The translations under genes were made by a program, and so were the position numbers. The notes under the pieces were generated by a model. That model was not told the origin of the DNA. It ran no database searches and saw only the letters and a program-made list of their open reading frames with translations. Source: Escherichia phage slur16. From it: a stretch of 64,000 nt of DNA. The number at the start of each line of letters is the position of its first letter. Positions within the stretch are counted from its first letter, which is position 1. This document shows, in pieces, positions 1-64,000 of the stretch. Where the stretch lies: sequence record NC_028248.1. One strand, written 5' to 3'.

Positions 1-1820
1 ACCTTAGCGGTTGATTCTGTCTTGCTTGCCATCCATACGCTAAACCATATTAGATAAGCATCCCTATCTGCAATATAGAACTGCGGCAGCGTGTTTACGC
101 AGTACAGATCAAACAAGCCATTACCTATCTGCCTGTCGCTTAGGCTGAAATCTACAGAGGTGAGCCCCTTAGGATTAGCAAAGAAAGGTTTAATCTCTTC
201 TTCGGTGTGATGAGGTTGTGTCGGATCTAGTTTGAAATCTCCTAGAGTAAGAGTTTCTGTTATCCATTGTCCATTAGTGGCATATAGATCAGCATACCAT
301 AACCACCTATCTTTGTCAAGAAATTTGACCCTTACCATCTCATCATCTGATCGATAAGTTACTGAGTTTAAAGAAATCTCTCTCCCAAAATTGAAAGTTA
401 CTTTACCTCTTGCTATATTACAACGGGTGAAGTTGTCAGAGTGGTTGTAAATGTCGGTATCATACTGCATACTAACACTAGCGCCACCGCTTACGACAAT
501 GTTTTCCTCTTTAGGTAAGAGATACGGATTACCGTCTTTACCAACTACCTCTACGAAATCAGTAACCTTGGCAACTATTTCTGTTACCTCTGCCCCTCCA
601 AAAGGAACCCCTATCCTGTACTGTTTTTTGTTATTGTTGCCATCATTAAGGATGAAATGTGGCTGGAACAGAACCCCTTCTCCTCCGAAATTCATAACAA
701 TTTCAGCATCTCTGCCTATTTTGTATGTAGTCCCTTTTTGAATTATTTCGCAAGGCTGGCGTGCGTTCATTCTAAAATTGATATACCCGTCACTGTCCCT
801 GCTCATGGCAGGAACTGTTCCTGCAACAAGGCAAGTACCATCTGTAAACGGTGCCTTAATCAACGTGGTCTTCCTAAACAGTTTGTCGTAGGCGTTTATA
901 TCACTGAAATTAAGCAATTTGTTGTAAGACTGTTTAAACGCGGTGTAATACTTTTCCTCACCTGTCAAGGTGTAGAGTTGATAACAAGCGTCACACCACA
1001 TTTCTTCCCCGTCCAACTCTGGGGCCTGATTATCTGCAACCACGTTTATAGGATTTACAATTACAGGGGATCCTGCAGGTATCACCGATCCGCCCTGCTC
1101 TTGAGGTAATCTTACACAATAGGTCACCTTGTGGCTGCCTGTAACACCCTTATCTTGTAATTGGATTGTGCCGAACTCTACAGACGTATGACCACTGTCG
1201 GCTATGCTACCGTTAGCCCAATAGCGGTTACCATCCCATGCTATGTACCACTCAACCCACCAACTTAATCCGGATGTTGTCCAATCTGGGTTAGCATCTG
1301 TGCCACCGTAAACATCAGAGTCTACAGTGTTTCTTCCTAACACACCGTTATACGCTTGGAATGCCTTGTCAAGGTATTCTCCCCATGTCGGAGATCCAGC
1401 TGGGATTTTTCCTCTACCGTTGGTAAAAGACACCACCACATCTTTAAACCCACCATGTGATGGAACCCCATCTGTGGATAGGGGGTAGTGGGACAATCTT
1501 TGCATTTTACTTTCTACTGCATATGCACCCAGAAGATGGCTATTGTAAGCTTCCCAAGCATCTTTTGCCCTACCCAGATAGAAATCGCTTTTCGATGCCC
1601 TGTATGCTTCAATGTATCCCAGAATCAACACAGCTTGGGACTCATGCATTGCCCAATCATTATTTATCTTATTACCTGCCCACCCTGCAGCTATAAGACC
1701 ATCAGGGTTTACTAGCTTATTTTGTGTAGGGGTGTTGGTAATACCTGTGTTGTTATCGAGGCACTTCCTGTGCCCCTCAATCATCTGAAATACGTTATCA
1801 ATGTTATGTTGAATACGCAT
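1..1820 (-). CDS. tail fibre / receptor-binding structural protein (partial; N-terminal ~606 codons, continues past window start)
   Basis: Open minus-strand frame from ATG at 1820 (MRIQHNIDNVFQ...) with no stop to the window edge; distal end of the tail gene string; plus-strand ORFs 451-1715 look like antisense noise. Confidence 0.55.
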   Translation of the reverse strand, partial: MRIQHNIDNVFQMIEGHRKCLDNNTGITNTPTQNKLVNPDGLIAAGWAGNKINNDWAMHESQAVLILGYIEAYRASKSDFYLGRAKDAWEAYNSHLLGAYAVESKMQRLSHYPLSTDGVPSHGGFKDVVVSFTNGRGKIPAGSPTWGEYLDKAFQAYNGVLGRNTVDSDVYGGTDANPDWTTSGLSWWVEWYIAWDGNRYWANGSIADSGHTSVEFGTIQLQDKGVTGSHKVTYCVRLPQEQGGSVIPAGSPVIVNPINVVADNQAPELDGEEMWCDACYQLYTLTGEEKYYTAFKQSYNKLLNFSDINAYDKLFRKTTLIKAPFTDGTCLVAGTVPAMSRDSDGYINFRMNARQPCEIIQKGTTYKIGRDAEIVMNFGGEGVLFQPHFILNDGNNNKKQYRIGVPFGGAEVTEIVAKVTDFVEVVGKDGNPYLLPKEENIVVSGGASVSMQYDTDIYNHSDNFTRCNIARGKVTFNFGREISLNSVTYRSDDEMVRVKFLDKDRWLWYADLYATNGQWITETLTLGDFKLDPTQPHHTEEEIKPFFANPKGLTSVDFSLSDRQIGNGLFDLYCVNTLPQFYIADRDAYLIWFSVWMASKTESTAK

Positions 1821-1821
1821 C

Positions 1822-2490
1822 TTAGATAGCTCCTGCGATAATCAGTGCCCCGTACCAAGTTAACCCGTTGTCGTAGGTTTCCAACTTGAAAATATCTGTT
1901 GCACCAGCTGTAAATGTTAGGATAGGATCTCTTCCGTAGGACCATTTAACATTACCAGGCCAATAGACTTTGTTGCCGCCAGAGGTCTGAGTAATGCATA
2001 CGGTTATAGTTCTCGCCACTCCTTCAAGACCTTCTGTTTGATTTTCAAAAGAGATTGTGGTATTTGAAGTTAGTCGAACCTTAAAGGTATCCGCAACTTC
2101 AAGATCCATATCAAGCTGACCACCGATAGATCCGTAATCAACTATTCTGCCAGAAGAAGTTGCAGCAAGCTCACCAAAAACAGACCAGGCATTTGCAGAC
2201 ACACCCCCAGCACCCTCTACAGTGGAGTCTGGGAGGATTATTTTAGGATAATCCCCGTTCCACGTGTAGTAGCGCTTAGTTTCTGGGTCATAAGCAAAGT
2301 CCTTCTTGCTCTTAAGATAACCACCCTCTGTGAAATAGACTATCTTAGTAATGCTAAGATCGTTGACAACATCGTCAATCTTAGCCTTTCTTGTCCCATC
2401 AGTCTGGTTGACAACCAAGAAGTCATCACTCAAGACTGTTTCTGCATCTTCAAGATCTGGAATTGGTATTGTAGGATAAGCTACAGCCAT
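1822..2490 (-). CDS. tail fibre-associated / baseplate structural protein
   Basis: 222 aa ORF tightly packed between baseplate genes and the fibre gene; Gly/Thr-rich; position only. Confidence 0.4.
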   Translation of the reverse strand: MAVAYPTIPIPDLEDAETVLSDDFLVVNQTDGTRKAKIDDVVNDLSITKIVYFTEGGYLKSKKDFAYDPETKRYYTWNGDYPKIILPDSTVEGAGGVSANAWSVFGELAATSSGRIVDYGSIGGQLDMDLEVADTFKVRLTSNTTISFENQTEGLEGVARTITVCITQTSGGNKVYWPGNVKWSYGRDPILTFTAGATDIFKLETYDNGLTWYGALIIAGAI

Positions 2491-2499
2491 GATTTCTCC

Positions 2500-3216
2500 T
2501 TAGTTAACATCAATAGCACGACCAGACTGGTTGGCAATAGCCTCATCATTGGAGGTAGCAATAACACCAGAGTATTCGCGCTCATCTGGAGCAAGCGTCC
2601 AGGTATTGCGGTTAATGGTTTGTTCTGCCTCAGTCATCAGCAGATCTTTATCCTGAGTCAACAGAGAGCCTACAGGGATCGGGTTTTCCATCTCAGGGCC
2701 AGCATACTGGTTCCACCATGTGGCATCTCCTGTTCTAGGCAATCTGAAGTTGATCAGATAGTACAGTTTATTAGCCCACTTAATCCAACCCTCATCATCA
2801 CAGAGAGAGGTTGTCCCAGAATCAGGCTGTGGGTAGGTGAACTGATCAAGACCTACGAAAGCCAGCCTTACAATCTCGTTCTCTTTGGTAACAACCTCGA
2901 AGAACGCTTGGTATGTTCTCGATCTTCGGTCCATGGTAGACTGGAAGTTTATGATGTTTAGCACATCCGGCTCTTGTCTTGCCACTTCCATGATCTTGTT
3001 ATCAAGAACAGTCTTCATGACCTTCTTGCTGAGAAAGTCCATATAAGGGAAGCCAAACAGCTCGTCAAAGTACCAGCTCCCCTTCCACGTATTAAACCTC
3101 ATCCACAAGCGCTGGCGCAGACTTACCTGGTTTGAATCTATCAACTCAAGACCTTTGTCTATCGCCAAATCGCCTGTCTGTGGGTCCATCAATATATCAC
3201 TATAAAGCGTAGCCAT
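2500..3216 (-). CDS. baseplate structural protein
   Basis: 238 aa ORF in the post-tape-measure baseplate string; position only. Confidence 0.4.
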   Translation of the reverse strand: MATLYSDILMDPQTGDLAIDKGLELIDSNQVSLRQRLWMRFNTWKGSWYFDELFGFPYMDFLSKKVMKTVLDNKIMEVARQEPDVLNIINFQSTMDRRSRTYQAFFEVVTKENEIVRLAFVGLDQFTYPQPDSGTTSLCDDEGWIKWANKLYYLINFRLPRTGDATWWNQYAGPEMENPIPVGSLLTQDKDLLMTEAEQTINRNTWTLAPDEREYSGVIATSNDEAIANQSGRAIDVN

Positions 3217-3228
3217 GAAAGCCCTCTA

Positions 3229-3906
3229 TTAGTGCGGTCCACTTGTCTCGCCATCAGGGCAAGAGTGGGTATGACCTTTATATTCTGCATAGAATGAATC
3301 CAAATCCACGCCAGCAGCAGTTATAATTCTACCAGATGGGTCTATTGTAGCACCATTCATTCTGATATTCCCATCCACAGCAGCTCGCAAATTGGCAGCC
3401 CCGTTAGTGAAAGAAAACTCCCCGCTGCTGTCGCACCGTAATGTCCCACCAGGTGTTTGAAGCTCAAAATCGCCAGAAGGTGTCAGTTTAAAATAAACCC
3501 TATCATTCCATAACTCTACGTTATCAGGATCGATCTGTAAGGCGTTTGAGTCTGAATGAACAGAGGTGATTGCCCACCCCGGAAACAGGCCGTGAGTTTG
3601 TTGATCGTCGTTATTGTTTTCATTTCTCTCTGAAAACTGCAATCCTACAACATCTCCAGCCTTAATAGGGAGTGTTAACCTTGCCTTTCCGCTGTTTGCA
3701 GACATCACCTGAATTGGAACGTCATAGATAAGAGGGTATCTCTCCACATCTCCGTCATCAAACGTAGTTTCAGCTATTGGCTGCACGGCTGCAGAAGGTA
3801 TACTGTAGTCTACACTGACAACTCTGGCCCTGATACTGGTGTGGTAGTCCCTCATTATTTTTTCTATAAAAGATCTTACAGCAGCATCTTTCCTATTTAT
3901 TGCCAT
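3229..3906 (-). CDS. baseplate structural protein
   Basis: 225 aa ORF, stop/start abutting neighbours; position only. Confidence 0.4.
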   Translation of the reverse strand: MAINRKDAAVRSFIEKIMRDYHTSIRARVVSVDYSIPSAAVQPIAETTFDDGDVERYPLIYDVPIQVMSANSGKARLTLPIKAGDVVGLQFSERNENNNDDQQTHGLFPGWAITSVHSDSNALQIDPDNVELWNDRVYFKLTPSGDFELQTPGGTLRCDSSGEFSFTNGAANLRAAVDGNIRMNGATIDPSGRIITAAGVDLDSFYAEYKGHTHSCPDGETSGPH

Positions 3907-4910
3907 TATACCTCCTCAGTTTTGTCAACAACTCCACCCACTGTTTCCCCAAGGCCAAGCTCTGTAGTGTAATCACCACCTTCTATGGTGCCCTTATGAT
4001 GCACCGTGATCACCTTATAGAAGCCTGTATATTGCTTGCTTTTAAGATAAATAGTGGACTCTGGGAGGATAGCTCCGTTAAGGCATGTGGTTACAGTAAG
4101 GCCAACATCCTCTCTCGGGTTTTTCTTTTTCTTTTTAGATGTCGAACCACCTTTGGCAGCAGCTTTAGCTTTTCGTTTTTTAGCAGGTTCTGGGTTTTTA
4201 GGGGTAGGAGATCCGTGCATCCCAGACTCTGCACTTATTTCAAACACAGAGTCTTTGAACCTTTTTCCAACCTTGGTCCAATACAAAGCCCCATCCTGAA
4301 CGCTAAATGTTGAGTTGGTCAGCCTTGCAAACCTGCGGAGGTTCTCTGCAGTGTTTCCAGAGAAAGCCATAGAGTATTGCAAAGTCTGGTTTCCAAAACC
4401 AACAACCCTACCTTTTGGCAAGTTCATATCCTTCAGTAGGTCATTAAGCACAGAGTTCAGAGGTGTACCTTTCTGATAAGATCTTGTGCTTTGGCACTTA
4501 ATGATGTTCTCAGTGCCATCCCCAAAGATGAACTTAGTTTTTCTGGTCGGACCTTCCCACCTGTCTTCAACAAACTCCACAGTTCCGGAGAATATCAACT
4601 GGTTCTCATTATCATAGCCAGCTTCAAACATAACTGCAAGGGCATCAGCCTGATGCATATCCAGATAGTTAACTGTATCGTCAGACAGGTTGTAAACTGT
4701 CACATAACCTTTGTTTGGCTCTTTGGTATTGTCCTTTTGTATGTCAAACTCTATATTGGCAGCACCAGTGTCTGAGCTAACTTCATAAACTCCGGAATCA
4801 CTCTCCCCTTTCTTTTCAACAGATTTTGGGATATTGGTTTTTGATTTACCGCCATGTTCTACAGGACGACCAAACAATAATCGCCATGTTCTACGTCTGT
4901 ACTCTGCCAT
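3906..4910 (-). CDS. baseplate protein with Lys-rich low-complexity segment
   Basis: 334 aa ORF overlapping neighbours by 1-4 nt; contains PAKKRKAKAAAKGGSTSKKKKKNPRED. Confidence 0.4.
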   Translation of the reverse strand: MAEYRRRTWRLLFGRPVEHGGKSKTNIPKSVEKKGESDSGVYEVSSDTGAANIEFDIQKDNTKEPNKGYVTVYNLSDDTVNYLDMHQADALAVMFEAGYDNENQLIFSGTVEFVEDRWEGPTRKTKFIFGDGTENIIKCQSTRSYQKGTPLNSVLNDLLKDMNLPKGRVVGFGNQTLQYSMAFSGNTAENLRRFARLTNSTFSVQDGALYWTKVGKRFKDSVFEISAESGMHGSPTPKNPEPAKKRKAKAAAKGGSTSKKKKKNPREDVGLTVTTCLNGAILPESTIYLKSKQYTGFYKVITVHHKGTIEGGDYTTELGLGETVGGVVDKTEEV

Positions 4911-5290
4911 TATTCTAACCCTTGCTGTTCCTTGTAAAGATCAACCGGGGTGCCGTATACAAGTTGTAGCTCAGATCTCGCCCCAAGGTTATATCTTCCA
5001 ACCCTGCCCCAATATTGATCGTCTTTAAACGACAGCGCCATCAATCTACCTTTCGGTAAATCGTCTCTGTAATGCAGTCCGTCTAAAATATCTTGACAAG
5101 CTGTTACTTTTCTGGTTACTAAAGGGCTGTCACCTACCGGACCAAGAGATAACCACCAGGACTCATCCCTCTCATTCCATTGCATACGCATTTCATACGT
5201 CTCATTGTCTAAAACAACACGCATGGTTTGATCAGGAAAGCCGTCAATGTCCCACACAAAGGTGATTATGCACCAATCTTTAAGTTCCAT
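4910..5290 (-). CDS. small baseplate assembly protein (gpW-like size and position)
   Basis: 126 aa ORF coupled to downstream baseplate gene. Confidence 0.35.
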   Translation of the reverse strand: MELKDWCIITFVWDIDGFPDQTMRVVLDNETYEMRMQWNERDESWWLSLGPVGDSPLVTRKVTACQDILDGLHYRDDLPKGRLMALSFKDDQYWGRVGRYNLGARSELQLVYGTPVDLYKEQQGLE

Positions 5291-5302
5291 TACACGCTCC
5301 CC

Positions 5303-6214
5303 TTATTTTCCGTTAACTTTGTTGTAGTTTCCCTGCTCAGATGGGACTATGGTAGAAGGTCTTCCATATTCCTGATAATACCAATCCGCAGCAGATTGAG
5401 TAACACCGTTTTCATCCGTCCACATCATAGATTTGTAGGGCTGCCACTCTTCTGCGGCATTTGTTGATGCAGTGTCTGCAAATGCCCCTGTGTCCCTCTT
5501 GTTACCTACGTTACTGCCATTCTTACAGTCGTTGACAGCACCTTTTTGCTGGGTCTTGCCTACTTTCTTAGGGTTGCTGTATACAGTTGCATTAACAACC
5601 TTGTTCAAGTAGAATGTGCGGAACTCTGTAAGTTCTACATCAAACACCATCGCAGCACCTTCACCAACAGACTTGTTGGCAGAAAGGCTGGTTATGATGT
5701 AGTTCTCAAGGAGTCTCTCCTCGGTAACCAAAGAAACCAACTGGCGCTTATTAATGATCTCAGTCAAAGCCTCCAGTGCAGCGCCTGGTCGCATAGACGC
5801 TGCAGGGTTTTTAGAGTCAGTATTCCTGTCAATGTAGTTTTGCTCATAGATTATATGTGGTGATGTATTTACCCTACCAGTAAAAGAAAATACACCATCT
5901 TTAATTACAGCGTGGTCTGACAGGGTAGATTTATCTTCCACCGCAAACCCAGTCTTATCAACAGAATGTTTGAAAGAGTAATTCTCAACCTGATCGAAGA
6001 TGATGGCAAGATCGTTAGTAAAGTTTTTACCCTTCATCTCCGTATTGCGACCACCATAGTTAAGACCGCTGACAAACATAGTGTACTTTACATCGCTTTC
6101 AGTTTGCTGTTCTGCCTTTTCAGCCTTTGGAGATTTAACCTCTTGAGGCTTGTACAGGTCTTTTTCATCAACTATATTGCTTGGCATAACCTCTCCAGGA
6201 CACTCCGATACCAT
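5303..6214 (-). CDS. tail / baseplate hub protein
   Basis: 303 aa ORF immediately downstream of the tape measure gene. Confidence 0.4.
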   Translation of the reverse strand: MVSECPGEVMPSNIVDEKDLYKPQEVKSPKAEKAEQQTESDVKYTMFVSGLNYGGRNTEMKGKNFTNDLAIIFDQVENYSFKHSVDKTGFAVEDKSTLSDHAVIKDGVFSFTGRVNTSPHIIYEQNYIDRNTDSKNPAASMRPGAALEALTEIINKRQLVSLVTEERLLENYIITSLSANKSVGEGAAMVFDVELTEFRTFYLNKVVNATVYSNPKKVGKTQQKGAVNDCKNGSNVGNKRDTGAFADTASTNAAEEWQPYKSMMWTDENGVTQSAADWYYQEYGRPSTIVPSEQGNYNKVNGK

Positions 6215-6254
6215 CTAAATATTGTATCATAAAATAGCCGTTTTTACAACACCG

Positions 6255-6281
6255 ATAAAATAAAGGGGGCCGGAGCCCCCT
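6255..6281 (-). terminator. rho-independent terminator after tape measure gene
   Basis: Hairpin GGGGGC-CGGA-GCCCCC at 6265-6280; on the minus strand it is followed by a U-run (plus 6257-6264 AAAATAAA). Confidence 0.55.
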
Positions 6282-6293
6282 ATGTGCTGTTTA

Positions 6294-8630
6294 TTACCAA
6301 AGATCTGTTGACATAAAGTTAATATCTTTGTTATTCTCCCACTCAAGTTTTGCATCAAGTATTTTGCTAAACTCACCCTCATCTATTGAAATCGTGATTT
6401 TCCCATCACTAATCTCTAAAGGTAGCATTTCCATAGTTCTTAATTGAGAAGCAAAACCAGGGCCACCTGGCAACGGAAGAGTACCGCCCGGTAAGGTGTC
6501 CAAAGGATTAACAAATCCGTTACCTCCCGATATGATATCTTTGCGAATCATATCGCTGATAGTATCCAGCTGCTGATTTCTTTCACTTAGTGGGTTGTAA
6601 CGGTCATTAAATAATTCCCCGGCGCTTAGTATTGTACCGATAATACCCAGCTTACCGAGCAGACCAACTTTGCCACCAGGTGTCTTGAGGCCACCTCCCC
6701 CTTTTCCTGCCGGAGCGCCACCACCAGATCCTTCTGTAGTAGCGGCACCTGCTACTCCAGCTGCACCCCTTAGAGAGCTAAGGAATTTAAAGGTTTTTAC
6801 AAGCATAGATGCCATGACAAAACCTTTTGTTAGGGCGTTGACGACCAGCATGATGGCAGCAGCAAACCCTGCCCATTTAGCATAGCTAAAGGTGTCATGG
6901 AGCTCTTCAGAATATTCCTTCGTCTTAGCTGTTATGAACCCCCATTTAATCCCCCATTCAAGGAAAAACATGCGGATCTTGACTATAGTGTTGTTCAGTT
7001 CACCAACTACCCAGTTAAGGCCTCTCACAAACCCGCTAACAAAATCACCAGAGGCATCCCACACAAATTGCAGAGTCTCACCAGTGCGGATTAGTGTATA
7101 ATAGAACTCTGTTAGTTCGTCAGACCAACGGGTGAACAGTTTCTGACGAGTCAGTTCGATAAAGGTTTTCAGTCTGTTTTCTGCCAGCACGTTAGACTTC
7201 TGCATTCTTTCATAACCAGCTGCAGATGCCTCGTTCATGTACTTAGCCACATACTTCATGATCTTGGCTGTTTTAACCTCACCTTTCTTCATCATGTCCA
7301 TGAACTGATCCATGGAGAGTTCAGAAAGACCAAAAGCCTCTTTGGTGGCCTTGATAAAAGGTTCGTATGCACCAGGCAATGCTTCAGCAAGTTGTTGCTT
7401 CAGTTCTTCGGACATTACCTGTCCTTTCCCGAGCATCTGTTGGATTGCCATAATACCGCGCTGGTATTTTACCTCATCGGCACCATAAGCAGCAGCATAC
7501 TGGGAGTATGCAGAAAACAGCTCATGCACTTCCTGATTTGTCATCTGGTTTTTGGCGTTTACCGACATCTGGGCGTAACCTTGAAGACCAGATTTGAGAT
7601 CAAAACCAAGACGCATAGCCTCTTGCTGGACAAACGCAACCTCACTGTTGGCTTTGTTTGGATCTCCAGTAACAGCAGTAAGAGCAGCACTTGCCCCCTC
7701 CATCATGTGACCGGATCTGTTAACCGCAGCAAATCCAGAAAAAGCTGTATACGCAGCTGTTGCATTAATAACAGATCTACGTAAGTCTCTCATGGCATCG
7801 CCTAGTGTAAGCGTTTGGCTGGTGGCGCTTTTAAACCCAGACTGCAGCGCTGACAGGTGGGCGTTAAAGGTTGACTTCTTCATCTCCCCGCGAGCAAACC
7901 TGGACTCTAACTCTGAGTATCCTGGCAAGCTTCCACGGAATCCGGCCCCATACTTGGCAGAAAGTCTTATCGCGGAGTTGTAGAGGTGGGTTCTCCTTGC
8001 CTCACGATCCGACATAAGCCTATTATCCATACCAGCTTTACTGTCTCTTCTTAGCTGTCTATGATAACGATTCATAGCGGCTGTCTGAGCTTTCACAAGG
8101 TTAGGGTCGGAAGCCACACCACCCATATTAGGGTTACCGGGGATATATTTGAAAGATTTGGCATTAGCCAAAACTCTTGCCTTAGGTGCCTTATAACCAC
8201 CGTAAGACACTGGTGCAGATTTGGCAGCCTTTTTGGCCTCTTTAGCTTGCTGCTGGTAGAACTTACGCATCCTAGCCATTTCTGGATTTTTAGCGGTAAG
8301 ATTACCTACAGCTTGTTTACGTCTCGCATTCTCCCTACGTTCTATTGCAGCCCTTACTGCAGCCTCTTTCTTGGCCTGTGCTACGCTCTCTCTGTGCAGT
8401 TTAGCATTTGCCTGAGATTGCTGTCTGGCAACCCTCTGCATTGTCTGCTGGGTTTTAACAGCTACCGCCTGCCATCTACTCATTGGGTTGGCTGAGTTAA
8501 AATCCTCGCCCAGTTTCCTGAACTCCCTCCCAATACTGCGAATTTTCTCTACAGCTTTTTTGTAGGAGGAGTTCTCTATCTCAAAGCCAATCTTGTTGAC
8601 TGTTGTGGCAACTATTTTGTTTGTAGCCAT
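6294..8630 (-). CDS. tail tape measure protein
   Basis: 778 aa, longest ORF in the tail module; alpha-helical Ala/Lys/Gln-rich with Gly-rich segment (GGGAPAGKGGGGLKTPGGKVG); follows chaperone pair; GAGGAA RBS. Confidence 0.75.
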   Translation of the reverse strand: MATNKIVATTVNKIGFEIENSSYKKAVEKIRSIGREFRKLGEDFNSANPMSRWQAVAVKTQQTMQRVARQQSQANAKLHRESVAQAKKEAAVRAAIERRENARRKQAVGNLTAKNPEMARMRKFYQQQAKEAKKAAKSAPVSYGGYKAPKARVLANAKSFKYIPGNPNMGGVASDPNLVKAQTAAMNRYHRQLRRDSKAGMDNRLMSDREARRTHLYNSAIRLSAKYGAGFRGSLPGYSELESRFARGEMKKSTFNAHLSALQSGFKSATSQTLTLGDAMRDLRRSVINATAAYTAFSGFAAVNRSGHMMEGASAALTAVTGDPNKANSEVAFVQQEAMRLGFDLKSGLQGYAQMSVNAKNQMTNQEVHELFSAYSQYAAAYGADEVKYQRGIMAIQQMLGKGQVMSEELKQQLAEALPGAYEPFIKATKEAFGLSELSMDQFMDMMKKGEVKTAKIMKYVAKYMNEASAAGYERMQKSNVLAENRLKTFIELTRQKLFTRWSDELTEFYYTLIRTGETLQFVWDASGDFVSGFVRGLNWVVGELNNTIVKIRMFFLEWGIKWGFITAKTKEYSEELHDTFSYAKWAGFAAAIMLVVNALTKGFVMASMLVKTFKFLSSLRGAAGVAGAATTEGSGGGAPAGKGGGGLKTPGGKVGLLGKLGIIGTILSAGELFNDRYNPLSERNQQLDTISDMIRKDIISGGNGFVNPLDTLPGGTLPLPGGPGFASQLRTMEMLPLEISDGKITISIDEGEFSKILDAKLEWENNKDINFMSTDLW

Positions 8631-8684
8631 GGTTTCCTCATAATAAAAAGGGCCAGATCCCAGAAAAGGAATCCGGCCCTTAGA

Positions 8685-8933
8685 TTATCCTCTCCTGCGC
8701 TTAGCTTTCGCAGCAGCTGCGGCAGCCTTCTGCTCCCGCTCCATTTCCCTGTTTTGGACGGTATCTAGGAATTCTTCGATATCAAGATACTCACAGAGCT
8801 TCAGGAAATACGCCATATCTGCAAGATTTAGCGATTCAAAATTTTCCCCTTTGAAATTCTTGAGCACCCTGCACCAAAGAAAGTCGAACCAATTGAGTGA
8901 ACTGTTCTTGGCTGCCCACTCACTGGCCCTCAC
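8685..8933 (-). CDS. tail assembly chaperone, downstream ORF (possible frameshift partner)
   Basis: 82 aa ORF starting with GTG directly after the 157 aa chaperone ORF and before the tape measure gene. Confidence 0.35.
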   Translation of the reverse strand: MRASEWAAKNSSLNWFDFLWCRVLKNFKGENFESLNLADMAYFLKLCEYLDIEEFLDTVQNREMEREQKAAAAAAKAKRRRG

Positions 8934-8944
8934 AACAACCTTGC

Positions 8945-9418
8945 TTATTCCTGCTCTTCCGGAGTCTGATCCAGATTGTTCACCTGCTGAATCATACCCA
9001 TCTGCTGTAACATCTCCAGAAGGCTTCCTAAACCGTCTTGTGTGAAAAAACAGCCGTAGTTAACCTCCAGAACCTTACCTGCCAGCTTAATCATCTCCAG
9101 CAGATGCCCTGCAAACACAACATCCGGGTTAAGCCTATCCACACCATCTACGGTAATATCTTCGAACAAGATTTTAAATAGCTCTTCAATGGAGTTATCA
9201 TCAAGTTCTTGGAACAGGTAAGCCAGGGCTGTAGGAAGGACCTCTGCCATATTCTGACCACCTGAGAGAATAGATCCACCGATAGCACCTAGCGGGACAG
9301 CCACAATCTTACCGATTTTAGGCATGTTTTTCATTGCTTTCATCGGCCCCCAGTGGGTGATCACAAAGTTGTGCCCTGCTAAATCAATCTCTGTTGTAGG
9401 TCTAAAGTTTACAGCCAT
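8945..9418 (-). CDS. tail assembly chaperone
   Basis: 157 aa acidic ORF between tail tube and tape measure genes (canonical chaperone position). Confidence 0.45.
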   Translation of the reverse strand: MAVNFRPTTEIDLAGHNFVITHWGPMKAMKNMPKIGKIVAVPLGAIGGSILSGGQNMAEVLPTALAYLFQELDDNSIEELFKILFEDITVDGVDRLNPDVVFAGHLLEMIKLAGKVLEVNYGCFFTQDGLGSLLEMLQQMGMIQQVNNLDQTPEEQE

Positions 9419-9530
9419 TTTATAGCATCCTTATTAGTCATGTTGTGCACCATATTTGTGTATTTTACCATGATTATGGTGCATTGTCAATTTAACCTTT
9501 CAAGCAATTCAAGAACGTGTGTCAAAACCA

Positions 9531-9563
9531 TAAAAGCAAAAAGCCCCACCCGAAGGTGAGGCT
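9531..9563 (-). terminator. rho-independent terminator after tail tube gene
   Basis: Minus-sense hairpin GCCUCACC-UUCG-GGUGGGGC followed by UUUUUGCUUUU. Confidence 0.6.
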
Positions 9564-9580
9564 TATGCTAAAGTGTGCCC

Positions 9581-10054
9581 TTAGATAATACCTGCAAGAC
9601 CTGCGAGGCCAGTAAGAGCACCAGTGATGTTATCACGGTTGAGCCATGCATCCAGAATACCGATATCCCAGTCCAGCTGACCTACTTCGGTTCCGTAAGT
9701 CAGGTCAGGCTGTTTCTGGATCCAACCAATTGTGGAAATACCAGGGCCCTGGCTACCTTCCAGCAGAACCGGGAAGAATACCAGGCCAGTAATCGATGCC
9801 TGTTTCTGCCAGTCAGAAAGGTAAGCGTTCCATACAGAAGTGTTCTGCAAAGATACAGTCATAACACCAGATTGGTTACGAGACAGGGCAGCAGACATTT
9901 CGCCATCCACACCAACGTGAGGGTAGATGTTGTCTTCGTTTCTTGAAACAACGATCTTGGTGTCAGCAGCGAAGCCAGTGACACGCTGCTGCATCAGATA
10001 CAGTTTGACCTTTTTAGGATCATAAGCATAAGGAGTTAAAATTTGAGTTTCCAT
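9581..10054 (-). CDS. tail tube protein
   Basis: 157 aa ORF immediately downstream of the sheath gene. Confidence 0.55.
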   Translation of the reverse strand: METQILTPYAYDPKKVKLYLMQQRVTGFAADTKIVVSRNEDNIYPHVGVDGEMSAALSRNQSGVMTVSLQNTSVWNAYLSDWQKQASITGLVFFPVLLEGSQGPGISTIGWIQKQPDLTYGTEVGQLDWDIGILDAWLNRDNITGALTGLAGLAGII

Positions 10055-10064
10055 CTAGTCTTCC

Positions 10065-11441
10065 TTATTCAGTCATTGCAACAGCATTGGTGGATTTAGA
10101 ACCAACTTTGTCCAGAAGGACGTTGATCCGGATACGAACGAAGTGCAGGGCGTTGTTATACACCAGTTCTACTTTCACACCTTCCAGAACACGAGCAGCC
10201 AACTGATTGGTTGGAATCTCTGCACGTTTAGGAACTGTGATGATCGGGTCGTAGAACACATTGTTGTCTTCGTCAAAACCTGTCAGGATCGCACCATTCT
10301 TAATGCCAGTGTTGATTGGGTTGTTCATCAGGACAGACTTGATAACCGGAAGATCATCATCAGACATCTTCATGCTTAAACCCATGTTGGAGCGACGATG
10401 CATGTACCCAAACATAGATTCTTCAGATCTGAACTTGATCCAGTGTGCAAAACGAATAGCGTCTGCATACTGACCTGAAGCACACTTACCTTCCCAGAAA
10501 GCGCCAACACCGTTAATCATTCTGTAGAAGTTAACGTGGTTTTCCCAAATAGCCATACGCTGAGTTAAAGTCAGAGACGGTGCAATCACACCTGGCATCT
10601 GTTTTAAGTGCAAGCTGTCGCCGTAGGACGGATCGTTGGATGCCATAGCACCTATGATACCACCCTCCGGGAAGTCCTTATCTGCACGAGGATCGTACAT
10701 GCCAACACTGTCATATTGTGCAGCTTTCAGTTTGGTAGCGATGTTACTATCTTTGCCAGTCACATCTTCTGCAGTAGAGTAGACGTGCAGCTTGTAGTTG
10801 GCCTGAGCCCACTTAGCACATGCTTCAATGTCGGTGTGGTCTTCATGGCACAGGAAGTACCAATTGTCCCGCTCAGCATTGATCTTATCAACTACTGTAG
10901 AAGGTTTTTCAGCATTGGCGATATTTTTAATTGTATAGTTACCAGTATGATAACCTACAGTGCAGTCACCAGTGATGGTGATAACACCGTCTTCAGCCGC
11001 TACAGTGATATCGTCCAAGTTATCATCTGCTTCGATTTTAGTCTTCATGGACTCTGCGATCTGAGTTGCAGCTGTCCCACCAGAGATAGGAACTATCAAA
11101 GAGGTATTGTAGCCACCTTTTGCAATAGTCATTACTACATCGGTATCAGCTGCGGCAGCAATACCTTTAAAATCTACAGTGGTTTTTTCTTTGGCCTGTC
11201 TGCCGATCATAACATATTGTGGAGGGAATACACCACCAAAAGCTTTTGCTGCAAACTCATACGCTGCAGAGCCTTGTGCGAAACCATCTTCCACCATCTG
11301 ATCCAGCTCCGCATATACGCGAGCTCGCTCAGTAAAGTTGTTGTGGATAGCGATGAACAGGGGAGTTTCGAAACCTACAGTGTCAATAGGTTGGGTTCCG
11401 AGGTTAACTGTAACATCTACCACTTTATCTAAATATGGCAT
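10065..11441 (-). CDS. contractile tail sheath protein
   Basis: 458 aa ORF preceding the tube gene; size and order typical of myovirus sheath. Confidence 0.7.
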   Translation of the reverse strand: MPYLDKVVDVTVNLGTQPIDTVGFETPLFIAIHNNFTERARVYAELDQMVEDGFAQGSAAYEFAAKAFGGVFPPQYVMIGRQAKEKTTVDFKGIAAAADTDVVMTIAKGGYNTSLIVPISGGTAATQIAESMKTKIEADDNLDDITVAAEDGVITITGDCTVGYHTGNYTIKNIANAEKPSTVVDKINAERDNWYFLCHEDHTDIEACAKWAQANYKLHVYSTAEDVTGKDSNIATKLKAAQYDSVGMYDPRADKDFPEGGIIGAMASNDPSYGDSLHLKQMPGVIAPSLTLTQRMAIWENHVNFYRMINGVGAFWEGKCASGQYADAIRFAHWIKFRSEESMFGYMHRRSNMGLSMKMSDDDLPVIKSVLMNNPINTGIKNGAILTGFDEDNNVFYDPIITVPKRAEIPTNQLAARVLEGVKVELVYNNALHFVRIRINVLLDKVGSKSTNAVAMTE

Positions 11442-11513
11442 TTGTTTCCTCTTAATATCTGTGCACGGATATCAAACACGCAGTGTAATCATTACACTAC
11501 ACAATTATAACGA

Positions 11514-12065
11514 TTACTGACCACTGTCTGTAACCGATTTATCAGAATTGGGTGAAGGGAAGTGTGTGGTTATTTCAGCCTTAATTCCCTGAAGATCCTC
11601 AAAAGCCCCAATGTCTGTCTCAACAAACCTTACGTTAAATGTCAGCATTACCGTGGCTCTATTTTCATACGTCTGCTTATTCAACGGCACTCTTTGAGGT
11701 GAGATTGTTGAATTGTTAGAGTAGGCAAAGCACGATCCCAGAGGGAAATACTTGTCATAAAACATTGGAAGGTTTATTGCTTGCAATACTCTGCTAAGTG
11801 CAGCATATGCCCTGCCGCGATAAGCTGTTAACAGATAAGTAACAGTGTAACTGTGGGTGACGTAAGCATTACCTTCCGCATCTTGAAACTCATTATCTTC
11901 CCAAGTGGTGGGATTGATCGCCAGGGTTTGCAAAAGTACAAACTCACCTTCCGGCTTCGGTATGGTAGAGCTTTCTGCCAGAACTACAGTTCTTCCTGTG
12001 GCAACCTTGACAAGCTTAGCGATGGTTGTTTCAAGATCAGAAAAAACTTTTTCGAAAGCTTCCAT
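11514..12065 (-). CDS. tail completion / neck protein
   Basis: 183 aa ORF between head and tail modules; position only. Confidence 0.35.
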   Translation of the reverse strand: MEAFEKVFSDLETTIAKLVKVATGRTVVLAESSTIPKPEGEFVLLQTLAINPTTWEDNEFQDAEGNAYVTHSYTVTYLLTAYRGRAYAALSRVLQAINLPMFYDKYFPLGSCFAYSNNSTISPQRVPLNKQTYENRATVMLTFNVRFVETDIGAFEDLQGIKAEITTHFPSPNSDKSVTDSGQ

Positions 12066-12490
12066 CAGTTTTCTCCTTCAGGCTCTTCTACCACAAAAAA
12101 TCTATATCTTCCACCACCAGACGTGACATAAGCATCACATTTTAAAACGGTAAACCACTTCAGGTCACCACGGATGTCAGGCAGTTGAATTTGATCAGCC
12201 ATTGCATATGTTCCTTCGTCTGGACTATACAACTTGGTTGAGGAGTAAACTGTAAAAGCCTCGTACTGTCTGTCACCCTCAGGATTTATCTGGGAGGAGT
12301 AATCTTTAGCTGCCCTTCCTGTCAACGGCTGCACAACACACTCTAAGACATCAAACTCTTCATACTCAAGTTCTAACCCCTCGTTGGCAAAAGGGCCACC
12401 AACTGTTTTGTTATACACTCTGTGGCGACCTTTGAATGTTTTACGAGGTATTAGTCTGTTCTTTCCTATCAGCTTATAACCTGCTGCCAC
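12065..12490 (-). CDS. neck / tail terminator-like protein
   Basis: 141 aa ORF, start overlaps downstream gene. Confidence 0.35.
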   Translation of the reverse strand: MAAGYKLIGKNRLIPRKTFKGRHRVYNKTVGGPFANEGLELEYEEFDVLECVVQPLTGRAAKDYSSQINPEGDRQYEAFTVYSSTKLYSPDEGTYAMADQIQLPDIRGDLKWFTVLKCDAYVTSGGGRYRFFVVEEPEGEN

Positions 12491-12506
12491 TCAACCCCCC
12501 TTATTT

Positions 12507-12977
12507 TTACTGTCCGATTTTAAAGGTTGCAGATTCAAGCAGCACATCGTAATGCCGCATAGCCTCGTTGAAGCCTTTCTCTTGTGCCCACTGCTCGCTA
12601 ACAGTAGGATTACTAAACTGCCCAGCCTCAATAACAAACTGGATAGCTTTGGCCCCTGTGTCCCCCATCTGCTTAAGAATAGCCTCTGCACTCGATCCCC
12701 TAGCCATAGCTCTCAACAATTTTTCTGTCAAGGTCTGTAGTTGAGTACTATGAAATGCAAAAGCTGTCTCCATGAAATTGCGAACAGGCAGCCCGTTCCA
12801 ACCGAAGTTGTGAATGGCTGCCAATGTTGCCATATTTAAGCCTGACGGGTGAGGTTCGTCATAAAAGCCGTAGGTTATTGTTTTACTTTCAAGTCTCACA
12901 AGCTCTTTGTAGAAGCGATCTAAACGCTTTAGGTTGAACCTTGTTTGACATTTAACCTTTAGCATTATATCCCTCAC
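12507..12977 (-). CDS. head-tail joining protein
   Basis: 156 aa ORF in the head-tail connector region. Confidence 0.35.
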   Translation of the reverse strand: MRDIMLKVKCQTRFNLKRLDRFYKELVRLESKTITYGFYDEPHPSGLNMATLAAIHNFGWNGLPVRNFMETAFAFHSTQLQTLTEKLLRAMARGSSAEAILKQMGDTGAKAIQFVIEAGQFSNPTVSEQWAQEKGFNEAMRHYDVLLESATFKIGQ

Positions 12978-13018
12978 TAATGTATTTTACCACAAAGATG
13001 CATCAAAAGCAACAATTT

Positions 13019-13696
13019 TTAAAAACTGCGTTTGCGTCTTGGGTGGCGAGGAGGTTGGTTATTTAGACCACTGATAGGTGTAATCCCCTGGACATCGAAC
13101 GGTCCGTTGCTGTTTTCATTAAATTTAACCCGAATTCCTTCGTCTACACGAACACCACCAATGATAATCATTCTGCTGTAAGCATCTAACTCAGAATCTA
13201 CATAGTCTGGGTGTGCCAGCAGCCAATCAAGAAAATCCTTCCATTGGGCGTAGGAAGATCCACCACGAATCTCTATGGTCTCATCACCTATTTTTTCCAG
13301 ACGGGAAGTTATACTTGCATTACCACTGGACACTTCCTGCATCATCAGCCACCGCACAAGTTGCACAAGAACATTGTACTTAAGCAGCGGTAGCTTATCA
13401 GGATCTGCCGGATAATTTAGTTTCAACTTCTCCATGTCAAGGAATGTTTTAATTACCTCATCAGGGAGAGTTTCCTCATCAACATTGCCAAGCAATAACC
13501 TCATAATATCAATAAGAGGTTGGTCTGGATCAGGTTCCGGAGGCACAGGATCTTCTTTTGGTGGTTCTTCTGGGGTATCGACTACACCATCATGGTTAGG
13601 CGGTGACGGGATAATCTCTTCATCTTCATACCATGCCATTTGAAAATACCTCGTAAAAATAAAGCCCCATTCCTGATTTGGAAGGGGCCTTAACAA
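13019..13696 (-). CDS. head completion / connector protein
   Basis: 225 aa ORF with Pro/Glu/Asp-rich N-terminal segment. Confidence 0.35.
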   Translation of the reverse strand: MLRPLPNQEWGFIFTRYFQMAWYEDEEIIPSPPNHDGVVDTPEEPPKEDPVPPEPDPDQPLIDIMRLLLGNVDEETLPDEVIKTFLDMEKLKLNYPADPDKLPLLKYNVLVQLVRWLMMQEVSSGNASITSRLEKIGDETIEIRGGSSYAQWKDFLDWLLAHPDYVDSELDAYSRMIIIGGVRVDEGIRVKFNENSNGPFDVQGITPISGLNNQPPRHPRRKRSF

Positions 13697-13698
13697 AA

Positions 13699-14526
13699 TT
13701 ATGCCAGTGCAGCCTCAAAATCTTTCATCATATTTTGGAAAGTTTTTGCCTTACTTAAGGTAACACCGTACTCTTTAGCGAAGGTTTGGAGTGCATCTTT
13801 TGAACCACTTTTGTCATCTTCGTTGTTAAGAGCTGCGGCCTGTTTAAGGATTTCATCCTTATTCTCAACGGCTACAAATGAGGAAGAGGATACAGTCACA
13901 TCTTGCGGATCTGCTACAGTAACTTCACCGTCACCACCAGGTTCAGTAGGACCTACAGGTGGCTCCGGCTCTGGTTCAGGCGGTGGAGCTATCGTAGAGA
14001 CCAGTCCAAGATTTACAACCTGAGAACGTTTCTTAGGCCACTCAATGGTGAAAGTTTGGGTATCTTCTTCATAAACAATGTTGCATTGCTCATCGTTTAT
14101 GGTCACTTTTTTAGGCATCCCTACAGGGTCCCATAGATGGCCCTCTGCCACGGAAACTTGGAAAGCCGCATCTACCTCTTTAAACACTGACGGGGTGAGT
14201 GTGATATTGACATCCCCGCTTTGCAGTGTTAAAGTGCTTTCATCAAGGTTCTCTGTGAAGAACAGAAGAATAACACCCATACGGATAGTTGAAATACCAG
14301 TATCAATTGGCAGGCCTGTGTGTTTTGCAATCTTCTCGAAGAAGTCTACAATCGTTCTGCACGGATAGTGAACACTGCCAATAACGAATTCTGTTGGTGG
14401 CAGCAGGGCTGATAAACCAACATTGATTTCTGGATTGTATTGTGATAAAAATTGATAAAAACTTAACTGATTGTTGAAAACTCTTAATAGAGGATCATAC
14501 TCGACTGGATATACAGCTCTCTTCAC
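13699..14526 (-). CDS. head-associated structural protein
   Basis: 275 aa ORF directly downstream of capsid gene and terminator; PEPEPEPP linker. Confidence 0.35.
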   Translation of the reverse strand: MKRAVYPVEYDPLLRVFNNQLSFYQFLSQYNPEINVGLSALLPPTEFVIGSVHYPCRTIVDFFEKIAKHTGLPIDTGISTIRMGVILLFFTENLDESTLTLQSGDVNITLTPSVFKEVDAAFQVSVAEGHLWDPVGMPKKVTINDEQCNIVYEEDTQTFTIEWPKKRSQVVNLGLVSTIAPPPEPEPEPPVGPTEPGGDGEVTVADPQDVTVSSSSFVAVENKDEILKQAAALNNEDDKSGSKDALQTFAKEYGVTLSKAKTFQNMMKDFEAALA

Positions 14527-14550
14527 GGGACACTCCTGTTAAACCCTAAT

Positions 14551-14582
14551 AAATAAAAAGGGGAGGGGAGAACCCCCTCCCC
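14551..14582 (-). terminator. rho-independent terminator after major capsid gene
   Basis: Perfect hairpin GGGGAGGGG-AGAA-CCCCTCCCC; minus-sense U-run from plus 14551-14559. Confidence 0.7.
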
Positions 14583-14606
14583 ATATGGGATGAATCACCT
14601 TAGTGA

Positions 14607-15614
14607 TTATTCACTTTTCAGAGTTACTTTAACAACCAGCTCTGGACGGGTGTTAACTGCCAGCATAGAAGTTTCAGATTCAATCTTCTCTTCACGCAGG
14701 TATGCAGAGTGTTTATACCACATGTACAGTTCCTGTGCTGGAGTGTTTGCTTCGTTAACATCGTCTGCCGGAGCAAAGTGCAGCTGGAACATCTGATCAA
14801 TACCCATCGGCAGAATGCGAGCTTCTTTCTTAGGAATATTGCCAGAGATATCTTCGATAAAGGTGATACCTTTATGCTCAAACACACGGTATACGCTGTC
14901 TTGACCGCCAGCACCCAGACGGCGACGCAGAGGTTCCTGAGCAGAGCCGTAATAGGTGTATGCCAGTTCTACCAGCGGGTGATGAGTAACAGCACTGAAG
15001 AACTCCGGTGAGCACAGGGCTACAATGCGATAGCCAGCTGCGTTATCACCAGCTTGCAGTGCGATGTGCAGACGAGCTTCTTCCAGAACCTCCATAGGAT
15101 CCTGATCTGCTTTTGCAGGGTCGATCTCAACAGACTTCTGAGACACACCCCACAGAGTGTAGTAATCATACTGGCAGGTAGCGTCACCAGGTGCATAGGA
15201 TTTACCCAGAATAGCCTGGAACAGCGCTTTCTCACGCAGTGCTTCATGGGAAACACGGATACGGCGAACAACGCGGGTCACTACGTCCTGAACAGTTTTC
15301 GGAGCATCAGGGGTGAAGTAACGACGGAAGTTCTGGACATCTGCAGCAGTGATGCCTTTATCCAGAGGGAAGAACGGGATGTTCAGGTTTTTAACCTGAG
15401 CACGTTCATTACCAACGTAGTTACGCTCACCACCACGACGGCGTGCTGGAATGTCGGTTACAACTTCATCAACACGCTCAATCTGAGCAATTGTTGAGGT
15501 GCCGAGACGAGTTTCGAACAGATCCATACCGGTAATCAGGCGAAATTGACGCGGAACAAGGTCCAGAGTAGCACCTAAATCGACAATGCCAAATTCATCT
15601 TTACGAGTAATCAT
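14607..15614 (-). CDS. major capsid protein (lambda E-like)
   Basis: 335 aa ORF after decoration and scaffold genes, followed by strong terminator; composition resembles lambda gpE-type capsid proteins. Confidence 0.7.
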   Translation of the reverse strand: MITRKDEFGIVDLGATLDLVPRQFRLITGMDLFETRLGTSTIAQIERVDEVVTDIPARRRGGERNYVGNERAQVKNLNIPFFPLDKGITAADVQNFRRYFTPDAPKTVQDVVTRVVRRIRVSHEALREKALFQAILGKSYAPGDATCQYDYYTLWGVSQKSVEIDPAKADQDPMEVLEEARLHIALQAGDNAAGYRIVALCSPEFFSAVTHHPLVELAYTYYGSAQEPLRRRLGAGGQDSVYRVFEHKGITFIEDISGNIPKKEARILPMGIDQMFQLHFAPADDVNEANTPAQELYMWYKHSAYLREEKIESETSMLAVNTRPELVVKVTLKSE

Positions 15615-15666
15615 TTATTTCTCCAAAGTAAAACTTAAATATTTTTCCCGAACAATTTAGGGCTTA

Positions 15667-16053
15667 TTATTCACCAATAGTCTGGACGTGAACTTTGTTA
15701 CCTAAAGCTTCCAACTTATCCAGAATTCTTTGGTCTGCTTTAGCTCCATCTGCACCTAACAGCATGTCTTTTGCAAAGGTGACACCATGGACGGCAACAA
15801 CCAGGTTATAGGATTGTCCTACTTCTAACGGTTTTGCAAGATGAACCGTACCAGCATCTTTGACAAGAGCACGGTCAACAAGAACGCCGTACACATCAGA
15901 ACCGTCTGCGTTAGCGATGGTCCCGGTTTTTGTTACAACAGTGCCAGCGTGGTGATGCTCTGTCAGTGTTACCTTAATCTCTTTAAAATTGTAGCCAGCA
16001 TCGCTAGAATCAACTTTGCCGAGCACGATATCAGAATATTGAGCGGTAATCAT
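15667..16053 (-). CDS. head decoration protein (lambda D-like position)
   Basis: 128 aa Gly/Val/Ala-rich ORF immediately upstream of capsid gene. Confidence 0.5.
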   Translation of the reverse strand: MITAQYSDIVLGKVDSSDAGYNFKEIKVTLTEHHHAGTVVTKTGTIANADGSDVYGVLVDRALVKDAGTVHLAKPLEVGQSYNLVVAVHGVTFAKDMLLGADGAKADQRILDKLEALGNKVHVQTIGE

Positions 16054-16073
16054 TTATTTCCCCCGTTAATGTC

Positions 16074-17051
16074 TTATTTGTTAGATTCTGCACGTGCACG
16101 AGCAAGTGCTTTTGCAACGTTTTCAGCAAGAATTTCTTCTGCGGATTTTGCAATATCATCCACAACAGGTTCGCCATCATTACCATGTTCAGTGGTGGCA
16201 AACTCTTCTTTGGTTTTATGCACCTCTGCTTCCAGCTCTTCAATTTTTGCTTGAGCTTTCTCCAGCATAGCTACGATAGGTTCGTTAGCTTTTTCCAGCA
16301 TGAAGTCAACTAGGGTTGCATGATCTTCTTCACCAACAAAGCTTAAAGCTTGAGCCTTAGTCAGCATTTTAGCTTTTTCAACTTCAACCTGGGCCTTGAT
16401 GATTTCTTCAGCTTTACTCTGGGTTGCTTTCAGCTCTTCTACTTGCTTCAGCAGATCCAGATACTCTTTAGTTTTGGTTACGTCCACCGGATTCTCCTCG
16501 GTATTTGCGGATTTTGCAACATCATCCACCTCGGCAGTTTTATCCACCTCAGCAGGTTCCTGTACCGCCTTGATCAGGTTCCCTTCTTTATCGAAGAGAT
16601 CAGCGGTTACTTGTTCAAAAATCTGTTGTGTTTTTAACAGGCTGTACTGATCTACCACGCTAAGCTGCTTACCTTCTTTTGCAGCTTTATGAATGGTCAC
16701 GTTATCACAACGCTCTTCCAGCCATGCAATACAAGACTCTGCGTCAGCTTGCGCCCATTCCCAATCAGGATGCTCTTTGGCCCAAGCCTCCTCTTCAATC
16801 TCAAAACCAAGCATGTGTGCAAGTGCTTTAGCATCATCATACCACATATCGAAGAAACGACGCAGGTATTCTTCAAAACTAAGCTCCACAGTAACTTGGC
16901 GAAGTGCCTTAACAATATCGTCTGTTAACTGCTCAGGCTTAAGATCACTCTTCATCAAAAGAGATACAGGTCTGTTGTTAGCGCTATAGCCTTGCGCCTT
17001 ATGGCACAGGGCAATCCCCTTCTCTTTAATAGTAATCGTTTTTTCAGACAT
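16074..17051 (-). CDS. scaffolding protein
   Basis: 325 aa, acidic, C-terminal half is coiled-coil-like (EELKATQSKAEEIIKAQVEVEKAK...); between portal and capsid genes. Confidence 0.5.
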   Translation of the reverse strand: MSEKTITIKEKGIALCHKAQGYSANNRPVSLLMKSDLKPEQLTDDIVKALRQVTVELSFEEYLRRFFDMWYDDAKALAHMLGFEIEEEAWAKEHPDWEWAQADAESCIAWLEERCDNVTIHKAAKEGKQLSVVDQYSLLKTQQIFEQVTADLFDKEGNLIKAVQEPAEVDKTAEVDDVAKSANTEENPVDVTKTKEYLDLLKQVEELKATQSKAEEIIKAQVEVEKAKMLTKAQALSFVGEEDHATLVDFMLEKANEPIVAMLEKAQAKIEELEAEVHKTKEEFATTEHGNDGEPVVDDIAKSAEEILAENVAKALARARAESNK

Positions 17052-17470
17052 TATTCATTGCCCTCTTCTACAACACTGATCCCGAAGTTTACGTTGGTAA
17101 TTTCACCAGTTTCTTCATCAACATTACCTGTTGCCTGAATGCTTAGGCCACCAACAATGCCAGCCTTCTTAGCTTCCCATAATTCAGGATTATTGTATTT
17201 AACTTTAGCAACCCAAGAGCCAGCCTTGATGACCTGCTCAGTGCCAATTACTACAACATCAAACTCTTCTTGAATCCACGTCTTTTCAATAGTGAAAGCA
17301 TCTGTAGAGGTCAAGTGAAAAAGGTTTTCAGAAACTAGGCCTGCGGCGTATGCTGCGTCCCAGTTATCTTTAGCCTTTTTGATGGTGTCTTTACTCATCC
17401 ACTCACCGTGAGCATCTTTAGTGTCAGGCTCGTAGATGATTTCGTAGGAAATCATTTCTTCCTGTGGCAT
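17051..17470 (-). CDS. head morphogenesis protein (possible prohead protease)
   Basis: ORF between portal and scaffold; start placed at internal ATG 17470 to avoid 88 nt overlap with portal gene. Confidence 0.3.
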   Translation of the reverse strand: MPQEEMISYEIIYEPDTKDAHGEWMSKDTIKKAKDNWDAAYAAGLVSENLFHLTSTDAFTIEKTWIQEEFDVVVIGTEQVIKAGSWVAKVKYNNPELWEAKKAGIVGGLSIQATGNVDEETGEITNVNFGISVVEEGNE

Positions 17471-17537
17471 CTTATTCCCCATGTGGATTATTTTATCACG
17501 CCAAAGGAGGTTTTGCAACCCCCTGTGTTGATAATTT

Positions 17538-19094
17538 TTAATTTTCCATGTTGGATATGGAATTATCTCTGGTTGATGACATCTTAGAAGTGCCGTTGCC
17601 AGTGGATCCTGCAGCCATTCCATCACCAGCCCTACTAATGTCCTGGCCCAAGAGCTTCATCAGCTCTTCCTGATCCATGTCCTCGTCAAATCTTTCATCA
17701 AACCCGCCTACTTCAAGAATCTTATTAATTACTGCAGGAGTTTTTGGCAAGTAACCTACAGCACCGATCCTCTGGACAAACTTGGAGAAGCTCTCCATAT
17801 CCACTTCTTCAATCAGACCAGGTTTCAGTTTAGGCATATCATCATCTTCAAGGATGATACCATTCAATGCCAGAAGCTGCGGAATAAGATCTTTATTGAA
17901 GGCCTCAGTGATAATATCTATATCACGCTGAACAAAATGACCATGGATAGACTGTTTTGACTCAGACAGAGAGAAGGACCCAACGTTATCGTTACCGAGG
18001 TTAATAAAGCCAGCACCGAAACGGTCAAGAATCGCCTTCTTACGGGCATCAATCAAATCTTTAGTGGAATACTGCTTACCCATACCGTCAACCCCCTTCA
18101 GGGTCATGGAGTAAAGCTCTTTACCAGACTTATCTCTATCAGACGGAAGTATAAAGAAACTTTGCTCACCACTATGGGCGTTTGCTGCGTCAAGCATAAG
18201 GTCTGCAACCATTCTCCCTTCCATTGAATTCGGGTCAATGCTGGCCTTGTTCAAAATATTGGAAGGAATTTTCAGCTCAAGCACACCACCAAGGTCTTTG
18301 GAACAGCCAACAACCTCAAGGTTTTCAATCAGAACTTTCTCACGGAAAGATCTGTAGCAACCTATCATCGGTGACACACCTGCAGGGTTAGATTCTGTTC
18401 CTGACAGGGTCATGAGCATAAGCTTTTTAGCAGGGATGAAAATTTCAGGCTCATTAAAGCCTTTTGAAGGCATTGCAGCAAGAGGTCCAGCCCAGCGTGC
18501 ATTCTGAGTGTTTAGAAATGCATTAGGTGATTGATAAATACCTGTCAGTGTTCTACTATTCTTGTCAAAGACAAACGGCTCTGATCTGGACAAACTGGCC
18601 TGAGGTCGGAATGCAATTTTATCAATAAGAAGCATCCCGGCATATTTACCTTCTTTCTCTCTGCGGTATACTTTCTCAAACAGTGAAAAACCATACTCGT
18701 TAAAGGTAGCTGCACTTCTTGCAATATCTCGAAGAGTTTGTTGGTTTGCCAAATTACGCAAAGAATACTCTATAAGCTCGGCAGCTTTCTTAGAGTCTTC
18801 ACTTTTAACATTATAAAGGATCTTAAAATCATTAAATGCTTTCGTGATGAAAACATATTTTGTATCTAAGGCAGTAGCAACTGTGGAATCACATTTCATA
18901 GTCTCCACTGTAGCAATCAGCTGAGGCCAACGCAATTCCTCAACCATCATAGATTGCGATTCTGCCATAATTTGGGAAAGTGCGCCAGAACCGATCTCAC
19001 TCATACGAACATTATGAGTTGGTGCGCCTGCGTTCCCAGATTTATTCACAGTTTTGGCTGTGGCGTTGTGTTTCCTGCGGTTCTTTTTGGACAC
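17538..19094 (-). CDS. portal protein
   Basis: 518 aa ORF immediately downstream of terminase large subunit. Confidence 0.7.
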   Translation of the reverse strand: MSKKNRRKHNATAKTVNKSGNAGAPTHNVRMSEIGSGALSQIMAESQSMMVEELRWPQLIATVETMKCDSTVATALDTKYVFITKAFNDFKILYNVKSEDSKKAAELIEYSLRNLANQQTLRDIARSAATFNEYGFSLFEKVYRREKEGKYAGMLLIDKIAFRPQASLSRSEPFVFDKNSRTLTGIYQSPNAFLNTQNARWAGPLAAMPSKGFNEPEIFIPAKKLMLMTLSGTESNPAGVSPMIGCYRSFREKVLIENLEVVGCSKDLGGVLELKIPSNILNKASIDPNSMEGRMVADLMLDAANAHSGEQSFFILPSDRDKSGKELYSMTLKGVDGMGKQYSTKDLIDARKKAILDRFGAGFINLGNDNVGSFSLSESKQSIHGHFVQRDIDIITEAFNKDLIPQLLALNGIILEDDDMPKLKPGLIEEVDMESFSKFVQRIGAVGYLPKTPAVINKILEVGGFDERFDEDMDQEELMKLLGQDISRAGDGMAAGSTGNGTSKMSSTRDNSISNMEN

Positions 19095-19196
19095 AAGCTT
19101 TACCCCTCAAAACAGTATAACAAAATAGCCCTCGTGTTAGAGGGCTAGTATCTCCGATTACTCTATTCTACCACATCTAATTAAGATTGGCAACAC

Positions 19197-20318
19197 TTAG
19201 ATAAAACGCTTGAACATAGAAGGTGATGAGATTGATGGAATCACACAAGGAAGTGCTACTTCCTCTTTCTCCAGGAAATTAATAGCAGAAGCTACACAGT
19301 CAGCCCAGTCGTCTTTTCTGTTAAATGTTGATCTTTCCCCGTTGAATTTTTCAAGTTCAGTCAGAAATGCTTCCAGAGTATCAGGATGGAAACTGGATTT
19401 TACAATCCTCACCATTCCTTGTTGGGCAAGATTGGCAAAAGGTGAGAACCTTGTCAGTTTAGATTTGTTGGAAGGCATTGGGTCTTCTTCAACCCTAAAC
19501 CCTTCGGCAAGCAAGGATCTGGAGGAGGTTAAGAACTCACTCTTACCTGCCTGACCGGGGTCCACAGAGAATACGATTATACAATCATCACCATCAAACT
19601 GCGCCTGTTTCCTGATGATCACATCTCGTTCACCAGCCTTTTTACAGAACTTGCCTTCTAGACCTGTGGAATACCTCCCGTCATCCACGTTCTCAGGACA
19701 ATAATCACCGGACAGGTAATAAAAGCCGTCGCTATCTTTACTTACCTTAACACTGGCGGTAAAGTCAGGAAATTTATTACCGGAAGTTCTCTCGGTTCCT
19801 GCCTTATCCCATGCCCTGCAAGATACTGATCCAAGGGGTACTCTATCGGCATCACGAAGGAAAGATCTTTGAAAATAGTTTGCGCCCTCAGGCTTTGCAA
19901 ACCAGTTACCATGAAGAAGCTGAGCTTTTTCCAGTTCCGGCAGACCTTCAAGGAAAGCAAGGTATTCTGGGTTGTCTCTTAAGCAAACAGGATTATCGAA
20001 TATTGTTGCGCCTATAAACGAGAATGACAACGGTCTTGGCTTGATCTCCACACCAAGTCCGTTAACCGTGGTGTATTTCTCTATCAACTCTTCTTTAGAG
20101 TCCCCCCAGATAAATTCACCGTCGCGTCGGATAAAATATCTTTTCTTACCGCATTTCTCCGGATCTGGATACCCTTCATCGTCCAACCACCACCTAACCA
20201 GTTTGGCAAGCATGTGTTCTGAATCGGGGTTACAGCTGATAACCATTCTTGATGGATACTTTGACTGAGATCGCAGACGAGACATCAGATAGTCTATCTG
20301 CTCCCATTCGAATTGTGT
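19197..20318 (-). CDS. terL: terminase large subunit, exon 2 (nuclease domain)
   Basis: Contains ISCNP coupling motif and acidic nuclease-type C-terminal domain; frame stays open upstream of the ORF-track ATG to ~20321 (TTQFEWEQIDYLMSRL...); 3' splice site approximate. Confidence 0.75.
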   Translation of the reverse strand, partial: TQFEWEQIDYLMSRLRSQSKYPSRMVISCNPDSEHMLAKLVRWWLDDEGYPDPEKCGKKRYFIRRDGEFIWGDSKEELIEKYTTVNGLGVEIKPRPLSFSFIGATIFDNPVCLRDNPEYLAFLEGLPELEKAQLLHGNWFAKPEGANYFQRSFLRDADRVPLGSVSCRAWDKAGTERTSGNKFPDFTASVKVSKDSDGFYYLSGDYCPENVDDGRYSTGLEGKFCKKAGERDVIIRKQAQFDGDDCIIVFSVDPGQAGKSEFLTSSRSLLAEGFRVEEDPMPSNKSKLTRFSPFANLAQQGMVRIVKSSFHPDTLEAFLTELEKFNGERSTFNRKDDWADCVASAINFLEKEEVALPCVIPSISSPSMFKRFI

Positions 20319-20637
20319 CGTTTATGTTCGGGCAAGGTCGCTAGTCTTGCCCCGCCATTTTCAGGCAGCTGCATGTCTCCATGCAGACCAGACTATATCT
20401 TATAAGCGACAACAACCGCTTATCCTCCCGTTTCGAATCGCTTGATTCTACGTCTTTCGACTAGTCGTTGAACGTTCATCCTCTCGGATGCTTCGCTGCG
20501 GATTATCTAAATTAACACACTGTTACCATACCTTCGATCTCTCTTCGAAGCCTCTATCATGTTACCATGACAGGTTGGTGGTATTAATAGTAAAGATTTC
20601 CCCGCAATTAGGGAGGTTTTACGAGAGCTACAAATTA
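20319..20637 (-). mobile_element. group I self-splicing intron (ORF-less) in terL
   Basis: Minus-sense conserved elements in order: P AAUUGCGGGGAA (20609-20598), Q AAUCCGCAGC (20504-20495), R GUUCAACGACUAGUC (20473-20459), S AAGAUAUAGUCUGG (20401-20388); no ORF; splits Walker ATPase from nuclease domain. Confidence 0.8.
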
Positions 20638-21063
20638 ACCCTCATCGAAGCAAACCATGGTGTACTCAAGCCCTTGATGGTTAAGCTTATCTTGTACATA
20701 CTCCATGTGGCAGTATTTTACAACAGCTCCCTTTTTGCTTCTATCCCACTTGCCAGTGTTCGGATCAAACCGTGGAAAAATGAACTTATGATCCTTCTCT
20801 CTGAACTTTGGCTTAATGTTTTCAGGCAGATCACTATAAATAGCTACCGCTTTAGGCCATAGTCCACCCTCACCTTCCAACTGCGGGGTTGTTCTTCGGA
20901 ACATAACCACAGAGCTGTGGGGGTCATCAATAATTTTAAGTGGCATCAATTGCAAGAGGAACGACTTGCCAGACCCTGCGGCACCGCCGATTACCAAAAT
21001 ATCTGCATCGTTTTCGAGGATCATCTTCTGCTTTTCAGAACACGGTCCGTAAATCTTAGACAT
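20638..21063 (-). CDS. terL: terminase large subunit, exon 1 (ATPase domain)
   Basis: Walker A GGAAGSGKS and Walker B-like VCFDE; ORF-track stop at 20635 lies in intron sequence. Confidence 0.8.
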
Positions 21064-21350
21064 TAACCGCTCTCCTTTGGAAACAGTGTTCTAATATAGT
21101 CTTGCAAAATGATCAATTTAGCTCTATCATTGCTACAAGACAGATTATTATCCCTCATAATGCCAGAATTCACTGCATCTGGCGCACCTTTCTTCAAAGG
21201 CATAGCTTTAGCAGGTGGTTTCATGGCACCTTCCGGGGGTTTAACAATCAACCTTCCTACATCCGGAGGGTCAATCTTGTATTCTCTCTCAACGTTGGTT
21301 GCACACCCACATAATAACAAGCACACAATAAACAGTGTAGCAACTCTCAT
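21063..21350 (-). CDS. o-spanin (outer-membrane lipoprotein, Rz1-like)
   Basis: 95 aa; signal peptide with lipobox LLLCGC; Pro-rich mature region; coupled to upstream i-spanin. Confidence 0.65.
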   Translation of the reverse strand: MRVATLFIVCLLLCGCATNVEREYKIDPPDVGRLIVKPPEGAMKPPAKAMPLKKGAPDAVNSGIMRDNNLSCSNDRAKLIILQDYIRTLFPKESG

Positions 21351-21745
21351 CGATCCTCCTGATTGATACTCTCATTATAAATATCTATAAGCTGATCAGG
21401 GAGTGTTGACTTCTTGCCTTCAGGTGACTGGAGGTAGATAATCTGCTTTTCTTTACCTGCCTTCTCAGCCATATTTAATTTATCCTGCAGATCAGAAAGG
21501 GATTTTTCAAGGTTTTTAACCTCCTCTGCGTGGCCCATTTTAATTTTGTCGGCCTGCTTTTGTTGCTGATCAAGGATCCGTTCCCACTTTAACTCTGTTG
21601 CTGACACACCCTCTTGGTAGGCTTCATTAAGCTTAAAGTTAAACCAATATACGGCTCCAAGATAAGCTGTACCTAGCGCAGCTGCAAAAACTAAACCTTT
21701 TATGATCCCTCTATACCTACTCAGCCATGTTAAAACTGAAATCAT
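21347..21745 (-). CDS. i-spanin (Rz-like)
   Basis: 132 aa; N-terminal transmembrane segment (LVFAAALGTAYLGAVYWF) then charged coiled-coil-like periplasmic domain; overlaps o-spanin start. Confidence 0.65.
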   Translation of the reverse strand: MISVLTWLSRYRGIIKGLVFAAALGTAYLGAVYWFNFKLNEAYQEGVSATELKWERILDQQQKQADKIKMGHAEEVKNLEKSLSDLQDKLNMAEKAGKEKQIIYLQSPEGKKSTLPDQLIDIYNESINQEDR

Positions 21746-21850
21746 TTTAAGGCTCCAGAAACGAAAAAACCCCGCAGCTATACAGCTAACGGGGCGGGTT
21801 AAAATTGAGTAACCTAAATAGATCGAAACTAACTAAAAGGAGACTAATAC

Positions 21851-22120
21851 TTATCGAGGCACTCGGTGGATGATTCTAACAGTAACTGCATTTTCATTCA
21901 TCAAGTATGCATCTACATCTCTGTAAATATAAAACTTCTGCTCACTATCAACAACACAAGCTACCGCCCCTTCAGAGTTGTCTTCAAAAAAGACCACCAC
22001 TGCATCGCAGCTGAGTTCATGATATGACTCTCGAAGATTTACAGCCAGAGGATTGAAATCGTCACGAAAATCTACGGTATGGGTTGGATTTACACGCTCT
22101 ACAATTTTAAGTGTATACAT
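21851..22120 (-). CDS. hypothetical protein
   Basis: Start moved to internal ATG 22120 (AGGAA RBS 8 nt upstream) so it does not overlap tRNA-Pro. Confidence 0.45.
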   Translation of the reverse strand: MYTLKIVERVNPTHTVDFRDDFNPLAVNLRESYHELSCDAVVVFFEDNSEGAVACVVDSEQKFYIYRDVDAYLMNENAVTVRIIHRVPR

Positions 22121-22166
22121 TTTAAAGGTTCCTTTTGTTTGTATATGTTTAAAGTATAACTGAAAG

Positions 22167-22243
22167 TGGTCTCCACGGAGTGATTCGAACACTCGACCTC
22201 CTGATCCCAAATCAGGCGCTCTACCAAGCTGAGCTACGCGGAG
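22167..22243 (-). tRNA. tRNA-Pro (anticodon UGG)
   Basis: Cloverleaf with C1:G72, anticodon loop UUUGGGA, T-arm GAGUG-UUCGAAU-CACUC, CCA encoded. Confidence 0.85.
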
Positions 22244-22254
22244 TATTTATTATT

Positions 22255-22329
22255 TGGTGGCCCTGGGTGGAATTGAACCACCGTCTGGCGATTATGAGTC
22301 GCTTGCTTGAACCTTCCAGCTACAGGGCC
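22255..22329 (-). tRNA. tRNA-Met (anticodon CAU; elongator, initiator or Ile-lysidine type not resolved)
   Basis: Acceptor GGCCCUG/CAGGGCC, anticodon loop CUCAUAA, T-arm GGUGG-UUCAAUU-CCACC, CCA encoded. Confidence 0.8.
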
Positions 22330-22330
22330 A

Positions 22331-22406
22331 TGGTGCTGATGGCAGGACTTGAACCTGCAACCTATTGATTACAAATCAATTGCACTACCAATTGTGCTAC
22401 ATCAGC
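22331..22406 (-). tRNA. tRNA-Thr (anticodon UGU)
   Basis: Acceptor GCUGAUG/CAUCAGC, anticodon stem AUUGA/UCAAU with loop UUUGUAA, T-arm GCAGG-UUCAAGU-CCUGC, CCA encoded. Confidence 0.85.
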
Positions 22407-22412
22407 AAAAAA

Positions 22413-22511
22413 GGTGCTAGGTGATGGAATCGAACCACCTATGTATTCAACGACTACCTCGTCTATTTTCAGGATTAAAAATCCTCGCCCTTGCCAAAGG
22501 GCTTACCTAGC
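22413..22511 (-). tRNA. aberrant tRNA-like gene (possible pseudo-tRNA; Lys-UUU-like anticodon loop but oversized variable region)
   Basis: Perfect 7 bp acceptor GCUAGGU/ACCUAGC, D-arm GCCC-UUUGGCAA-GGGC and T-arm GGUGG-UUCGAUU-CCAUC, but ~47 nt between D- and T-arms; only CC encoded at 3' end. Confidence 0.3.
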
Positions 22512-22609
22512 TCAGTATGTTGACCATGTTGCTAGTCGGCGATGACGACTGTAACATTTGATAATCCGGTTCTGCTTCCGGCTTTCGCTTAATTACAAGG
22601 TCAACAATA

Positions 22610-22700
22610 TGGCTGAGGGTAATGGAATCGAACCATCATCGAGTCATCCTCAACGGGACGGTTTTCAAGACCGCTTGAGCACCATTGCTCCCTACCCTCA
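22610..22700 (-). tRNA. tRNA-Ser (anticodon UGA), type II with long variable arm
   Basis: Anticodon arm GCGGUCUUGAAAACCGU nearly identical to E. coli tRNA-Ser(UGA); T-arm GAUGG-UUCGAUU-CCAUU; discriminator G; CCA encoded; position 1 is U. Confidence 0.8.
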
Positions 22701-22814
22701 TTTATAAACAATACTGATAATGACACTGATTTTCGAGCAGTTAGTGACTAGTATAAACGACGATAAATATCAATGCCATTATCTGTATGATTTATGCATT
22801 TAAAACTATAAATT

Positions 22815-22901
22815 TGGTGGGGAGTGGTGGAGTCGAACCACCCGAGTCGTAATGACAATAGATTTACAGTCTACACCGCTACCTCTACGGGATAACTCCC
22901 C
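22815..22901 (-). tRNA. tRNA-Tyr (anticodon GUA), type II
   Basis: Acceptor GGGGAGU/ACUCCCC; anticodon region AGACUGUAAAUCU as in E. coli tRNA-Tyr; long variable arm; T-arm GGUGG-UUCGACU-CCACC; CCA encoded. Confidence 0.85.
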
Positions 22902-22905
22902 AATT

Positions 22906-22980
22906 TGGCACCCCGTACTGGACTCGAACCAGTGTCAACGGCTTAGAAGGCCGCTGCTTTATCCACTAAGCTAACAGGGC
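22906..22980 (-). tRNA. tRNA-Arg (anticodon UCU)
   Basis: D-arm GCUU-AGUGGAUA-AAGC, anticodon stem GCGGC/GCCGU with loop CUUCUAA, T-arm ACUGG-UUCGAGU-CCAGU, CCA encoded. Confidence 0.8.
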
Positions 22981-23076
22981 ACTGGGTGGCTTTCTTTTAC
23001 ACCTTAGCCGCCAGAAAAGGTGGGAGACCATGTTTACAATATTACACTGTTAAGCAAAGTTTGTCAAGAAAATATT

Positions 23077-23415
23077 TTAGCTATTGCTAACAGGTTGTAT
23101 TTCTGTGGTAAATGGCATAAAAGGTGCTGGTTTTTCAGCCTCTTCTACTACCACCTCTTCCTCTTCACCAAACATCTCATCATATTCTTCCTGCATTCGG
23201 TCTGCCTTATCAAGAACATACTCTGCAATGCTTTGACGAATATTTTGTTTGGTTTTCGGGTCCAACATCAGCTCTCTTAGAACTTTGTGAGCTTCTGGAA
23301 CCATCGCTATAAAAGATTCCTTCATATCGAGGATGTTCTTCTCTAGCTGAATGGCGTTGGACTCCTCTTTCAGAGGTCTGCCTCTACGGCGACGCTTTTT
23401 AGTTGTATCCGCCAT
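23077..23415 (-). CDS. small basic protein with AT-hook-like RGRP motif
   Basis: Start at ATG 23415 with GGAGGA RBS; N-terminal KKRRRRGRP, acidic C-terminus; ORF-track upstream extension has no RBS. Confidence 0.45.
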   Translation of the reverse strand: MADTTKKRRRRGRPLKEESNAIQLEKNILDMKESFIAMVPEAHKVLRELMLDPKTKQNIRQSIAEYVLDKADRMQEEYDEMFGEEEEVVVEEAEKPAPFMPFTTEIQPVSNS

Positions 23416-23763
23416 GTTTCCTCCATTATCACGTGATAGGTGGATTTTATCATAGCAAATACTGATTGTCAAGTTCGCCGCAGGGTGGTATTCCCTGCGA
23501 CTTGTCCAGCGTCCTGGACCAGCAAGACCCAACAAGTGGGTTTTCCAGCTATACCCATTACCGCGCACAGGCTCGACCTTATTACAGGTTGGCTGGGGTC
23601 ACATCGTCATGTGCTGGCTGCCCCTACCATTTTAAGTGTGGTGCACTATCAAGCCCTCTAAGGGGAACTCAGCTTTCTCCGAACCCTGTTTCAAAGCATC
23701 CGGAGATAAAGCCATCAAATTCATCTTTAAATTGGATATTCATCATGATACACGAAAACAACC

Positions 23764-24006
23764 TCATTGTAAAGCACAAATAAATAAAACATACTTGATT
23801 TGTTTGTTATCGGGCTCAGGGTAGAAGTAGAAGATCTTGCTATCACCGATCTGAACACCACCATCCCAACAGCATAGCCCATAACCCGTATTCATACAAG
23901 CTAAGTCGTTGGCAAAATCTATTGCATCATCCAGTGCACGAAATTCACCTTCATCTTCTAAATAATCCTCATTCATGGAACGAAAAACGAGCTTAACCTT
24001 AAACAT
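23764..24006 (-). CDS. hypothetical protein
   Basis: 80 aa ORF in minus-strand gene string. Confidence 0.35.
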   Translation of the reverse strand: MFKVKLVFRSMNEDYLEDEGEFRALDDAIDFANDLACMNTGYGLCCWDGGVQIGDSKIFYFYPEPDNKQIKYVLFICALQ

Positions 24007-24082
24007 AGCATTACCTGTAGACCTCGTAAGTTAAAATTGTATCACATCATATTGCAGATCTTATCAGGTAACATTATTTTTG

Positions 24083-24292
24083 TCAACAGATTCCGGCCTT
24101 ATCCCTCCTGTCTGCGTATTCTTTAATCGCAACCTCATCTGCATTGGTGACTAAATCTTCAAAGTAACTCTCAAGCTCCTCGTCAATGTCAGGAAACCAA
24201 CTCTTTTTCCTGTCAGTGTGAATCGCAGACTTGTTGAATTTATTACAGTTCTTTGCTACCGGATTGTTCATTAATCGCCCCTCAGCGTTCAT
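24083..24292 (-). CDS. hypothetical protein
   Basis: 69 aa ORF overlapping upstream gene end by 11 nt. Confidence 0.35.
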   Translation of the reverse strand: MNAEGRLMNNPVAKNCNKFNKSAIHTDRKKSWFPDIDEELESYFEDLVTNADEVAIKEYADRRDKAGIC

Positions 24293-24860
24293 AGTAAATC
24301 TTATTTAACATTACCTCATCCTTTGCAGAAAGAATACCGAGATATGCATCACCGAACCTACCTGCAACAACCTCTACATGATACATAACTTCGTTAATAT
24401 CGTCAAGAGTGATAACTGGATGACCGTACCTCTCTGAGTATTGTCTCAGAGTGCGATGTAGGGAATCATCATCGTAGGCAGACTTTTTAATATCACAAAC
24501 ACGACGAATAGCCTTGATGTCGAAAAACCCTGTGCGATACCAACCAAGAAAAAGGTTTCGTACAGTGTCAACACCTACATCAACACCGTCAAGAACCTTA
24601 TCTACAAGATAGCTGTCATCCTTTGGACCTGCTTCCTTAGTTCGAATGTAGTTGCCATCTTTTCCTGGTGACAGCTCCTTCTCATCACCAACCTGAATGC
24701 CATCATTTGGCGGTGTTAACCACTTATCCGGATGCTTACGATCACGAGCGTTAGAATGATTACGCTGGAAACCTGGCTTCCACTTGAAAGTTTTCTCCAT
24801 CTGTTCTTCATTCTGATAACGTTTTGCAATCTTTTCACGGTCATCTTTGCGTGGACTCAT
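24282..24860 (-). CDS. hypothetical protein
   Basis: 192 aa ORF with strong RBS (GAGGAGG 5 nt before ATG at 24860). Confidence 0.5.
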   Translation of the reverse strand: MSPRKDDREKIAKRYQNEEQMEKTFKWKPGFQRNHSNARDRKHPDKWLTPPNDGIQVGDEKELSPGKDGNYIRTKEAGPKDDSYLVDKVLDGVDVGVDTVRNLFLGWYRTGFFDIKAIRRVCDIKKSAYDDDSLHRTLRQYSERYGHPVITLDDINEVMYHVEVVAGRFGDAYLGILSAKDEVMLNKIYYER

Positions 24861-25365
24861 AGCTGCCTCCTCTTCAAGTTATAGAAAAACTCACTGTATC
24901 GCTTTGTAACGAGCTTTTCTATCAAACTGGTGCGATTGCCTTACCTGGTATAGTTTATATAGCTGTGGAGCGATTTAGGGGCCTTCTTGTCCGTTTCCAC
25001 ACATAAACTTCATCCAAGCTCGCGCGGGAGACTCTCAACCGACTCCTTACGGCGCTGGCAAGCTTTCGTCGGTGGTCCACATCAGTGCTCGGCCTTTGGC
25101 CTGCGCTATCGCTTCGCTCCCACACATGTTAACAGACCTTCATGTATGCACTTCTGTTATTGTGTGCACCAAGGAGGCCCGGCATCTCGCCCCTCGTAGG
25201 CGAGTGCCAATGAAGGGCCGACACTACCTATAGTAAGTAATAAATTTAAAACATGGTACTTAGGATCTAGTATATTCTACATAAGTTAAGTATATGTATT
25301 TAGTACCATAAGTACTAGATCTTTTATTTTTTTTATTATTTAGTTATTTTAGTTATATTCTTTAT

Positions 25366-25448
25366 GTGTCCGTATCACGGACAGTTAGTGTCCGTATTAC
25401 GGACAGATGTGTCCGCGTGACGGACAGTAGTGTCCGTATCACGGACAG
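25366..25448. repeat. four tandem palindromic sites (core TGTCCGT-NNN-ACGGACA), spacing 21-22 bp
   Basis: Copies at 25366-25384, 25388-25406, 25409-25427, 25430-25448; copies 1 and 4 identical; flanked by AT-rich DNA (25321-25365). Confidence 0.9.
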
Positions 25449-25522
25449 TTACTAACCTCTGTTCCAGAGTGAACATAAAACATACGAATCCTTATAGTAC
25501 AGATATTTAAGTTTTTACTGGT

Positions 25523-25873
25523 CTAACCAGTTGTTGACATTCGAATAACTTCTTCTGGTGGCAAAACTTTGGAAAATGTGCATCTTTTACCTCTCCCTTG
25601 TGTGGATATTTCAACCACTCCTGCACATTCTAAAGTTTTAACGCACGCTGCTGCTTTTGTTTTCTTTATCCCAATATCTGCTGCAATTTTCCTTGTGCTG
25701 GGCGTGAAGCGTGAATTTCCTCCAAGCTTATACCAGTTGTGCAGGTAGCAGTATACGATCTTGTCATATAAGTCAAGAACAACAACCTCACCAGTTGTGT
25801 CATTCAAAACTTTTGACATAGACAGTATTTCAAGGGGGACTTTAAGATATAGCAGCTTATCCCCATCTTTCAT
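25523..25873 (-). CDS. winged-helix / HTH DNA-binding protein
   Basis: 116 aa; segment FTPSTRKIAADIGIKKTKAAACVKTLECAGVVEI resembles a winged-helix recognition unit; ends ~75 bp from the palindrome array. Confidence 0.45.
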   Translation of the reverse strand: MKDGDKLLYLKVPLEILSMSKVLNDTTGEVVVLDLYDKIVYCYLHNWYKLGGNSRFTPSTRKIAADIGIKKTKAAACVKTLECAGVVEISTQGRGKRCTFSKVLPPEEVIRMSTTG

Positions 25874-25920
25874 ATCTCCTGATTCTCCTTGTGTGGCAAT
25901 TTTCTTTAAAATAGCAGGGA

Positions 25921-26475
25921 TTACTCCACGCTGTCAATAGCAAGACTCATTGCAATACGGTATGCCTCTTCTAATGGTAAGAGTCTCCCCCACACATCCC
26001 AACCGACATCAAACTGCCTGCCAAACAACTGCTGTGTGGTTCCGTGAGCATGACCGAACAGTTGGACCGATCCGTGAGGCTTTCTGTTCCACTTTGCAAA
26101 CTGGTAATGGCTCATACAGATCAAATTCTTGTTGTGGCGAAGCTCGTAATAATCTACAACCTCATGACCGAACTCTTTCATAATTCTGACAGTCGTCCTT
26201 GTGTCATGGTTACCACGAACAAGAATAATATGTCCGTTCAACATATTTAGAACATCTGGGAGCAATTTGTTAATATTCTTATCATTAGTGCACGCAATAT
26301 CTCCTAAGTGAAACACAGTGTCTGCAGGTGACACAACAGAGTTCCACTTGGTGATGATCCCCGCATTCATACTGTCAAGATTGTGATCATACTGAGATCT
26401 GTGTTTTTGACATGAGTCAAACTCCATGACCCGCTGGTGGAGAAAGTGTGTGTCGCTTGTTACAAAGTATTTCAT
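25921..26475 (-). CDS. calcineurin-like metallophosphoesterase (candidate RNA-repair phosphatase)
   Basis: Motifs DTHF, GDIACTND, GNHD, GHAHG; start set to ATG 26475 (GAGGAA RBS) just after the kinase stop. Confidence 0.65.
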   Translation of the reverse strand: MKYFVTSDTHFLHQRVMEFDSCQKHRSQYDHNLDSMNAGIITKWNSVVSPADTVFHLGDIACTNDKNINKLLPDVLNMLNGHIILVRGNHDTRTTVRIMKEFGHEVVDYYELRHNKNLICMSHYQFAKWNRKPHGSVQLFGHAHGTTQQLFGRQFDVGWDVWGRLLPLEEAYRIAMSLAIDSVE

Positions 26476-26482
26476 ACATTCC

Positions 26483-26950
26483 TCATTTAAGTTTAATGCA
26501 GTTTTTAAGCTGGCGTTCCATACGATCCACAACCCTGTCTGGAACATCATGAATGCTTTTACTACCATGGCGGTTTTCAACCACGATTACGGTATAACTA
26601 TACCTATGACTGATCGCCATGTCAATATATTCTTGCACATATTTTTCTTTTGTAAATGTATTACTTACCACGATACGGTCGTATCCCATACGCATCATAT
26701 CTTCTACGTTATCTTTGCACCATTTTGCTGCAAGTGTTACTTTACTTGCATCCCAGTTGTAATTTCCATCATCGTCGTACCAGAACATGTCGTTCTCAAA
26801 ATGTGGATACAGACCTTCTAAAGATAGCGCACTTGCCAGTGTTGATTTGCCAGACCCTGGTAGACCACGCACGATATATAGCATTTTAGACATAGTAATC
26901 CTCCGTTTTAATTTCAACGATAGTATACCTAACTGTTTTGTTAATTTCAA
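26483..26950 (-). CDS. polynucleotide 5'-kinase, P-loop (T4 Pnk kinase-domain-like)
   Basis: Walker A GLPGSGKST near N-terminus; ~150 aa kinase-only size; adjacent to phosphoesterase and RNA ligase. Confidence 0.6.
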   Translation of the reverse strand: MKLTKQLGILSLKLKRRITMSKMLYIVRGLPGSGKSTLASALSLEGLYPHFENDMFWYDDDGNYNWDASKVTLAAKWCKDNVEDMMRMGYDRIVVSNTFTKEKYVQEYIDMAISHRYSYTVIVVENRHGSKSIHDVPDRVVDRMERQLKNCIKLK

Positions 26951-27011
26951 GTGTTGACACTAGGTTATTTGTGTGGCAGGATAGACTGACAAAATGACAA
27001 ATGAGGAACGT

Positions 27012-27929
27012 ATGATGAAGTATTTTAATGCAGACGACCTAGTTGACAAAGGTCTTGTAACCAGCAGATATCACCCAGACCTTGGGTTAAAGATCTATAA
27101 ATATGCCAGAAAAGTATTCTACAACAACTTATGGCATTTGTCTCCTCGATTACTGGAGTGCCGAGGCATTGTTGTCGGTAATGAAGGAAATGTTGTGGCA
27201 TGGCCCTTTACAAAAGTGTTTAACTTGGGAGAAAACTCCACCAACCTGCCTGACAATAAGCTTGTGACGGCGGTAGAGAAAAAGAACGGATTCCTTGGTG
27301 TGGTGTCATCTCATAAAGGTGAACTATTGTTCTCAACAACCGGGTCTCTTGATTCTCCATATTGTAACCTTGCAAAGGAAACCATCCAGGAGCAATGTGG
27401 TAATTTAGATCTTATCAAGAAGGTTATGGGCAATGAAAATATGACATTCATGTTTGAAATTTGTCACCCCTCAGATCCGCATATTGTTCAGGAAGATCAT
27501 GGCGCATATTTGATAGGTTGCAGATATAATGATTCTGGAATAATGCTACCAGAAGCAGCTTTAGATGGGATTGCCAAATACCTTGGTGCAAAACGTCCTC
27601 ACACTGTGCGTGAAATTCCGTTCAGTTATGCAAAAGAATTAGCTGCAGAAACAAGAGGTGAAGGGTATATGATTCGTAAGCCTTACTACCCTTATGATCT
27701 GCAGCTGAAGATTAAGTCTCCATACTATCTGGCACGGAAGGCCGTAATGAGGGGTAAAGCTTGGAAGATTTGGGATGATGATATCTTTAAACGTGTTGAC
27801 GAAGAGTTTTACGGCATGGTAAACTTCATTCGTAACAACTACACAGAGGATGTATGGAACTGCCTCCTGGAGCAGGAACGCCGTGAGATACTCGATTACT
27901 ATTTCCACAACGAGAACTATATGCAATGA
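27012..27929 (+). CDS. rnlA: RNA ligase 1 (T4 RnlA-like)
   Basis: LLECRGIVV, KVFNLGEN and motif I KKNG match T4 Rnl1 ALECRGIMF, KFFNLNEN, KEDG; start at ATG 27012 with GAGGA RBS (ORF-track ATG 26994 also possible). Confidence 0.75.
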   Translation: MMKYFNADDLVDKGLVTSRYHPDLGLKIYKYARKVFYNNLWHLSPRLLECRGIVVGNEGNVVAWPFTKVFNLGENSTNLPDNKLVTAVEKKNGFLGVVSSHKGELLFSTTGSLDSPYCNLAKETIQEQCGNLDLIKKVMGNENMTFMFEICHPSDPHIVQEDHGAYLIGCRYNDSGIMLPEAALDGIAKYLGAKRPHTVREIPFSYAKELAAETRGEGYMIRKPYYPYDLQLKIKSPYYLARKAVMRGKAWKIWDDDIFKRVDEEFYGMVNFIRNNYTEDVWNCLLEQERREILDYYFHNENYMQ

Positions 27930-28276
27930 AGAAGTTGATTGTGTGGCTAGATGACTTGAGAGATCCGTCAAAGTACGGGCTCCAAGACGCTGTTTGGCTA
28001 AAGAATTCCTCCGAGTTTATAGATTTTATTAACGATAATAGAAAGCTCTACAGACGCGTTTCTGAGTGGCATATGGACAACGACCTTGGAGAGGTATTCG
28101 AAGGGTACGATTGCCTATCTATGTTGGAGGAAAAATTTGTATTTGGTAAGCCTCCTGTAGTTGACAACGTGAAGATTTTCGTGCATACTTCTAACCCATC
28201 AGCGGCTCGTAAATTCATGCTTGCAGCTGACTCGTTTAAAAAGTTTGGAATAGAGATTAAACAAAACATCTACTGA
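27926..28276 (+). CDS. hypothetical protein
   Basis: 116 aa ORF, ATGA-coupled to upstream gene, immediately upstream of Sir2 gene. Confidence 0.45.
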   Translation: MKKLIVWLDDLRDPSKYGLQDAVWLKNSSEFIDFINDNRKLYRRVSEWHMDNDLGEVFEGYDCLSMLEEKFVFGKPPVVDNVKIFVHTSNPSAARKFMLAADSFKKFGIEIKQNIY

Positions 28277-28284
28277 GGACACTT

Positions 28285-29046
28285 ATGCGACGACTGATTA
28301 TTATCTCCGGTGCTGGTTTGAGCGCTGAATCTGGTATTCCCACTTTCCGATCTGGTAGCACTGCAATGTGGGAGAATTTCAGCATCGATGAGGTGTGCAA
28401 CATCCACACCTTTGCCAAGAACTACTATAAGGTGCATGACTTTTACAATGCACGTCGTGTAGCTTTAGGCAGTGTTGAGCCTAACCTTGCACATCTTCGG
28501 ATCGCTGAGTGGTATTCCCGCTGGTCTGGTCGTGTGATCAACCTTACCACCAATGTAGATGATTTGCTGGAGCGTGCTGGTGTAAAACATGAAGATATTT
28601 TACATGTCCACGGGTATTTGCCAGAAATAGTCTATGAGGACGATGAAGGAAGTGACGTCATTAAGGACATTGGATACTCTGAGGTAGACGCAGGAAAGTA
28701 TACCTGGGTTAAGCCTAATGTGGTGTTCTTCGGAGAAGTAGCTCCGAAGTATACAGACATGTATGACCTGTTGACTTCTCTTACGAGCAATGATATGGTT
28801 ATCCTTGTAGGGTGCTCCAACACAGTTATCAATTTTAACTGGGAGCTATTCCCTGCCTGCAATAAGGGAACCAAACTACTGATCGTTAATAAATACGACT
28901 CACAGCATCTAGAGGAGAATGGCATTTCACGTAGTGATATTTACCAGTATGAGGATCGTGGCATCCCAGTTTGGTTTAACGGTGCGGTTGATGCCTTCTC
29001 TGATAAAACATTCATTGAGACTGTAGAAAACTTTATGGAACTTTAA
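28285..29046 (+). CDS. Sir2-family (sirtuin-like) NAD-dependent enzyme lacking zinc ribbon
   Basis: GAGLSAESGIPTFRS (Sir2 Rossmann/NAD motif), TTNVDDLLERAG, catalytic HG in LHVHGY; no CxxC pairs. Confidence 0.75.
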   Translation: MRRLIIISGAGLSAESGIPTFRSGSTAMWENFSIDEVCNIHTFAKNYYKVHDFYNARRVALGSVEPNLAHLRIAEWYSRWSGRVINLTTNVDDLLERAGVKHEDILHVHGYLPEIVYEDDEGSDVIKDIGYSEVDAGKYTWVKPNVVFFGEVAPKYTDMYDLLTSLTSNDMVILVGCSNTVINFNWELFPACNKGTKLLIVNKYDSQHLEENGISRSDIYQYEDRGIPVWFNGAVDAFSDKTFIETVENFMEL

Positions 29047-29059
29047 AAGGAGACCTTTA

Positions 29060-29773
29060 ATGCTGAATACTAAACTGATCGACAACCTGGAAAAACTGTC
29101 TCAGCCTGAAAACTACCTTTGGTCTGCCAACTGGGTGGAAAACTGGAACCGTGTGGCAGCTAAAGTGAAAAAATCATACACACCATTCGAATTACAGCTT
29201 AGCTTCATTGAGGAAGAGTTCAATGAGGTTTTGGAAGAGCTGGAGAAAGGTGATGGTGGAGATCACCTGCTAAAAGAGGCCTGCGATCTTCACGTTGTCA
29301 CAAGTTATGCCGCTTATCTTGTTAATGATAATCACGAAAAGTGGTCAAACCTGTTTGATAATCCACGAGGTCTTAAGTTCAAGATCGGTGAGTTCTATGA
29401 TACACTGATCGCTGCGAAAAACACATCCAAGCAAAGAGCGTCAGCTTACCGTTTAGCTGAGTTGTCAACAGCTTTGCTGTTCCAGCTTCGCGGCGATGTG
29501 TGCGGGATGATGCGTAAGGTTCTCAAATCGAATGACAGCAAGTTTGCACGGGTCAACCATCTACGGTATTCACACGGTGCCAGTGCAGATATGCCTGCTG
29601 AACAACTCATAGAGTTGGAGATTAAAGATCTTGAGCGACGCTTTGATGGTCGATATGAAGGTTTTGTTGCTAAGGAAGAATTCTACAACGGTAATAAAGT
29701 TATCATATTCCTTGACAGTAAAGGTAAGATCATGAAGCCTTCGAGCTTCAAGGATGTAGCAGAGTATATTTAA
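29060..29773 (+). CDS. hypothetical protein (possible MazG-like NTP pyrophosphohydrolase fold)
   Basis: 237 aa; EEEFNEVLEELEKGDGGDHLLKEACDLH resembles MazG-type E-x-x-E ... E-x-x-D; weak. Confidence 0.3.
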   Translation: MLNTKLIDNLEKLSQPENYLWSANWVENWNRVAAKVKKSYTPFELQLSFIEEEFNEVLEELEKGDGGDHLLKEACDLHVVTSYAAYLVNDNHEKWSNLFDNPRGLKFKIGEFYDTLIAAKNTSKQRASAYRLAELSTALLFQLRGDVCGMMRKVLKSNDSKFARVNHLRYSHGASADMPAEQLIELEIKDLERRFDGRYEGFVAKEEFYNGNKVIIFLDSKGKIMKPSSFKDVAEYI

Positions 29774-29806
29774 CAACATGGCCGGGATTACCCGGCTTTA
29801 CTTGTT

Positions 29807-30145
29807 GTGGAAAGTATGCAAGTGAGGCAGATAGTTATGTACAAGCACTCTAGAGATCTTGAAAACGATGCTGTGTTTGGGGATCAGATGAAAGAGTTGG
29901 TTAAACTTATAGGCAGGATAGAGGATAAGTTTGACACTAAGATCTACATCGACAGCAAAGTATTCAACCACAAAATATGGACAAATCTGTGTGTTGGACT
30001 ACATGGAGATAAAGATGTGGTAAATTTAGTTGTAATTAAGTTCATAGTGTGGCAGAATAAAACTATAAATTATTACGATCCACACCTGCTTGTTTACCCA
30101 ATAAAAGATCTATTAGATAAGGAGGACTGCAATGCCGTTATTTAA
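29807..30145 (+). CDS. hypothetical protein
   Basis: 112 aa ORF. Confidence 0.4.
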   Translation: MESMQVRQIVMYKHSRDLENDAVFGDQMKELVKLIGRIEDKFDTKIYIDSKVFNHKIWTNLCVGLHGDKDVVNLVVIKFIVWQNKTINYYDPHLLVYPIKDLLDKEDCNAVI

Positions 30146-30401
30146 TCTTGCTAAACCTGTAGAAGCACACCAGTTTGACGGAAGCTCTTCATCAGTATCT
30201 GATCTGCAACGGTGGATTGATACAGGTGTGTTTACATCGTCACCTGTTCGGACCAGAGATCTTCGTCGCATGTGTGAGCTTGTAGAGCCGTTTGGTAACC
30301 TAGTCTTGTACCAGGGTGATTGGCTTGTTGATTTTATGGGGGACTGGTTGGTAATGAGTAAAGAAGAGATGTTTAAAATTTTTAAGGAAGAGGCCGAGTA
30401 A
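30132..30401 (+). CDS. hypothetical protein
   Basis: 89 aa ORF, stop overlaps ligase start. Confidence 0.4.
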   Translation: MPLFNLAKPVEAHQFDGSSSSVSDLQRWIDTGVFTSSPVRTRDLRRMCELVEPFGNLVLYQGDWLVDFMGDWLVMSKEEMFKIFKEEAE

Positions 30402-31684
30402 TGCATCAAATCAAAACAACACTGTACGCACTGAACAAAGATGGCAGCTACCAACAGTGGAAAGTATTCACGGATGGTGATAAGGTTATCGTAGAGTTTG
30501 GCAAGCTTGATGGTAAACTGCAATACAAAGAGACGATCTGCACACCTAAGAACGTGGGTCGCGCCAATGAAACTACAGCTGAGCAACAGGCCGAGCTGGA
30601 AGCGATCAGTAAGTGGGAAAAACAGGTCCGACTCGGGTACGTGGAGAGTATGGAAGATTGTGAGCAAGGTGTTGATCTTTTACCCATGTTGGTGCATGAC
30701 TACCTGAAGCGTGGCAAGGCACTTAAATTACCTTGCTGGATCTTGCGTAAGTTAGATGGCCTTCGTCTACTTGTTGTTTTCCAGAATGGTGAGCCTAAAT
30801 TTATTTCCCGTGGTAATAAGTCCTACCCTATTCAAGGAAAGCTTCTGGAGCAACTTCGCTCTTTCCACCTAACCACCGGGATTAAACAGCTCGACGGAGA
30901 GCTCTATATTCATGGTCTACCTCTGCAGAAAATAGTGTCTCTTGCTAAACGGTGGCGCACACAGGAAGAAATTCAGGCCGAGATCGATAAAGACTACAAG
31001 GCAGATAAAAAACGCCGTCAGGCTGCGATTAAAGCAGGTTTAGCAACATACAAAAACTTCAACAAGGTGGACATTCCTGTTGATGTTGAGCCTGTTCGTG
31101 ATGATTTGCGTTACGGAGGGTACTGCAGCTACGACTTAGAGTATCATATTTTCGATATTCCTAGCGATAAGGTGTGGTGGGATCCTGAAACAGAGTCTGG
31201 TCGCTGTAAGGATCTTATGGAGGCAAACGGTGCTATTACTTCTTTGATGCTTGATCATATTAAGGTTGTTGATGCAGAGCTTGCATATACGGTTGATCGG
31301 TGCGAAGAGTCTGTTGGTATATTTATGTCTGAAGGATATGAAGGTACCATTATGCGTAACTTCTGTGGTAAATATGAGTATGGTCAGCGAACATCTGAAG
31401 CATTGAAATGGAAAAAGTTCAACGACGCAGAGGTGAAAGTTATTGACGTTGAGAAAGATAAGAATGATGAAGGTGTTCTTATCTGTGTTGACAAGGAAGG
31501 TGTTGTTGTTAAAATGAAGATGAAAGGCACGCACGAGGAGCGTAGCTATGACAGGATGCAGGAAATGATCGGCAAGTTTGTCACCTTCAAATATCAAGCA
31601 AGGACAGAAGACAACAACTACCAATTCCCTGTCGGTATCTGCGTCCGAAATGTTAACCCAGATACTTGGGAGGTTCTGGAATGA
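30401..31684 (+). CDS. ATP-dependent DNA ligase
   Basis: Nucleotidyltransferase motif I KLDGLR (KxDGxR) in WILRKLDGLRLLVV; 427 aa. Confidence 0.7.
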   Translation: MHQIKTTLYALNKDGSYQQWKVFTDGDKVIVEFGKLDGKLQYKETICTPKNVGRANETTAEQQAELEAISKWEKQVRLGYVESMEDCEQGVDLLPMLVHDYLKRGKALKLPCWILRKLDGLRLLVVFQNGEPKFISRGNKSYPIQGKLLEQLRSFHLTTGIKQLDGELYIHGLPLQKIVSLAKRWRTQEEIQAEIDKDYKADKKRRQAAIKAGLATYKNFNKVDIPVDVEPVRDDLRYGGYCSYDLEYHIFDIPSDKVWWDPETESGRCKDLMEANGAITSLMLDHIKVVDAELAYTVDRCEESVGIFMSEGYEGTIMRNFCGKYEYGQRTSEALKWKKFNDAEVKVIDVEKDKNDEGVLICVDKEGVVVKMKMKGTHEERSYDRMQEMIGKFVTFKYQARTEDNNYQFPVGICVRNVNPDTWEVLE

Positions 31685-31808
31685 TGTAGGATGGTTTAGT
31701 AGGTAACGGTAGCCAATTGAATGATGGTTTTTCAATTGGCACCTACATAACCACACTATGCAGTGTTGTTGATCGGGTTAGTTATGAGCAAACTGGAGAG
31801 TATGAAAA

Positions 31809-32279
31809 ATGAAACTTGATAAAAATGTTCAACGAAAAGCTTTCTTGGATATGATCGCATATTCGGAAGGAACAGATAATGGTAGACAACCTACCAAGGA
31901 TCGGGGGTACGATGTCATAGTCGGCGGCAAGCTGTTCAGCGATTACAGCAAGCATCCAGGTGTTTACGTTAAGCTAAATGCTAAACTTACCTCCTCCGCT
32001 GCTGGTCGTTACCAGGTTTTGGAGAAGTTTGCTAAACACTACATGAAACAGTTAGGATTACCAGATTTTGGCCCTGCCAGTCAGGACAAGATTGCGTTGC
32101 AACTGATCCGTGAGTGCAAGGCTCTCGCCGACATTGACGAAGGGCGTATCCACGAAGCTATCCGCAAATGCCGTTCCCGCTGGGCTTCGTTACCCGGCGC
32201 TGGATATGGTCAGCATGAACAGAAGATCGAGAAGTTGATCGAGGTGTTTAAAAAGGCAGGCGGCATTGTCCTGGATTGA
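31809..32279 (+). CDS. endolysin (lambda R-like lytic transglycosylase)
   Basis: Close match to lambda R: NVQRKAFLDMIAYSEGTDNGRQ, GYDVIVGG, AAGRYQ, WASLPGAGYGQ. Confidence 0.85.
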   Translation: MKLDKNVQRKAFLDMIAYSEGTDNGRQPTKDRGYDVIVGGKLFSDYSKHPGVYVKLNAKLTSSAAGRYQVLEKFAKHYMKQLGLPDFGPASQDKIALQLIRECKALADIDEGRIHEAIRKCRSRWASLPGAGYGQHEQKIEKLIEVFKKAGGIVLD

Positions 32280-32342
32280 TCATTGACATAACCACACGGA
32301 CGTGGTATTGTTACCTCATAAAATGTTATGGAGTGTTTAACC

Positions 32343-32549
32343 ATGAAAGATTTTCTGTTGGCAATTTTGTTCATGGCAGCATGTCTGGCCTGTGGTGTCG
32401 TGTTTGCAGGTGAAACAGCGTATCTTGTCGATGTGTATCGGGACAATGGTAAACGTATTTGCCTTTATGAGACAAGCCAAGGTGAGCTCTACGAGCTTGT
32501 GAAACAAGGTGAGGCAGGTTCCTGCCCTCGCACCCATTTCTTTGAATAA
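32343..32549 (+). CDS. small secreted protein / putative lipoprotein
   Basis: N-terminal signal-like MKDFLLAILFMAACLACGVVFA; start at ATG 32343 (GGAG 9 nt upstream). Confidence 0.4.
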   Translation: MKDFLLAILFMAACLACGVVFAGETAYLVDVYRDNGKRICLYETSQGELYELVKQGEAGSCPRTHFFE

Positions 32550-32558
32550 GGGGGATAC

Positions 32559-33023
32559 GTGGAAGACGGACGTTTAATGAGGTCTGAACGCAGGCTTATT
32601 GTGCAACTGATCCCAGAAACAGCTTGGTATAATAACCTCCGAAACGCTGTGAAGAAGAGTGAGTGGGATAAGATCCGTAAGAAGTGCTACAGAGAGGCAA
32701 ACTACACTTGCGAGGTGTGCGGCGGTAAAGGCAGCAAACATCCAGTGGAGTGTCATGAACTTTACACTTTCGAAGAGGGAGTGATCCGGCTTGTCGGACT
32801 GATAGCGTTGTGCCCAGATTGTCACACATCGGTACATCCTGGATTAGCAAATATCCGTGGAAAGTATGCTCAGGCAGTTAATCAGTTGGCTAAGGTGAAT
32901 AAGATCACCAGAGGTATGGCAGAGGCGTATTACCGAGACTGCTTTGCAGAGTGGCGCGAGCTTAGTAAAGTTCCAGAATGGAAGACTGACTTTTCGTGGA
33001 TAGAGGGTTACCTTGATGGCTAA
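32559..33023 (+). CDS. HNH-type zinc-finger nuclease (free-standing)
   Basis: CEVCGG...HPVECHELY...CPDCHTSVH cysteine/histidine pattern; GTG start with GGGGGA RBS. Confidence 0.45.
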   Translation: MEDGRLMRSERRLIVQLIPETAWYNNLRNAVKKSEWDKIRKKCYREANYTCEVCGGKGSKHPVECHELYTFEEGVIRLVGLIALCPDCHTSVHPGLANIRGKYAQAVNQLAKVNKITRGMAEAYYRDCFAEWRELSKVPEWKTDFSWIEGYLDG

Positions 33024-33306
33024 GAGATCTGTAAAAGAGAAATTCGATAAGACAGCTTTTGTATTCGATACACCTCTGGACGATATCATCAGGGGTATGC
33101 AAGCCTTGTATCGGAAGGCTGAATCTGAGCAGTTGTCTGAATCAGAACTTTACTGGCTTGGTTGGTGGGAGTTAAACCTGCCTAAAGCTGAAAGCTCTTG
33201 TCTGAGAACTGTTAAAACGTGCGCCCAAGAAAACGCTGCACTTGGAATCTACCACAAAAGGAAAAGATCAACAAAAAGCTCTCCAAGAAAGACTAAAAAG
33301 TCTTGA
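33013..33306 (+). CDS. hypothetical protein with basic C-terminal tail
   Basis: 97 aa; C-terminus HKRKRSTKSSPRKTKKS. Confidence 0.4.
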   Translation: MMAKRSVKEKFDKTAFVFDTPLDDIIRGMQALYRKAESEQLSESELYWLGWWELNLPKAESSCLRTVKTCAQENAALGIYHKRKRSTKSSPRKTKKS

Positions 33307-33332
33307 CAAAAGTGTTATTAATCTGATATTAT
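33303..33332 (+). promoter_or_regulatory. sigma70-like promoter
   Basis: TTGACA (33303-33308), 18 nt spacer, TATTAT (33327-33332); AGGAG RBS and ATG 33366 downstream. Confidence 0.55.
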
Positions 33333-33365
33333 CGGTCAGATATCTATAAACTAGGAGAACTAGGT

Positions 33366-33674
33366 ATGCTTAAAATTTTTATTGTTGAAGATAAAGATAT
33401 TGTCCAGTTGTATGCAAACGAGAATCATAAAGGTATGATTCTGAAGAAGGCAAGCAACCTTCATGAAAACACAATTCAACCTGGCGATGTAATTAAGATC
33501 TGTGGTTATATGATACCAGACTCCTTGATGAAAATAACCCACCACTGGGGGTCTAATCCGTTCCTTTTTGAAAAGTATTGGGATGTTGAGTCACTTATTG
33601 CAGAGAGTGATGATGCATTCCATTACAGCATCCAACCATCTTGCAGAATAACTAACAGGAGGGTCTTTGAGTAG
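33366..33674 (+). CDS. hypothetical protein
   Basis: 102 aa ORF behind promoter and RBS. Confidence 0.45.
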   Translation: MLKIFIVEDKDIVQLYANENHKGMILKKASNLHENTIQPGDVIKICGYMIPDSLMKITHHWGSNPFLFEKYWDVESLIAESDDAFHYSIQPSCRITNRRVFE

Positions 33675-34806
33675 AGAATATCCACTTATTGAGTCCATAG
33701 ATTGTCTGGCTGATCTTCTTGAACCTGACGCTATAGTTTATTATGACTTCGATCAGGTTGCATATCAAGCTGCAGCAAGTTGTGAAAAAAGGACAATTGA
33801 GGTAACACACAAAGCCTCCGGACGTAAGAAGATGTTTAAAACACGAACAGAGTTCTGGGGGCGGCAGAAGAACACCGTTGGTGGTTGGCTAAAAGCTGAG
33901 AATACCAACCGTGAAGCCGCATGTAAAAAGTCTGGTAAGGAGTTTATTCCGTGGACACGTGAAGATTTTGATGTCTTGGATATCCAAACACCTGACCCTG
34001 TAGAGAACTGCTTGCACACAATAAAATGTAAGGCAAATGCAGTTCTTAACTATCTTGGTATTCCGGAAGAGCGATGTGTCGGGGTGTTGGGAGGCACAGG
34101 TAACTTCAGACTAGATCTTCCAATGCCGGAAAGATACAAAGCCAACCGTAACAATACTCTTCGACCACTGCTGCTTGGAGATGCAAGACAGTATCTCCAA
34201 AAGCAGTATAATGCTCAAGTGATCAACGGTATCGAGGCTGATGACTGGTTAGCTATCCAGCAATTTGAAGGTTGGAACCACTACCAAAAAACAGGTAAGT
34301 TCAACAAGTTTATTATCTCTATTGATAAGGACCAAAGAACACTACCGGGGCTTGTGTTCGATCCCATGCGAAACGATAAGGGAGATTTTGTAAGGGAAAC
34401 CCCTATGCTGATCGATAACGGTATGGGGAACATCTTCATGAAGCCTAATGGAGAGGTTGGTGGTTACGGAATGCTGTTCTTCGGATACCAAATGCTGTGT
34501 GGTGACTCTGCTGACAACATCAAGCCGTATCAAGGACTTATCGGTAAGGGTAAGTTCGGAGATGCCTCAGCATTCTACCTACTGTCTCAGTGCAGCACTC
34601 CAAAGGAGATGTGGGTGGCTATTATTGATCAGTACAAGAAGTGGTTCCCGAAAGGTGTTGTTAAGTATACTGACTTCAATGGTATTGATCGTAGAATCTC
34701 CGTAGGTCAATGGATGAGTATAATTTTTGACTGTTTGTATATGAAGCGAACATTCAATGATCAAACAAAACTTGTTAACGTTCTTAGAAATGTTGGAGCA
34801 ATTTGA
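33667..34806 (+). CDS. 5'-3' exonuclease / flap endonuclease (T5 D15 / T4 RNase H family)
   Basis: Signature GIEADDWLA (FEN-family G-x-EADD metal site); 379 aa. Confidence 0.65.
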   Translation: MSREYPLIESIDCLADLLEPDAIVYYDFDQVAYQAAASCEKRTIEVTHKASGRKKMFKTRTEFWGRQKNTVGGWLKAENTNREAACKKSGKEFIPWTREDFDVLDIQTPDPVENCLHTIKCKANAVLNYLGIPEERCVGVLGGTGNFRLDLPMPERYKANRNNTLRPLLLGDARQYLQKQYNAQVINGIEADDWLAIQQFEGWNHYQKTGKFNKFIISIDKDQRTLPGLVFDPMRNDKGDFVRETPMLIDNGMGNIFMKPNGEVGGYGMLFFGYQMLCGDSADNIKPYQGLIGKGKFGDASAFYLLSQCSTPKEMWVAIIDQYKKWFPKGVVKYTDFNGIDRRISVGQWMSIIFDCLYMKRTFNDQTKLVNVLRNVGAI

Positions 34807-35138
34807 TGACTAAAAATTCTGTAGATAACGCAATTATGGAAGCTGTTTTTGAGGATGATCACACAACAGGGACACTTAAAACAAAAAATACATTCGTTGT
34901 TGCCACAGGTATGTGGCGGTTGTATGAAGATGACACCATTTCATACATCCTGTACACGGATGATTACGCAGATGACCGTGTATGGTCTGCTGTTTTAAAA
35001 GAGGATTGTGAGCTGATTGAGGGCGAGCGGTTATGCATGTTCACCAGTGTGGAAACAGATGTTAAGCTTTGCTCTCTCGTATTGTTCAAAGATAAGGCTT
35101 ATGCTCCTGATGAAGGAGAGGAGGATGAGGAAGCATGA
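34803..35138 (+). CDS. hypothetical acidic protein
   Basis: 111 aa; ATGA coupling both sides; C-terminus EGEEDEEA. Confidence 0.4.
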   Translation: MMTKNSVDNAIMEAVFEDDHTTGTLKTKNTFVVATGMWRLYEDDTISYILYTDDYADDRVWSAVLKEDCELIEGERLCMFTSVETDVKLCSLVLFKDKAYAPDEGEEDEEA

Positions 35139-35764
35139 GAGAGCGTCTATTATCCATAGACCAGTCGTTGACACACACAGCTTGCGTTGTATGGGACGAT
35201 GGAAAGCCTGTTCATAAGGTTGTGTTACGAACTCAAAGCTCATCTGCAAAAGAGAAGAAACCAGGGACGGTTTCTTTTGCAACAGCTGCTGAGCGTATTG
35301 ACTGGATCTGCAAACAGGTCAGATATTATATCCACACGCACGGCGTTGACACTGTAGTTATGGAAGGGCTTTCCTTTGGATCACGCGGGGATGCCACACG
35401 TGAACTGGCTGGGTTGTTTTACGGTCTTGAAGTTATGCTTTGGGATGCCTTAGCTGATTGTGAAAATGACGGCCTGTTTAAGGTCCACACAGTGACACCA
35501 ACAACTGCCAAAAAGTTTGCTCGTGGTCATCTTCCTGAGGAACTTGCTTTCGAGGAGAAGAAAAAGCTTGACAAAAAGACAGGTAAAGAGCATACTGTGA
35601 AGAAACCTGTTACGATGGATAAAAAGTTGATGGTTAAGGCCTGCGAAGTATCTGAACCTGGGTTCCTAGATGGGATCAATTTGGTACAAGGTAAGGCCGA
35701 TCTCGCAGATGCTTATTGGATAGGCAGGGCGCATCTGGAGGGATTATCGCAAAGCGTAAAATAA
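35135..35764 (+). CDS. RuvC-like Holliday junction resolvase
   Basis: LSIDQSLTHTACVV (Asp motif), VVMEGLSFG (Glu), DLADAYWIGRAHL (C-terminal Asp pair). Confidence 0.5.
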   Translation: MRERLLSIDQSLTHTACVVWDDGKPVHKVVLRTQSSSAKEKKPGTVSFATAAERIDWICKQVRYYIHTHGVDTVVMEGLSFGSRGDATRELAGLFYGLEVMLWDALADCENDGLFKVHTVTPTTAKKFARGHLPEELAFEEKKKLDKKTGKEHTVKKPVTMDKKLMVKACEVSEPGFLDGINLVQGKADLADAYWIGRAHLEGLSQSVK

Positions 35765-36321
35765 GAAAGAAAGCTGTCAAAGCCCCCGTTCATAACGGGT
35801 GGTTAAAAGATTCTAAGGACATAGCCAACTTTCGAAAAGAATTGTCAGAGGAGCAGGATGGTCTTGATCCTATCTTGTGCGAGCCACTTCGTAAGCCTTG
35901 TTTGGATCATGACCATCTGACTGGTCGTTGCAGGGGTGTTTTGTCCCAATGCACTAATACCTTTGAGGGGTATGTGCTTAAATACTGGATGAAATACTGT
36001 AACGAGTATACAGATTGCAGTTTATCAGAGGCGTTGCGCCGGATGGCTGACTATTTGGAGAAAGACTACAGCGACTTCCCGCTCCACAAAAACTACAGAG
36101 ATGATATGACAAAGTTCTTGAGGAGATGCTCTAAAGCTACGATCATTGCACGAGCAGAATCAGATCTCAATCTTGTCATTAATCCGGAGTGCACCAAGCA
36201 TGAGGCTATTGAGTTCTACATGCAGGAGTTTATAAAGAAAACTGAGGAGAGAGATTTCTATGGGGATGAAAAAGGTATTCAATCCTTGCGATTCAGTTCT
36301 GATCAGGATGAAATACCGTAA
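35716..36321 (+). CDS. His-Me finger endonuclease (T4 endonuclease VII-like)
   Basis: CLDHDHLTGRCRGVLSQCTN matches endonuclease VII core. Confidence 0.6.
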   Translation: MDRQGASGGIIAKRKIRKKAVKAPVHNGWLKDSKDIANFRKELSEEQDGLDPILCEPLRKPCLDHDHLTGRCRGVLSQCTNTFEGYVLKYWMKYCNEYTDCSLSEALRRMADYLEKDYSDFPLHKNYRDDMTKFLRRCSKATIIARAESDLNLVINPECTKHEAIEFYMQEFIKKTEERDFYGDEKGIQSLRFSSDQDEIP

Positions 36322-36481
36322 CTGGAAAGGTGTTGTTGCAGATCGCTGCGTTACTGAGCCTAATTTATGGTTTGGCTCTACAGAGTATCATAAAGAAGAG
36401 CAGTGGTTGATGCGTGCCTTCGATGTAGACAAGGGCGAATATCGTGACTTCGCTTTAAAAGACATTCTTCAGTTTTACTAA
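36260..36481 (+). CDS. hypothetical protein
   Basis: 73 aa ORF; start may be the ATG at 36266. Confidence 0.35.
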   Translation: MGMKKVFNPCDSVLIRMKYRNWKGVVADRCVTEPNLWFGSTEYHKEEQWLMRAFDVDKGEYRDFALKDILQFY

Positions 36482-36493
36482 GGAATCTTAACG

Positions 36494-37477
36494 ATGATGA
36501 CAAAGTTAACTCTTGAGCAAATTTTAACACTAAAGCAACAGGGATACACTAATAGACAAATTGCTCGTGAATTTTTAGGCCGTGAGTCACGTGAGAGCTG
36601 GATCCGACTACAGCTTAAACGTGCACAAGAGAATATGTCAGAGATTGTAGGAGAAGCAACGGAGCGCTTCCTTGAAGAGCACAAAGGTGCTAAAGTTTGG
36701 GTGTATGATACAGAGACATCTCCAACAAACGGCTGGTTCTTTGGGCACTATAAGACCAACATTCAAACCTGCGGTATTGAAATTATGCCCTACATGCTAA
36801 CTTTCGCAGGTAAGTGGTTAGACAGTCCTAGTGTGGTTGACTGCGCTCTTCCTGATTACAAAATGTGGGATGAGGATATTCACAATGATCTCGAATTGAT
36901 TCAGGATTTGTGGTATTATCTGGATAAATGTGATGTCGCAGTAGCCCACAATTCAGGTTTTGACTGTGGGTGGGCCAACCAACGATTTGCATTTCACGGA
37001 TTGCCTCCAACAAGCCCCTACAAAGAGGTTGACACCCTTAAAATGATCAAGAAGGCATTCCGTTTGAATGCAAACACTTTGGAGTATGCATGCAAATACT
37101 TCCAACTTGCCCGACAGAAACTGATTGACCACACATTTGAAATGTGGATCAAGTGTGTTCACGGTGATCTTGAGGCGTTTAAACAGATGCGGGAGTACAA
37201 TGTTGGCGATATCCTATCTCTGGAAGGCCTGTATTTGCTGGCTCGCCCGTTTGCTAAGCAGCACCCCAACATGTCATTGTACTACCAGGATGAGGAGCCA
37301 AAAGTTCGTTGCCCACGCTGTGGTGGAGAACACCTTCACGAGGAAGAAGCTTTGGCGTATACTCAACTGAGTGCATTTAAAACATACCGCTGCGAAGGTT
37401 GTGGATCTGTTGTTCGTGACCGTAACAACATCCGCACCAGAGAAGAAATGAAAAATACCCTGATTCAGATAATCTAA
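36494..37477 (+). CDS. DnaQ-like 3'-5' exonuclease with C-terminal zinc ribbon
   Basis: Exo I VWVYDTETS, Exo II AHNSGFDCGW; C-terminal CPRCGG...CEGCGS. Confidence 0.6.
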   Translation: MMTKLTLEQILTLKQQGYTNRQIAREFLGRESRESWIRLQLKRAQENMSEIVGEATERFLEEHKGAKVWVYDTETSPTNGWFFGHYKTNIQTCGIEIMPYMLTFAGKWLDSPSVVDCALPDYKMWDEDIHNDLELIQDLWYYLDKCDVAVAHNSGFDCGWANQRFAFHGLPPTSPYKEVDTLKMIKKAFRLNANTLEYACKYFQLARQKLIDHTFEMWIKCVHGDLEAFKQMREYNVGDILSLEGLYLLARPFAKQHPNMSLYYQDEEPKVRCPRCGGEHLHEEEALAYTQLSAFKTYRCEGCGSVVRDRNNIRTREEMKNTLIQII

Positions 37478-37492
37478 CAATTATAGGGAGGC

Positions 37493-38341
37493 TTGCGCCT
37501 CCCTTTTCCTTTTGGAGGCACTTTGAGCAAGAAAGAGTCCAACGACAAATACTACACAAACCCTGAGTATGCAGAATATCTTGTTGGTAAAGTAAAAGAT
37601 AAGTATGGGAATTGTGCATACGTTGAGCCTTCTGCTGGAAGGGGTTCTTTTTCAAAACTATTTTCAGAGATACTGTCGTACGATTTAGTACCAGATCCTG
37701 AATTTGAAGGACCAACACCGTGCATTCAGGCAAACTTCTTGGAGGTGCATCCCAAGGCAGATGTCTTCATAGGTAACCCACCATTTGGCAAGAATTCATC
37801 CTTAGCTTGCAAATTCTTTAACCATTGTGCATCATTGCTAGAGCTTGGAGGGGCTATAGCCTTCATCTTGCCACGGACATTTGAAAAAATATTTTTTGCA
37901 AACAAACTGGACATGTCGATGCACCTTGTCTACAGCGAAAGGTGCCCTAAGAATTCGTTTTTACTTAATGGCAAACCTTATGACGTGCCATGTGTTTTCC
38001 AAATTTGGGAGAAAAAGGCGTGCAATAGGGATCCTGTAGAGATTGGAGAGAATAAGTTATTTTCTTTTAGCACACCAGATGACTACGACTTCTGTGTAAG
38101 ACGTGTTGGGTATAATGCTGGAAAAGTATTGGGGGATGATGACCCAAAATCTGAAGAATCAACATATTTCATAAAATCTTTAGTTAACGGTGTTGACAGA
38201 GTGTTTGCTGAATGCTATTCTTCTTTTCAAGAAGAAGCAGGTAAGACTGCTGGAATGAAGAGTATAGGTAAGAAAGAACTACAATACATTTTGGAGACCA
38301 GGTATGATCAAAAGCATAGACTTGACCAAAGAACTTACTGA
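37493..38341 (+). CDS. DNA N6-adenine methyltransferase
   Basis: Motif I VEPSAGRG and motif IV NPPFG; non-ATG start in ORF track, start uncertain. Confidence 0.55.
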   Translation: MRLPFPFGGTLSKKESNDKYYTNPEYAEYLVGKVKDKYGNCAYVEPSAGRGSFSKLFSEILSYDLVPDPEFEGPTPCIQANFLEVHPKADVFIGNPPFGKNSSLACKFFNHCASLLELGGAIAFILPRTFEKIFFANKLDMSMHLVYSERCPKNSFLLNGKPYDVPCVFQIWEKKACNRDPVEIGENKLFSFSTPDDYDFCVRRVGYNAGKVLGDDDPKSEESTYFIKSLVNGVDRVFAECYSSFQEEAGKTAGMKSIGKKELQYILETRYDQKHRLDQRTY

Positions 38342-38762
38342 TGCAAAAGCTTTTGGTGAGACAGCGGTACAAAGAGGACAGGCGATGGGACTGGCACTAC
38401 CTTTTGTCTTAAAAGAGCACTTTACAGATTTTCAACTTATCAAAGGTGATAAGGGAATGCTTATCCTGGAGCATAAGTTGAGTAAGAAACGCTATAAAGT
38501 CGTTTTTAATTCTAAAGCTCCAACAAAACTGGGATTCAGAACTTACAATCTTAACCCATCCTACACTAAGGGTGTTGGAAGGGTAGAACAACAGCATTTC
38601 AGTGCCAGAGCTTCTTTAGCCCCTTTGATGCTAAATTTCTCAGGGGTGGCTTTAGGATACCTTGATAAGAAAAGGGTTCTTCATGTTCGTTTCACAGACT
38701 TTGTAACGCTTTTAGCTAACAACGAGGTTGATGAGAAGGGACGTGTAAAAACAAACTTCTAA
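38304..38762 (+). CDS. hypothetical protein
   Basis: 152 aa ORF. Confidence 0.4.
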   Translation: MIKSIDLTKELTDAKAFGETAVQRGQAMGLALPFVLKEHFTDFQLIKGDKGMLILEHKLSKKRYKVVFNSKAPTKLGFRTYNLNPSYTKGVGRVEQQHFSARASLAPLMLNFSGVALGYLDKKRVLHVRFTDFVTLLANNEVDEKGRVKTNF

Positions 38763-38777
38763 TAACGCATAGTATGA

Positions 38778-38981
38778 TTGGAGACCGAAATGACACTAGA
38801 GTTAACAATTCCAGACAGCTTTTCAGAAAACTTTATCCCAGAAATGATGAGTAAGATGCGATCATTGCTTGATCAGATTGAGGAGGCTGTTTGGGAAGAC
38901 GATGCTGTAGTGGCTAACGAGCTGGTAGATAAGTGTAAAAGTATTATTGATGCAGTTGAAGAATACCACGGAGGTTTTTAA
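38778..38981 (+). CDS. hypothetical acidic protein
   Basis: 67 aa, ATGA-coupled to next gene. Confidence 0.4.
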   Translation: METEMTLELTIPDSFSENFIPEMMSKMRSLLDQIEEAVWEDDAVVANELVDKCKSIIDAVEEYHGGF

Positions 38982-39595
38982 TGGATATTATTGTTCTTAA
39001 CGCCCCACCCAGCAGTGGTAAGGATCACATTGCAGATCTCTTGTTGGAAGCTATTCCTAACTCACACCACCGTGAGGTTAAGGAAATGCTCTTCAGTGTG
39101 GCAATTAAGGCAGCTGGTGTAACTCCTCAACTCTGGAATGCACTTTATGACCGCCACTACAAAGAAGAGCCTTGCCCTTTCTTAATGATAGACGGCAAGC
39201 ATGTTTCTCCGCGAGAATGGATGATCCATTGTAGTGAAAATCTGATTAAACCTATCTTTGGTGAAGATGCTTTCGGTAAAGCCGCAGTCGCATCTTTGAA
39301 GAAAGATTTCCCTGAAGGTAAAGGGGTTATTGTTTACTCCGATGGGGGATTCAAAGAGGAGCTGGCATGCCTTAGCGAGTACGCATACAGCACAGGTGGA
39401 GATCTGTTGTTGTTCCGTATTCACCGTGTAGGATATGACTGGGGAAATGATTCCAGAACCTATCTAAGTCTGGAAAAGAACGGAATAAAAGGGGTTGAGT
39501 TTGATGTTGTAAACCCTGAAGGCGCACCTTGGGAGTGTGCATCGGAGATTGTGTGCAAGTATATTGATGCTAAAGAGGCCCAAGAAGAATGTTAA
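38981..39595 (+). CDS. deoxynucleoside monophosphate kinase-like P-loop protein
   Basis: N-terminal P-loop NAPPSSGKD resembles T4 gp1 dNMP kinase GVKRSGKD. Confidence 0.5.
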   Translation: MDIIVLNAPPSSGKDHIADLLLEAIPNSHHREVKEMLFSVAIKAAGVTPQLWNALYDRHYKEEPCPFLMIDGKHVSPREWMIHCSENLIKPIFGEDAFGKAAVASLKKDFPEGKGVIVYSDGGFKEELACLSEYAYSTGGDLLLFRIHRVGYDWGNDSRTYLSLEKNGIKGVEFDVVNPEGAPWECASEIVCKYIDAKEAQEEC

Positions 39596-40182
39596 TCGGA
39601 ATTGATGTAGATCTGACACTGGTAGATTCAGGAACAGCATGGTGGGAGTGGTTGGAGCGTTTGTATGGTCCAGCCAGTAAGACAGTAGCTAAACCTTCTA
39701 ATGGGCTAATGTATTACGATCTGTCAAAGTATTGGCCTGATCGTCCCAAAGAAAACATCATAGGACCTTTTGATTTCTGGAGTGATCCGTTCCTCTACGA
39801 CTTCCTTAAGCCTGAAGAGGGGGCTATTGAGGTTATGAAAGATTTGGTGGCTCGTGGTCACAAGCTTGCATTTATCTCGGTATGCAAGAAAGGTCACCTT
39901 GCATCTAAATCAAGGTTCTTAAAGCGTTGGACCAGTGATTTTATGGATCTGGACGATCACACCCAGGGCCACGGCTTCTACGCCACACATTTCAAAGGGA
40001 ATGTGGCTGTAGATGTTATAATTGACGACAGGCATGAATACCTGAACCAATTCGCTTCACGACCTGAAGTTATTAAAATCCTAAAAGATACACCTTATGA
40101 GCAATTCGAGGAGTTAAAGGTCAGTGTTGACTATACCGCTAATAGCTGGTATAAAATAGGAAAATTTTTAGAAGGTATTTGA
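39589..40182 (+). CDS. HAD-superfamily hydrolase (possible 5'-deoxynucleotidase)
   Basis: N-terminal HAD motif I in LIGIDVDLTL (DxDxT). Confidence 0.45.
   Translation: MLIGIDVDLTLVDSGTAWWEWLERLYGPASKTVAKPSNGLMYYDLSKYWPDRPKENIIGPFDFWSDPFLYDFLKPEEGAIEVMKDLVARGHKLAFISVCKKGHLASKSRFLKRWTSDFMDLDDHTQGHGFYATHFKGNVAVDVIIDDRHEYLNQFASRPEVIKILKDTPYEQFEELKVSVDYTANSWYKIGKFLEGI
40127..40155 (+). promoter_or_regulatory. sigma70-like promoter
   Basis: TTGACT (40127-40132), 17 nt spacer, TATAAA (40150-40155). Confidence 0.45.
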
Positions 40183-40183
40183 A

Positions 40184-40384
40184 ATGGGCAGATGTTCTAA
40201 AGGTGGCGATCCTGTAGTCAGATACGGTGACTGGCTAGAGGTGTATGATCTAGGAGGTAAGCTAGTGTATGCCTCTAGGATCACCCAAGATATGTGCTCT
40301 GACATGTTCAACAGATACCTTGCATTTAAGGCCAACATAAACCCAGACGAAATTTCCAAAATTAAAACAAGGAGAGCTAAATAA
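40184..40384 (+). CDS. hypothetical protein
   Basis: 66 aa, ATGA-coupled to thyX. Confidence 0.4.
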   Translation: MGRCSKGGDPVVRYGDWLEVYDLGGKLVYASRITQDMCSDMFNRYLAFKANINPDEISKIKTRRAK

Positions 40385-41367
40385 TGCTAAAACTGTGCAC
40401 TGCAAAGATTATTGCTGACAGCATTTCCGAGAAAGGTAAGCGTATCACCACTTTTGAACTAGAGTATCCTCGAATTATTCACTCAGAGCTTATGACGCAC
40501 CGAGTGTTCAGCCGAAACGCCATGTCTTCCCGTGCAGTACCTGTCGGCAAGATGCTGCAACAGATTGTGGAGAATCCGGCAATGCCAGTTCGCTTCGGTG
40601 TAAATAAGCGAGGAATGGAAGATGGTGGGGAACACGATCAAAAGATCCGTGTAGAGTACACTGACATGGAGCTAACTCCTGAAGAGTTTTGGAAAGAAGC
40701 TGCAAAAAACGCCGCTTGGCATGCAGAGAAGTTCGCCCTTGCTGGTTACCATAAGCAAGTATGTAACCGCTTAGTGGAGCCGTTCCAGCGCATGAAAACA
40801 GTTGTAACAAGCACCGAGTGGAATAATTTTTTCCACCTCCGTTGCTGGCACGATGCGGATCCTACGATTCAGATGTTAGCTAATTGTATGTGGGAGGCTC
40901 TTGAGAATAGCACTCCTGAAATCCTTAAACCGGGTCAATGGCACACCCCATATGTAGAGCACGTTTATTTGGACGGAGAGTTTAACTACGCTGTACGTGA
41001 CACAGAAGGAAAGCTCTGCATTCTCGATACTAAAGAAGCTCTGTCTATCAGTGCTAGTTGCTGTGCACAAGTATCTTATCGAAATATTGACAGCACGTTT
41101 GAAAAGGCAGATAGTGTGGCTAAAAAATTGATTGGTGGGGATCGTATTCATGCAAGCCCTTACGAGCACCAGGCAACACCTATGGATCACGATAACGCAA
41201 TGGAACGTTTAAACTACTACCTGTCTTCATGTGAAATCACACAAGACATCAGTACTTGGCAGGAAGGTGTAACCCATCAAGACCGTGATGGTAAATTCTG
41301 GTCTGCCAACTTTTGTGGGTGGGTTCAGCACAGACAACTGCTTAATAACCACTTCGTGAAAGGTTAA
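40384..41367 (+). CDS. thyX: flavin-dependent thymidylate synthase ThyX
   Basis: ThyX-like motif THRVFSRNAMSSRA (cf. RHRxxSxxxxSSRY); ~327 aa. Confidence 0.7.
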   Translation: MLKLCTAKIIADSISEKGKRITTFELEYPRIIHSELMTHRVFSRNAMSSRAVPVGKMLQQIVENPAMPVRFGVNKRGMEDGGEHDQKIRVEYTDMELTPEEFWKEAAKNAAWHAEKFALAGYHKQVCNRLVEPFQRMKTVVTSTEWNNFFHLRCWHDADPTIQMLANCMWEALENSTPEILKPGQWHTPYVEHVYLDGEFNYAVRDTEGKLCILDTKEALSISASCCAQVSYRNIDSTFEKADSVAKKLIGGDRIHASPYEHQATPMDHDNAMERLNYYLSSCEITQDISTWQEGVTHQDRDGKFWSANFCGWVQHRQLLNNHFVKG

Positions 41368-41396
41368 TCCTATCACAGCGATAGGTAACTTTTGTG

Positions 41397-41425
41397 TTGA
41401 CTAATAGTATTAGATAATCTATAAT
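41397..41425 (+). promoter_or_regulatory. sigma70-like promoter (near consensus)
   Basis: TTGACT (41397-41402), 17 nt spacer, TATAAT (41420-41425). Confidence 0.6.
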
Positions 41426-41465
41426 AATGGCTCACTTTGTTGGTGAGCCAGAAATGGAGACAGAT

Positions 41466-41927
41466 ATGAGTAATGTTATGATTCCTAAAAAGACATTTAT
41501 TTCAGTTACTTTAGATTTTCTATCTACCGTCCCTGGGTTTAACGTTCGCACACGAAACGGTCTCCGAGCTGCACTCTTTGCCGTAGGGTTTGATTTAAAA
41601 AGTATTGATGTTCTTCGTGGAAAAAACGTTCGATGCAAAAATAAGCCAACACATTATCGAAAGGCAGATGTATTTGCTGGTGTCATGCGTGCAGACTTTA
41701 GATACCCACAAATGTATAACGGTGTAGATATTTTAGATGTAGATAAAGCACCTGGTGAGGCAATGCTTGTTCAAGATCTCCCGTATGATATCCCTGTAGA
41801 GGATCGTGTTAATGTAAGAAAGTATACAAAACAATCTGAAAAGGCTGAAGATATTCATATTGTTGATGAACCTTTCAATTTTGAAGATCTGCATCGCCTG
41901 GAAAAATTATTCGGTATTGAAAGCTAA
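41466..41927 (+). CDS. hypothetical protein
   Basis: ORF-track ATG 41427 sits 2 nt after the -10 box; start moved to ATG 41466 with GGAGA RBS. Confidence 0.4.
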   Translation: MSNVMIPKKTFISVTLDFLSTVPGFNVRTRNGLRAALFAVGFDLKSIDVLRGKNVRCKNKPTHYRKADVFAGVMRADFRYPQMYNGVDILDVDKAPGEAMLVQDLPYDIPVEDRVNVRKYTKQSEKAEDIHIVDEPFNFEDLHRLEKLFGIES

Positions 41928-41937
41928 GGTGGTGAAG

Positions 41938-42168
41938 ATGAGTCATAACTCCAAGTGGAAGGATCTTGGTTTTGCAAGTCGGGCAGAGTATGTTGGTTGG
42001 CTTTGGTTCAATGGCCTGACAAACGATATTAAAATGTATGATGATGTCTATTATGACGAGTATACAGGTAAAATTATAAATATCTCTGTAGAAGAGGATA
42101 CTTTTATCCAGCAAGATACTGATACCTGTCTTGATAAATACGTTAGTGAAGTGGAGGAAGCAAATTGA
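41938..42168 (+). CDS. hypothetical protein
   Basis: Start at ATG 41938 (AAGGTGGTGAAG RBS); ATGA-coupled to nrdA. Confidence 0.4.
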   Translation: MSHNSKWKDLGFASRAEYVGWLWFNGLTNDIKMYDDVYYDEYTGKIINISVEEDTFIQQDTDTCLDKYVSEVEEAN

Positions 42169-44480
42169 TCACCAAGGTAATTAAAAGCAACGGATGTGAA
42201 GTGGCATTCGATCCAGAACGTTTAAATAAGGCAGCTATTTTCGGTGACGATGGTAACGGCAATTGGTCACATATTGCACTGGATGCCTACAAGCGGTTGT
42301 ATGATGGATGTACAACCAAAGAAGTTAACCAAGCTATTATAGACTCTTGTGTTAGCCGTAAAGACGAAGCACATTCCCGTATGGCTGGTCGTGTTCTCAT
42401 TGGTCAGATCTATAAAGAGGCTTTTGGAGGGTTTACAAAGATCCCTTCCTTACCATTATTTTACAATGACATGGTTGAGAAAGGTTATTGGGAGGATATG
42501 GGTTATAGCTTTACCGAGCTAAACACTTTAGACGCTGTTATTGACCACAGTAAAGATCTCGGTTATGGCTATGCAGTCCTTAAACAGTTTCGCGACAAAT
42601 ACGGGATCAAGGATACTCTTAAAGACACCTTGTTTGAATCTCCCCAGATGATGTTTATGGGGATAGCAATGGCTGTCATGAAGAATATGCCGAAAGAACG
42701 TCGTATCAACGATGTTGTAAAATTATACACTTATCTGTCCGACTTAAAGATCAATGCCCCAACACCGTACTTAAACGGGCTGCGCACAGGTAAGACAGGG
42801 TATGCATCTTGTTGTGTAATAAAAGCTGACGATACAGCAAAATCTATTGGTGTGGCACGTGAAGTTGCGTACACAATGACGGTTAACCAGGCAGGTATCG
42901 GCTACTATTTATCCTCAAGATCTGCAGGCGATGGTGTTCGTGGTAACACTATTAAACATATGGGTAAGATTCCATATTATCGAGGTATTGATGCTGGGGT
43001 TAAGGAGAACAGACAACAATCACGTGGCGGTTCTGCAACAGTATCATTCCTTGCACTGGATCCGCAGATTGATGAGCTAATCCGTTTGAGAAACCCTATG
43101 ACTGTTGCTTCAAAAAGAATCAACACCATGGACTACTCTATAGGTATTAACAGGTCGTTTATCAACCGTGTGGCTAAGAATTTAGATTGGATGCTTGTTT
43201 CTTATAAGCACGCGCCTCAACTGCATGAGGGTATCTTCACCATGTCTATGGAGGAGTTTGATGCAGAGGTTGATCGTATCGCTAAAGATGACAGTATTCC
43301 TAAAACATGGATCCGAGCTAGAGATCTTGCTGTTGAACTGCTCACGCAGCGTACTGAGGTTGGAAGGCTGTTCGTATACTGGACAGACGAGATGAATAGA
43401 CATACACCTTTTAAAGATGTGATCTATTCAAGTAACCTGTGTGCAGAAATAGCCCTCCCGACAAAAGGCTATTCAGATATGCGTAATATCTTCAAGCACG
43501 ATGTTGATGATGGCGAAGTTGCATTGTGCTTCCTGTCATCCCTTGTAGCTGGAAGGGTTACCCCAGAGGAGTATGAGGATGTTGCATATTACACTGTGCT
43601 TATGATTGACAATGTTATGGAAATCATGACATATCCGTATGAAAATATGGAGAGCACTGTTAAAAAACGCAGATCCATCGGAGTTGGCCTTACCAATGTT
43701 GCACATTTTATTGCCAGCCACAAGGTTACTTACGGATCTCCTGAAAGTAAACAGCTTGTTCACGATCTTGCAGAACTTCACAGCTACAGTTTGCATAAGG
43801 CAAGTTTACGATTGGCAAAAGAGCGTGGTGTCTGTGAGTGGATGCATAAAACAAAATACCCGGAGGGTTGGTTACCAATCGACACCTATAACAAAGAGGT
43901 CGATAGCGTGGTGAAAGATCCTTCTCTTAAACAGGATTGGGAAGGGTTACGTAAAGAAATCATTGAAAATGGTGGGCTACGTAATAGCGTTCTTGAAGCA
44001 TATATGCCTAATGAAAGCTCTTCGCTGGCAACAAACACCACTAACGGGGTTTATCCTGTCCGTGAGCACATTATCTTTAAAAAGTCGCCACAAGGGCAGG
44101 TGCTGTTTATCGTTCCTGACTATGATGAGTTGAAAGAGTATTACACTTCGGCTTGGGACGTTGATACTAACGACATGATCGATATGTATGCTGTGATTCA
44201 AAAATTCACAGGTCAGGCAATCAGCGCGGATTTATACATAGACTACACCAAGTTGAAAGATGGTAAAATTTCAATGAAGGAGCAGCTAGGGTACCTTATC
44301 CGTGCCACTAAATTCGGGATGAAGACATGGTATTATTTAAACTCTAGGGTTGGTGCTGGTGACTCCTTGGCAGAGGAACTTCATGCCAAGAAACAGGCTG
44401 AAGATGAAACCAGAAAGAACTACCCTTTGATTGCAGATAGTTCAGTTGAAGATCCGTATTGCGAAAGCTGTGCACTATAA
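42165..44480 (+). CDS. nrdA: ribonucleotide reductase class Ia large subunit
   Basis: 771 aa; catalytic NLCAEIALPT; C-terminal CESCAL; followed by nrdB. Confidence 0.9.
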   Translation: MITKVIKSNGCEVAFDPERLNKAAIFGDDGNGNWSHIALDAYKRLYDGCTTKEVNQAIIDSCVSRKDEAHSRMAGRVLIGQIYKEAFGGFTKIPSLPLFYNDMVEKGYWEDMGYSFTELNTLDAVIDHSKDLGYGYAVLKQFRDKYGIKDTLKDTLFESPQMMFMGIAMAVMKNMPKERRINDVVKLYTYLSDLKINAPTPYLNGLRTGKTGYASCCVIKADDTAKSIGVAREVAYTMTVNQAGIGYYLSSRSAGDGVRGNTIKHMGKIPYYRGIDAGVKENRQQSRGGSATVSFLALDPQIDELIRLRNPMTVASKRINTMDYSIGINRSFINRVAKNLDWMLVSYKHAPQLHEGIFTMSMEEFDAEVDRIAKDDSIPKTWIRARDLAVELLTQRTEVGRLFVYWTDEMNRHTPFKDVIYSSNLCAEIALPTKGYSDMRNIFKHDVDDGEVALCFLSSLVAGRVTPEEYEDVAYYTVLMIDNVMEIMTYPYENMESTVKKRRSIGVGLTNVAHFIASHKVTYGSPESKQLVHDLAELHSYSLHKASLRLAKERGVCEWMHKTKYPEGWLPIDTYNKEVDSVVKDPSLKQDWEGLRKEIIENGGLRNSVLEAYMPNESSSLATNTTNGVYPVREHIIFKKSPQGQVLFIVPDYDELKEYYTSAWDVDTNDMIDMYAVIQKFTGQAISADLYIDYTKLKDGKISMKEQLGYLIRATKFGMKTWYYLNSRVGAGDSLAEELHAKKQAEDETRKNYPLIADSSVEDPYCESCAL

Positions 44481-44484
44481 TTTT

Positions 44485-44506
44485 AAAGGGGCTTCGGCCC
44501 CATTTT
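44485..44506 (+). terminator. rho-independent terminator / attenuator between nrdA and nrdB
   Basis: GGGGC-TTCG-GCCCC hairpin then ATTTT. Confidence 0.55.
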
Positions 44507-44518
44507 AGAGGTAGAATA

Positions 44519-45607
44519 ATGGCTGTATTTAATGCTGAGAACACCGCTCATAAAACTGGTGACTATCCGCTGTTTCTGGGACAGCAAATGGGTATGTACG
44601 ACTCTATCAACAAAAAATATCCACAACTGTTCGAACTGTACAAAAAACAAAAAGAACAAGACTGGGCAGAGGATGAAGTGGATTTGTCGCAATCTATTTC
44701 AGATTTTGTAACATGCTCCAAGTCAACTTATGATGTGATGGTGCAGACCTTGATGTGGCAATGGGAGGCTGATAGCGTTGCGGCAAGATCGATCATCTGC
44801 CTCTTTTCACCATTCATCACTAATAGTGAGCTTTTCACTCTATTGATGAAACAGTCAGAGATTGAAGTTCTTCACGCACTAACTTACTCAGAGATTGTTA
44901 GACAATGCCTCCCCAATGCCCGTGAGATTATAGAAGAGATTCAGGAAAACCAAAACGTTCTGAGCAGATCTGGCGTTATTGTCAAATACATGCAAGAGCT
45001 TGAGGTTATTGGTGCAAAATACCGACTGGATCCTTCTAGTGTTGAAGAGGATATTGTGCGGAAATGCATTCTTAGAGCGCTTTTTGCACTTTTAGCCCTG
45101 GAAAGTATTGAGTTTATTGCAAGTTTTGCATGCACTTTCGCAGTAGCTGAACAGGGTATTTTTGTTCAGGTGGCGCAGCTTGTTCAAAAAATCATGCTTG
45201 ACGAAATGCTACATTCGAAAGGTGATTTTGCCATCATTGATATCCTGCTTAATGATCCGGCATGGGAGAAAAGCTTCCTTGAGATAAAAGGGGAGTTAAA
45301 AGAGATTCTTGATGAAGTACGAACCAAAGAGTACGGTTGGAGTGACTATATTTTCAGCGAAGGAAGAGCGATTATAGGTCTTAACTCACCGTTGCTTAAA
45401 GAATGGGTTGACTATAACTGCTCACCGATTTATGATTACTACGGCATCGACAAAGACTTTGTGCCGCCAACAAAGGACCCTCTACCGTTTATGCAGGTGT
45501 GGATGAAACCTTCATTGCAACAGACGGCGAACCAAGAAATGTCGAACACTGACTACCGCGTCAACACAACTGTTAATGACGCTGAAGAAGAAATTTGGGA
45601 GTTTTAA
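44519..45607 (+). CDS. nrdB: ribonucleotide reductase class Ia small subunit
   Basis: Di-iron ferritin-like helices; start at ATG 44519 (AGAGG RBS), ORF-track extension overlaps nrdA. Confidence 0.85.
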   Translation: MAVFNAENTAHKTGDYPLFLGQQMGMYDSINKKYPQLFELYKKQKEQDWAEDEVDLSQSISDFVTCSKSTYDVMVQTLMWQWEADSVAARSIICLFSPFITNSELFTLLMKQSEIEVLHALTYSEIVRQCLPNAREIIEEIQENQNVLSRSGVIVKYMQELEVIGAKYRLDPSSVEEDIVRKCILRALFALLALESIEFIASFACTFAVAEQGIFVQVAQLVQKIMLDEMLHSKGDFAIIDILLNDPAWEKSFLEIKGELKEILDEVRTKEYGWSDYIFSEGRAIIGLNSPLLKEWVDYNCSPIYDYYGIDKDFVPPTKDPLPFMQVWMKPSLQQTANQEMSNTDYRVNTTVNDAEEEIWEF

Positions 45608-45610
45608 TAC

Positions 45611-45889
45611 ATGAGCTGTGAAAAATCTTTTTTCTTTATTATTTACGGTAAAGATAACTGCCCACATTGTGTAAGAGCAAAAGAATTTGCAGTCAGTAAA
45701 GGTCTGCCTTTTGTATATAAGACACTTGGCGAGGGTTACACAAAAGAAGAGCTTATTGAGAAGTGCAGTCCAATCGTACCCAGAACGTTGCCGCAGATCT
45801 TCTTAGAAAGCAATCTTGAAAGTGTCCATATAGGCGGTGCCGACGATTTCATCTCTTTTGTTAAGAATGGTTTTGGAGAGAAAAAGTGA
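45611..45889 (+). CDS. glutaredoxin / NrdH-like redoxin
   Basis: 92 aa with CPHC active site (YGKDNCPHCVRAKEF); between nrdB and nrdD. Confidence 0.7.
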   Translation: MSCEKSFFFIIYGKDNCPHCVRAKEFAVSKGLPFVYKTLGEGYTKEELIEKCSPIVPRTLPQIFLESNLESVHIGGADDFISFVKNGFGEKK

Positions 45890-46746
45890 AAGTTGTAAAA
45901 CGGGACGGTAGAGAAGAGGTCTATAACGGAATTAAGGTGATCAAGGCGGCAGAGTCCGCCTTACTTGAGTCTGGACATACTGAAGAAGAAGCTTACCGGA
46001 TCGCCTGTGCGGTTAATGAAGTTGTTGCTAACAATCTACCAACCGATCAGTGCACGATCTCTGTAAAAAATATCCATATCCTTGTTGAAGATGCTCTTAT
46101 GGATATGGGTTTAAAATGTGCAGCCAGAGAATACATCCAGTATAGGCAGACAAGAGATAATAACAGAGAGGCAGGTGGAAAACTGCTTGCAGATATTAGT
46201 GGCTTCTTGGATCGCACTTGTGATGAATTTACAAAAGAAAACGCAAATAAGCCTACCAATCATGTACACACTCATCGTGACCTGCTTGCAGGCATCCTTA
46301 GCAAACACCTTGCATCAACACAGATCCTGCCAGACCGTGTCTCAGAAGAGCACAATAAAGGCTTCATCCATGTGCATGATCTTGACTACTTGATCAGTCC
46401 GTTAACAAACTGTTGTTTGGTAAATTATCCAGATATGTTGGAAAACGGATTCAACATTGGCAACGCCCATGTCAGTAAGCCGAAGTCAATAGGGGTTGCA
46501 ACAACAATCCTTAGCCAAATCTCTAGTGCGGTAGCTAGTGCTCAATATGGTGGTCAGACTATGAGCCATATTGATCATTATCTGGCACAGTATGCTGAAG
46601 CAACCTATGAGAAGAACCTTAAATTTTGCCAGGAACATTGGTTGCCGGATGCTGAAACTGTTGCAATGCAAATGACAGATAAAGACGTATTTGACAGCAT
46701 GCAGACTTTGCTCTATCAAATCAATACGTTAACTTCTGTCAACGGT
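45886..46746 (+). CDS. nrdD: anaerobic ribonucleotide reductase, exon 1
   Basis: N-terminal ATP-cone-like start (MKVVKRDGREEVYNGIKV); frame ends in intron; 5' splice site approximate. Confidence 0.8.
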
Positions 46747-46749
46747 TAA

Positions 46750-47560
46750 CAAACTGGCCGTTGTAAAACTCTCCTAACCTCATAAGAGGGGTCGGTAAAT
46801 CCGGCTAACGGGGAACGCTAAGGCGAAAGCTATGCCAATCCCGTGACTAGTTCTTACAGGAGTTGGAACGGTTGTAACGACTAACGAAAGGCAGAGATGC
46901 TTGACAAACATTTCTGAACCAAGTAGTGTAGGGGTTAGTTGAAATACTAACTTCGAAATGGAGAGGCTCTATGAAAAAGATCATTCTTAATGGTGAAGAA
47001 TCAAACTATGTGATTGATGAAGTTGGAAACGTATACGGAAAACGTGGAATGCTGCACCCAATATTGTGGGGAGGTTATGGAAAAGGTAATAAGCATGTTA
47101 AACGCCGTTATATGTACTCTTTCAACCACAAAGGTAAAAAGATTCGAATCCAAACCTCAAGGGTTGTTGCCTTGTATTGTTTGCCAGATGTCCCAGAAGA
47201 CCCTGAAAACTGGGAAGTGAATCATAAAGATGGCAATACATTGAATGATCATCCGTCTAACCTAGAGTGGGTTTTGCCGGAAGATAATAAGAGACATGCT
47301 TTCCGAACAGGACTTTGTCCAGGTAAGTGCTATAGGAAAGTGCAGGCATACAAAGGGAAAATCTTGGTGGGTGAATATCCTTCACTCTACGCCTGTGCAA
47401 AAGCCTTAAATTTGAACGTAGGTAACGTTCACAGGGCTATCGAAGGAAATGCCGAAGGTAAGCATCTCACAATAAAGGGTTATTATCTTATTGAAGTAGA
47501 GTAAGAGATAGTCTGGCCCTGTGGAAACACAGGGAGGAGACAGCAGACTCCATTCATCAC
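46750..47560 (+). mobile_element. group I intron in nrdD carrying HNH homing endonuclease
   Basis: Q-like AATCCCGTGAC (46848-46858), R-like GTTGTAACGACTAACG (46871-46886), S-like AAGAGATAGTCTGG (47503-47516) flanking the HNH ORF; splits one nrdD reading frame. Confidence 0.8.
46971..47504 (+). CDS. HNH homing endonuclease (intron-encoded)
   Basis: 177 aa; HNH core EVNHKDGNTLNDHPSNLEWV; lies inside nrdD intron. Confidence 0.8.
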   Translation: MKKIILNGEESNYVIDEVGNVYGKRGMLHPILWGGYGKGNKHVKRRYMYSFNHKGKKIRIQTSRVVALYCLPDVPEDPENWEVNHKDGNTLNDHPSNLEWVLPEDNKRHAFRTGLCPGKCYRKVQAYKGKILVGEYPSLYACAKALNLNVGNVHRAIEGNAEGKHLTIKGYYLIEVE

Positions 47561-47561
47561 A

Positions 47562-48806
47562 TTGAGTTTAGGACTGGATACCTCGGTCTTTGGTAGAATG
47601 ATTACCAAAAACTACCTGAAAGTCCACAAAATGGGTCTTGGTGAAGAACGTATCACACCTGTGTTCCCTAAAGTGCTGTTCTTCCTGGAAGAGGGTGTCA
47701 ACATGAACCCTGGGGATCCTAACTATGATTTGAAACGATTAGCTCTGGAATGCTGTGCAGAACGTATCTATCCTGACTTCGTATCTGTACCACTAAATAG
47801 AAAAGTGACAGGCTCGACAGATGGCAAAGTAACTAGCATGGGTTGCAGGAGTTTTCTTAGCAAATACAATGACTTGGAAACAGGCGAGGAGAAATACCTT
47901 GGCAGATTTAACTTAGGCGTTGTTAGCCTTAACCTGCCAATGATTGCGGCAAAAGCCAAGACGGAAGGTGTTGATTTCTTTGCAGTTCTTGACGAATACT
48001 TGGATCTTGCATACGAGGCTCACCTTGTAAGGGTTAATCGTCTAAAAGGAACAAAGGCAGGGCAGAACCCCATCATGTGGTGTGAAGGCGCTCTTGCTCG
48101 CCTGGATCCTGAAGAGAGTATTGATAAACTCTTCTATGACGGGTACGCTTCCATCAGTATTGGGTATATCGGTGTGTATGAAACCTGTCAGATTTTGGGC
48201 AGAGAGGGTGACAAGGCTTTAGCTCTTGGAATCCTTCAGCACATGAGAGATGCTTGTGAGCGATACAAGAAGGAAAGTAGACTAGCATTTAGCTTGTACG
48301 GCACTCCTTCTGAGAGTCTATGCTATAAAGCTGCAACCTGTCTGGATCGTGAATATCCGGAAGTGTTGAAGCACGAGCATGAATATCTCACCAACAGTTT
48401 CCATCAGCCAGTATGGATAAATAGCTCTCCTTTTGATAAGTGGGAGTATGAGGAAGGTTTTGCTATAATCTCCTCTGGTGGCAACATCGGATACGTAGAA
48501 ACACCTAACCTGAAAAACAACCTGGATGCTTTAGAGGCTCTTGTTGACTTCGGGTATAAACACATTATGTATTTTGGTATTAACCAACCTGTGGATAAAT
48601 GTCTCAAGTGTGGTTTCTCTGGTGAGTTCAGTGCAACAGCTAAAGGCTTTGTATGCCCAGAGTGTGGAAACCATGAAGAGGGAACGATCAGTGTAATTCG
48701 ACGTGTGTCTGGATACCTTTCCAGTCCTAACTCCCGTCCTTACAATAAAGGTAAGCAAGCGGAAGTTATCGAGCGAGTTAAGCACTACGGAAGTTGTGGT
48801 TGCTGA
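47562..48806 (+). CDS. nrdD: anaerobic ribonucleotide reductase, exon 2
   Basis: GRFNLGVVSLNLP; C-terminal zinc ribbon CLKCGF...CPECG and glycyl-radical motif RRVSGYL; exon probably begins 10-40 nt upstream of the ORF-track TTG. Confidence 0.8.
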   Translation: MSLGLDTSVFGRMITKNYLKVHKMGLGEERITPVFPKVLFFLEEGVNMNPGDPNYDLKRLALECCAERIYPDFVSVPLNRKVTGSTDGKVTSMGCRSFLSKYNDLETGEEKYLGRFNLGVVSLNLPMIAAKAKTEGVDFFAVLDEYLDLAYEAHLVRVNRLKGTKAGQNPIMWCEGALARLDPEESIDKLFYDGYASISIGYIGVYETCQILGREGDKALALGILQHMRDACERYKKESRLAFSLYGTPSESLCYKAATCLDREYPEVLKHEHEYLTNSFHQPVWINSSPFDKWEYEEGFAIISSGGNIGYVETPNLKNNLDALEALVDFGYKHIMYFGINQPVDKCLKCGFSGEFSATAKGFVCPECGNHEEGTISVIRRVSGYLSSPNSRPYNKGKQAEVIERVKHYGSCGC

Positions 48807-48869
48807 TTCTTGACAAAAGCCACAAGGATGTGGCATATTATTGACACACAGTGAGCTAGGAGGTGCAGT

Positions 48870-48986
48870 ATGTCATCAGGTATTTATAAAATTTGCAAGT
48901 GCGGCTGTAGTTGTAATCTTCGTTGGTGCAAGGCACTAGACGATTTTATTTGGCATTGCCCTAAATGTGATGCGGAGTATCTATGA
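48870..48986 (+). CDS. small Cys-rich zinc-ribbon protein (38 aa)
   Basis: MSSGIYKICKCGCSCNLRWCKALDDFIWHCPKCDAEYL; AGGAGG RBS 7 nt upstream; stop overlaps nrdG start; below ORF-track size cutoff. Confidence 0.4.
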   Translation: MSSGIYKICKCGCSCNLRWCKALDDFIWHCPKCDAEYL

Positions 48987-49456
48987 ACATTGCTGGATAC
49001 ACAGAAATATCTTACACCGAAGGACCAGGTATTAGAACTGCCTTGTGGGTATCTGGGTGCCCACACGCTTGCCCTGGTTGCTTTAATCAGGCATTTTGGT
49101 CAAAAGATAAGGGGAGGAAGTTCACTGAAGAAGACTTGCAAAAAATCTTGTCAGATTTAGATAACCCGTCTGTGTGCGGTATCTCTCTACTGGGTGGAGA
49201 ACCCTTAGCATACTATAATGAGCCAGATATTATTAGCCTGATGGAGAAAATTAAGGAAAAATTTGGTGACAAGAAAACTATTCTTGTATATACTGGGTTC
49301 ACATTTGACCATATCTCTAGTGATGTTCTTAAACTGGCTGATATCATCATTGACGGTAAGTATGTAAAAGATTTACCAACCAAGAAACCGTTCCGAGGCA
49401 GTGATAACCAAAGAATGTTTAAAAAAGTATCAGGCGGTTGGGTTCAGGTAGACTAG
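48983..49456 (+). CDS. nrdG: anaerobic ribonucleotide reductase activating protein (radical SAM)
   Basis: Cysteine cluster CPHACPGC near N-terminus; ~157 aa; follows nrdD. Confidence 0.8.
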   Translation: MNIAGYTEISYTEGPGIRTALWVSGCPHACPGCFNQAFWSKDKGRKFTEEDLQKILSDLDNPSVCGISLLGGEPLAYYNEPDIISLMEKIKEKFGDKKTILVYTGFTFDHISSDVLKLADIIIDGKYVKDLPTKKPFRGSDNQRMFKKVSGGWVQVD

Positions 49457-49459
49457 TTG

Positions 49460-49489
49460 TTGACAAAGCTTTGTTGAGTTGGTTATAAT
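49460..49489 (+). promoter_or_regulatory. sigma70-like promoter (near consensus)
   Basis: TTGACA (49460-49465), 18 nt spacer, TATAAT (49484-49489). Confidence 0.6.
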
Positions 49490-49518
49490 TGCCGTAATGA
49501 AAGCAGAGGAGGTGCCAA

Positions 49519-49632
49519 ATGGCTAAAAAAGCCTTGAAGAAGGCGTACAAGAAAGAGATTGCGCTTGAGCTTAAGAAAAAACACAAGCGTGAAAAGAAAC
49601 ATCATGAAGATGAAGAGGGGGTGCAACAGTGA
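49519..49632 (+). CDS. small highly basic protein (37 aa)
   Basis: MAKKALKKAYKKEIALELKKKHKREKKHHEDEEGVQQ; strong RBS GAGGAGG; overlaps next ORF start. Confidence 0.35.
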   Translation: MAKKALKKAYKKEIALELKKKHKREKKHHEDEEGVQQ

Positions 49633-49979
49633 CACAAGAACGTATCGATTTGGCTAATAAGTTTGTAGATCTCATTTTGCCACGGTTAGTTACTCAACAT
49701 GCAGATGCTATTTCTACTAATCTTGATGGCTTACGCCTAATGCTGAATCGCACAGATGACCCTCGTATTCGGGCTGATTTAGAAGCCTCTGCCAACAAAC
49801 TGGAAAAGTTCTTGCAAGTAGACACGCAAGAAGCCTTGCACAAGATTATGGTGGAAGGTTTCTCTAAAGAATTTACCATTAAAGAGCTTAAGGAGCTGAT
49901 CCACCAAGAAGAGATGAATATCCGAGTTCAGGCTGTTGCAAGCAGCATGGAAGCGGCTATTGAAAAACTGTTGCAGTAA
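49629..49979 (+). CDS. hypothetical protein
   Basis: 116 aa helical ORF, GTG start. Confidence 0.4.
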   Translation: MTQERIDLANKFVDLILPRLVTQHADAISTNLDGLRLMLNRTDDPRIRADLEASANKLEKFLQVDTQEALHKIMVEGFSKEFTIKELKELIHQEEMNIRVQAVASSMEAAIEKLLQ

Positions 49980-50017
49980 AAGTACTTGGCACATCTCAAT
50001 CTGAAAGGAGTCCCAAC

Positions 50018-50806
50018 ATGGGTCGAGCTAAAGAAACAAAACGCATGCGTGATGAAGCTAGAGAGGCTCGCAAATCTGATCGCCTGCGTAAGGCTGCTGA
50101 GAAATTTGCTGACGAAAGAGAGCACACCGCTCCAGCTCTCCGACCAATGAATAAGAAGCAGCAAAAGTATCTTGATTATCTAGGGTCACGTAAGATTATT
50201 ATTGTAAACGGTGTGTTTGGATCCGGTAAGACATTCATGGCATCTGCATATGCAGGTGATCTTCTGCGTAAGAACGAGATTGATAAGATTATTGTTGCAC
50301 GTCCTTACGTTCAGACAGGAAAGACTTCAGGATTTAAACCTGGAAATGCAATGCAGAAACTGTGGCCCTATCTTCGAAGCATGATGGACACGATTTGTCG
50401 TCGTGTTGGCAAAGGTGCTTTTGCCGCAATGCTGGGAGACGGTCAGAACAGCCGTATCGAGATTTGTGAAGTTGAAAGCATTCGTGGTCGTAGTTTCGAT
50501 GAGCGATGCTTTGTCCTGATTGACGAGGCACAGCAAACTAACCCTGAAGAAATGTTGTCAATTATCACAAGGATCTCTGATCAAGCCACCCTTGTAATTA
50601 TGGGTGATAATAGCCAACGTGACATCCCTGGTAAATCTGGCCTTGCATGGGTGACGGATTTCTTTACTCGTCATCCAGATCCTGAGGTTGGAATGATCAG
50701 CTTTGATAGTCCAGACGATGTCGTTCGTTCTGGGTTGGGTCGTCAGATCGCACTCAATCTTATTGAGGATCGTGCAAATCATATTTGGACCCCTGTTTCC
50801 GAGTAA
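50018..50806 (+). CDS. phoH: PhoH-like ATPase
   Basis: Walker A GVFGSGKTFMA and Walker B-like VLIDEAQQ; ~262 aa. Confidence 0.8.
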   Translation: MGRAKETKRMRDEAREARKSDRLRKAAEKFADEREHTAPALRPMNKKQQKYLDYLGSRKIIIVNGVFGSGKTFMASAYAGDLLRKNEIDKIIVARPYVQTGKTSGFKPGNAMQKLWPYLRSMMDTICRRVGKGAFAAMLGDGQNSRIEICEVESIRGRSFDERCFVLIDEAQQTNPEEMLSIITRISDQATLVIMGDNSQRDIPGKSGLAWVTDFFTRHPDPEVGMISFDSPDDVVRSGLGRQIALNLIEDRANHIWTPVSE

Positions 50807-50850
50807 TACAGAAGGGTGGTTATTCCACCCTTAAATATCTAAAACAGTTG

Positions 50851-50879
50851 TTGACAAATAGGTAAGCTTTAGATATTAT
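50851..50879 (+). promoter_or_regulatory. sigma70-like promoter
   Basis: TTGACA (50851-50856), 17 nt spacer, TATTAT (50874-50879); same TATTATCGG downstream motif as promoter at 33327. Confidence 0.55.
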
Positions 50880-50907
50880 TATCGGACAAAACAGAGAGAA
50901 GGACAGT

Positions 50908-51219
50908 ATGGCTACAATACAAGAGAAACTGAATAAAATATACTGCCTGTTTGTCTATAACGGCGAGACAATTTTGGCAAATAAGGGATCCAAGAATGTG
51001 TGGACCAAGGACAGCGGTGGTAATATAATTAACTTAGCGTTGCTACGTGAGCGCCGACACAGATTCTTTATCGAGTCTCGAATTATTGAAAGCAGCACTT
51101 GCTACAGAACAGGCGATAAAGTAATTGTTGACAATGATACGTGGTATGTGGTAGACTGGCAATCATTGAGCTGTGATGCTTCTGACAATCGTAAGTATTC
51201 CATAGTGATTGCTAAATAA
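50908..51219 (+). CDS. hypothetical protein
   Basis: 103 aa ORF behind promoter. Confidence 0.4.
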   Translation: MATIQEKLNKIYCLFVYNGETILANKGSKNVWTKDSGGNIINLALLRERRHRFFIESRIIESSTCYRTGDKVIVDNDTWYVVDWQSLSCDASDNRKYSIVIAK

Positions 51220-51279
51220 AGGTAAATGTGAATCAGGTTTAAATAAATAGCTTTCAACTTCCAATATTAAGGATTTCTC

Positions 51280-52329
51280 ATGAATTTAACACCTCGCAGA
51301 ACCATGGTACACGGCATGAAAGAAAAACAGAACGGTTTCGAACCTATGAGTAATAAAATGTTTGGTATGCCGGGCGGTATCATGGAAACATACAGCTACC
51401 CAACACCTGTTGTTGACCACGTTCTTTATATCGACGATTTGGAAGACTTACAAGATCATATGTCTCGTCTGCAGACGATCCGTATGGCTCAGCCGGAAGA
51501 AAGCATTCGGGTGATCATCAATAGCCCTGGGGGTTGCGTGCACATTGCAATGGCTTATCTGCAGGCATTCCGAGAGTCTCAGGCAAGCGTTGTTGCACAT
51601 GCTGAAGGGATGTGCTGCTCTGCTGGAACAATCTTATGGCTTGGTTGTAAAGAACGTACTGTGGCTCCGGACACAGAGTTTATGTTCCACTACTATCAAG
51701 GTGGCACTTATGGTAACGGTGTGAACATGAATACTCAGGTCAGCTACTGGAAAAAACGTTTTGAACGCCTGATCGAAAAATACTACGGTGGGGTGCTGAC
51801 AGAAGATGAGATCGCATCCATCACAGCTGGTGGCGAAGTGTGGTTGGACGGAGAAGAGCTGGCAGCACGCACTGGAGCTATTATTCTGGATGAAGGCAAC
51901 ATACAACGCATCCAGAACGGACAAAAACCGAAAAAGCTTCTGGCAAAAGGTGATGAAGAAGGCGTGTTAGGTGAAGCAGGTCTTCCGGAGATTCACCAGT
52001 GCACATCTTTAGATGAGTTAGTTCATGCTGTTGAATCTGCAAAAGCGGGTGGTTCGAAAGGTGATGTTCACACTGTGTTCCTGAATCTGCAGATGGAAAG
52101 TGGCGAGACCGTCAGAATTGCCCTGAGTGAGATTACTTCAGAAGATCTGCAGAGATTCTCTGTCGTTGAACTTCAGGATATTCTGTCTCAATTGAAGACT
52201 ACTCTGAACGGCGGTGAAGAGGTTAAGGTGAAAGATAAGACTCGCAAGCGTCTGGTGGACAATATTATTAAAACAGCAAAAGAGCTCAATGAAAAAATCC
52301 TGGGTGCAGGAATTGTCGAAGAAGCTTAA
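51280..52329 (+). CDS. ClpP-like serine protease with ~150 aa C-terminal extension
   Basis: ClpP motifs INSPGG, Ser-site-like EGMCCSAGT, His-site-like MFHYY; located in early region, not head module. Confidence 0.65.
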   Translation: MNLTPRRTMVHGMKEKQNGFEPMSNKMFGMPGGIMETYSYPTPVVDHVLYIDDLEDLQDHMSRLQTIRMAQPEESIRVIINSPGGCVHIAMAYLQAFRESQASVVAHAEGMCCSAGTILWLGCKERTVAPDTEFMFHYYQGGTYGNGVNMNTQVSYWKKRFERLIEKYYGGVLTEDEIASITAGGEVWLDGEELAARTGAIILDEGNIQRIQNGQKPKKLLAKGDEEGVLGEAGLPEIHQCTSLDELVHAVESAKAGGSKGDVHTVFLNLQMESGETVRIALSEITSEDLQRFSVVELQDILSQLKTTLNGGEEVKVKDKTRKRLVDNIIKTAKELNEKILGAGIVEEA

Positions 52330-52341
52330 ACATTAATTCTA

Positions 52342-52364
52342 AAGCCCTCTTCGGAGGGCTTTTA
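52342..52364 (+). terminator. rho-independent terminator after ClpP-like gene
   Basis: GCCCTC-TTCG-GAGGGC hairpin then TTTT. Confidence 0.6.
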
Positions 52365-52380
52365 TGATCTGGAGATTTGC

Positions 52381-52914
52381 ATGACTTGTGCTAGAAAACC
52401 TGATGAACAACGTAACGCCTACGATGAGTATGTGACACCGGAGTGGTGTGCAGAAGGGCTGTATGACCTTATTCCGTTCCCAGAAGACTGGACCTACTTA
52501 GAGCCTTGCAGGAATAGTGCCTCAGGTGTGTTCTACTCCCGTATGCCGTTAGGATCTGCATGGGGAGAAATACAAGAAGGTGTTGACTATCTGAATACAG
52601 AATACAACCATGTTGACTGTATTATCACCAACCCACCATACAGCCTGGCTCGTGAGTTTGTAGACAAGGCGTTGAAAGATGCTGACGTAGTTATTATGCT
52701 TTTGCGTCTTAATTTTCTGGAAAGCAAAGCCAGATTTGAATGGTGGCTTGATAATGCACCTACTACTGTGATCACAATATCTAAGCGTCCATCATTTCAA
52801 TCAAACGGCAGAACTGACGGGCAAGCATATGCATATTTTGTGTGGGATAAGAAAAACCGTTTAGACTTGCCGCCGTTTATGTGGTTGGCACCCCCAGAGG
52901 TAGACCTGAAATGA
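52381..52914 (+). CDS. small DNA methyltransferase (NPPY motif)
   Basis: IITNPPYS catalytic motif; 177 aa. Confidence 0.5.
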   Translation: MTCARKPDEQRNAYDEYVTPEWCAEGLYDLIPFPEDWTYLEPCRNSASGVFYSRMPLGSAWGEIQEGVDYLNTEYNHVDCIITNPPYSLAREFVDKALKDADVVIMLLRLNFLESKARFEWWLDNAPTTVITISKRPSFQSNGRTDGQAYAYFVWDKKNRLDLPPFMWLAPPEVDLK

Positions 52915-53195
52915 AAATGAGTGCTAAGGACAAATTACACCAGCTAGCGCTAAAACGCCCTGTAACGCTCCCTGACGAGCTTAACTCCATTTATGATGCG
53001 ATTGTAGGGGAGATACAAAATAAAGCGTTAGCAGGCTTTCTGGGGTGCGGATTTTCGATAAATCTACCCTCGCATCTCTCAGATTACTTCCCGCACATTG
53101 TTGGAGATTTAAGGGCAGGAGGTCTGCAGGTAGATGTTGTTGGCATCTCCCCAGAGAAAAATAATACGGTTGCCTACTTGACAGTAACCTGGTAG
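52911..53195 (+). CDS. hypothetical protein
   Basis: Start at ATG 52911 overlapping upstream stop (ATGA). Confidence 0.4.
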   Translation: MKMSAKDKLHQLALKRPVTLPDELNSIYDAIVGEIQNKALAGFLGCGFSINLPSHLSDYFPHIVGDLRAGGLQVDVVGISPEKNNTVAYLTVTW

Positions 53196-53471
53196 TTGTG
53201 TATTGTTGTTTTCAACAAGAGGGGGTCATTTATGTACAAGTCATTTTCAATCTACTCAAGACAGGCGAAACACTACACAGAGATCCTGATCACTCAGAAA
53301 AAATCTGTGGAAGGTGAGTGGGAATATCACCATAAAATGTTGCGTCCAGACTGGGTTTTTGATAGACTTATTGCTATGATCCCTCTCGGAGAAGTATACC
53401 CTCTGACAGCCCATCGCGATGCTTGGGATTTAATTGATTACATAGATTCATTTAAGGAGCCTAGATTATGA
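53196..53471 (+). CDS. hypothetical protein
   Basis: 91 aa ORF, coupled. Confidence 0.4.
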   Translation: MCIVVFNKRGSFMYKSFSIYSRQAKHYTEILITQKKSVEGEWEYHHKMLRPDWVFDRLIAMIPLGEVYPLTAHRDAWDLIDYIDSFKEPRL

Positions 53472-53866
53472 AGATTGAGATTACTAAAGAAGGTAAGAAA
53501 GTGTCCGGCAACTATGCAACAGTAATTCGGGATTTAATGTTTGAAGCCACCAAGATCGGTACATCTAAAGTTGGTCAAACTGTTAGTGTGAAAAGTAATA
53601 TCTCCACAGGAGAGAAGGTATTCATTGTGGTCAAAGGGCAGGATCCCGTGGAAGGAACAGTGGGCCGAGGTGGCTACCTGTGCATTTCTGAAGAGCCGCG
53701 TATGTTAGTGGCTGACGCTACTATGGGTGGGAAACGTGTGTGCGAGGCGGATGAGGTAATGATTATCCAACCTGTTGATCCAGATGACCCAGCAACTTGG
53801 GTGGTAGGAAATGAAATCTTCTCTTTAGAAGAGTTATCCTTCCCAGCACCGCGCTCTGTTCAGTAA
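53468..53866 (+). CDS. hypothetical protein
   Basis: 132 aa ORF, ATGA-coupled. Confidence 0.4.
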   Translation: MKIEITKEGKKVSGNYATVIRDLMFEATKIGTSKVGQTVSVKSNISTGEKVFIVVKGQDPVEGTVGRGGYLCISEEPRMLVADATMGGKRVCEADEVMIIQPVDPDDPATWVVGNEIFSLEELSFPAPRSVQ

Positions 53867-53903
53867 TAATTTATCTTACCAGGGACGGTAGGTAGGAGGT
53901 AGC

Positions 53904-54137
53904 ATGAAAGTTAAATTTCTTACAGATTTAGGGTACCCTTCCTTGGTTGACTGTGTTGGTAAAATTGTGGAAGCAAAACGGCTATCTGCAAACGAGAATG
54001 TTGTCCTGGTTAAAGGGAAGGATTTACTAGCTGCAGGTGCAGAGTCTGGCAGGATCTCTCCTGATTATATGTATTACCTATCTTTAAGTAATCTGCCAGA
54101 GCGAGGCGGTAAAGGCCTTGAAGTTGTGGAGGAGTGA
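53904..54137 (+). CDS. small protein, paralog family A
   Basis: MKVKFL...LVKGKDLLAAGA...LEVVEE; shares N-terminus, KG-DL-AAGA core and VVEE-type end with 57463, 57680 and others. Confidence 0.5.
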   Translation: MKVKFLTDLGYPSLVDCVGKIVEAKRLSANENVVLVKGKDLLAAGAESGRISPDYMYYLSLSNLPERGGKGLEVVEE

Positions 54138-54667
54138 CAGGTATGCTTCTGATTAACTGGGAAGACCTCTATGGGGACAAAGACCCTGTTGCGTTTGTTG
54201 ATCGTAGGTGGAGATACACTGAAGAACAACTGGCGGCAAAAAATTTAACTGCAAAACGCAGAAAGATCATCCAGTGCAAGTACAAATACGCACAGTTTGC
54301 TGCAAAAGTGTCTCCACAAATCGAGAGCTTTGTGCTTAAATTGTATGACGAGTACCTCAAATTCAAATTGGATTTTGTGCAGGTGTACCGTGCACAGGTA
54401 CGACCAGATACCAACATATGTAGATGGAAGGTTGTTTGTGAAGGTAAAGATTTGCCGCTCAGCTTGACAATTGAGTGGCGTTATGGGTATCATGAGTGTG
54501 GTCTGTATGATATTTGGGATGTCATTGTAGATCCTGCTAAGCATCTGAACACAGAGGAGCTGGAATATATCAATAAGGTTATTCTCGATATGTTTTTCAG
54601 CTACACACATGAAAACTCTGAGAAAGAACGGGATAATTTTCTTGACACCCTCAGCGACCATTTGTAG
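54134..54667 (+). CDS. hypothetical protein
   Basis: 177 aa ORF. Confidence 0.4.
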   Translation: MTGMLLINWEDLYGDKDPVAFVDRRWRYTEEQLAAKNLTAKRRKIIQCKYKYAQFAAKVSPQIESFVLKLYDEYLKFKLDFVQVYRAQVRPDTNICRWKVVCEGKDLPLSLTIEWRYGYHECGLYDIWDVIVDPAKHLNTEELEYINKVILDMFFSYTHENSEKERDNFLDTLSDHL

Positions 54668-54697
54668 TATACAATTTAACCTACAAAGGGAGGACCA

Positions 54698-54925
54698 ATG
54701 AGTATAAATGTTGTGCTAATAGGTTACCTGGTAATGTCCGTTATAACAGCGGTATTCTTGACAGGTGTATGCATCGTGTCCAGACGAAGGGTGAAGTTTG
54801 ATGATTTTATCACCATCATCACTGCTGCACCTTTTTGGCCTGTTGTTATCTTCATCGTAATAATGTGCCTAGTTGATTACTACAAGAATATCAGGAAGGA
54901 GAGTAGGGATGGAGACCGCACCTAA
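54698..54925 (+). CDS. small membrane protein with two predicted TM helices (holin-like topology)
   Basis: Hydrophobic stretches VVLIGYLVMSVITAVFLTGVCIV and ITIITAAPFWPVVIFIVIMCLV, charged C-terminus. Confidence 0.4.
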   Translation: MSINVVLIGYLVMSVITAVFLTGVCIVSRRRVKFDDFITIITAAPFWPVVIFIVIMCLVDYYKNIRKESRDGDRT

Positions 54926-55061
54926 AACTATCTATACTGTTCTTAAAGAGATTGCGTTCTACGCAGATCTTAGCCAGGCACCTTTATGGGAAAAGAGCAT
55001 GTATTTAAAATGGTGCGTTAATTTAGGGAGACCTTCCAGTGTTTCAAGCCATGTTTATTGA
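54909..55061 (+). CDS. hypothetical small protein
   Basis: ATG 54909 with AGGAAGGAGAG RBS; overlaps upstream gene end. Confidence 0.3.
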   Translation: METAPKTIYTVLKEIAFYADLSQAPLWEKSMYLKWCVNLGRPSSVSSHVY

Positions 55062-55144
55062 GATGCTATCTGGGATATTGTTACTGGTAGCCATCTTAGG
55101 TGGTGCAGTTCTGATGTATAACTATCTTGAAAAAGGAGACAGCA

Positions 55145-55330
55145 ATGGTAAAAAATAAATCTTTAGAGCAGGCTGAAAACCTTCTCCACGAGCTGGTAAA
55201 GGAGTGGAAAGTTGAATACTCAGATTTTAATGCACGAGAGGGTGAAGATTATTGGCCTACGGAGCGCTCAGAGGGCGAATGGTATCAAGATTTTATAGAG
55301 TGGTTATATCAGACGTGCGATGAGGGGTGA
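55145..55330 (+). CDS. hypothetical acidic protein
   Basis: Start at ATG 55145 with AGGAG RBS. Confidence 0.4.
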   Translation: MVKNKSLEQAENLLHELVKEWKVEYSDFNAREGEDYWPTERSEGEWYQDFIEWLYQTCDEG

Positions 55331-55797
55331 CGATGTTTGTTAAATATGTAAAAACGTGCCTCAACAGTCTTGGCAGAGAGCATTGGTACACCTTGCTTGA
55401 AAAAGGGGAAATTTTAACAAAATCTGGAAAGATAACTTTGATACCTCTTGATAGTAAAGGTAAAGACCCGTCACGACTTGTTATAGATGATTACGTTACA
55501 GGTGTGACGTTCGAGGTCTCTGTGGAGAGGTTAATACGCAGAACTGGCGGCCCTTATGACCGAAGAGAGTATGTTTTCGATTCCGTTACAGAGATGGGGG
55601 AGCATCCGTCTTTAATGTTCAGGATGGTAATCAGAGATATGAGGTCATCTATAGATAGGATCGTAAAGGACATTAAGGAACCTTTTAGAGTAAAAGTTAA
55701 GAAGTTTTTCGATTCTAAGATTAACATACTCGCCGTTGCACTAGGTGTAGTTCAACTTCTGTTAATTTTGCACTATTTTGAACTACTATTTAAGTAG
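55327..55797 (+). CDS. hypothetical protein with C-terminal TM segment
   Basis: 156 aa; C-terminal hydrophobic ILAVALGVVQLLLILHYFELLF. Confidence 0.4.
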   Translation: MTMFVKYVKTCLNSLGREHWYTLLEKGEILTKSGKITLIPLDSKGKDPSRLVIDDYVTGVTFEVSVERLIRRTGGPYDRREYVFDSVTEMGEHPSLMFRMVIRDMRSSIDRIVKDIKEPFRVKVKKFFDSKINILAVALGVVQLLLILHYFELLFK

Positions 55798-55859
55798 TAG
55801 TTGAGATATGGCACAAAGGATGTGCCATAGTGAAATAAACTAAGAAAGAGGTAGAGAGA

Positions 55860-56207
55860 ATGCCAAAGATTAAAACGTTATTACTGTGGGTAGCTGTTTT
55901 AGCTTTTATAGGGTACTGGACTTGGGAAACTGAATTAAAAGATATCGGATATACCAGTCTTGAGAGCAAGGCGTGCATTGGCATAACCGATGCGTTCAGG
56001 CAAAATGCTATGGATCACGAATGTGTTGATGCAGATATAGATGAGAAACTGTCTAAGGACAAAGATTTTTACCATGGGCATGCTTTACTTGATAGTGGTG
56101 ACACTGTAGAGTTCTGGTCGTGGTTTCGTGAAGATGGAACAATAAAAACAGCAGTAAAGATCTCTAACAAAGAGTTAATGCTGTTGCAGCAAAAGGAGGC
56201 TCAATGA
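55860..56207 (+). CDS. hypothetical protein with N-terminal signal/anchor
   Basis: N-terminus MPKIKTLLLWVAVLAFIGYWTW. Confidence 0.4.
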   Translation: MPKIKTLLLWVAVLAFIGYWTWETELKDIGYTSLESKACIGITDAFRQNAMDHECVDADIDEKLSKDKDFYHGHALLDSGDTVEFWSWFREDGTIKTAVKISNKELMLLQQKEAQ

Positions 56208-56491
56208 TCTGGATATCCTATGCTGATGGCACCATGCTGTATACTGCAGGTACCAGATATGAAGTTCAGGAGAACGATAAAAAATTTATCGTAAAAACAT
56301 TTGACAAGGACGACAACCTTTTGCTAGAATTGACTTACAAAGTTGGAGAGGTATCCAATATCCAGTTGGATTGTGGTCATAAAGATAATCCACTCAAAAA
56401 ACCTGGAGTAGGTAAGGCTTCAGAAGAACGTCTGTCTCGTATTGCAGAAAGCGTTTCTCCCCAAAAATCTAAGAAGAGGACTAGAAAATGA
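56204..56491 (+). CDS. hypothetical protein
   Basis: 95 aa, ATGA-coupled. Confidence 0.4.
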   Translation: MIWISYADGTMLYTAGTRYEVQENDKKFIVKTFDKDDNLLLELTYKVGEVSNIQLDCGHKDNPLKKPGVGKASEERLSRIAESVSPQKSKKRTRK

Positions 56492-56682
56492 AAAACTTAC
56501 GTTTTAACACTTATTACTACAACACATTGAATGATTTGTATTATATTGTTCGAAGTAAAAGTCCTGAAACAGTCCTATTCTGCCGCGAACCTTTCAAAGG
56601 GGAGGAAGTAGAGTCTGAGATGAATGTTAGCCAGATCACCTCTTTGTTGCTCTCAGGCGCAATGGAAGAAGCAATATTCTAA
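56488..56682 (+). CDS. hypothetical protein
   Basis: 64 aa, coupled. Confidence 0.35.
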   Translation: MKNLRFNTYYYNTLNDLYYIVRSKSPETVLFCREPFKGEEVESEMNVSQITSLLLSGAMEEAIF

Positions 56683-56700
56683 ACCAGGCAGGAGGGTTTT

Positions 56701-56889
56701 ATGAAGCACTATTGCCTGTCTGGTAGAATGGGTGCAGATTGTGATTGGGTTTTCTTAAAACTTGTCAGCATTCGAGAGTTCATCCCAGAGGAAGAGCAAG
56801 AAAGCGAGCTGATGTCATGGATCAACCATTACGGTAACACTTTTCGGCATGTTAAGGTAGAAGAGTTGCCAAGCGAGGCTGAATTATGA
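56701..56889 (+). CDS. hypothetical protein
   Basis: 62 aa. Confidence 0.35.
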   Translation: MKHYCLSGRMGADCDWVFLKLVSIREFIPEEEQESELMSWINHYGNTFRHVKVEELPSEAEL

Positions 56890-57182
56890 AACTTTTTGAG
56901 TGGTTTAAAAAGTTTAAATATAAAGCTGTAGCCATCGTGCCGTGGTCCATTCAGTGGGTTGATGAAGGTGGTCTACCGATACCTGGTGACAAAGATACTG
57001 GGTACTGGATTATGATGGAGAACGGGTTTGGAAAGCGAAAGTATACGTGCACAAACTCTACTCGATCTGCACTTAATAGAGTGCCTGGTTACAAACTTAT
57101 GGTTGTGTGGAAAATGTCAGGCGTGCCTCCAGCCAATGCTCAATTTCTTACTGACAATCCGACCACGGTAGAGGGAGATTGA
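56886..57182 (+). CDS. hypothetical protein
   Basis: 98 aa, coupled. Confidence 0.4.
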   Translation: MKLFEWFKKFKYKAVAIVPWSIQWVDEGGLPIPGDKDTGYWIMMENGFGKRKYTCTNSTRSALNRVPGYKLMVVWKMSGVPPANAQFLTDNPTTVEGD

Positions 57183-57466
57183 TAATGAAAAAGATTAACA
57201 GTAGTGAAGTAGAGTTTAAACTTGTCGGAAAAGGCACTTACTGGGAAGTTCGTCAAAAGGTATATTTGTTCGGTCTTATTCCCTACTGGTCTAAATTCTA
57301 CTGGGGAGCTAACGAGTTGGGAAGATACGCCACCAAATCAATGGCACTTATTGGTATAGCAGAGTACATTGCAGCCCGAGACAGGGTTGGAACCACTTAT
57401 TACTACACTGCTGACGATATTCGTAACAGTGTTTACGTCCCACAACCACCTGATGGAGACCGTTGA
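57179..57466 (+). CDS. hypothetical protein
   Basis: 95 aa, coupled. Confidence 0.4.
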   Translation: MIMKKINSSEVEFKLVGKGTYWEVRQKVYLFGLIPYWSKFYWGANELGRYATKSMALIGIAEYIAARDRVGTTYYYTADDIRNSVYVPQPPDGDR

Positions 57467-57690
57467 TGAAAGTTAAAGTTTTAGATTCAAGCTTCTATAT
57501 TGGTCAGGAGCCTTTAGTAGGAAAAGTGTTTACTGCTGTCCCTAACGAAGATTACCCTGACCTTTTAAAAATAAAAGGAGCAGATCTTATTGCCGCTGGT
57601 GCATCTCAGGAATGCTTTGACAGTCAGTGGACCTATAACTTTGCCCTAGGTGAGGATGTAGAGGTAGTGGAGGACGATCATGAAGGTTAA
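57463..57690 (+). CDS. small protein, paralog family A
   Basis: MMKVKVLDSSFYIGQEPLVGKV...IKGADLIAAGA...VEVVEDD. Confidence 0.5.
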   Translation: MMKVKVLDSSFYIGQEPLVGKVFTAVPNEDYPDLLKIKGADLIAAGASQECFDSQWTYNFALGEDVEVVEDDHEG

Positions 57691-57934
57691 AATTCTTGAT
57701 TCTAACGTCTACTTGGGACAATCCTTCCTGAATGGAAAGGTCGTTCCTGCGGTATACTTTGAAGGGTTGCCGTGGGATGATCCTGTGCGGCAACATCACA
57801 GTTATGTAGGCCACAACGTGGTGTTTATCTTGGGATCAGACCTGATCACCGCTGGTGCACCTGAATATTATTTCGGGGAAGAGTCCTACTATGCCTTTGG
57901 GGTAGGGTCAGATGCAGATATTGTAGAGCTGTGA
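57680..57934 (+). CDS. small protein, paralog family A
   Basis: MKVKILDSNVYLGQSFLNGKV...ILGSDLITAGA...IVEL. Confidence 0.5.
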   Translation: MKVKILDSNVYLGQSFLNGKVVPAVYFEGLPWDDPVRQHHSYVGHNVVFILGSDLITAGAPEYYFGEESYYAFGVGSDADIVEL

Positions 57935-57946
57935 TGGGTAACCGTT

Positions 57947-58345
57947 GTGAAAAATAAACTGTTTAAAGTTACAATGAAAATTCGCGGGGCTTGGAGCGTA
58001 AAGCAAGGGCGTATTCCAGAATTTGAGAAAGACTTCTACGTAGTCTCCACCTCGGAGGAGGCTGCATGCTGGCAGGCTGGCTATGCCTATGCAAGAACCT
58101 GGTACGAAGGATACCAGACTGGGGGCTATGACGGAGAAATTATCAGCAAGGGTGTAGAAGAAATTAATGTGTTGACAAGTGAAAAAGTTTTTGTTATAGT
58201 GCATCCAGATTCCAGAGTGAAGCATTACTGGAATGCCAGAACAAAAACTTGGACACCGTTTGCAGATTCTGCTACGCCACTTTTAAACCAGAAAGCTCTT
58301 GACTCTGCCCCAAGTTATGGGGTTGTTGAAGAAAAGCTAAACTGA
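57947..58345 (+). CDS. protein, paralog family B
   Basis: Shares FYVVSTSEEAA...HP...YW...WTP...ATPLL pattern with ORF 60157-60552. Confidence 0.5.
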   Translation: MKNKLFKVTMKIRGAWSVKQGRIPEFEKDFYVVSTSEEAACWQAGYAYARTWYEGYQTGGYDGEIISKGVEEINVLTSEKVFVIVHPDSRVKHYWNARTKTWTPFADSATPLLNQKALDSAPSYGVVEEKLN

Positions 58346-58362
58346 AACAGTGAGGTGTCACC

Positions 58363-58653
58363 ATGATGGATTTAATTCTAAATATTGATAACGCAGGAGA
58401 GTTTAAAGACGATGGTGTAACAAGCATGGACAAACCCTGCTCTGCTAAGGTTGACTCAAAATGGACCTACAAGTTTGACGGAGAGATCTTCGCAAATGAT
58501 GAGAAGGTTGTAGATGCTGCAGCCATTTTAAACGCTCTAGGGTACGACCCTGTGAATTCTTTGATCAAGGATCCTGTTGAGTTTGCAGAGTATGTTCGAA
58601 AAATGGCAGATCTTGCTGTGGATATTTTAAAAACTATCGACAACAAGCTGTAA
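58363..58653 (+). CDS. hypothetical protein
   Basis: 96 aa. Confidence 0.4.
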   Translation: MMDLILNIDNAGEFKDDGVTSMDKPCSAKVDSKWTYKFDGEIFANDEKVVDAAAILNALGYDPVNSLIKDPVEFAEYVRKMADLAVDILKTIDNKL

Positions 58654-58659
58654 AAACTG

Positions 58660-58688
58660 TTGACACAACGCTTCAGATTTAGTATCAT
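58660..58688 (+). promoter_or_regulatory. sigma70-like promoter upstream of HPF-like gene
   Basis: TTGACA (58660-58665), 17 nt spacer, TATCAT (58683-58688). Confidence 0.5.
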
Positions 58689-58737
58689 TGTTTTCAAAGA
58701 GAGATAGTTATTCCCTCTTCCTTAAAAGGAACACGTT

Positions 58738-59058
58738 ATGCAAATTGAAATCACTGGCAACAATGTAGAAATCACAGAAGGTATGGTATCTTTTATTTCC
58801 CGCAAAATGTCCAAGCTGGAGCGTTTACATCCCTCTGTTAACTATGCACGTGTGAGTGTAAAAGTTGAAAATGATCACCAGGAAGTTATGGCGTTCATTT
58901 TTGACAATTCTGGAAAAGAAGTTATTGCCAAGGCTAAAGGCAGTGATGCTTACGAGGCAACTGACCGTATGGTAGATGTTGCAGCACGTCAGCTGGCTAA
59001 ATGCGGTGGAAAGAAAGGTAAGGGGAAAGGCAAAGTAAAGATTGACTTTGGAGAATGA
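58738..59058 (+). CDS. hpf: ribosome hibernation promoting factor homolog (RaiA/HPF family) with Lys/Gly-rich C-terminal tail
   Basis: MQIEITGNNVEITEGM...KLERL...VSVKVE...GSDAYEATDRMVDVAARQLAK aligns with E. coli HPF MQLNITGNNVEITEAL...KLEQY...VVLKVE...GQDMYAAIDGLIDKLARQLTK. Confidence 0.75.
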   Translation: MQIEITGNNVEITEGMVSFISRKMSKLERLHPSVNYARVSVKVENDHQEVMAFIFDNSGKEVIAKAKGSDAYEATDRMVDVAARQLAKCGGKKGKGKGKVKIDFGE

Positions 59059-59195
59059 GGTGCTACAATGGGTGTGATTAAGAAATTAGTCCCAAATGTA
59101 GAGATTGCATGCTTTGAAATTATGTTTGCAATCGCAGTTGTAGTTAATGTGTTAGGTTACGGCTATTAATATCAAATAATTGAGGAGACCTCTAA

Positions 59196-59465
59196 ATGAA
59201 AATTAAATTATTCCAAACTGAGCTGGCAGACAAAAATTGTGGACTGGTTGAAGGCATGATTGTTGAAGCACAACCAGTGGACTATATGAAGGTGGTTCGT
59301 GATGCCCTAGGTGAAGGTTTTGATCTGATGGAGCCAGCTCTGCGAGAAGATGTTATCGAGATGGCTAAAAAGCACACACCTGAAGGTTTGGTGGTGTTTG
59401 TTGCACCGGGTAACGGAGAAGAGTTGATTGTAACTCCTGATGTGTATGAGATTGTAGAGGAATAA
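59196..59465 (+). CDS. small protein, paralog family A (divergent)
   Basis: MKIKLF...LVVFVAPGNGEELIVTPDVYEIVEE. Confidence 0.45.
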   Translation: MKIKLFQTELADKNCGLVEGMIVEAQPVDYMKVVRDALGEGFDLMEPALREDVIEMAKKHTPEGLVVFVAPGNGEELIVTPDVYEIVEE

Positions 59466-59556
59466 TCCTGCTTGGATTAGCATACTTCCTCGCTAAGGAA
59501 GATTTGTAATTATTTGTGGGAAAGGAGTCCCAATCTCTTACCAGAGGTGATACTAT

Positions 59557-59820
59557 ATGATTGTTTATTTTAAAACTTCAGGTGGATACCCTGATTCTCA
59601 AAGCTTGATCGGAAAAACGTGCACAGCATACTCACCTCTTGATGAGGAGGTAAGCGATATTTTACGAAATATGTATCGGATTGACCCCCAAGAAGCCTTT
59701 GATCAAAACCTTGTATTTGTCAAGGGCTCAGATATGAAGTCTTTGGGAGCATTCCCTGAAGCAGATGATGATGCCGTTTATTCGTTCATGACTCCTTTTG
59801 AAGCTATGGTTGTTGGGTGA
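59557..59820 (+). CDS. small protein, paralog family A
   Basis: YFKTSGGYPDSQSLIGK...LVFVKGSDMKSLGAFPE...MVVG. Confidence 0.45.
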   Translation: MIVYFKTSGGYPDSQSLIGKTCTAYSPLDEEVSDILRNMYRIDPQEAFDQNLVFVKGSDMKSLGAFPEADDDAVYSFMTPFEAMVVG

Positions 59821-59824
59821 TAAT

Positions 59825-60157
59825 ATGAAAGTACGCTTTATTGGTGAAACAATTCCTGTGCATCTCCGGTCGCCTGAGGATTCTGCAGATCTTGCATCTA
59901 AAAAGGCGAGAGGTTATGATAAGAAAGTAACCTCAACCGATGTAGTGCTTGAGGCTACTAGTCTACCTGACCCTGCTGCATTCTTTAATCATTATGGGTA
60001 CTATTTCAGCAATCTGATGAATATCGGTGAGCTTGTGTTTATTAGTGGTGGAGAAATTGTTAGCAAGCTTGGCGGCGATCCGGATGTCTTTCATGAAACC
60101 TGTCCTTTTGCATTTGTGGTGGGTTCAGATGTGGAAGTTATTGAGGAGGTGCGGTAA
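59825..60157 (+). CDS. small protein, paralog family A
   Basis: Start at ATG 59825 (MKVRFIGE...); FAFVVGSDVEVIEEVR terminus. Confidence 0.45.
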   Translation: MKVRFIGETIPVHLRSPEDSADLASKKARGYDKKVTSTDVVLEATSLPDPAAFFNHYGYYFSNLMNIGELVFISGGEIVSKLGGDPDVFHETCPFAFVVGSDVEVIEEVR

Positions 60158-60552
60158 TGGTAAGCCTATACCGTGTTGAGTATAGCTCAGATACTGTATA
60201 CAACGTAAGAAGCAAAGATCGCAGCGACAGAGTGCAAGAAATGTATGTTCTTGCCGACAGTCCGTTATCTGCAGCGTTCAAGGCAGGGGCTCTTGCATCT
60301 CGTTGGAAATTTGAAGGCGGATCTTTCTATGAAGAAACCCTTGAAGATTCTGTTGTTATTTCTTCTGTAGAGGTTTCAGATGACTACGAAGGGAAAAAGT
60401 TCGTAATGCGGCACCCACACAGCAACATTGCGTACTACTGGGATGTTCTGAACAACGAGTGGACCCCAGATCTTCAGAAGGCTACTGTGCTAACACCGTT
60501 TTTGGCAGATAAGTTCCCACCAGAAGGTAATTTATCCGCACTGTTTCAGTAA
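60157..60552 (+). CDS. protein, paralog family B
   Basis: Paralog of 57947-58345 (YVLADSPLSAA...HPHS...YW...WTPDLQKATVLTP). Confidence 0.5.
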   Translation: MVSLYRVEYSSDTVYNVRSKDRSDRVQEMYVLADSPLSAAFKAGALASRWKFEGGSFYEETLEDSVVISSVEVSDDYEGKKFVMRHPHSNIAYYWDVLNNEWTPDLQKATVLTPFLADKFPPEGNLSALFQ

Positions 60553-60628
60553 TTTTCTTGCACACAGGTGTTGACAACACCAACCCTGTGTGAAATAATA
60601 CCTTCATCTTAACAAGACGGGAGACTGA

Positions 60629-60889
60629 TTGATGAAGATTAAACTGAAAAACCTTGAAATGGCAGAGATTCAGGATGGTGTTGATTTCCGCTCTAAAGAT
60701 GGTGACATCTTGGAGGTAAATCTTCCAACCTACGAGCTGATTAAAGGTTTTGGCAACGTTCAGGAAGAGGATATTCCAGAAACTCTTATGATGTTGATTC
60801 TTGACGGAACTGTGTTTGTAGGTGAAGGTGAGAACGCTATTGCAATCCCAGGCCATTTTTATGAAGTAGTTGACGAAGAGGTGCTGTAA
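60629..60889 (+). CDS. small protein, paralog family A (divergent)
   Basis: MMKIKLKNL...VFVGEGENAIAIPGHFYEVVDEEVL. Confidence 0.4.
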   Translation: MMKIKLKNLEMAEIQDGVDFRSKDGDILEVNLPTYELIKGFGNVQEEDIPETLMMLILDGTVFVGEGENAIAIPGHFYEVVDEEVL

Positions 60890-61240
60890 ATGAAAGTAGA
60901 AATTACTGGTTTTGATGTTAGTGTGGTTCCGGAAGATATTTTAGCTAACTTACCGGAAGGTTTTGGTAACGGTGTTGTGGTGGATGCTGTTCCTCCTACC
61001 AAAGACATTCTGCTGCAGTATGGTGTAGCAGAGGAAGATGTCGATAAAGTTCTTACAATGATGGCAATCGATCGTGTTGTCGTTGTTAAAGGTCTCGATA
61101 ATTTTGAGAGTGATCCTCTGATTATTCGCGGAGATGACTACAAAATCATCGATAATGAAGGCCAAGAGTTCTATGAGCCTTGTGCAGAAGATATTCTTAA
61201 CTTATTACTGGAAGCAGGCACCGAAGAGGAGGACGAATAA
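60890..61240 (+). CDS. small acidic protein (family A-like)
   Basis: MKVEITGFDV...VVVVKGLDNFESD; acidic C-terminus. Confidence 0.4.
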   Translation: MKVEITGFDVSVVPEDILANLPEGFGNGVVVDAVPPTKDILLQYGVAEEDVDKVLTMMAIDRVVVVKGLDNFESDPLIIRGDDYKIIDNEGQEFYEPCAEDILNLLLEAGTEEEDE

Positions 61241-61569
61241 TGAAGATTGACCCGTTACTGAAGGCTCGTGCAGAAAAAGCGTACACCATTAAGCTGACCA
61301 ACCTGGTTCCTACTTGTCATCCAGATGTAGGTTGGCCCGAAGGTTTGGTGGAGGGAACTGTAACAGCTGCATACCTTCCTAACATCAAATACCTTATGGA
61401 AATCTTGGAGCTGGATGAGGAAACGGCAGAAGAGTTACAGTTGGACATGAAACAAAGTGGGACTCTGGTTATTCACGGGTGGTATAATACTAAAGATGCA
61501 GAAGACCCTCTGGTAACTTCTAATCTGGCATATGAAATCTTAGGACCTTTGAACCTGGAGGAAGACTAA
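61240..61569 (+). CDS. hypothetical protein
   Basis: 109 aa, ATGA-coupled. Confidence 0.4.
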   Translation: MKIDPLLKARAEKAYTIKLTNLVPTCHPDVGWPEGLVEGTVTAAYLPNIKYLMEILELDEETAEELQLDMKQSGTLVIHGWYNTKDAEDPLVTSNLAYEILGPLNLEED

Positions 61570-61856
61570 TGAAAGATTTGGTTAAGATTAAGATTAAAGA
61601 TACCAATGGAGAACTCAGCCATTTTGGAATTAAGGATGGTGACGAGCTGATCGCACACTTGCCTACTAAGGAGGTTGTAAGCAAAGCAGTTGCCGGAGAA
61701 GAAGCTGCAATGCAGGCTGCAGGTGTGGATGAAAACTATGTAGCTATGTGCATGTGCCGAGATCAGGTTGTTCTGTATAAAGCGTATCGACCAAACGGAG
61801 CCACGGAGTGGCTTGTATTCCGACCCGAAGGATATGAAATCTTAGAGGCACTATGA
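61569..61856 (+). CDS. hypothetical protein
   Basis: 95 aa, coupled. Confidence 0.4.
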   Translation: MKDLVKIKIKDTNGELSHFGIKDGDELIAHLPTKEVVSKAVAGEEAAMQAAGVDENYVAMCMCRDQVVLYKAYRPNGATEWLVFRPEGYEILEAL

Positions 61857-61945
61857 TAAATCTTGCCAAGGTTGCAACGGCACTGTTAATTATTTGCTGG
61901 TCTGTAACCTTAACACTGTGTCTTGTATTTCAGTGAGGTGCTTGT

Positions 61946-62209
61946 ATGAACATCCTGATGTGGGTTATAGCAGTGGCGTTTGTTGCATGTTTTTGCTGCT
62001 GGGTTGCGGTGAGGATTTCTGTAGCTACCCTTCGGAAGTTGGGGTTCTCAGAATGGGATATTAATATCCTTTCTTTTCGCAATGAAACAATCTCAGCCGC
62101 CCTGCTTTGTAAGAAATTCAAGTGGGAACCTTGTGAGGTCATGAGCTATCTAAGAACAGGCGATATCCCTGAAAGATTTAAAAAAGTTCTTGACGGCAAG
62201 GATAAATGA
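61946..62209 (+). CDS. small membrane-anchored protein
   Basis: N-terminal hydrophobic NILMWVIAVAFVACFCCWVAV. Confidence 0.4.
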   Translation: MNILMWVIAVAFVACFCCWVAVRISVATLRKLGFSEWDINILSFRNETISAALLCKKFKWEPCEVMSYLRTGDIPERFKKVLDGKDK

Positions 62210-62364
62210 CAGTATAGTGACTAACAAGAGGTGAGGAGTGACTGATTTTACTGAAGCTTTAATGATGGCCTTGTCTGTTTTAGCGCTATCGGTGTGTTTT
62301 GGGGCGTTATTCACATCTCTGGTTAAAGTTTTACATACAGTATTATTACCCAAGGAGCGCAGTA

Positions 62365-62616
62365 ATGACGAAGATTGACTTGAATGCTGGTGATCATGTT
62401 GTTGTCAAATGCATTGGAGATTATCTTGGATTCACAATCGGCAATACTTACGAGGCGGTAGTGGCGAAGGTTTATCATGATAAAGTCCTCAGTCTTGTAT
62501 TTGACTGCGATGATGATGGGGATGACCGATACGTCTGTGAGGTGCTGGCACGAGACGATAGTGAAGACCAGAAATTCCTGGTTATTGAACTGAACGGTAT
62601 TTTTGTAGAACGTTAA
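62365..62616 (+). CDS. hypothetical acidic protein
   Basis: Start at ATG 62365 with AAGGAG RBS 7 nt upstream. Confidence 0.4.
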   Translation: MTKIDLNAGDHVVVKCIGDYLGFTIGNTYEAVVAKVYHDKVLSLVFDCDDDGDDRYVCEVLARDDSEDQKFLVIELNGIFVER

Positions 62617-62644
62617 TTTAAAACAACATAAGGAGACTCTTACT

Positions 62645-62950
62645 ATGGCTAAATCTAAAGTTGAACTGTTCACCTCTCTTCCTTCTGACACTGCAGAACG
62701 TGATCGCCTTCGCAAAACAATTGAAGAACTGGTGGAACTCCAGCTTCAGATTAAAGATTTGAAAGATGCCATCAAGGATATCATTCTTGTTGAGAAGCAG
62801 GATCATCTGTATTCTCCTAAATTCATCAAATCTCTGGTGGCTACCGAGTTCGATATTCGATATGAGGCTGAAAAACGTCGAGCTAAAATCGAAGAAGAGG
62901 TTGAGCACATGTCTGAGGCAGACATTCTGTTCAAACGCTCTGTAGAATAA
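62645..62950 (+). CDS. hypothetical coiled-coil protein
   Basis: 101 aa, charged helical; RBS AAGGAGA; followed by terminator. Confidence 0.45.
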   Translation: MAKSKVELFTSLPSDTAERDRLRKTIEELVELQLQIKDLKDAIKDIILVEKQDHLYSPKFIKSLVATEFDIRYEAEKRRAKIEEEVEHMSEADILFKRSVE

Positions 62951-62956
62951 TGACAA

Positions 62957-62982
62957 AGAGGGGGGCTTAGGCCCCTCTTTTT
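62957..62982 (+). terminator. rho-independent terminator
   Basis: AGAGGGG-loop-CCCCTCT hairpin then TTTTT. Confidence 0.6.
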
Positions 62983-63005
62983 ACTATCCATGAAGGAGAC
63001 TTGAG

Positions 63006-63338
63006 ATGGGTATACCGATCACTGTAAAAGAATTGAATGAACGTGATGCAGGTGGTCTATGGCCTGCACGAAAAATACGCTGCATCCGTATGAAAGAGAA
63101 CCTTCAGCATCTTGAGCAACAGAAACGGATTGAGGTTGGTGATATTTTCGAAGTATTTTATTCTGATCGCCGTAACTGGGAAACCATTCAACCTTCCGGT
63201 TTTGTTCTTGCTAAGCTTGACACTGGAGAAGTGATTGTTCCTGGGTTGGATATTGTCTTCGAAATTATACAGGAGTGGGATCCGGACAAGATTAGATACG
63301 AAGAGCTATTCGGTGAAGGTATTATCAAACCTGTGTGA
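63006..63338 (+). CDS. hypothetical protein
   Basis: 110 aa. Confidence 0.45.
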   Translation: MGIPITVKELNERDAGGLWPARKIRCIRMKENLQHLEQQKRIEVGDIFEVFYSDRRNWETIQPSGFVLAKLDTGEVIVPGLDIVFEIIQEWDPDKIRYEELFGEGIIKPV

Positions 63339-63646
63339 GGTGGATTATGTCTACAAAGGCGGCTAAATACTCCTATATGCCATCAACCTCTGCAGAGGTA
63401 GACTTTAGTTTCGATGTGTTTCCACTGTTTGAGGTGGTTCTGGCATACCCAACAATACTATCTACTCCTGAATCACTTGTGCCTGTTAAGTTGCAGAACG
63501 CTATGCATTCCATGCACTACAACAACAAATGTAGGCACAGATGGTGTCAGGACGAGGAAAAAGATTTGGATAGTTTGAGAGATTTTGACAGTCACCTTTT
63601 GACACCTTTCAGCTACTCCAACCTTGATAAGCCCTCGTGGGTATAG
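63335..63646 (+). CDS. hypothetical protein
   Basis: 103 aa, ATGA-coupled; followed by terminator. Confidence 0.4.
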   Translation: MRWIMSTKAAKYSYMPSTSAEVDFSFDVFPLFEVVLAYPTILSTPESLVPVKLQNAMHSMHYNNKCRHRWCQDEEKDLDSLRDFDSHLLTPFSYSNLDKPSWV

Positions 63647-63670
63647 CAAAATATCAAATTTAAGACACCT

Positions 63671-63697
63671 AGGACGCTCTGTGGCGTCCTTTTCTTT
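63671..63697 (+). terminator. rho-independent terminator
   Basis: AGGACGC-TCTGTG-GCGTCCT hairpin then TTTCTTT. Confidence 0.6.
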
Positions 63698-63859
63698 ATC
63701 TGGTGCACGATTGCATACCTTGGGTAGTTAATTTCATTACAGAGCGTTTAAGAGCTCCCTACAAACAACTCCATATTTCGAGCGTAGCGAGAACGCACGT
63801 CCGTTTTGACCCAAATCACCATACGCTCGGATTTTAACCAAACCCTCGCGGCGTTTCTG

Positions 63860-63888
63860 TTGACACATTACCGATCCAGTGATAGTAT
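63860..63888 (+). promoter_or_regulatory. sigma70-like promoter
   Basis: TTGACA (63860-63865), 17 nt spacer, TAGTAT (63883-63888). Confidence 0.5.
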
Positions 63889-63908
63889 CCACACATCGTT
63901 TGGAGAAT

Positions 63909-64000
63909 ATGGGATACACAATGAAAACATTGTCAGAGGTTTTGGTGGTGATCCTGATGATCATTACGTCCATAGTGGCTGTTGCCGGAATACTCACGGG
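63909..64000 (+). CDS. membrane protein (partial; runs off window end)
   Basis: ATG 63909 or 63921 after GGAG; hydrophobic LVVILMIITSIVAVAGIL; no stop before window end. Confidence 0.35.
   Translation, partial: MGYTMKTLSEVLVVILMIITSIVAVAGILT

Follow-up and report, generated by a model that had tools for sequence, protein, structure and literature searches.

The terminase large subunit gene (terL) in the stretch of DNA analysed here (64 kb, referred to below as the window) is almost certainly interrupted by a self-splicing group I intron (subgroup IA). The element lies at 20319..20637 on the minus strand, carries no homing gene and sits inside a single terL, from whose transcript we infer that it is spliced. 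This assignment is correct but already known, because the intron has been published for phages rV5 (PMC3606486) and LL12 (PMC6658697) and is annotated in phages of the BASEL collection. The sole new point seems to be that the record of phage slur12 lists two terminase CDSs instead of a join.

In the terL region (positions 19000-21200), the window shares 100% identity with Escherichia phage slur12 (LN881735.1), an rV5-like phage of the genus Vequintavirus (species Vequintavirus slur16), and 97-99.9% with more than 110 further rV5-like phages. The gene is encoded on the minus strand, with an i-spanin/o-spanin pair and a tRNA cluster as upstream neighbours on the same strand and the portal gene downstream. 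Exon 1 contains the Walker A motif GAAGSGKS and the Walker B motif (...MVCFDEG) and terminates at 20638 with ...TTC GAT GAG GGT (FDEG). Exon 2 starts with the residues TQFEWEQIDYLMSRL (DNA from 20318: ACA CAA TTC..., that is, TQFEWEQ) and encodes what remains of the ATPase together with the RNaseH-like nuclease domain (Table 1). An earlier note, made from the letters of this DNA, had proposed a group I intron of about 320 bp without an ORF between the Walker region (VCFDEG) and the nuclease part of terL. Its boundaries proved to be exact, the length being 319 nt, and its placement is borne out with the addition that part of the ATPase also resides in exon 2.

The coding strand of the intron contains no ORF of at least 30 aa, stops filling all three frames (ORF list and translation). 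The intron begins with UAAUUUG and ends with ...AUAAACG, and its first three nucleotides form a UAA codon in frame with exon 1. As the length of 319 nt (3x106+1) is not a multiple of three, the frame of exon 2 differs from that of exon 1 in the DNA. The suggestion that the exon 2 frame stays open upstream of the junction holds for only one codon (...*T|TQFEW), in keeping with the string 'TTQFEW' quoted there. Read-through or frameshifting across the spacer was ruled out, all three frames being stopped and exon 2 lying in another frame, as was an intein, the spacer not being an in-frame coding sequence. On the opposite strand, a 124-aa ORF with an ATG start (20488..20862, +) runs antisense to the boundary of exon 1 and the intron. 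It was considered as a homing gene and set aside as probably spurious; it overlaps exon 1 in antisense and extends past the intron.

The upstream tRNA cluster includes a tRNA-like gene of 97-99 nt (22413..22511, minus strand), which ARAGORN reports as 'tRNA-???' with a four-base anticodon (atcc). The Rfam tRNA model gives it 35.5 bits; its anticodon loop reads UUUUUAA (UUU) and its variable region is 26 nt long. It is absent from the six tRNAs listed for rV5.

Table 1. Coordinates of the terL exons, the predicted group I intron and its structural elements, and the second insertion site in the window
Feature	Position	Strand	Description and basis
terL exon 1	20638..21063	-	142 codons; ORF list and translation; aligned with codons 1-142 of phage nom's uninterrupted terL
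ORF-less group I intron, 319 nt, probable subgroup IA, T4 td/nrdB-like	20319..20637	-	RF00028 match; 319-nt gap relative to the intron-less allele
terL exon 2	19197..20318	-	373 codons plus stop; translation, Pfam
P1	20623..20643	-	Helix between the internal guide UAGCUCUC and exon GAGGGU followed by intron UA; cmscan alignment, MFE fold, pair check
P element (J3/4 and 5' strand of P4)	20598..20609	-	AAUUGCGGGGAA; RF00028 alignment, sequence position
Q element (3' strand of P4)	20495..20504	-	AAUCCGCAGC; RF00028 alignment, sequence position
R element (J6/7 and 5' strand of P7, ACGACUA with bulged C)	20459..20473	-	GUUCAACGACUAGUC; alignment, pair check
P7.1 (GUC-GAAA-GAC) and P7.2 (GAAUC-AAGC-GAUUC)	20435..20461	-	Insertion relative to the RF00028 consensus; MFE fold
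P8 hairpin	20402..20423	-	AUAAGCG-GUUGUUGU-CGCUUAU; sequence position, pair check
S element (3' strand of P7)	20388..20401	-	AAGAUAUAGUCUGG; RF00028 alignment, sequence position
P9, P9.1 and P9.2 hairpins (3' peripheral domain)	20330..20386	-	MFE fold; about 82% identical to the 3' end of the T4 td intron
Terminal G (omega-G) at the 3' splice site	20319..20319	-	Translation; alignment to the intron-less allele
Empty site where other Vequintavirus terL genes hold a second group I intron	20001..20002	-	...GCA ACA AT|A TTC GAT..., GATI|FDNP

The junctions were fixed, as the earlier note had recommended, by comparison with an intron-less terL. Alignment of the window with the gene of phage nom (1548 nt) leaves a single gap, which covers precisely 20637..20319 (319 nt). 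By alignment alone this gap may be shifted by 1 nt, the shifted intron ending in C; the junction given in Table 1 is preferred because only this position yields both U at -1 and a terminal G. The conceptually spliced TerL has 515 aa, the same length as the nom protein, and is identical to it at 514 of 515 positions, the single difference being V332I. Pfam assigns residues 25-294 of the spliced protein to Terminase_6N, which crosses the junction at residue 142, and residues 394-489 to Terminase_6C; the split is therefore inside the ATPase domain, directly after Walker B. Taken together, the single gap, the near identity of the proteins and the domain spanning the junction agree with the in-frame ligation that had been proposed. 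An 85-aa peptide that crosses the junction is encoded without interruption in phages nom, ime, ECML-10 and EC22.5-2 (100% identity), in phages of Klebsiella, Salmonella, Rheinheimera and Cronobacter (62-74%) and in Felix O1-like phages (about 47%), and the same search found one terL locus per genome in these relatives. The ligated cDNA is predicted to read ...TTCGATGAGGGT|ACACAATTCGAA... (GAGGGT|ACACAA) across the junction, and the corresponding peptide would be ...MVCFDEGTQFEWEQIDYLMSR.

The Infernal check with the group I model, also named in the earlier note, gave a match to Rfam RF00028 with 84.3 bits (gathering score 50) and E=5.5e-20, covering model positions 1-253 of 253 without truncation. 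It spans 20647..20369 on the minus strand and is the only such match within the 64-kb window. The P, Q, R and S elements named beforehand occur verbatim and in this order on the coding strand. The unconstrained minimum free energy (MFE) fold has -109.3 kcal/mol (z=-5.7 relative to 100 shuffles) and recovers P1, P3, P4, P5 with its extension, P6, P7.1, P7.2, P8, P9, P9.1 and P9.2. The RF00028 alignment concurs with this fold for P1, P3, P4, P5 with its branched extension, P6, P8 and P9; the P5 extension includes a hairpin, P5a, capped by a GNRA loop. When the helices other than P5 were checked by hand pair by pair, all were fully paired. A guessed helix 'P5.1' had an unsupported terminal pair and was not relied on. 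P7, a pseudoknot that is not scored by the covariance model, was likewise verified by hand as ACGACUA/UAGUCU (A-U, bulged C, G-C, A-U, C-G, U-A, A-U), and by analogy the R element would contain the G-C pair that binds guanosine. In P1, the U•G wobble between U(-1) at 20638 and G at intron nucleotide 10 (20628) marks the 5' splice site. P2 is absent in the RF00028 alignment, J1/3 consisting of GUAAAA only, and P10 is by inspection weak (3 bp, ACA/UGU).

The placement of P7.1 and P7.2 between P7 and the 3' strand of P3 is a hallmark of subgroup IA. In BLASTN searches, the T4 td intron matched intron nucleotides 238-316 (the 3' 80 nt) at 82% identity and the T4 nrdB intron matched nucleotides 162-270 at 72-74%; many further phage introns gave weaker matches to the core. 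The T4 td, nrdB and nrdD (sunY) introns belong to subgroup IA2. They share with the window intron the td/nrdB-like core sequence, the layout of P7.1/P7.2 and P9.1/P9.2, and coliphage hosts, but they interrupt genes of nucleotide metabolism, whereas the window intron resides in terL, lacks an ORF and P2, and has another P5 extension. Judged by these similarities, the intron is of subgroup IA and T4-like, with td and nrdB closest; we limit the assignment to this level because P2 is absent.

The proposed mechanism combines features read from the sequence with the established chemistry of group I introns. By its sequence, the terL pre-mRNA adopts a group I core comprising P3-P9 with P7.1/P7.2 and P9.1/P9.2. 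The last bases of exon 1 pair with the guide UAGCUCUC, and the resulting P1 places the U•G wobble at the splice site. Following the group I mechanism, a free guanosine held in P7 should attack after U(-1), the terminal G319 should next fill the same P7 pocket, and the 3'-OH of exon 1 should then attack the 3' splice site and ligate ...GAG GGU to ACA CAA.... The ligated mRNA would be translated into a 515-aa TerL matching the uninterrupted TerL of intron-less relatives. If splicing failed, translation would halt at the UAA of intron nucleotides 1-3, and the unspliced mRNA would yield only a 142-aa fragment ending at Walker B, because UAA follows directly after exon 1 and exon 2 is out of frame. 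It is reasonable to expect that virion packaging should depend on splicing, because the stop codon is immediate, the frame of exon 2 differs and there is one terL locus per genome in relatives.

To survey the distribution of the intron in Vequintavirus, an evenly spaced sample of 60 of 121 matching records was taken, which gave 57 full-length terL loci. These were sorted by length class, and the classes were checked by sequence on 13 loci. Thirty two of the 57 loci have no intron at the first site: 27 lack any intron (1548 nt) and five have only a second intron located further downstream in the gene. The ORF-less form was found in ten loci, in eight of them as the 319-nt intron alone (1867 nt) and in two together with the second intron. 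The remaining 15 loci contain an 883-nt form (extra 564 nt) with an endonuclease VII-type gene, 13 of them alone and two with the second intron. As judged by its presence and absence in these genomes, the intron is a polymorphic mobile element within the genus. By span length, the phages rV5_ev156 (LR694165), with no terL intron, and rV5_ev158 (LR694611), with the first intron and its endonuclease VII-type gene, differ in this respect from rV5 itself (DQ832317), which has an ORF-less first intron and an HNH-bearing second one. About 18 records named 'Campylobacter phage' (MG0656xx, flagged UNVERIFIED, with C. jejuni given as host) contain Vequintavirus genomes that share 97-98% identity with this coliphage, and their host labels look doubtful. 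A 30-mer taken from P7-P7.1 and searched for in the viral contigs of IMG/VR hit only two loci, both of them Vequintavirus copies bearing the endonuclease VII-type gene.

The 883-nt sister allele, present in WalterGehring, 241Ecol014PP, JES2013 and HdK5, shares with the window intron the insertion site, the GGT|ACA flanks and, P8 apart, the ribozyme, but its P8 loop holds a 196-aa ORF with the Pfam domain Endonuclease_7 (PF02945, E=2e-21), annotated in the BASEL genomes as a putative homing endonuclease. Its P8 is another stem of 10+3 bp (GAAUGUGUAAUAC/GUAUUUACACAUUC), with the AUG of the ORF in the 5' strand of this stem and the stop codon inside the S element. The P8 helix is thus maintained by two unrelated sequences, because the 319-nt and 883-nt forms use different stems.

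The exon flanks are linked to the intron. All eight intron-bearing alleles examined have the junction GGT|ACA and all six empty alleles have GGC or GGA followed by ACG; the changes are synonymous. T at -1, the base that the U•G pair of P1 requires, is therefore present in 8/8 intron-bearing and 0/6 empty alleles, the latter having C or A there. This linkage is compatible with co-conversion of the flanks at homing, with selection for splicing, and with a combination of the two. Inside the intron, helix variants mostly keep pairing. The P5a pair C69-G80 is replaced by U-A in rV5; HMD-6 and a single metagenomic copy have U•G there. Further helix changes are G•U to G-C, A-U to G•U and G-C to G•U, while A147 has one U-U mismatch in P5a. 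The tally within the genus is thus one full compensatory change (P5a), several wobble changes and one mismatch, with few informative pairs. Covariation backs the fold only modestly, the support being thin because divergence of the intron within the genus is low (95-100% identity).

These observations also bear on other explanations of the interruption. It is very improbable that the two halves are made as separate polypeptides that form a split terminase, with the spacer retained. The slur12 and HMD-6 records do annotate two CDSs, a stop codon does end exon 1, and early ATG codons are available in exon 2 (at 20285); moreover, PMC7344957 cites non-splicing split genes, namely Aeh1 NrdA (mobE) and one CB7 HNH insertion. 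The spacer, however, is a complete high-scoring ribozyme and not a bare endonuclease insertion, and the break falls within the ATPase fold, right after Walker B. Initiation at the first ATG in the exon 2 frame would lose the conserved TQFEWEQIDYL, and by inspection this ATG has no well-spaced Shine-Dalgarno sequence, GGGAG being 15 nt upstream. The strict association of U at -1 with the presence of the intron also argues against separate polypeptides, as this base has a role only where P1 and splicing have one. That the 319 bp might be an artefact of assembly or annotation, or an insertion other than an intron (a MITE or a promoter island, for example), hardly deserves consideration: the split annotation in the record is all that speaks for it, and the covariance model is matched by the 319 bp. 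An artefact is excluded because an identical or near-identical insertion recurs at the same nucleotide in many independently sequenced phage genomes.

The spacer might instead be a decaying, splicing-impaired relic of an intron whose endonuclease gene has been lost, one that needs a host or phage cofactor or splices so poorly that it limits the supply of TerL. Many group I introns require chaperones in vivo, and the window copy lacks both an ORF and P2, while its P10 is weak. We nevertheless consider such decay unlikely, since the core and the peripheral hairpins are intact and 95-100% conserved in about 60 phage isolates, most helix substitutions preserve pairing, and the intron is carried by viable lytic isolates that have a single terL. 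A functional, self-splicing intron in terL thus remains our preferred interpretation.

Group I introns in terL have been reported across many phage groups, the first of them in Lactobacillus phage LL-H (Mikkonen and Alatossava 1995, as cited in PMC3606486). LL-H is a siphovirus whose host is Gram-positive, and its terL belongs to an unrelated lineage. A close precedent is rV5 of the same genus, whose genome paper (Kropinski et al. 2013, Virol J 10:76, PMC3606486) has a section 'Introns in terminase'. [quoted passage not shown] Shub for help in finding the intron; the rV5 record (DQ832317, ORF64ABC) accordingly annotates a three-piece join. The first intron of rV5 has 319 nt, an identical insertion point and a handful of substitutions, but rV5 also carries a second intron at GATI|FDNP, 979 nt long and bearing an HNH gene; this site is empty in the window. 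Phage LL12 (MH491969; PMC6658697) has a two-piece join of 1867 nt with the ORF-less 319-nt intron, labelled 'intron-containing gene'. In the BASEL phage JohannBauhin (MZ501083; species Vequintavirus slur16), which is 99.9% identical, the join is annotated as well, intron boundaries in that collection having been set through comparative annotation (PMC8594841). Nothing of substance distinguishes LL12 and JohannBauhin from the window; only the slur12 record is without the join.

For a more distant relative, Pectobacterium phage CB7 (Certrevirus, Vequintavirinae), splicing of a terL intron was demonstrated by RT-PCR and cDNA sequencing (PMC7344957). The CB7 element is also a group I intron beside Walker B, in an orthologous terL (51-60% amino acid identity) and with a similar P9-P9.2 domain. 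We considered whether it occupies the same site and ruled this out: the CB7 intron (positions 382-1344 of locus L016) is inserted 6 nt upstream, at VD|EG as against DEG|TQ, and carries an HNH ORF, because of which it scores only 35.2 bits as a whole. The two seem to be related introns whose insertion points are staggered around the Walker B codons.

The second terL site (Table 1) is polymorphic too. Its intron matches RF00028 with 87.5 bits (positions 834-1060 of locus L010 and 1154-1380 of locus L012) and exists as a 268-nt form without an ORF in C7 and A147 and as a 979-nt form with an HNH gene in rV5, PDX and HdK5. The flank reads ACC AT| in occupied alleles and ACA AT| in the window. A group I intron (94.7 bits) was also found at the homologous GATI|FDNP site in the terL of Pseudomonas phage KIL2, which is about 40% identical. 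In KIL2, RF00028 matches at positions 2280-2531 and 3168-3390 of locus L015, an additional match of 68.9 bits overlapping the annotated 3' end of terL, and the TBLASTN alignment to TerL ends at residue 479 of 515, at this 68.9-bit match. This hints at an unannotated second intron in KIL2 terL.

No homing endonuclease gene was detected in the window intron (ORFs of at least 30 aa, coding strand), the endonuclease VII-type ORF being confined to the sister alleles. The ORF-less copy would consequently be unable to home alone, although it could be mobilised in trans during co-infection; as it splits the target site, it should be immune to the sister endonuclease. A more tentative idea, which we regard as possible though doubtful, is that the ORF-less intron may persist by splitting the target of the endonuclease VII-type enzyme and thereby shielding terL in mixed infections, the Walker B codons being a contested hot spot.

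In practical terms, the slur12 record (LN881735) has two separate 'Terminase-like family protein' CDSs, and the records of HMD-6 and 241Ecol014PP likewise annotate the gene as two. The correction is one spliced terL of 515 aa where slur12 and several other Vequintavirus records list two CDSs. Since terL is the standard marker for phylogeny and taxonomy, halves left unspliced distort the resulting trees as well as gene counts. While the intron opens no new question, the genus offers a natural series at one site (empty, with an ORF-less intron, and with an intron bearing an endonuclease VII-type gene) plus a second polymorphic site, and this series could model intron gain, loss and co-conversion in therapeutic coliphages. 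Were the shielding idea true, related IA introns would sit at staggered sites within this hot spot of Vequintavirinae terL, DEG|TQ here and VD|EG in Certrevirus, and the ORF-less copy would confer immunity to the enzyme of co-circulating Vequintaviruses in an intron-mediated interference competition; even then the result would be modest.

What the first reader, a model, noticed from the sequence alone, without database searches (positions are those of the whole stretch)
21063..21745. Dispersed lysis functions: spanins beside terL, endolysin 10 kb away on the other arm, no holin beside either
The i-spanin/o-spanin pair is on the minus strand between terL and the tRNA cluster. The lambda R-like endolysin (31809-32279) is on the plus-strand early arm, followed by a small signal-peptide protein (32343-32549). 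No holin lies next to either; the two-TM protein at 54698-54925 is one candidate. Holin identity and lysis timing are therefore open.
Basis: partly seen in the sequence, partly recalled or inferred. Interest (0 to 1): 0.4.

Follow-up and report, generated by a model that had tools for sequence, protein, structure and literature searches.

The report
Scattered lysis genes of an rV5-like phage

Summary
The window is 100% identical to Escherichia phage slur12, an rV5-like Vequintavirus. They are an i-spanin/o-spanin pair coupled to terL, a soluble lambda-R-type endolysin 10.4 kb away on the other strand, a 68-aa signal-peptide protein, and a 75-aa two-TMD protein.

None of this is new. RefSeq rV5 annotates the spanins, and Kongari 2018 lists an rv5 spanin family. 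The CB7 paper notes the terL-adjacent position. The LL12, Gotham and KPP-1 papers state that the holin is unidentified. Kropinski 2013 already proposed the 75-aa ortholog (rV5 ORF 129) as the holin.

That candidate looks weak. It occurs only in this genus, lies among small ORFs rich in sigma70-like sites, and sits next to no lysis gene.

A better candidate lies 17.6 kb outside the window. It is the 88-aa rV5 ORF 29 family (phrog_1322) in the late tail-fibre cluster. In five of five Mu-like phages or prophages examined, its homolog lies between a soluble endolysin (three enzyme classes) and embedded Rz/Rz1 spanins.

The finding as stated is ordinary. The holin lead is testable.

The parts
21347..21745 (-). 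[quoted passage not shown]
   Evidence: phrog_4297 Rz-like spanin, E 2.3e-49. Hydropathy peak at aa 13-29. Annotated as spanin in rV5 RefSeq gp068 and in Mangalyan.
21063..21350 (-). o-spanin (95 aa): outer-membrane lipoprotein precursor with lipobox LCG|C16 and a Pro-rich mature part. Its start overlaps the i-spanin stop (ATGA) and its stop overlaps the terL start (TAATG).
   Evidence: phrog_1267 Rz-like spanin, E 2.2e-22. Lipobox regex match, 9 Pro, Cys at 16 and 72. Junction sequences. rV5 gp067.
21764..21795 (-). Terminator-like hairpin (11 bp) plus U6, ending about 19 nt upstream of the i-spanin start codon
   Evidence: Sequence. RNA fold -16.9 kcal/mol, z = -3.7, 0 of 200 shuffles as stable. 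Function inferred only.
20635..21063 (-). terL 5' exon (Walker A ATPase part), translationally coupled to the o-spanin
   Evidence: ORF list. Annotated as terminase large subunit in relatives.
20369..20647 (-). Group I intron interrupting terL
   Evidence: Rfam RF00028, 84.3 bits (gathering score 50), E 3.6e-21, full length. The rV5 and LL12 papers report terL introns.
19197..20285 (-). terL 3' exon ORF, followed by a terminator-like site at 19126-19147
   Evidence: ORF list. Terminator scan. rV5 annotates a terminator there.
22167..22980 (-). tRNA cluster (Pro, Met, Thr, one odd 99-nt tRNA-like gene, Ser, Tyr, Arg) upstream of the spanins, with a sigma70-like site at 23039-23067
   Evidence: ARAGORN. 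Rfam. Promoter scan. rV5 annotates P(tRNA).
31809..32279 (+). Soluble lambda-R-type endolysin (156 aa, catalytic Glu20, no signal or SAR segment)
   Evidence: PDB 1am7 E 1.5e-56 and 3d3d. phrog_90 endolysin, E 4.7e-56. The LysECP26 paper reports that enzyme as 98% identical to the rV5 endolysin, and it is experimentally lytic.
31745..31769 (+). Promoter-like element ACATAACCACAC-N7-TGTTGT upstream of the endolysin. A second copy lies at 32286-32311 upstream of the 68-aa gene.
   Evidence: Pattern found twice in the window and 0 times in 100 shuffles. Sequences. Function inferred only.
32343..32549 (+). 68-aa protein with an N-terminal signal peptide (probable VFA|GE cleavage) and a 45-aa mature part with two Cys. 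Most likely a secreted periplasmic protein, not a holin.
   Evidence: phrog_4641, unknown function. At least 95% identical across the genus. The Kashira homolog has an AHA|SQ site and the same two Cys, and is not next to an endolysin.
54698..54925 (+). 75-aa protein with two strong TMDs and a charged C-tail. It is the ortholog of rV5 ORF 129, the holin proposed in 2013. I judge it a weak candidate.
   Evidence: Hydropathy. Orthology to rV5 94058-94294. Genus-restricted, 114 records. phrog_10061, unknown function. No relation to phrog_1322.
54642..54670 (+). Sigma70-like site TTGACA-17-TAGTAT, 28 nt upstream of the 75-aa gene
   Evidence: Promoter scan. Conserved in rV5, absent in FV3. A consensus match only.

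Best explanation
The window is part of phage slur12, an rV5-like Vequintavirus. It carries an ordinary three-step lysis system for a Gram-negative host, with the genes dispersed as in T4 and T7.

Shown:
- A soluble lambda-R-type muralytic enzyme (31809-32279) is encoded on the plus-strand replication arm. It has no export signal, so it needs a hole in the inner membrane.
- A two-component spanin of the separated type (i-spanin 21347-21745, o-spanin 21063-21350) is encoded on the minus-strand arm. It forms one translationally coupled chain with terL.

Inferred:
- The holin that times lysis is not the 75-aa two-TMD protein in the window.
- It is more likely the 88-aa protein of family phrog_1322 (rV5 ORF 29; slur12 86484-86750), about 17.6 kb beyond the left end of the window.
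- That gene lies in the late tail-fibre cluster, two genes downstream of the tail-fibre assembly gene. T4 t (after gene 38) and T7 17.5 (after gene 17) occupy comparable positions.
- Late transcription of that cluster would let the protein accumulate in the inner membrane. It would then trigger and release the pre-made endolysin. The spanin complex would then fuse the inner and outer membranes.

My probabilities: about 0.9 for the dispersed T4/T7-style arrangement, and about 0.55 for ORF 29 as the holin.
For: Identity and prior annotation. Endolysin. Spanins and coupling to terL.

The ORF 29 family:
- The slur12 protein matches phrog_1322 at E 2.7e-32.
- It is predicted to have two weakly hydrophobic TMDs. 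The N- and C-terminal parts carry 3 K/R each and the loop carries none. The hydrophilic C-tail is variable in length and charged.
- It is conserved across Vequintavirinae, phi92-like phages and Aeromonas, Pseudomonas and Stenotrophomonas myophages, 372 records. The profile search found 64 representatives, each standing for a cluster at 50% identity.
- It keeps its place in the tail-fibre cluster in GAP31, CR9 and Aeromonas 2L372X.
- Homologs occupy the slot between a soluble endolysin and embedded Rz/Rz1 spanins in 5 of 5 Mu-like loci read. These are Pseudomonas phage Bise (M15 peptidase), Ralstonia phage YO098_1 (PDB 7q47-type endolysin), and Cupriavidus, Jeongeupia and Neisseriaceae prophages. 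I read the prophage endolysins from their sequence motifs as 7q47-like, amidase-like and M15-like.
- hhalign of the Vequintavirus family against the Bise protein gives probability 97.2%, E 4.7e-11. Against the Ralstonia protein it gives 95.2%, E 2.9e-8.
- The 2013 rV5 TMD screen recorded no TMD for ORF 29, which explains why it was never considered.
Against: - No experiment and no transcript data exist for any of these genes.
- The ORF 29 family matches no curated holin family in Pfam or PHROGs. Its only outside matches are weak ones to DUF2644 in 5 of 62 members.
- Its hydrophobic segments are weak (KD peaks 1.27 and 0.95), and the second contains a conserved Lys.
- Strict synteny with tail-fibre genes could instead mean a morphogenetic or exclusion role. 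A few records label homologs 'structural protein'.
- In a lysis cassette the gene after the endolysin can be an antiholin, as P2 lysA is.
- The candidate lies outside the window, so nothing in the window itself identifies the holin.
Confidence: 0.6

Rival explanations
1. The 75-aa two-TMD protein in the window (54698-54925, ortholog of rV5 ORF 129) is the holin, encoded away from the endolysin as in T4. This is what Kropinski et al. proposed in 2013 and what the first reader suggested.
For: It is small, has two strongly hydrophobic TMDs and has a Lys/Arg-rich C-tail. It is on the same strand and arm as the endolysin. TMD2 and the loop are invariant between orthologs that are 53% identical overall, so it is under selection.
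Against: - It is found only in the genus Vequintavirus, 114 records. The spanins and the ORF 29 family extend across the subfamily.
- It lies 22 kb from the endolysin, among small ORFs. In 50-64 kb, 13 of the 14 best sigma70-like sites are on its strand. One sits directly upstream of it in slur12 and rV5, which suggests early rather than late expression.
- It has no holin-family match and no lysis-gene neighbour in any genome seen.
- The Center for Phage Technology annotators of LL12 did not accept any holin call.
Confidence: 0.15
2. The ORF 29 family is a lysis regulator or has a function unrelated to lysis, and the real holin is another unrecognised membrane protein. ORF 29 could be an antiholin, a tail-fibre assembly or membrane-docking factor, or a superinfection-exclusion protein. 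Possible real holins include the 104-aa N-TMD plus coiled-coil protein (rV5 ORF 31) and the 123-aa two-TMD protein at slur12 133250-133621. Lysis might also use the signal-peptide SleB-like hydrolase (slur12 105287-105787) through a different route.
For: - Other membrane proteins exist in the genome.
- ORF 31 is as widely conserved as ORF 29 and sits beside it.
- ORF 31 has the N-out TMD plus cytoplasmic helical topology of the Mu gp25 releasin. The profile comparison with DUF2730 is collinear but weak, P 0.0045.
- The exported SleB-like enzyme matches endolysin PHROGs.
- Membrane proteins embedded in tail-fibre clusters are often exclusion proteins (my own knowledge of T5 Llp and phi80 Cor).
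Against: - ORF 31 to DUF2730 homology is not established (probability 7.8%; 1.4% against the Bise 92-aa protein).
- The 123-aa protein lies among small ORFs near the genome end.
- No small TMD ORF flanks the SleB-like gene.
- An exclusion or receptor-masking role fits poorly with a family conserved across phages of six or more host genera. It also does not explain why the family recurs between endolysin and spanin genes in Mu-like elements with three endolysin classes.
Confidence: 0.2

Closest known systems
Phage T4 lysis genes (e, t, pseT.3/pseT.2 spanins)
   Same: The lysis genes are scattered in a large virulent myophage. The endolysin is soluble. The i- and o-spanin genes are adjacent and do not share an extended overlap. 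The holin gene lies directly after the tail-fibre assembly gene (t after gene 38), a position resembling that of the ORF 31/ORF 29 membrane cassette. rIIA/rIIB homologs are present in rV5. The T4 gene order is from my own knowledge.
   Different: The endolysin here is lambda-R-type, not T4 lysozyme. No homolog of T4 T, RI or RIII was detected. The candidate holin has two TMDs, whereas T has one TMD and a large periplasmic domain. The spanins here are coupled to terL.
Phage T7 / SP6 arrangement (3.5, 17.5, 18.5/18.7, 19)
   Same: The spanin genes lie immediately beside the large terminase gene. The CB7 paper notes this for rV5, PVP-SE1 and CB7, and for SP6 and VP4. In T7 the holin follows the tail-fibre gene and the lysin lies in the early/middle region (my own knowledge).
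   Different: T7 18.7 is embedded in 18.5, whereas here the two genes overlap only by ATGA. The T7 lysin is an amidase. There is no sequence relationship between the holins.
Lambda S-R-Rz/Rz1 cassette
   Same: The endolysin is a clear lambda R homolog (1am7, E 1.5e-56), with 62% identity reported for LysECP26. The three-step logic is the same: holin, endolysin, spanin.
   Different: There is no cassette. No S-like gene lies upstream of the R homolog. The spanin architecture is separated, not embedded.
Lysis cassettes of Mu-like phages and prophages of Beta/Gammaproteobacteria (Bise, YO098_1, Cupriavidus, Jeongeupia, Neisseriaceae loci)
   Same: They contain a homolog of rV5 ORF 29 (phrog_1322; hhalign 95-97%). 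In Bise the o-spanin falls in the same PHROG (phrog_1267) as the slur12 o-spanin.
   Different: There the gene is in a compact cassette, endolysin then 2-TMD gene then embedded spanins, just before terS/terL. In slur12 the homolog is in the tail-fibre cluster, far from both the endolysin and the spanins.
Mu gp25 releasin (DUF2730)
   Same: rV5 ORF 31 (104 aa) has the same length class and predicted N-out TMD plus cytoplasmic helical domain.
   Different: Homology is not demonstrated (hhalign probability 7.8%). Releasin acts on SAR endolysins, whereas the slur12 endolysin has no SAR domain.

Membership tests
Two-component spanin (Kongari et al. 2018 criteria) | i-spanin: a single N-terminal TMD (type II) followed by a mainly helical periplasmic domain | tested here: met
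   Hydropathy peak at aa 13-29 with a charged helical remainder. phrog_4297, E 2.3e-49.
Two-component spanin (Kongari et al. 2018 criteria) | o-spanin: signal sequence with a lipobox [ILMFTV][^REKD][GAS]C and no Asp at +2 | tested here: met
   L13-C14-G15-C16 followed by Ala17. phrog_1267, E 2.2e-22.
Two-component spanin (Kongari et al. 2018 criteria) | The two genes are adjacent, overlapping or embedded | tested here: met
   4-nt ATGA overlap. This counts as the separated class, since Kongari classes an 8-bp overlap as separated.
Two-component spanin (Kongari et al. 2018 criteria) | Required for outer-membrane disruption (spherical-cell arrest when absent) | not testable with these tools
   Needs genetics or complementation of lambda Rz/Rz1 amber mutants.
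Lambda R-type endolysin (lytic transglycosylase) | Full-length sequence homology to lambda R with the catalytic Glu conserved | tested here: met
   1am7 E 1.5e-56 over residues 4-154, with SEGT conserved. Glu20 is noted for LysECP26.
Lambda R-type endolysin (lytic transglycosylase) | Cytoplasmic (no signal or SAR segment), hence holin-dependent | tested here: met
   The N-terminus MKLDKNVQRKAFLDM is hydrophilic, and no hydropathy segment was found.
Lambda R-type endolysin (lytic transglycosylase) | Transglycosylase rather than hydrolase chemistry | not testable with these tools
   Only lytic activity of LysECP26 is reported. The paper gives it as 98% identical to the rV5 endolysin.
Holin: the 75-aa window protein (54698-54925) | Small inner-membrane protein with at least one TMD and a charged C-terminus | tested here: met
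   Two TMDs with KD 2.6. C-tail DYYKNIRKESRDGDRT.
Holin: the 75-aa window protein (54698-54925) | Encoded with, or co-conserved with, the other lysis genes | tested here: not met
   22 kb from the endolysin and 33 kb from the spanins. Genus-restricted, while the spanins are subfamily-wide.
Holin: the 75-aa window protein (54698-54925) | Late expression | tested here: inconclusive
   A near-consensus sigma70-like site lies directly upstream in slur12 and rV5 but not in FV3. No transcript data exist.
Holin: the 75-aa window protein (54698-54925) | Homology to a described holin family | tested here: not met
   Only phrog_10061 (unknown function). No Pfam or NCBIfam match.
Holin: the 75-aa window protein (54698-54925) | Lethal, triggerable hole formation that releases endolysin | not testable with these tools
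   Needs expression experiments.
Holin: rV5 ORF 29 family (phrog_1322; outside the window) | Small protein with two predicted TMDs, N-in/C-in topology and a hydrophilic charged C-tail | tested here: met
   Segments at aa 25-41 and 54-70 (weak, KD 1.27 and 0.95). K/R counts are 3 / 0 / 3 for N-part / loop / C-part. The C-tail is variable and charged.
Holin: rV5 ORF 29 family (phrog_1322; outside the window) | Occurs in lysis cassettes next to an endolysin and spanins | tested here: met
   5 of 5 Mu-like loci read show soluble endolysin, then the family member, then i-spanin with embedded o-spanin. Three endolysin classes are represented. Not met in slur12 itself, where it lies in the tail-fibre cluster.
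Holin: rV5 ORF 29 family (phrog_1322; outside the window) | Homology to a described holin family | tested here: not met
   PHROGs labels it 'membrane protein'. No Pfam holin match. Weak DUF2644 hits in 5 of 62 members.
Holin: rV5 ORF 29 family (phrog_1322; outside the window) | Lethal, triggerable hole formation | not testable with these tools
   Needs expression and complementation experiments.
Releasin / DUF2730: rV5 ORF 31 family (outside the window) | Sequence membership in PF10805 | tested here: not met
   GAP31_228 scores E 0.12 (13 bits, cutoff 24.9). The slur12 protein has no hit. hhalign against a DUF2730 alignment gives probability 7.8%.

The most novel reading that the evidence does not exclude
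The small membrane-protein family phrog_1322 (rV5 ORF 29; remotely DUF2644-like) is an unrecognised holin family. On this reading it is the missing holin of the rV5, PVP-SE1 and phi92-like myophages, where it is hidden in the tail-fibre cluster. It would also be the holin of a set of Mu-like phages and prophages, where it sits between the endolysin and embedded Rz/Rz1. The neighbouring N-TMD plus coiled-coil protein (rV5 ORF 31) would be a lysis accessory with releasin-like topology.
Probability: 0.5. Interest if true: 0.5.

Novelty: already known. Interest (0 to 1): 0.3.

Why it matters
The finding as stated adds nothing to the record. The phage is sequenced, its spanins and endolysin are annotated, the terL-adjacent spanin position is published, and the absence of a recognisable holin has been noted repeatedly.

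The follow-up has modest value. rV5-like phages are widely used for E. coli O157 and APEC biocontrol, and their holin has been reported as unidentified since 2013. Pointing to one specific, conserved 88-aa gene turns that gap into a one-plasmid experiment. The argument rests on where homologs sit in Mu-like lysis cassettes. If it holds, about 370 phage records could be re-annotated, and a new two-TMD holin family with unusually weak hydrophobicity would be defined.

Tried and rejected
- Homology route to a holin. PHROGs, Pfam and NCBIfam scans of every small TMD protein found in the window and in the rest of slur12 gave no holin family.
- The 68-aa protein beside the endolysin as holin or antiholin. 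Rejected as a holin. It has a cleavable-looking signal peptide and two conserved Cys, and its Kashira homolog is not next to an endolysin. An RI- or Sp-like periplasmic regulator role remains pure speculation.
- ORF 31 as a Mu gp25-type releasin. Against gp25 alone the probability is 0.8%. Against a 15-sequence DUF2730 alignment it is 7.8%, P 0.0045. Against the Bise 92-aa protein it is 1.4%. Not established.
- DUF2644 as a lead. Only weak hits were found, Mu proteins are not DUF2644, and no literature exists.
- A small TMD ORF overlapping the SleB-like hydrolase, as proposed for CB7. None is present in slur12.
- Relation between the 75-aa protein and phrog_1322. None found.
- Transcriptome data for rV5-like phages. 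None found.
- The phi92 paper is not held.
- Most fetched loci never appeared in the Python sandbox, so neighbour analysis was done by reading ORF lists, and only five Mu-like loci were inspected.
- My first hydropathy screen (threshold 1.6) missed ORF 29, as the 2013 TMHMM/Phobius screen did.
Full report
**Identity of the window.** Bases 19000-24000, 31000-33400 and 53800-55900 are each 100% identical to Escherichia phage slur12 (LN881735.1, 136,898 bp). The window runs on the slur12 minus strand, so window position w corresponds to slur12 position 68875 - w. The same stretches are 95-99% identical to many rV5-like phages of the genus Vequintavirus. The window is therefore 64 kb of a known 137-kb genome.

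**Check of the observation: spanins.**
- The i-spanin ORF 21347-21745(-) encodes 132 aa with one N-terminal TMD and a Cys-free, charged helical remainder. It matches phrog_4297 'Rz-like spanin' at E 2.3e-49.
- The o-spanin ORF 21063-21350(-) encodes 95 aa beginning MRVATLFIVCLLLCGC. Its lipobox L13-C14-G15-C16 fits the published pattern and is followed by Ala.
- The mature o-spanin has 9 prolines and one further Cys. It matches phrog_1267 'Rz-like spanin' at E 2.2e-22.
- The i-spanin stop and o-spanin start overlap as ATGA. The o-spanin stop and the terL start overlap as TAATG. The three genes therefore form one translationally coupled chain.
- Upstream lie an 89-aa ORF without a TMD and seven tRNA genes.

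**Check of the observation: other features.**
- The endolysin ORF 31809-32279(+) matches lambda lysozyme structures 1am7 and 3d3d at E about 1e-56. The catalytic Glu is conserved and the N-terminus is hydrophilic.
- LysECP26, an rV5-like endolysin reported as 98% identical to the rV5 enzyme, has been purified and shown to be lytic.
- The 68-aa ORF 32343-32549 and the 75-aa two-TMD ORF 54698-54925 are as described.
- No TMD protein other than the 68-aa one flanks the spanins or the endolysin.

**What is already known.**
- RefSeq rV5 annotates gp067/gp068 as Rz-like spanins, and the Mangalyan record names them O- and I-spanin.
- Kongari et al. 2018 list an 'rv5' spanin family with seven members.
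- The CB7 paper states that in CB7, rV5 and PVP-SE1 the spanin pair is not in a classic cassette but lies next to the large terminase gene, as in SP6 and VP4.
- The Gotham and KPP-1 papers say the same about the holin.
- The rV5 genome paper of 2013 scanned the proteome with TMHMM and Phobius. [quoted passage not shown]
- rV5 'ORF 129' is at 94058-94294 and is the ortholog of window 54698-54925, at 92% identity.

**How good is the in-window candidate?**
- The 75-aa protein has two very hydrophobic TMDs and a charged tail.
- TMD2 and the loop (KFDDFITIITAAPFWPVV) are invariant between orthologs that are only 53% identical overall.
- tblastn finds it only in Vequintavirus (114 records, 55-100% identity). 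The spanin family and other core genes extend across the subfamily.
- It lies in a region of small ORFs that includes several other tiny membrane proteins.
- In 50-64 kb, 13 of the 14 best sigma70-like matches are on its strand. One of them (TTGACA-17-TAGTAT, 54642-54670) lies 28 nt upstream of its start. This site is conserved in rV5 but absent in FV3.
- These are consensus matches, not evidence of function. They fit an early host-takeover region better than a late lysis gene.
- Topology by the positive-inside rule is ambiguous: 4 K/R in the loop against 5 in the C-tail.
- No holin family matches it.

**The 68-aa neighbour of the endolysin.**
- It is at least 95% identical across the genus.
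- The distant homolog in Serratia phage Kashira has an AHA|SQ signal-peptidase site and the same two cysteines. It lies in the syntenic ligase-to-RNase H region without an adjacent endolysin.
- It is most simply a secreted periplasmic protein.
- The endolysin gene is bracketed by two copies of a promoter-like element, ACATAACCACAC-N7/8-T(G/A)TTGT. This pattern occurs twice in the window and in none of 100 shuffles. That could mean co-regulation, or it could be a footprint of the lysin gene's insertion.

**Search of the rest of the genome.**
- I fetched the remainder of slur12 and screened for TMDs.
- Two small membrane proteins sit in the late tail-fibre cluster, directly after the tail-fibre assembly gene. 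[quoted passage not shown] The other is an 88-aa protein (slur12 86484-86750; rV5 ORF 29; phrog_1322, E 2.7e-32).
- My first screen missed the 88-aa protein because its hydrophobic segments are weak, with KD peaks of 1.27 and 0.95.
- The 2013 rV5 table likewise records no TMD for ORF 29.
- Both families are conserved across Vequintavirinae.
- ORF 29 homologs also occur in phi92-like phages and in Aeromonas, Pseudomonas and Stenotrophomonas myophages. tblastn finds 372 records. A profile search finds 64 representatives, each standing for a cluster at 50% identity.
- In GAP31/PVP-SE1, CR9 and Aeromonas phage 2L372X the order is: tail-fibre assembly gene, ORF 31-like, a multi-TMD protein of about 150 aa, ORF 29-like. 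slur12 lacks the middle gene and has a tail-fibre paralog in its place.

**Context of ORF 29 homologs elsewhere.**
- In Pseudomonas phage Bise, a Mu-like phage with Gam and Mor, the order after Mor is as follows:
  - a soluble M15 peptidase endolysin (PF13539, E 2e-13; endolysin PHROGs);
  - an 80-aa phrog_1322 member (E 1.2e-19), whose coding region overlaps the end of the endolysin gene by 4 nt;
  - an i-spanin with an embedded o-spanin, which falls in phrog_1267, the same PHROG as the slur12 o-spanin;
  - a 92-aa N-TMD plus coiled-coil protein;
  - terS and terL.
- In Ralstonia phage YO098_1 the order is endolysin (PDB 7q47 'Endolysin', E 1.9e-32), an 81-aa family member, then an i-spanin with an embedded lipobox o-spanin.
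- A degenerate-pattern scan of bacterial genomes found 12 prophage loci. The three I read show the same order. By motif inspection only, I read their endolysins as 7q47-like in Cupriavidus, T7-lysozyme-type amidase-like in Jeongeupia, and M15-like in the Neisseriaceae bacterium.
- hhalign of the Vequintavirus family against the Bise protein gives probability 97.2%, E 4.7e-11, across both TMDs. Against the Ralstonia protein it gives 95.2%, E 2.9e-8.
- The pattern is a conserved small two-TMD protein with a variable charged tail, some homologs carrying an extra N-terminal TMD. It sits between interchangeable soluble endolysins and spanins. This is what a holin looks like.
- This is guilt by association, not proof. 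An antiholin or another regulator could occupy the same slot.

**Likely mechanism.**
- Shown: the endolysin is soluble and needs a membrane lesion. The spanins are canonical and coupled to terL.
- Inferred: the spanin-terL chain is preceded by a stable hairpin plus U6 (21764-21795; -16.9 kcal/mol, z = -3.7). No room is left for a promoter between that hairpin and the start codon. Expression would therefore depend on read-through from the tRNA-cluster transcript, or on an unrecognised late promoter.
- Inferred: the endolysin has its own promoter-like element.
- Inferred: the holin, probably ORF 29, is made with the tail fibres late in infection and sets lysis time by triggering.
- The layout parallels T7 (lysin early/middle, holin after the tail-fibre gene, spanins beside terL) and T4 (t after gene 38). 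Those gene orders are from my own knowledge.

**ORF 31 and the releasin idea.** Mu gp25, the DUF2730 'releasin', is a 99-aa N-out TMD protein with a cytoplasmic helical domain. ORF 31 has the same architecture. Homology is not established. GAP31_228 scores E 0.12 against PF10805. hhalign against a DUF2730 alignment is collinear over 88 columns but reaches only 7.8% probability.

**Verdict.** The proposed candidate is probably not the holin. The useful output is a specific, testable alternative outside the window. I rate the interest of the finding as given as low. I put the probability of the ORF 29 holin hypothesis at about 0.5-0.55. If it proved true it would be of moderate interest to people who work on phage lysis.

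Noticed in passing
window 20369-20647 (-): terL is split by a full-length group I intron (Rfam RF00028, 84 bits). rV5 itself has a three-piece terL with an HNH endonuclease, which slur12 lacks at this site. This is already known for the group.
   Followed up: partly
window 22413-22511 (-): There is a 99-nt tRNA-like gene for which ARAGORN reports a 4-base anticodon (atcc) and no amino-acid identity. Rfam tRNA scores 35.5 bits, just above the gathering score. Other records call it tRNA-OTHER, tRNA-Pseudo or tRNA-Lys. It could be an intron-containing, degenerate or frameshift-suppressor-like tRNA.
   Followed up: no
window 21764-21795 (-): A stable terminator-like hairpin plus U6 lies immediately upstream of the i-spanin start codon, between the tRNA/89-aa-ORF unit and the spanin-terL chain. 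It implies read-through or attenuation control of spanin and terminase expression.
   Followed up: partly
window 31745-31769 and 32286-32311 (+): Two copies of ACATAACCACAC-N7/8-T(G/A)TTGT bracket the endolysin gene (2 matches in the window, 0 in 100 shuffles). This could be a shared promoter type for the lysin and the 68-aa gene, or a footprint of lysin-cassette insertion.
   Followed up: partly
window 54600-62300 (+): A run of very small membrane proteins lies here: 75 aa with 2 TMDs; 39 aa at 55039-55158; 115 aa at 55860-56207; 33 aa at 59068-59169; 27 aa at 61853-61936; 87 aa at 61946-62209. The 156-aa C-tail-anchored virion protein (55327-55797, rV5 gp133) is also here. The region is dense in near-consensus sigma70-like sites, nearly all on the plus strand.
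   Followed up: partly
slur12 105287-105787 (outside the window; L003 36488-36988): A SleB-like cell-wall hydrolase with a clear N-terminal signal peptide matches phrog_938 'endolysin' at E 1.7e-27. It is a second, exported muralytic enzyme of unknown role. Unlike the arrangement proposed for phage CB7, it has no small TMD ORF next to it.
   Followed up: partly
L010 3496-3936 (Aeromonas phage 2L372X, NC_048770): An unannotated 146-aa multi-TMD ORF lies between the ORF 31-like and ORF 29-like genes. It is the counterpart of GAP31_229 and CR9 gp030. slur12 has lost this middle gene of the three-gene membrane cassette.
   Followed up: no
phage database hits: About 19 records named 'Campylobacter phage' (MG0656xx, host given as C. 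jejuni) are 96-100% identical to E. coli rV5-like phages over every stretch queried. They have no annotation and look like mislabelled or contaminant assemblies.
   Followed up: no
L014 4734-5012, L022 3526-3768, L015 3590-3811, L021 3514-3774: The Mu-like cassettes that carry the phrog_1322 gene also carry, after the spanins, a small single-TMD coiled-coil protein. In Bise this is phrog_462, labelled 'lipoprotein'. It occupies the position of the Mu gp25 releasin, although the endolysins there are not SAR types.
   Followed up: partly

Follow-up and report, generated by a model that had tools for sequence, protein, structure and literature searches.

A probable codon-supply tRNA operon of Vequintavirus with a tRNA-Ile2-type gene and conserved structured RNAs between its tRNA genes

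The tRNA cluster of Escherichia phage slur16 raises the question of whether its genes supply decoders for codons favoured by the phage, replace host tRNAs destroyed by defence nucleases, or encode RNAs other than decoders. The analysed window, a stretch of 64,000 nucleotides, is 100% identical to phage slur12 (Vequintavirus, rV5-like) and shares 98.7–99.7% identity with the remaining Vequintavirus genomes in the list, among them rV5-derived isolates. The six minus-strand tRNA genes named in a previous sequence-only reading were recovered by ARAGORN at the same coordinates (Table 1), and every gene ends in N73-CCA in the DNA, as that reading had claimed. By direct reading, all six have a 7-nt anticodon loop, U33, a purine at position 37 and a T loop of the form UUCRANY; adjacent tRNAs are separated by 1–11 nt. 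The Rfam tRNA model RF00005 (gathering score 29) accepts five of the six cloverleafs, tRNA-Tyr barely (29.9 bits), and leaves tRNA-Ser below its threshold, the top Rfam match of the latter being tRNA-Sec with 40.2 bits against a family cut-off of 47. Since the comparison of homologues supports both cloverleafs despite the poor model scores, the Ser and Tyr genes were accepted as real: RNAalifold gave a class II cloverleaf for each, in which 10 of the 26 Ser pairs and 8 of the 24 Tyr pairs show compensatory changes. Such counts apply to these two genes only, the other four being too conserved among the gathered sequences. The six tRNAs are real and the cluster is not new, as the same six genes are found in the GenBank annotation and were published for rV5, where Arg, Tyr, Thr, Met, Pro, and Ser are listed at the same locus (Kropinski et al. 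2013, PMC3606486). Neither a seventh tRNA-like gene nor structured spacers are mentioned in that paper.

Table 1. Features of the tRNA operon and its surroundings, with positions in the window.
Feature	Position	Strand	Evidence and remarks
Metallophosphoesterase	25921-26580	minus	Pfam PF12850/PF00149
P-loop kinase (AAA_33)	26483-26950	minus	Pfam PF13671
Rnl1-family RNA ligase	26994-27929	plus	Pfam PF09511
cREC_REC "cyclic-phosphate processing" domain protein	27926-28276	plus	Pfam PF20274
Predicted promoter, sigma-70 type (TTGACA, 17 nt, TAATAT)	23039-23067	minus	10/12 consensus matches
Operon 5' leader	22981-23038	minus	two substitutions across three diverged Vequintavirus sequences
tRNA-Arg(UCU), AGA/AGG reader	22906-22980	minus	ARAGORN; RF00005 67.8 bits; G73-CCA encoded
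tRNA-Tyr(GUA), class II, long variable arm	22815-22901	minus	ARAGORN; RF00005 29.9 bits; A73-CCA encoded
Tyr-Ser spacer hairpin	22701-22814	minus	MFE -26.4 kcal/mol; z = -4.2; 0/200 shuffles as stable
tRNA-Ser(UGA)	22610-22700	minus	ARAGORN; U1:A72; G73-CCA encoded
Three-way-junction RNA element, unannotated	22512-22609	minus	conserved core; own-partner closing stem
Five-helix tRNA-like RNA, seventh gene	22413-22511	minus	ARAGORN "tRNA-???"; RF00005 35.5 bits
tRNA-Thr(UGU)	22331-22406	minus	ARAGORN; RF00005 79.5 bits; A73-CCA encoded
CAU tRNA, Ile2 type	22255-22329	minus	ARAGORN ("Met", cat); RF00005 60.0 bits
tRNA-Pro(UGG)	22167-22243	minus	ARAGORN; RF00005 66.4 bits; C1:G72; A73-CCA encoded
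Small ORF, 89 aa	21851-22120	minus	starts 47 nt past tRNA-Pro

A predicted promoter about 60 nt upstream of tRNA-Arg presumably starts a polycistronic tRNA transcript. L015 and L016, two diverged relatives, have kept it apart from one substitution in the spacer, and the leader and the gene order are kept in diverged relatives as well. Host RNA polymerase would start at this near-consensus sigma-70 promoter and produce a single precursor RNA with the order leader, Arg(UCU), Tyr(GUA), hairpin RNA, Ser(UGA), three-way-junction RNA, tRNA-like RNA, Thr(UGU), Ile2(CAU), and Pro(UGG), from which host RNase P and 3' processing enzymes would release the tRNAs; because all six encode CCA, its addition would not be needed. 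The small ORF past tRNA-Pro, for which no Pfam match was found, may be co-transcribed with the tRNAs, and no terminator was found between it and tRNA-Pro. In phage V18 the Tyr and Ser genes and the embedded RNAs are lost, and part of the operon is therefore dispensable in at least one lineage.

The CAU gene, which carries the name tRNA-Met in the sequence-only reading, in existing annotation, and in print, turned out to be of the tRNA-Ile2 type and closer to tRNA-Ile(CAU) than to tRNA-Met. Its identity to the K-12 genes is 79% for tRNA-Ile(CAU), 60% for the elongator metT/U, and 58% for the initiator metZ, and its top matches are annotated as tRNA-Ile in 5413 of 5426 E. coli genomes. Acceptor positions 1–6 and their partners are those of the Ile2 genes of K-12 and P7, which also have the same anticodon-arm core (GCGACUCAUAAUCGC). 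The gene possesses both C4:G69 and C5:G68, which are determinants for TilS. An initiator tRNA-fMet was rejected, as G1:C72 is paired and the anticodon stem reads GCGAC/(U)CGC, compared to C1/A72 and GGG/CCC in K-12 metZ. Since the CAU tRNA matches E. coli tRNA-Ile2, host TilS would be expected to place lysidine on it, and the modified tRNA would then work as tRNA-Ile2 and read AUA. In rV5 this tRNA was taken as methionine and termed "seemingly unwarranted" (PMC3606486).

Recent capture from the host was ruled out for the Thr gene, as no more than 3 of 5426 E. coli genomes contain any similar gene, and for the Arg gene, whose relatives in 978 of these genomes show approximately 77% identity and therefore represent an accessory gene, not the core argU. 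tRNA-Tyr differs at 4–6 of 87 positions from the Tyr genes of P1-like viral contigs, whereas tRNA-Pro was compared with tRNA-Pro of T4 and is identical at 63 of 77 positions (82%).

Codon usage was compared between 16,588 phage codons and 6,242 K-12 codons, the latter representing a host sample of only 21 genes. Among the 61 codons, AGG and AGA show the highest enrichment (together 18.4 per 1000 codons in the phage and 3.5 in the host sample), and ACA ranks fifth (18.8 versus 7.5). The phage excess over E. coli amounts to about 5-fold for AGA/AGG, 2–2.4-fold for ACA/ACU, and 1.6-fold for AUA. For the six Watson-Crick cognate codons the mean log2 enrichment of 0.91 was matched by 561 of 100,000 random six-codon sets, but under a null limited to A-ending codons the five A-ending cognates were not significantly special (6,803 of 100,000). 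GUA, GGA, CUA, and CGA even exceed AUA, UCA, and CCA in enrichment, though the phage encodes no tRNA for them. Codons decoded by Pro(UGG) show no phage excess (36.5 versus 39.1 per 1000 in the host sample), UAC and UAU together reach 40.3 versus 30.8, and the largest absolute excess is that of the Lys codons (74.0 versus 44.5), with AAG enriched 3-fold. The same anticodon set is seen again in T4 and in tRNA arrays among P1-like phages. Five of the six tRNAs decode A-ending codons, and the six together would supplement the host pool for codons favoured by a phage of 43% G+C, and the added decoders would keep phage translation fast and free of dependence on the host tRNA supply. We regard as probable, from the sequence comparisons, that this is a tRNA operon of Vequintavirus (rV5-like myoviruses) for codon supply, with a tRNA-Ile2 and with embedded RNAs selected for structure.

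A somewhat unlikely alternative is that the operon mainly replaces host tRNAs destroyed by anticodon nucleases, retron effectors, and PARIS-type systems, in cooperation with the nearby kinase, phosphoesterase, and ligase. The sequence-only reading had taken the anticodons UCU, UGA, and UGG as targets of host nucleases in other systems and had pointed to neighbouring RNA-repair genes. Of this proposal, the repair neighbours and the precedents for tRNA depletion stood, whereas a signature of resistance in the anticodon loops is absent. Pfam identified a complete set of healing and sealing genes 3–5 kb from the cluster, which is annotated in the GenBank records of slur12 and ime as well. Among the tRNAs depleted by E. 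coli defence systems are tRNA-Tyr (retron Eco7 PtuAB) and tRNA-Lys (PrrC170 and PARIS; PMC11555353), and tRNA-Arg, tRNA-Pro, and others (retron Eco2; PMC12916289), and phage tRNAs with strong promoters rescue infection (PMC11555353; PMC12916289; PMC10264068), as would fit the near-consensus promoter predicted to drive the operon. Furthermore, Tyr is poorly explained by codon bias, because it is not a rare-codon decoder. However, anticodon-loop substitutions are the proposed mark of nuclease-resistant phage tRNAs (van den Berg et al. 2023, PMC10264068), and the loops of Arg (CUUCUAA, as in argU), Tyr (as in tyrU), Ser, Ile2, and Pro (as in proM) equal those of their K-12 cognates. The sole differing loop is that of Thr, UUUGUAA versus CUUGUAA in thrU (U32 versus C32). 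With five of six loops identical to the host, there is therefore no sequence sign of nuclease evasion. Retron Eco2, moreover, defends against Vequintavirinae despite their tRNAs (PMC12916289), and the tRNA set is close to a generic T4-like set of decoders for A-ending codons. The tRNA region of T5, whose tRNA-Tyr acts against retron Eco7 and whose tRNA-Lys acts against PARIS and PrrC, shares with the cluster a strong promoter (predicted in the latter), Tyr, and a Lys-like gene; it differs in that the cluster has host-identical anticodon loops and a structurally non-canonical Lys-like gene. An anti-defence role by sheer supply is possible; such supply is compatible with a role in codon supply. 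Overall, codon supply, above all for AGA/AGG and ACA, appears better supported than nuclease evasion.

The Lys-like gene is the seventh tRNA-like gene of the operon and had not been listed in the sequence-only reading. Its RNA combines an acceptor stem with a D arm and a canonical T arm; the "anticodon" stem has 5 bp and closes a 5-nt loop (UUUUA), and an extra hairpin stands between two conserved linkers, GAAAAUA and GAAUACAUA. At the 3' end the RNA reads A73-CC-U, and the alignment to RF00005 contains an insertion of 26–27 nt. Conservation of the gene reaches from Vequintavirus to Seunavirus and Mydovirus and includes an N4-like phage. In a covariation set of ten homologues from four Vequintavirinae genera and one N4-like phage, 14 of the 28 pairs show compensatory changes, and 97.9% of cells pair, as opposed to 33–47% with slid partners; none of 500 shuffles reached the observed value. 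This covariation indicates that the seventh gene encodes a real, conserved RNA. In more than 100 genomes it is labelled in GenBank as tRNA-???, tRNA-OTHER, tRNA-Lys, tRNA-TERM, or pseudo, or carries no label. Pairing targets of the linker GAAUACAUAG were sought within the window, and only chance-level matches were obtained.

If the pair U31:A39 is opened, the loop becomes UUUUUAA with the anticodon UUU (Lys), and the seventh gene could then be a working tRNA-Lys(UUU) whose anticodon stem, unusually, has 4 bp and whose variable region is extended by 27 nt; the operon would in that case have seven decoders. The RNA carries A73, and A73 and the UUU anticodon are identity elements of E. coli LysRS. 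This reading would also agree with the score above the RF00005 gathering threshold and the 7-nt loop in that alignment, with the tRNA-Lys label in several GenBank records (those of BASEL phages included), and with the excess of Lys codons mentioned above. We nevertheless consider it unlikely, as the fifth pair of the stem covaries (U:A to C:G) over the ten homologues, which leaves loops of 5–6 nt. A canonical decoding tRNA was rejected for the seventh gene, since the covarying 5-bp stem leaves loops of 5, 6, or 7 nt that differ in sequence (UUUUA, UUAUA, CAUCCA, CAGCCA, CCUCCA, CAUCAAA). The discriminator base likewise varies (A, U, or C), the 3' end in slur16 is ACCU instead of CCA, and the linkers of the extra hairpin are much longer than those in any class II variable arm. 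The non-canonical and non-conserved loop thus argues against an ordinary decoder. In its five helices, long extra arm, and variable "anticodon", the RNA is similar to those allo-tRNA(UAU) species that proved inactive in translation; allo-tRNAs with five-stem junctions and a Bacillus cereus pseudo-tRNA, "tRNA-Other", are further non-canonical tRNAs (Mukai et al., PMC5389517). The resemblance to the translation-inactive allo-tRNA(UAU) is one of structure; most members of the seventh-gene family end in U73-CCA. In contrast to the allo-tRNAs, the seventh RNA retains a canonical 7/5 acceptor/T branch, and its extra-hairpin linkers are unusually long and conserved.

The Ser gene indeed starts with U1:A72, as had been noted before, and this is a strain-level variant because homologues carry G1:C72 or A1:U72. 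Phage P7 has an unannotated tRNA-Ser of 93% identity, and the two genes differ by compensatory changes at pairs 1:72 and 5:68. The RNAalifold consensus has an 8-bp acceptor stem and a 4-bp T stem, and the architecture is probably of this 8/4 type, although the changes at 8:80 (A:U in six sequences, G:C in one) are also compatible with a 7/5 fold via G64:U80 or G64:C80. Phage tRNA-Ser genes with 8/4 architecture have been described (Mukai et al., PMC5389517) and share with this gene the long variable arm and G73.

Between the Ser gene and the tRNA-like RNA lies a three-way-junction element, in which a closing stem (GUUGACC/GGUCAAC) surrounds two hairpins (CCGG-AAGCAGAA-CCGG and AGUCG-UCAUCGC-CGACU) linked by highly conserved junctions. 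Its core recurs with 83–90% identity in lambda (positions 44866–44952, late leader), in P7/D6, and in 426 of 5426 E. coli genomes, where it lies in prophages or on P1-like plasmids; the element is also present on at least 120 viral contigs. The closing stem occurs in five sequence types, each of which pairs with its own partner. Since the five types are out of register for a column-wise count of covariation, a matrix of own versus crossed duplex energies was used, giving -10.9 to -20.7 kcal/mol for own partners, whereas crossed partners averaged about -5 and reached -10.5 kcal/mol at best. Directly upstream of the element stands tRNA-Ser(UGA) in 26 of 28 non-lambda copies. This succession of tRNA-Ser(UGA) and junction element is a module that the cluster shares with P1/P7-like phages, in whose tRNA arrays Thr(UGU), Arg(UCU), and Ile2(CAU) also recur along with the 93% identical Ser gene. 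In P7 the element lies within the C1-controlled ban operon, whereas in lambda it belongs to the Q-dependent late transcript, in the region from Q to S, with no adjoining tRNA. The lambdoid and P1/P7-like phages are temperate, and their closing stems differ in sequence from that of the window.

Several identities were considered for this element. A short peptide gene was rejected, since the lambda and Vequintavirus types are separated by a 1-nt indel (ATGCGTACAG versus ATG-TTACAG) that makes the downstream reading frames differ. Nus-dependent antitermination at a boxA-like TGCTCTT was likewise rejected: the lambda type has the motif 5' of the element, the P7 type has it 3', and the slur12 element lacks it, and it was treated as a coincidence because of this inconsistent placement and because it is part of the extended closing helix. 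Searches of the junction element and the Tyr-Ser hairpin against Rfam 15 gave no match at E ≤ 1, and the lambda and P7 copies of the junction gave none at E ≤ 5; this result covers every self-cleaving ribozyme family of Rfam 15. Among the Rfam ribozyme families (hammerhead, twister, pistol, hatchet, HDV-like), C4, and Y RNA, none was credible on the junction or the hairpin, and matches to YrlA and tmRNA (17–25 bits) merely overlap genuine tRNAs. A literature search on the core sequences of the junction element found no paper in the library searched; those on the prophage sRNAs AgvB/AsxR and Pas/STnc100 concern other RNAs.

The spacer between Tyr and Ser folds into a long hairpin with a 15-bp arm (GAUAAUGGCAUUGAU / AUCAGUGUCAUUAUC); the interior, about 40 nt, hardly varies. 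In the two diverged relatives mentioned above, one C:G pair is replaced by U:A in a compensatory manner, and G.U pairs have become G:C and A:U. All 112 records with the hairpin are from Vequintavirus, and it possibly represents a processing site or a small RNA. The junction element and this hairpin are conserved structured elements, not plain spacers.

Because of the covariation, all three embedded non-canonical RNAs are considered to be selected for structure. It is very unlikely that the seventh gene and both spacers are functionless, as decaying remnants of tRNA genes or horizontally swapped cassettes. Such an origin would be in line with the absence of all three from V18, with two contigs on which recombinant junction copies have mismatched closing strands, and with the mosaic nature of tRNA arrays in P1-like phages. 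However, compensatory base changes are not a product of decay, and they amount to 14 covarying pairs in the tRNA-like RNA, five mutually exclusive closing stems in the junction, and one compensatory pair in the hairpin; in addition, the junction core retains its high identity over unrelated phage families. The seventh RNA, a putative tRNA mimic, has an intact tRNA elbow, and its anticodon is not conserved. Together with the three-way junction it would represent at least two undescribed families of non-decoding RNA. That one or both of them act in a tRNA-centred arms race is a doubtful proposal; in such a role they could serve as decoys or inhibitors of tRNA-cleaving defence nucleases, as substrates or guides for the RNA-repair enzymes of the phage, or in the control of tRNA-precursor processing or read-through.

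The closest parallel in layout is the tRNA operon of T4, which comprises 8 tRNAs and the stable RNAs rnaC and rnaD (species 1 and 2). In both phages tightly packed, polycistronic tRNA genes are combined with embedded stable or structured RNAs that are not tRNAs, and the cluster follows the T4-type layout with a single upstream consensus promoter and three non-tRNA elements supported by covariation. Arg UCU, Ile CAU, Thr UGU, Ser UGA, and Pro UGG are common to both, with identical anticodon loops in the five alignments. Unlike T4, the cluster has Tyr, lacks Gly, Leu, and Gln, and contains no homing endonuclease of the segB type; moreover, the Pro, Ser, and Ile genes annotated in the T4 record lack the terminal CCA that is encoded by six of six genes in the cluster. 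The embedded RNAs are not homologues of rnaC or rnaD, as blastn and local alignments gave only chance-level matches.

The core of the cluster is thus ordinary and already known, and the embedded RNAs are its sole novel part. The reassignment of the "tRNA-Met" to tRNA-Ile2 resolves the puzzle raised in the rV5 paper and is relevant to models of codon supply in phages that are candidates for therapy. An RNA motif that is common to lambda, P1-like, and rV5-like phages and absent from Rfam offers, in intensively studied phages, a cheap, testable lead.

The six tRNA genes that the sequence-only reading had placed on the minus strand were all recovered by ARAGORN at the same positions (Table), and each carries N73-CCA in the DNA, as had been read. 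The 1.5 kb surrounding the cluster matches Escherichia phage slur12 (LN881735.1; Vequintavirinae, Vequintavirus), whose name is used here for the phage of the window, at 100% identity; among the other Vequintavirus genomes listed, FV3 and rV5-derived isolates among them, identity is 98.7-99.7%. At least 80% of this stretch is covered in 111 records. The slur12 record annotates seven tRNA features at the locus, and the rV5 genome paper (PMC3606486) described six tRNAs, of which tRNAscan found Arg, Tyr, Thr, Met, and Pro, and ARAGORN found Ser. The cluster thus was already known, and is real, ordinary, and previously published. Across this locus, about 18 GenBank "Campylobacter phage" records (MG0656xx) agree with E. 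coli vequintaviruses at 99-100% identity, a naming that looks like mislabelling or contamination.

Table. Features of the tRNA operon in window coordinates.
Feature	Coordinates	Strand	Call or description
tRNA-Pro(tgg)	22167-22243	minus	ARAGORN
"Met"(cat) tRNA	22255-22329	minus	ARAGORN
tRNA-Thr(tgt)	22331-22406	minus	ARAGORN
"tRNA-???" (seventh gene)	22413-22511	minus	ARAGORN, 99 nt; Rfam tRNA model 35.5 bits (threshold 29)
Ser-proximal spacer (junction element)	22512-22609		closing stem around two hairpins
tRNA-Ser(tga)	22610-22700	minus	ARAGORN
Tyr-Ser spacer	22701-22814		long hairpin; z = -4.2
tRNA-Tyr(gta)	22815-22901	minus	ARAGORN
tRNA-Arg(tct)	22906-22980	minus	ARAGORN
Sigma-70 promoter, near-consensus	23067-23039	minus	TTGACA, 17 nt, TAATAT; ~60 nt upstream of Arg

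Covariance models accepted all cloverleafs except one. The Thr, Arg, Pro, and CAU genes scored 60-80 bits with the Rfam tRNA model (threshold 29 bits) and Tyr 29.9 bits, whereas Ser fell below it and matched only the tRNA-Sec model (40.2 bits, cut-off 47). Judged by Rfam alone, the refuting condition named in the sequence-only reading, rejection of the cloverleafs, would thus apply to Ser. Comparative evidence settles the reality of the Ser cloverleaf against this miss, as homologues in Vequintavirus, Avunavirus, and P1-like phages share a class II cloverleaf with compensatory changes in 10 of 26 pairs; those of Tyr have such changes in 8 of 24. The best fold of the Ser family combines an 8-bp acceptor stem with a 4-bp T stem, the probable "8/4" type known from phage tRNA-Ser; this would explain why the general model fails on it while tRNA-Sec comes close to accepting it. 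The U1:A72 pair noticed at the start of tRNA-Ser was confirmed; relatives have G1:C72 or A1:U72, and it is a neutral paired variant and no special feature. Comparison of Thr and Arg with E. coli genomes indicated that the phage tRNAs are not recent copies of host genes.

The label tRNA-Met(CAU) had to be abandoned. Of 5426 complete E. coli genomes, 5413 have a gene annotated as tRNA-Ile as its best match, and its identity to K-12 tRNA-Ile(CAU) is 79%, whereas elongator metT/metU reach 60% and initiator metZ 58%. With the Ile2 genes of K-12 and phage P7 it shares acceptor positions 1-6, the bases paired to them, and the anticodon-arm core GCGACUCAUAAUCGC, and the initiator hallmarks searched for in this tRNA were absent. 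The gene is accordingly assigned to Ile2, and its transcript would presumably undergo lysidine formation. AUA accounts for 15% of the phage's Ile codons, against 8% for the host sample. This assignment resolves the remark in the rV5 paper (PMC3606486) that a Met tRNA was "seemingly unwarranted."

Codon usage in 87 mechanically called window ORFs (16,588 codons; 43% G+C) was compared with 21 annotated K-12 genes (6,242 codons). AGG (4.6-fold) and AGA (4.2-fold) were the two most enriched phage codons, followed by UCU, ACA, and ACU (2.0-2.5-fold) and AUA (1.6-fold). No excess was found for the Pro codons. The six cognate codons surpassed random codon sets in enrichment, 561 of 100,000 such sets doing equally well; relative to other A-ending codons they were not clearly more enriched (6,803 of 100,000). 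On these grounds codon supply has good support for Arg and Thr and is plausible for Ile2 and Ser, but the case for Pro and Tyr is weak. The Arg, Ile, Thr, Ser, and Pro specificities recur in T4, whose tRNA-Pro is 82% identical to that of the phage, and this likeness places the set in a familiar class.

A role of the operon against anticodon nucleases, to which the sequence-only reading pointed, is possible, though less likely than not, and would be compatible with codon supply; that interpretation is only partly supported. The nearby RNA-repair genes are real (Rnl1-type ligase, P-loop kinase, metallophosphoesterase, and a cREC_REC protein), and E. coli defence systems deplete tRNA-Tyr and tRNA-Lys (PMC11555353) or tRNA-Arg and tRNA-Pro (PMC12916289), and phage tRNAs can rescue infection. 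The anticodon loops, however, lack the signature that has been proposed for phage tRNAs resistant to nucleases: five of the six equal those of K-12 argU, tyrU, serT, proM, and the Ile2 gene, with Thr differing solely at position 32. Differences from the host in the tRNA bodies could be relevant to resistance. Behind the healing and sealing set comes a SIR2-family gene at 28285-29046, the whole stretch spanning 25921-29046. On the other side of the operon, a group I intron (20369-20647, minus strand; Rfam 84.3 bits) splits the terminase large-subunit gene between ORFs at 20635-21063 and 19197-20285; terL is uninterrupted in phage ime, and introns in terL were reported for rV5 (PMC3606486).

Promoter, leader, and gene order are all kept in two diverged vequintavirus sequences from viral metagenomes (L015 and L016). 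Apart from two long gaps, adjacent tRNAs are spaced by 1-11 nt; no terminator was found 3' of tRNA-Pro, and an 89-aa ORF begins 47 nt after it. Promoter and packing are most naturally read as pointing to a single early polycistronic precursor. In phage V18 (L012 1151-1247; equivalent to window 22413-22901) a deletion leaves a fusion of tRNA-Tyr (5' half) with the seventh gene (3' part) and takes out tRNA-Ser and both structured spacers, so the deleted part is dispensable in that lineage, unless the fusion is an assembly artefact. A slippage-prone T run (22407-22415) that follows the seventh gene, directly before tRNA-Thr, differs in length among close relatives and has six residues in slur12, five in ime, and four in L015.

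In the tRNA-like RNA of the seventh gene the acceptor stem has 7 bp, the D arm shows the GG usual in a D loop, and the T arm (GGUUCGAUUCC) is canonical, but the 5-bp "anticodon" stem is closed by five nucleotides alone (UUUUA), and an extra hairpin lies between the conserved linkers GAAAAUA and GAAUACAUA. Homologues occur in Avunavirus (Av-05, TH18), Seunavirus (KE22, GEC_vB_MG, Csp-D17, GAP31), Mydovirus (KB57), and, adjoining tRNA-Asn, in Schitoviridae phage UTK0002. RNAalifold independently predicted the five helices from ten sequences, with compensatory changes in 14 of 28 pairs; standard pairs fill 97.9% of cells, against 33-47% with partners slid by 1-3 columns, and none of 500 shuffles reached the observed covariation. 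It therefore is a real, selected RNA. GenBank labels it tRNA-???, tRNA-OTHER, tRNA-Lys, tRNA-TERM, or pseudo, or leaves it unannotated. An odd tRNA-Lys is retained as a minority alternative, since slur12 combines A73 with a loop that reads as anticodon UUU once one pair opens, and in absolute terms no codons exceed the host frequency by more than those for Lys (74.0 vs 44.5 per 1000). Yet the "anticodon" stem shows covariation at its fifth pair (U:A to C:G), loop length ranges from 5 nt (UUUUA, UUAUA) through 6 nt (CAUCCA, CAGCCA, CCUCCA) to 7 nt (CAUCAAA), and the base at the discriminator position is not constant, the 3' end being U73-CCA outside Vequintavirus and Avunavirus and A73-CC-U in slur12. 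Such features do not look like those of a conserved decoder.

The core of the junction element, AAUUAAGCGAA..CCGGAAGCAGAACCGGAU..CAAAUG.UACAG.CGUCAUCGCCG.C.AGC, is 83% identical to lambda 44866-44952, in the late leader between orf-64 and S, and a stretch of P7 and D6 matches it at 88% identity. Copies occur in at least 120 viral contigs and, within prophages and P1-like plasmids, in 426 of 5426 E. coli genomes, annotated in none; Rfam gave no match in the slur12, lambda, or P7 context, and the core appeared in none of the papers searched. The closing stem comes in five sequences (from lambda, a variant of lambda, P7, slur12, and L016), and a 5' closing strand pairs well solely with the 3' strand of the same type (-10.9 to -20.7 kcal/mol; crossed about -5 on average, -10.5 at best). 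In the second hairpin, U:A is exchanged for G:C. A shared reading frame was ruled out by a 1-nt indel. tRNA-Ser(UGA) lies directly 5' of 26 of 28 non-lambda copies and is 93% identical between vequintavirus and P1-like phage (P7); gene and element thus form a module common to both groups. Among lambda-type copies, 93 of 96 have no tRNA end within 200 nt upstream. Conservative guesses are a module for tRNA-precursor processing or stability, or a spacer-derived small RNA. Two viral contigs (L047, L056) combine a P7-type 5' with a lambda-type 3' closing strand and cannot form the stem; the conserved core seems to be a recombination point between phage types. In P7 (L004 1391-1477; 1587-1702) tRNA-Ser(UGA) is unannotated, and ~20 nt past the element a stretch resembles the prophage sRNA STnc100 but scores below threshold (43 bits, cut-off 47). 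The Tyr-Ser spacer is limited to Vequintavirus; L016 shows one compensatory C:G to U:A change in it, and two further changes resolve wobble pairs.

Besides the Ile2 reassignment, the worthwhile addition to this published cluster is that three conserved structured RNAs lie within its bounds (22167-22980), two of which, the tRNA mimic and the junction element, reach well beyond the vequintaviruses and appear to be undescribed.
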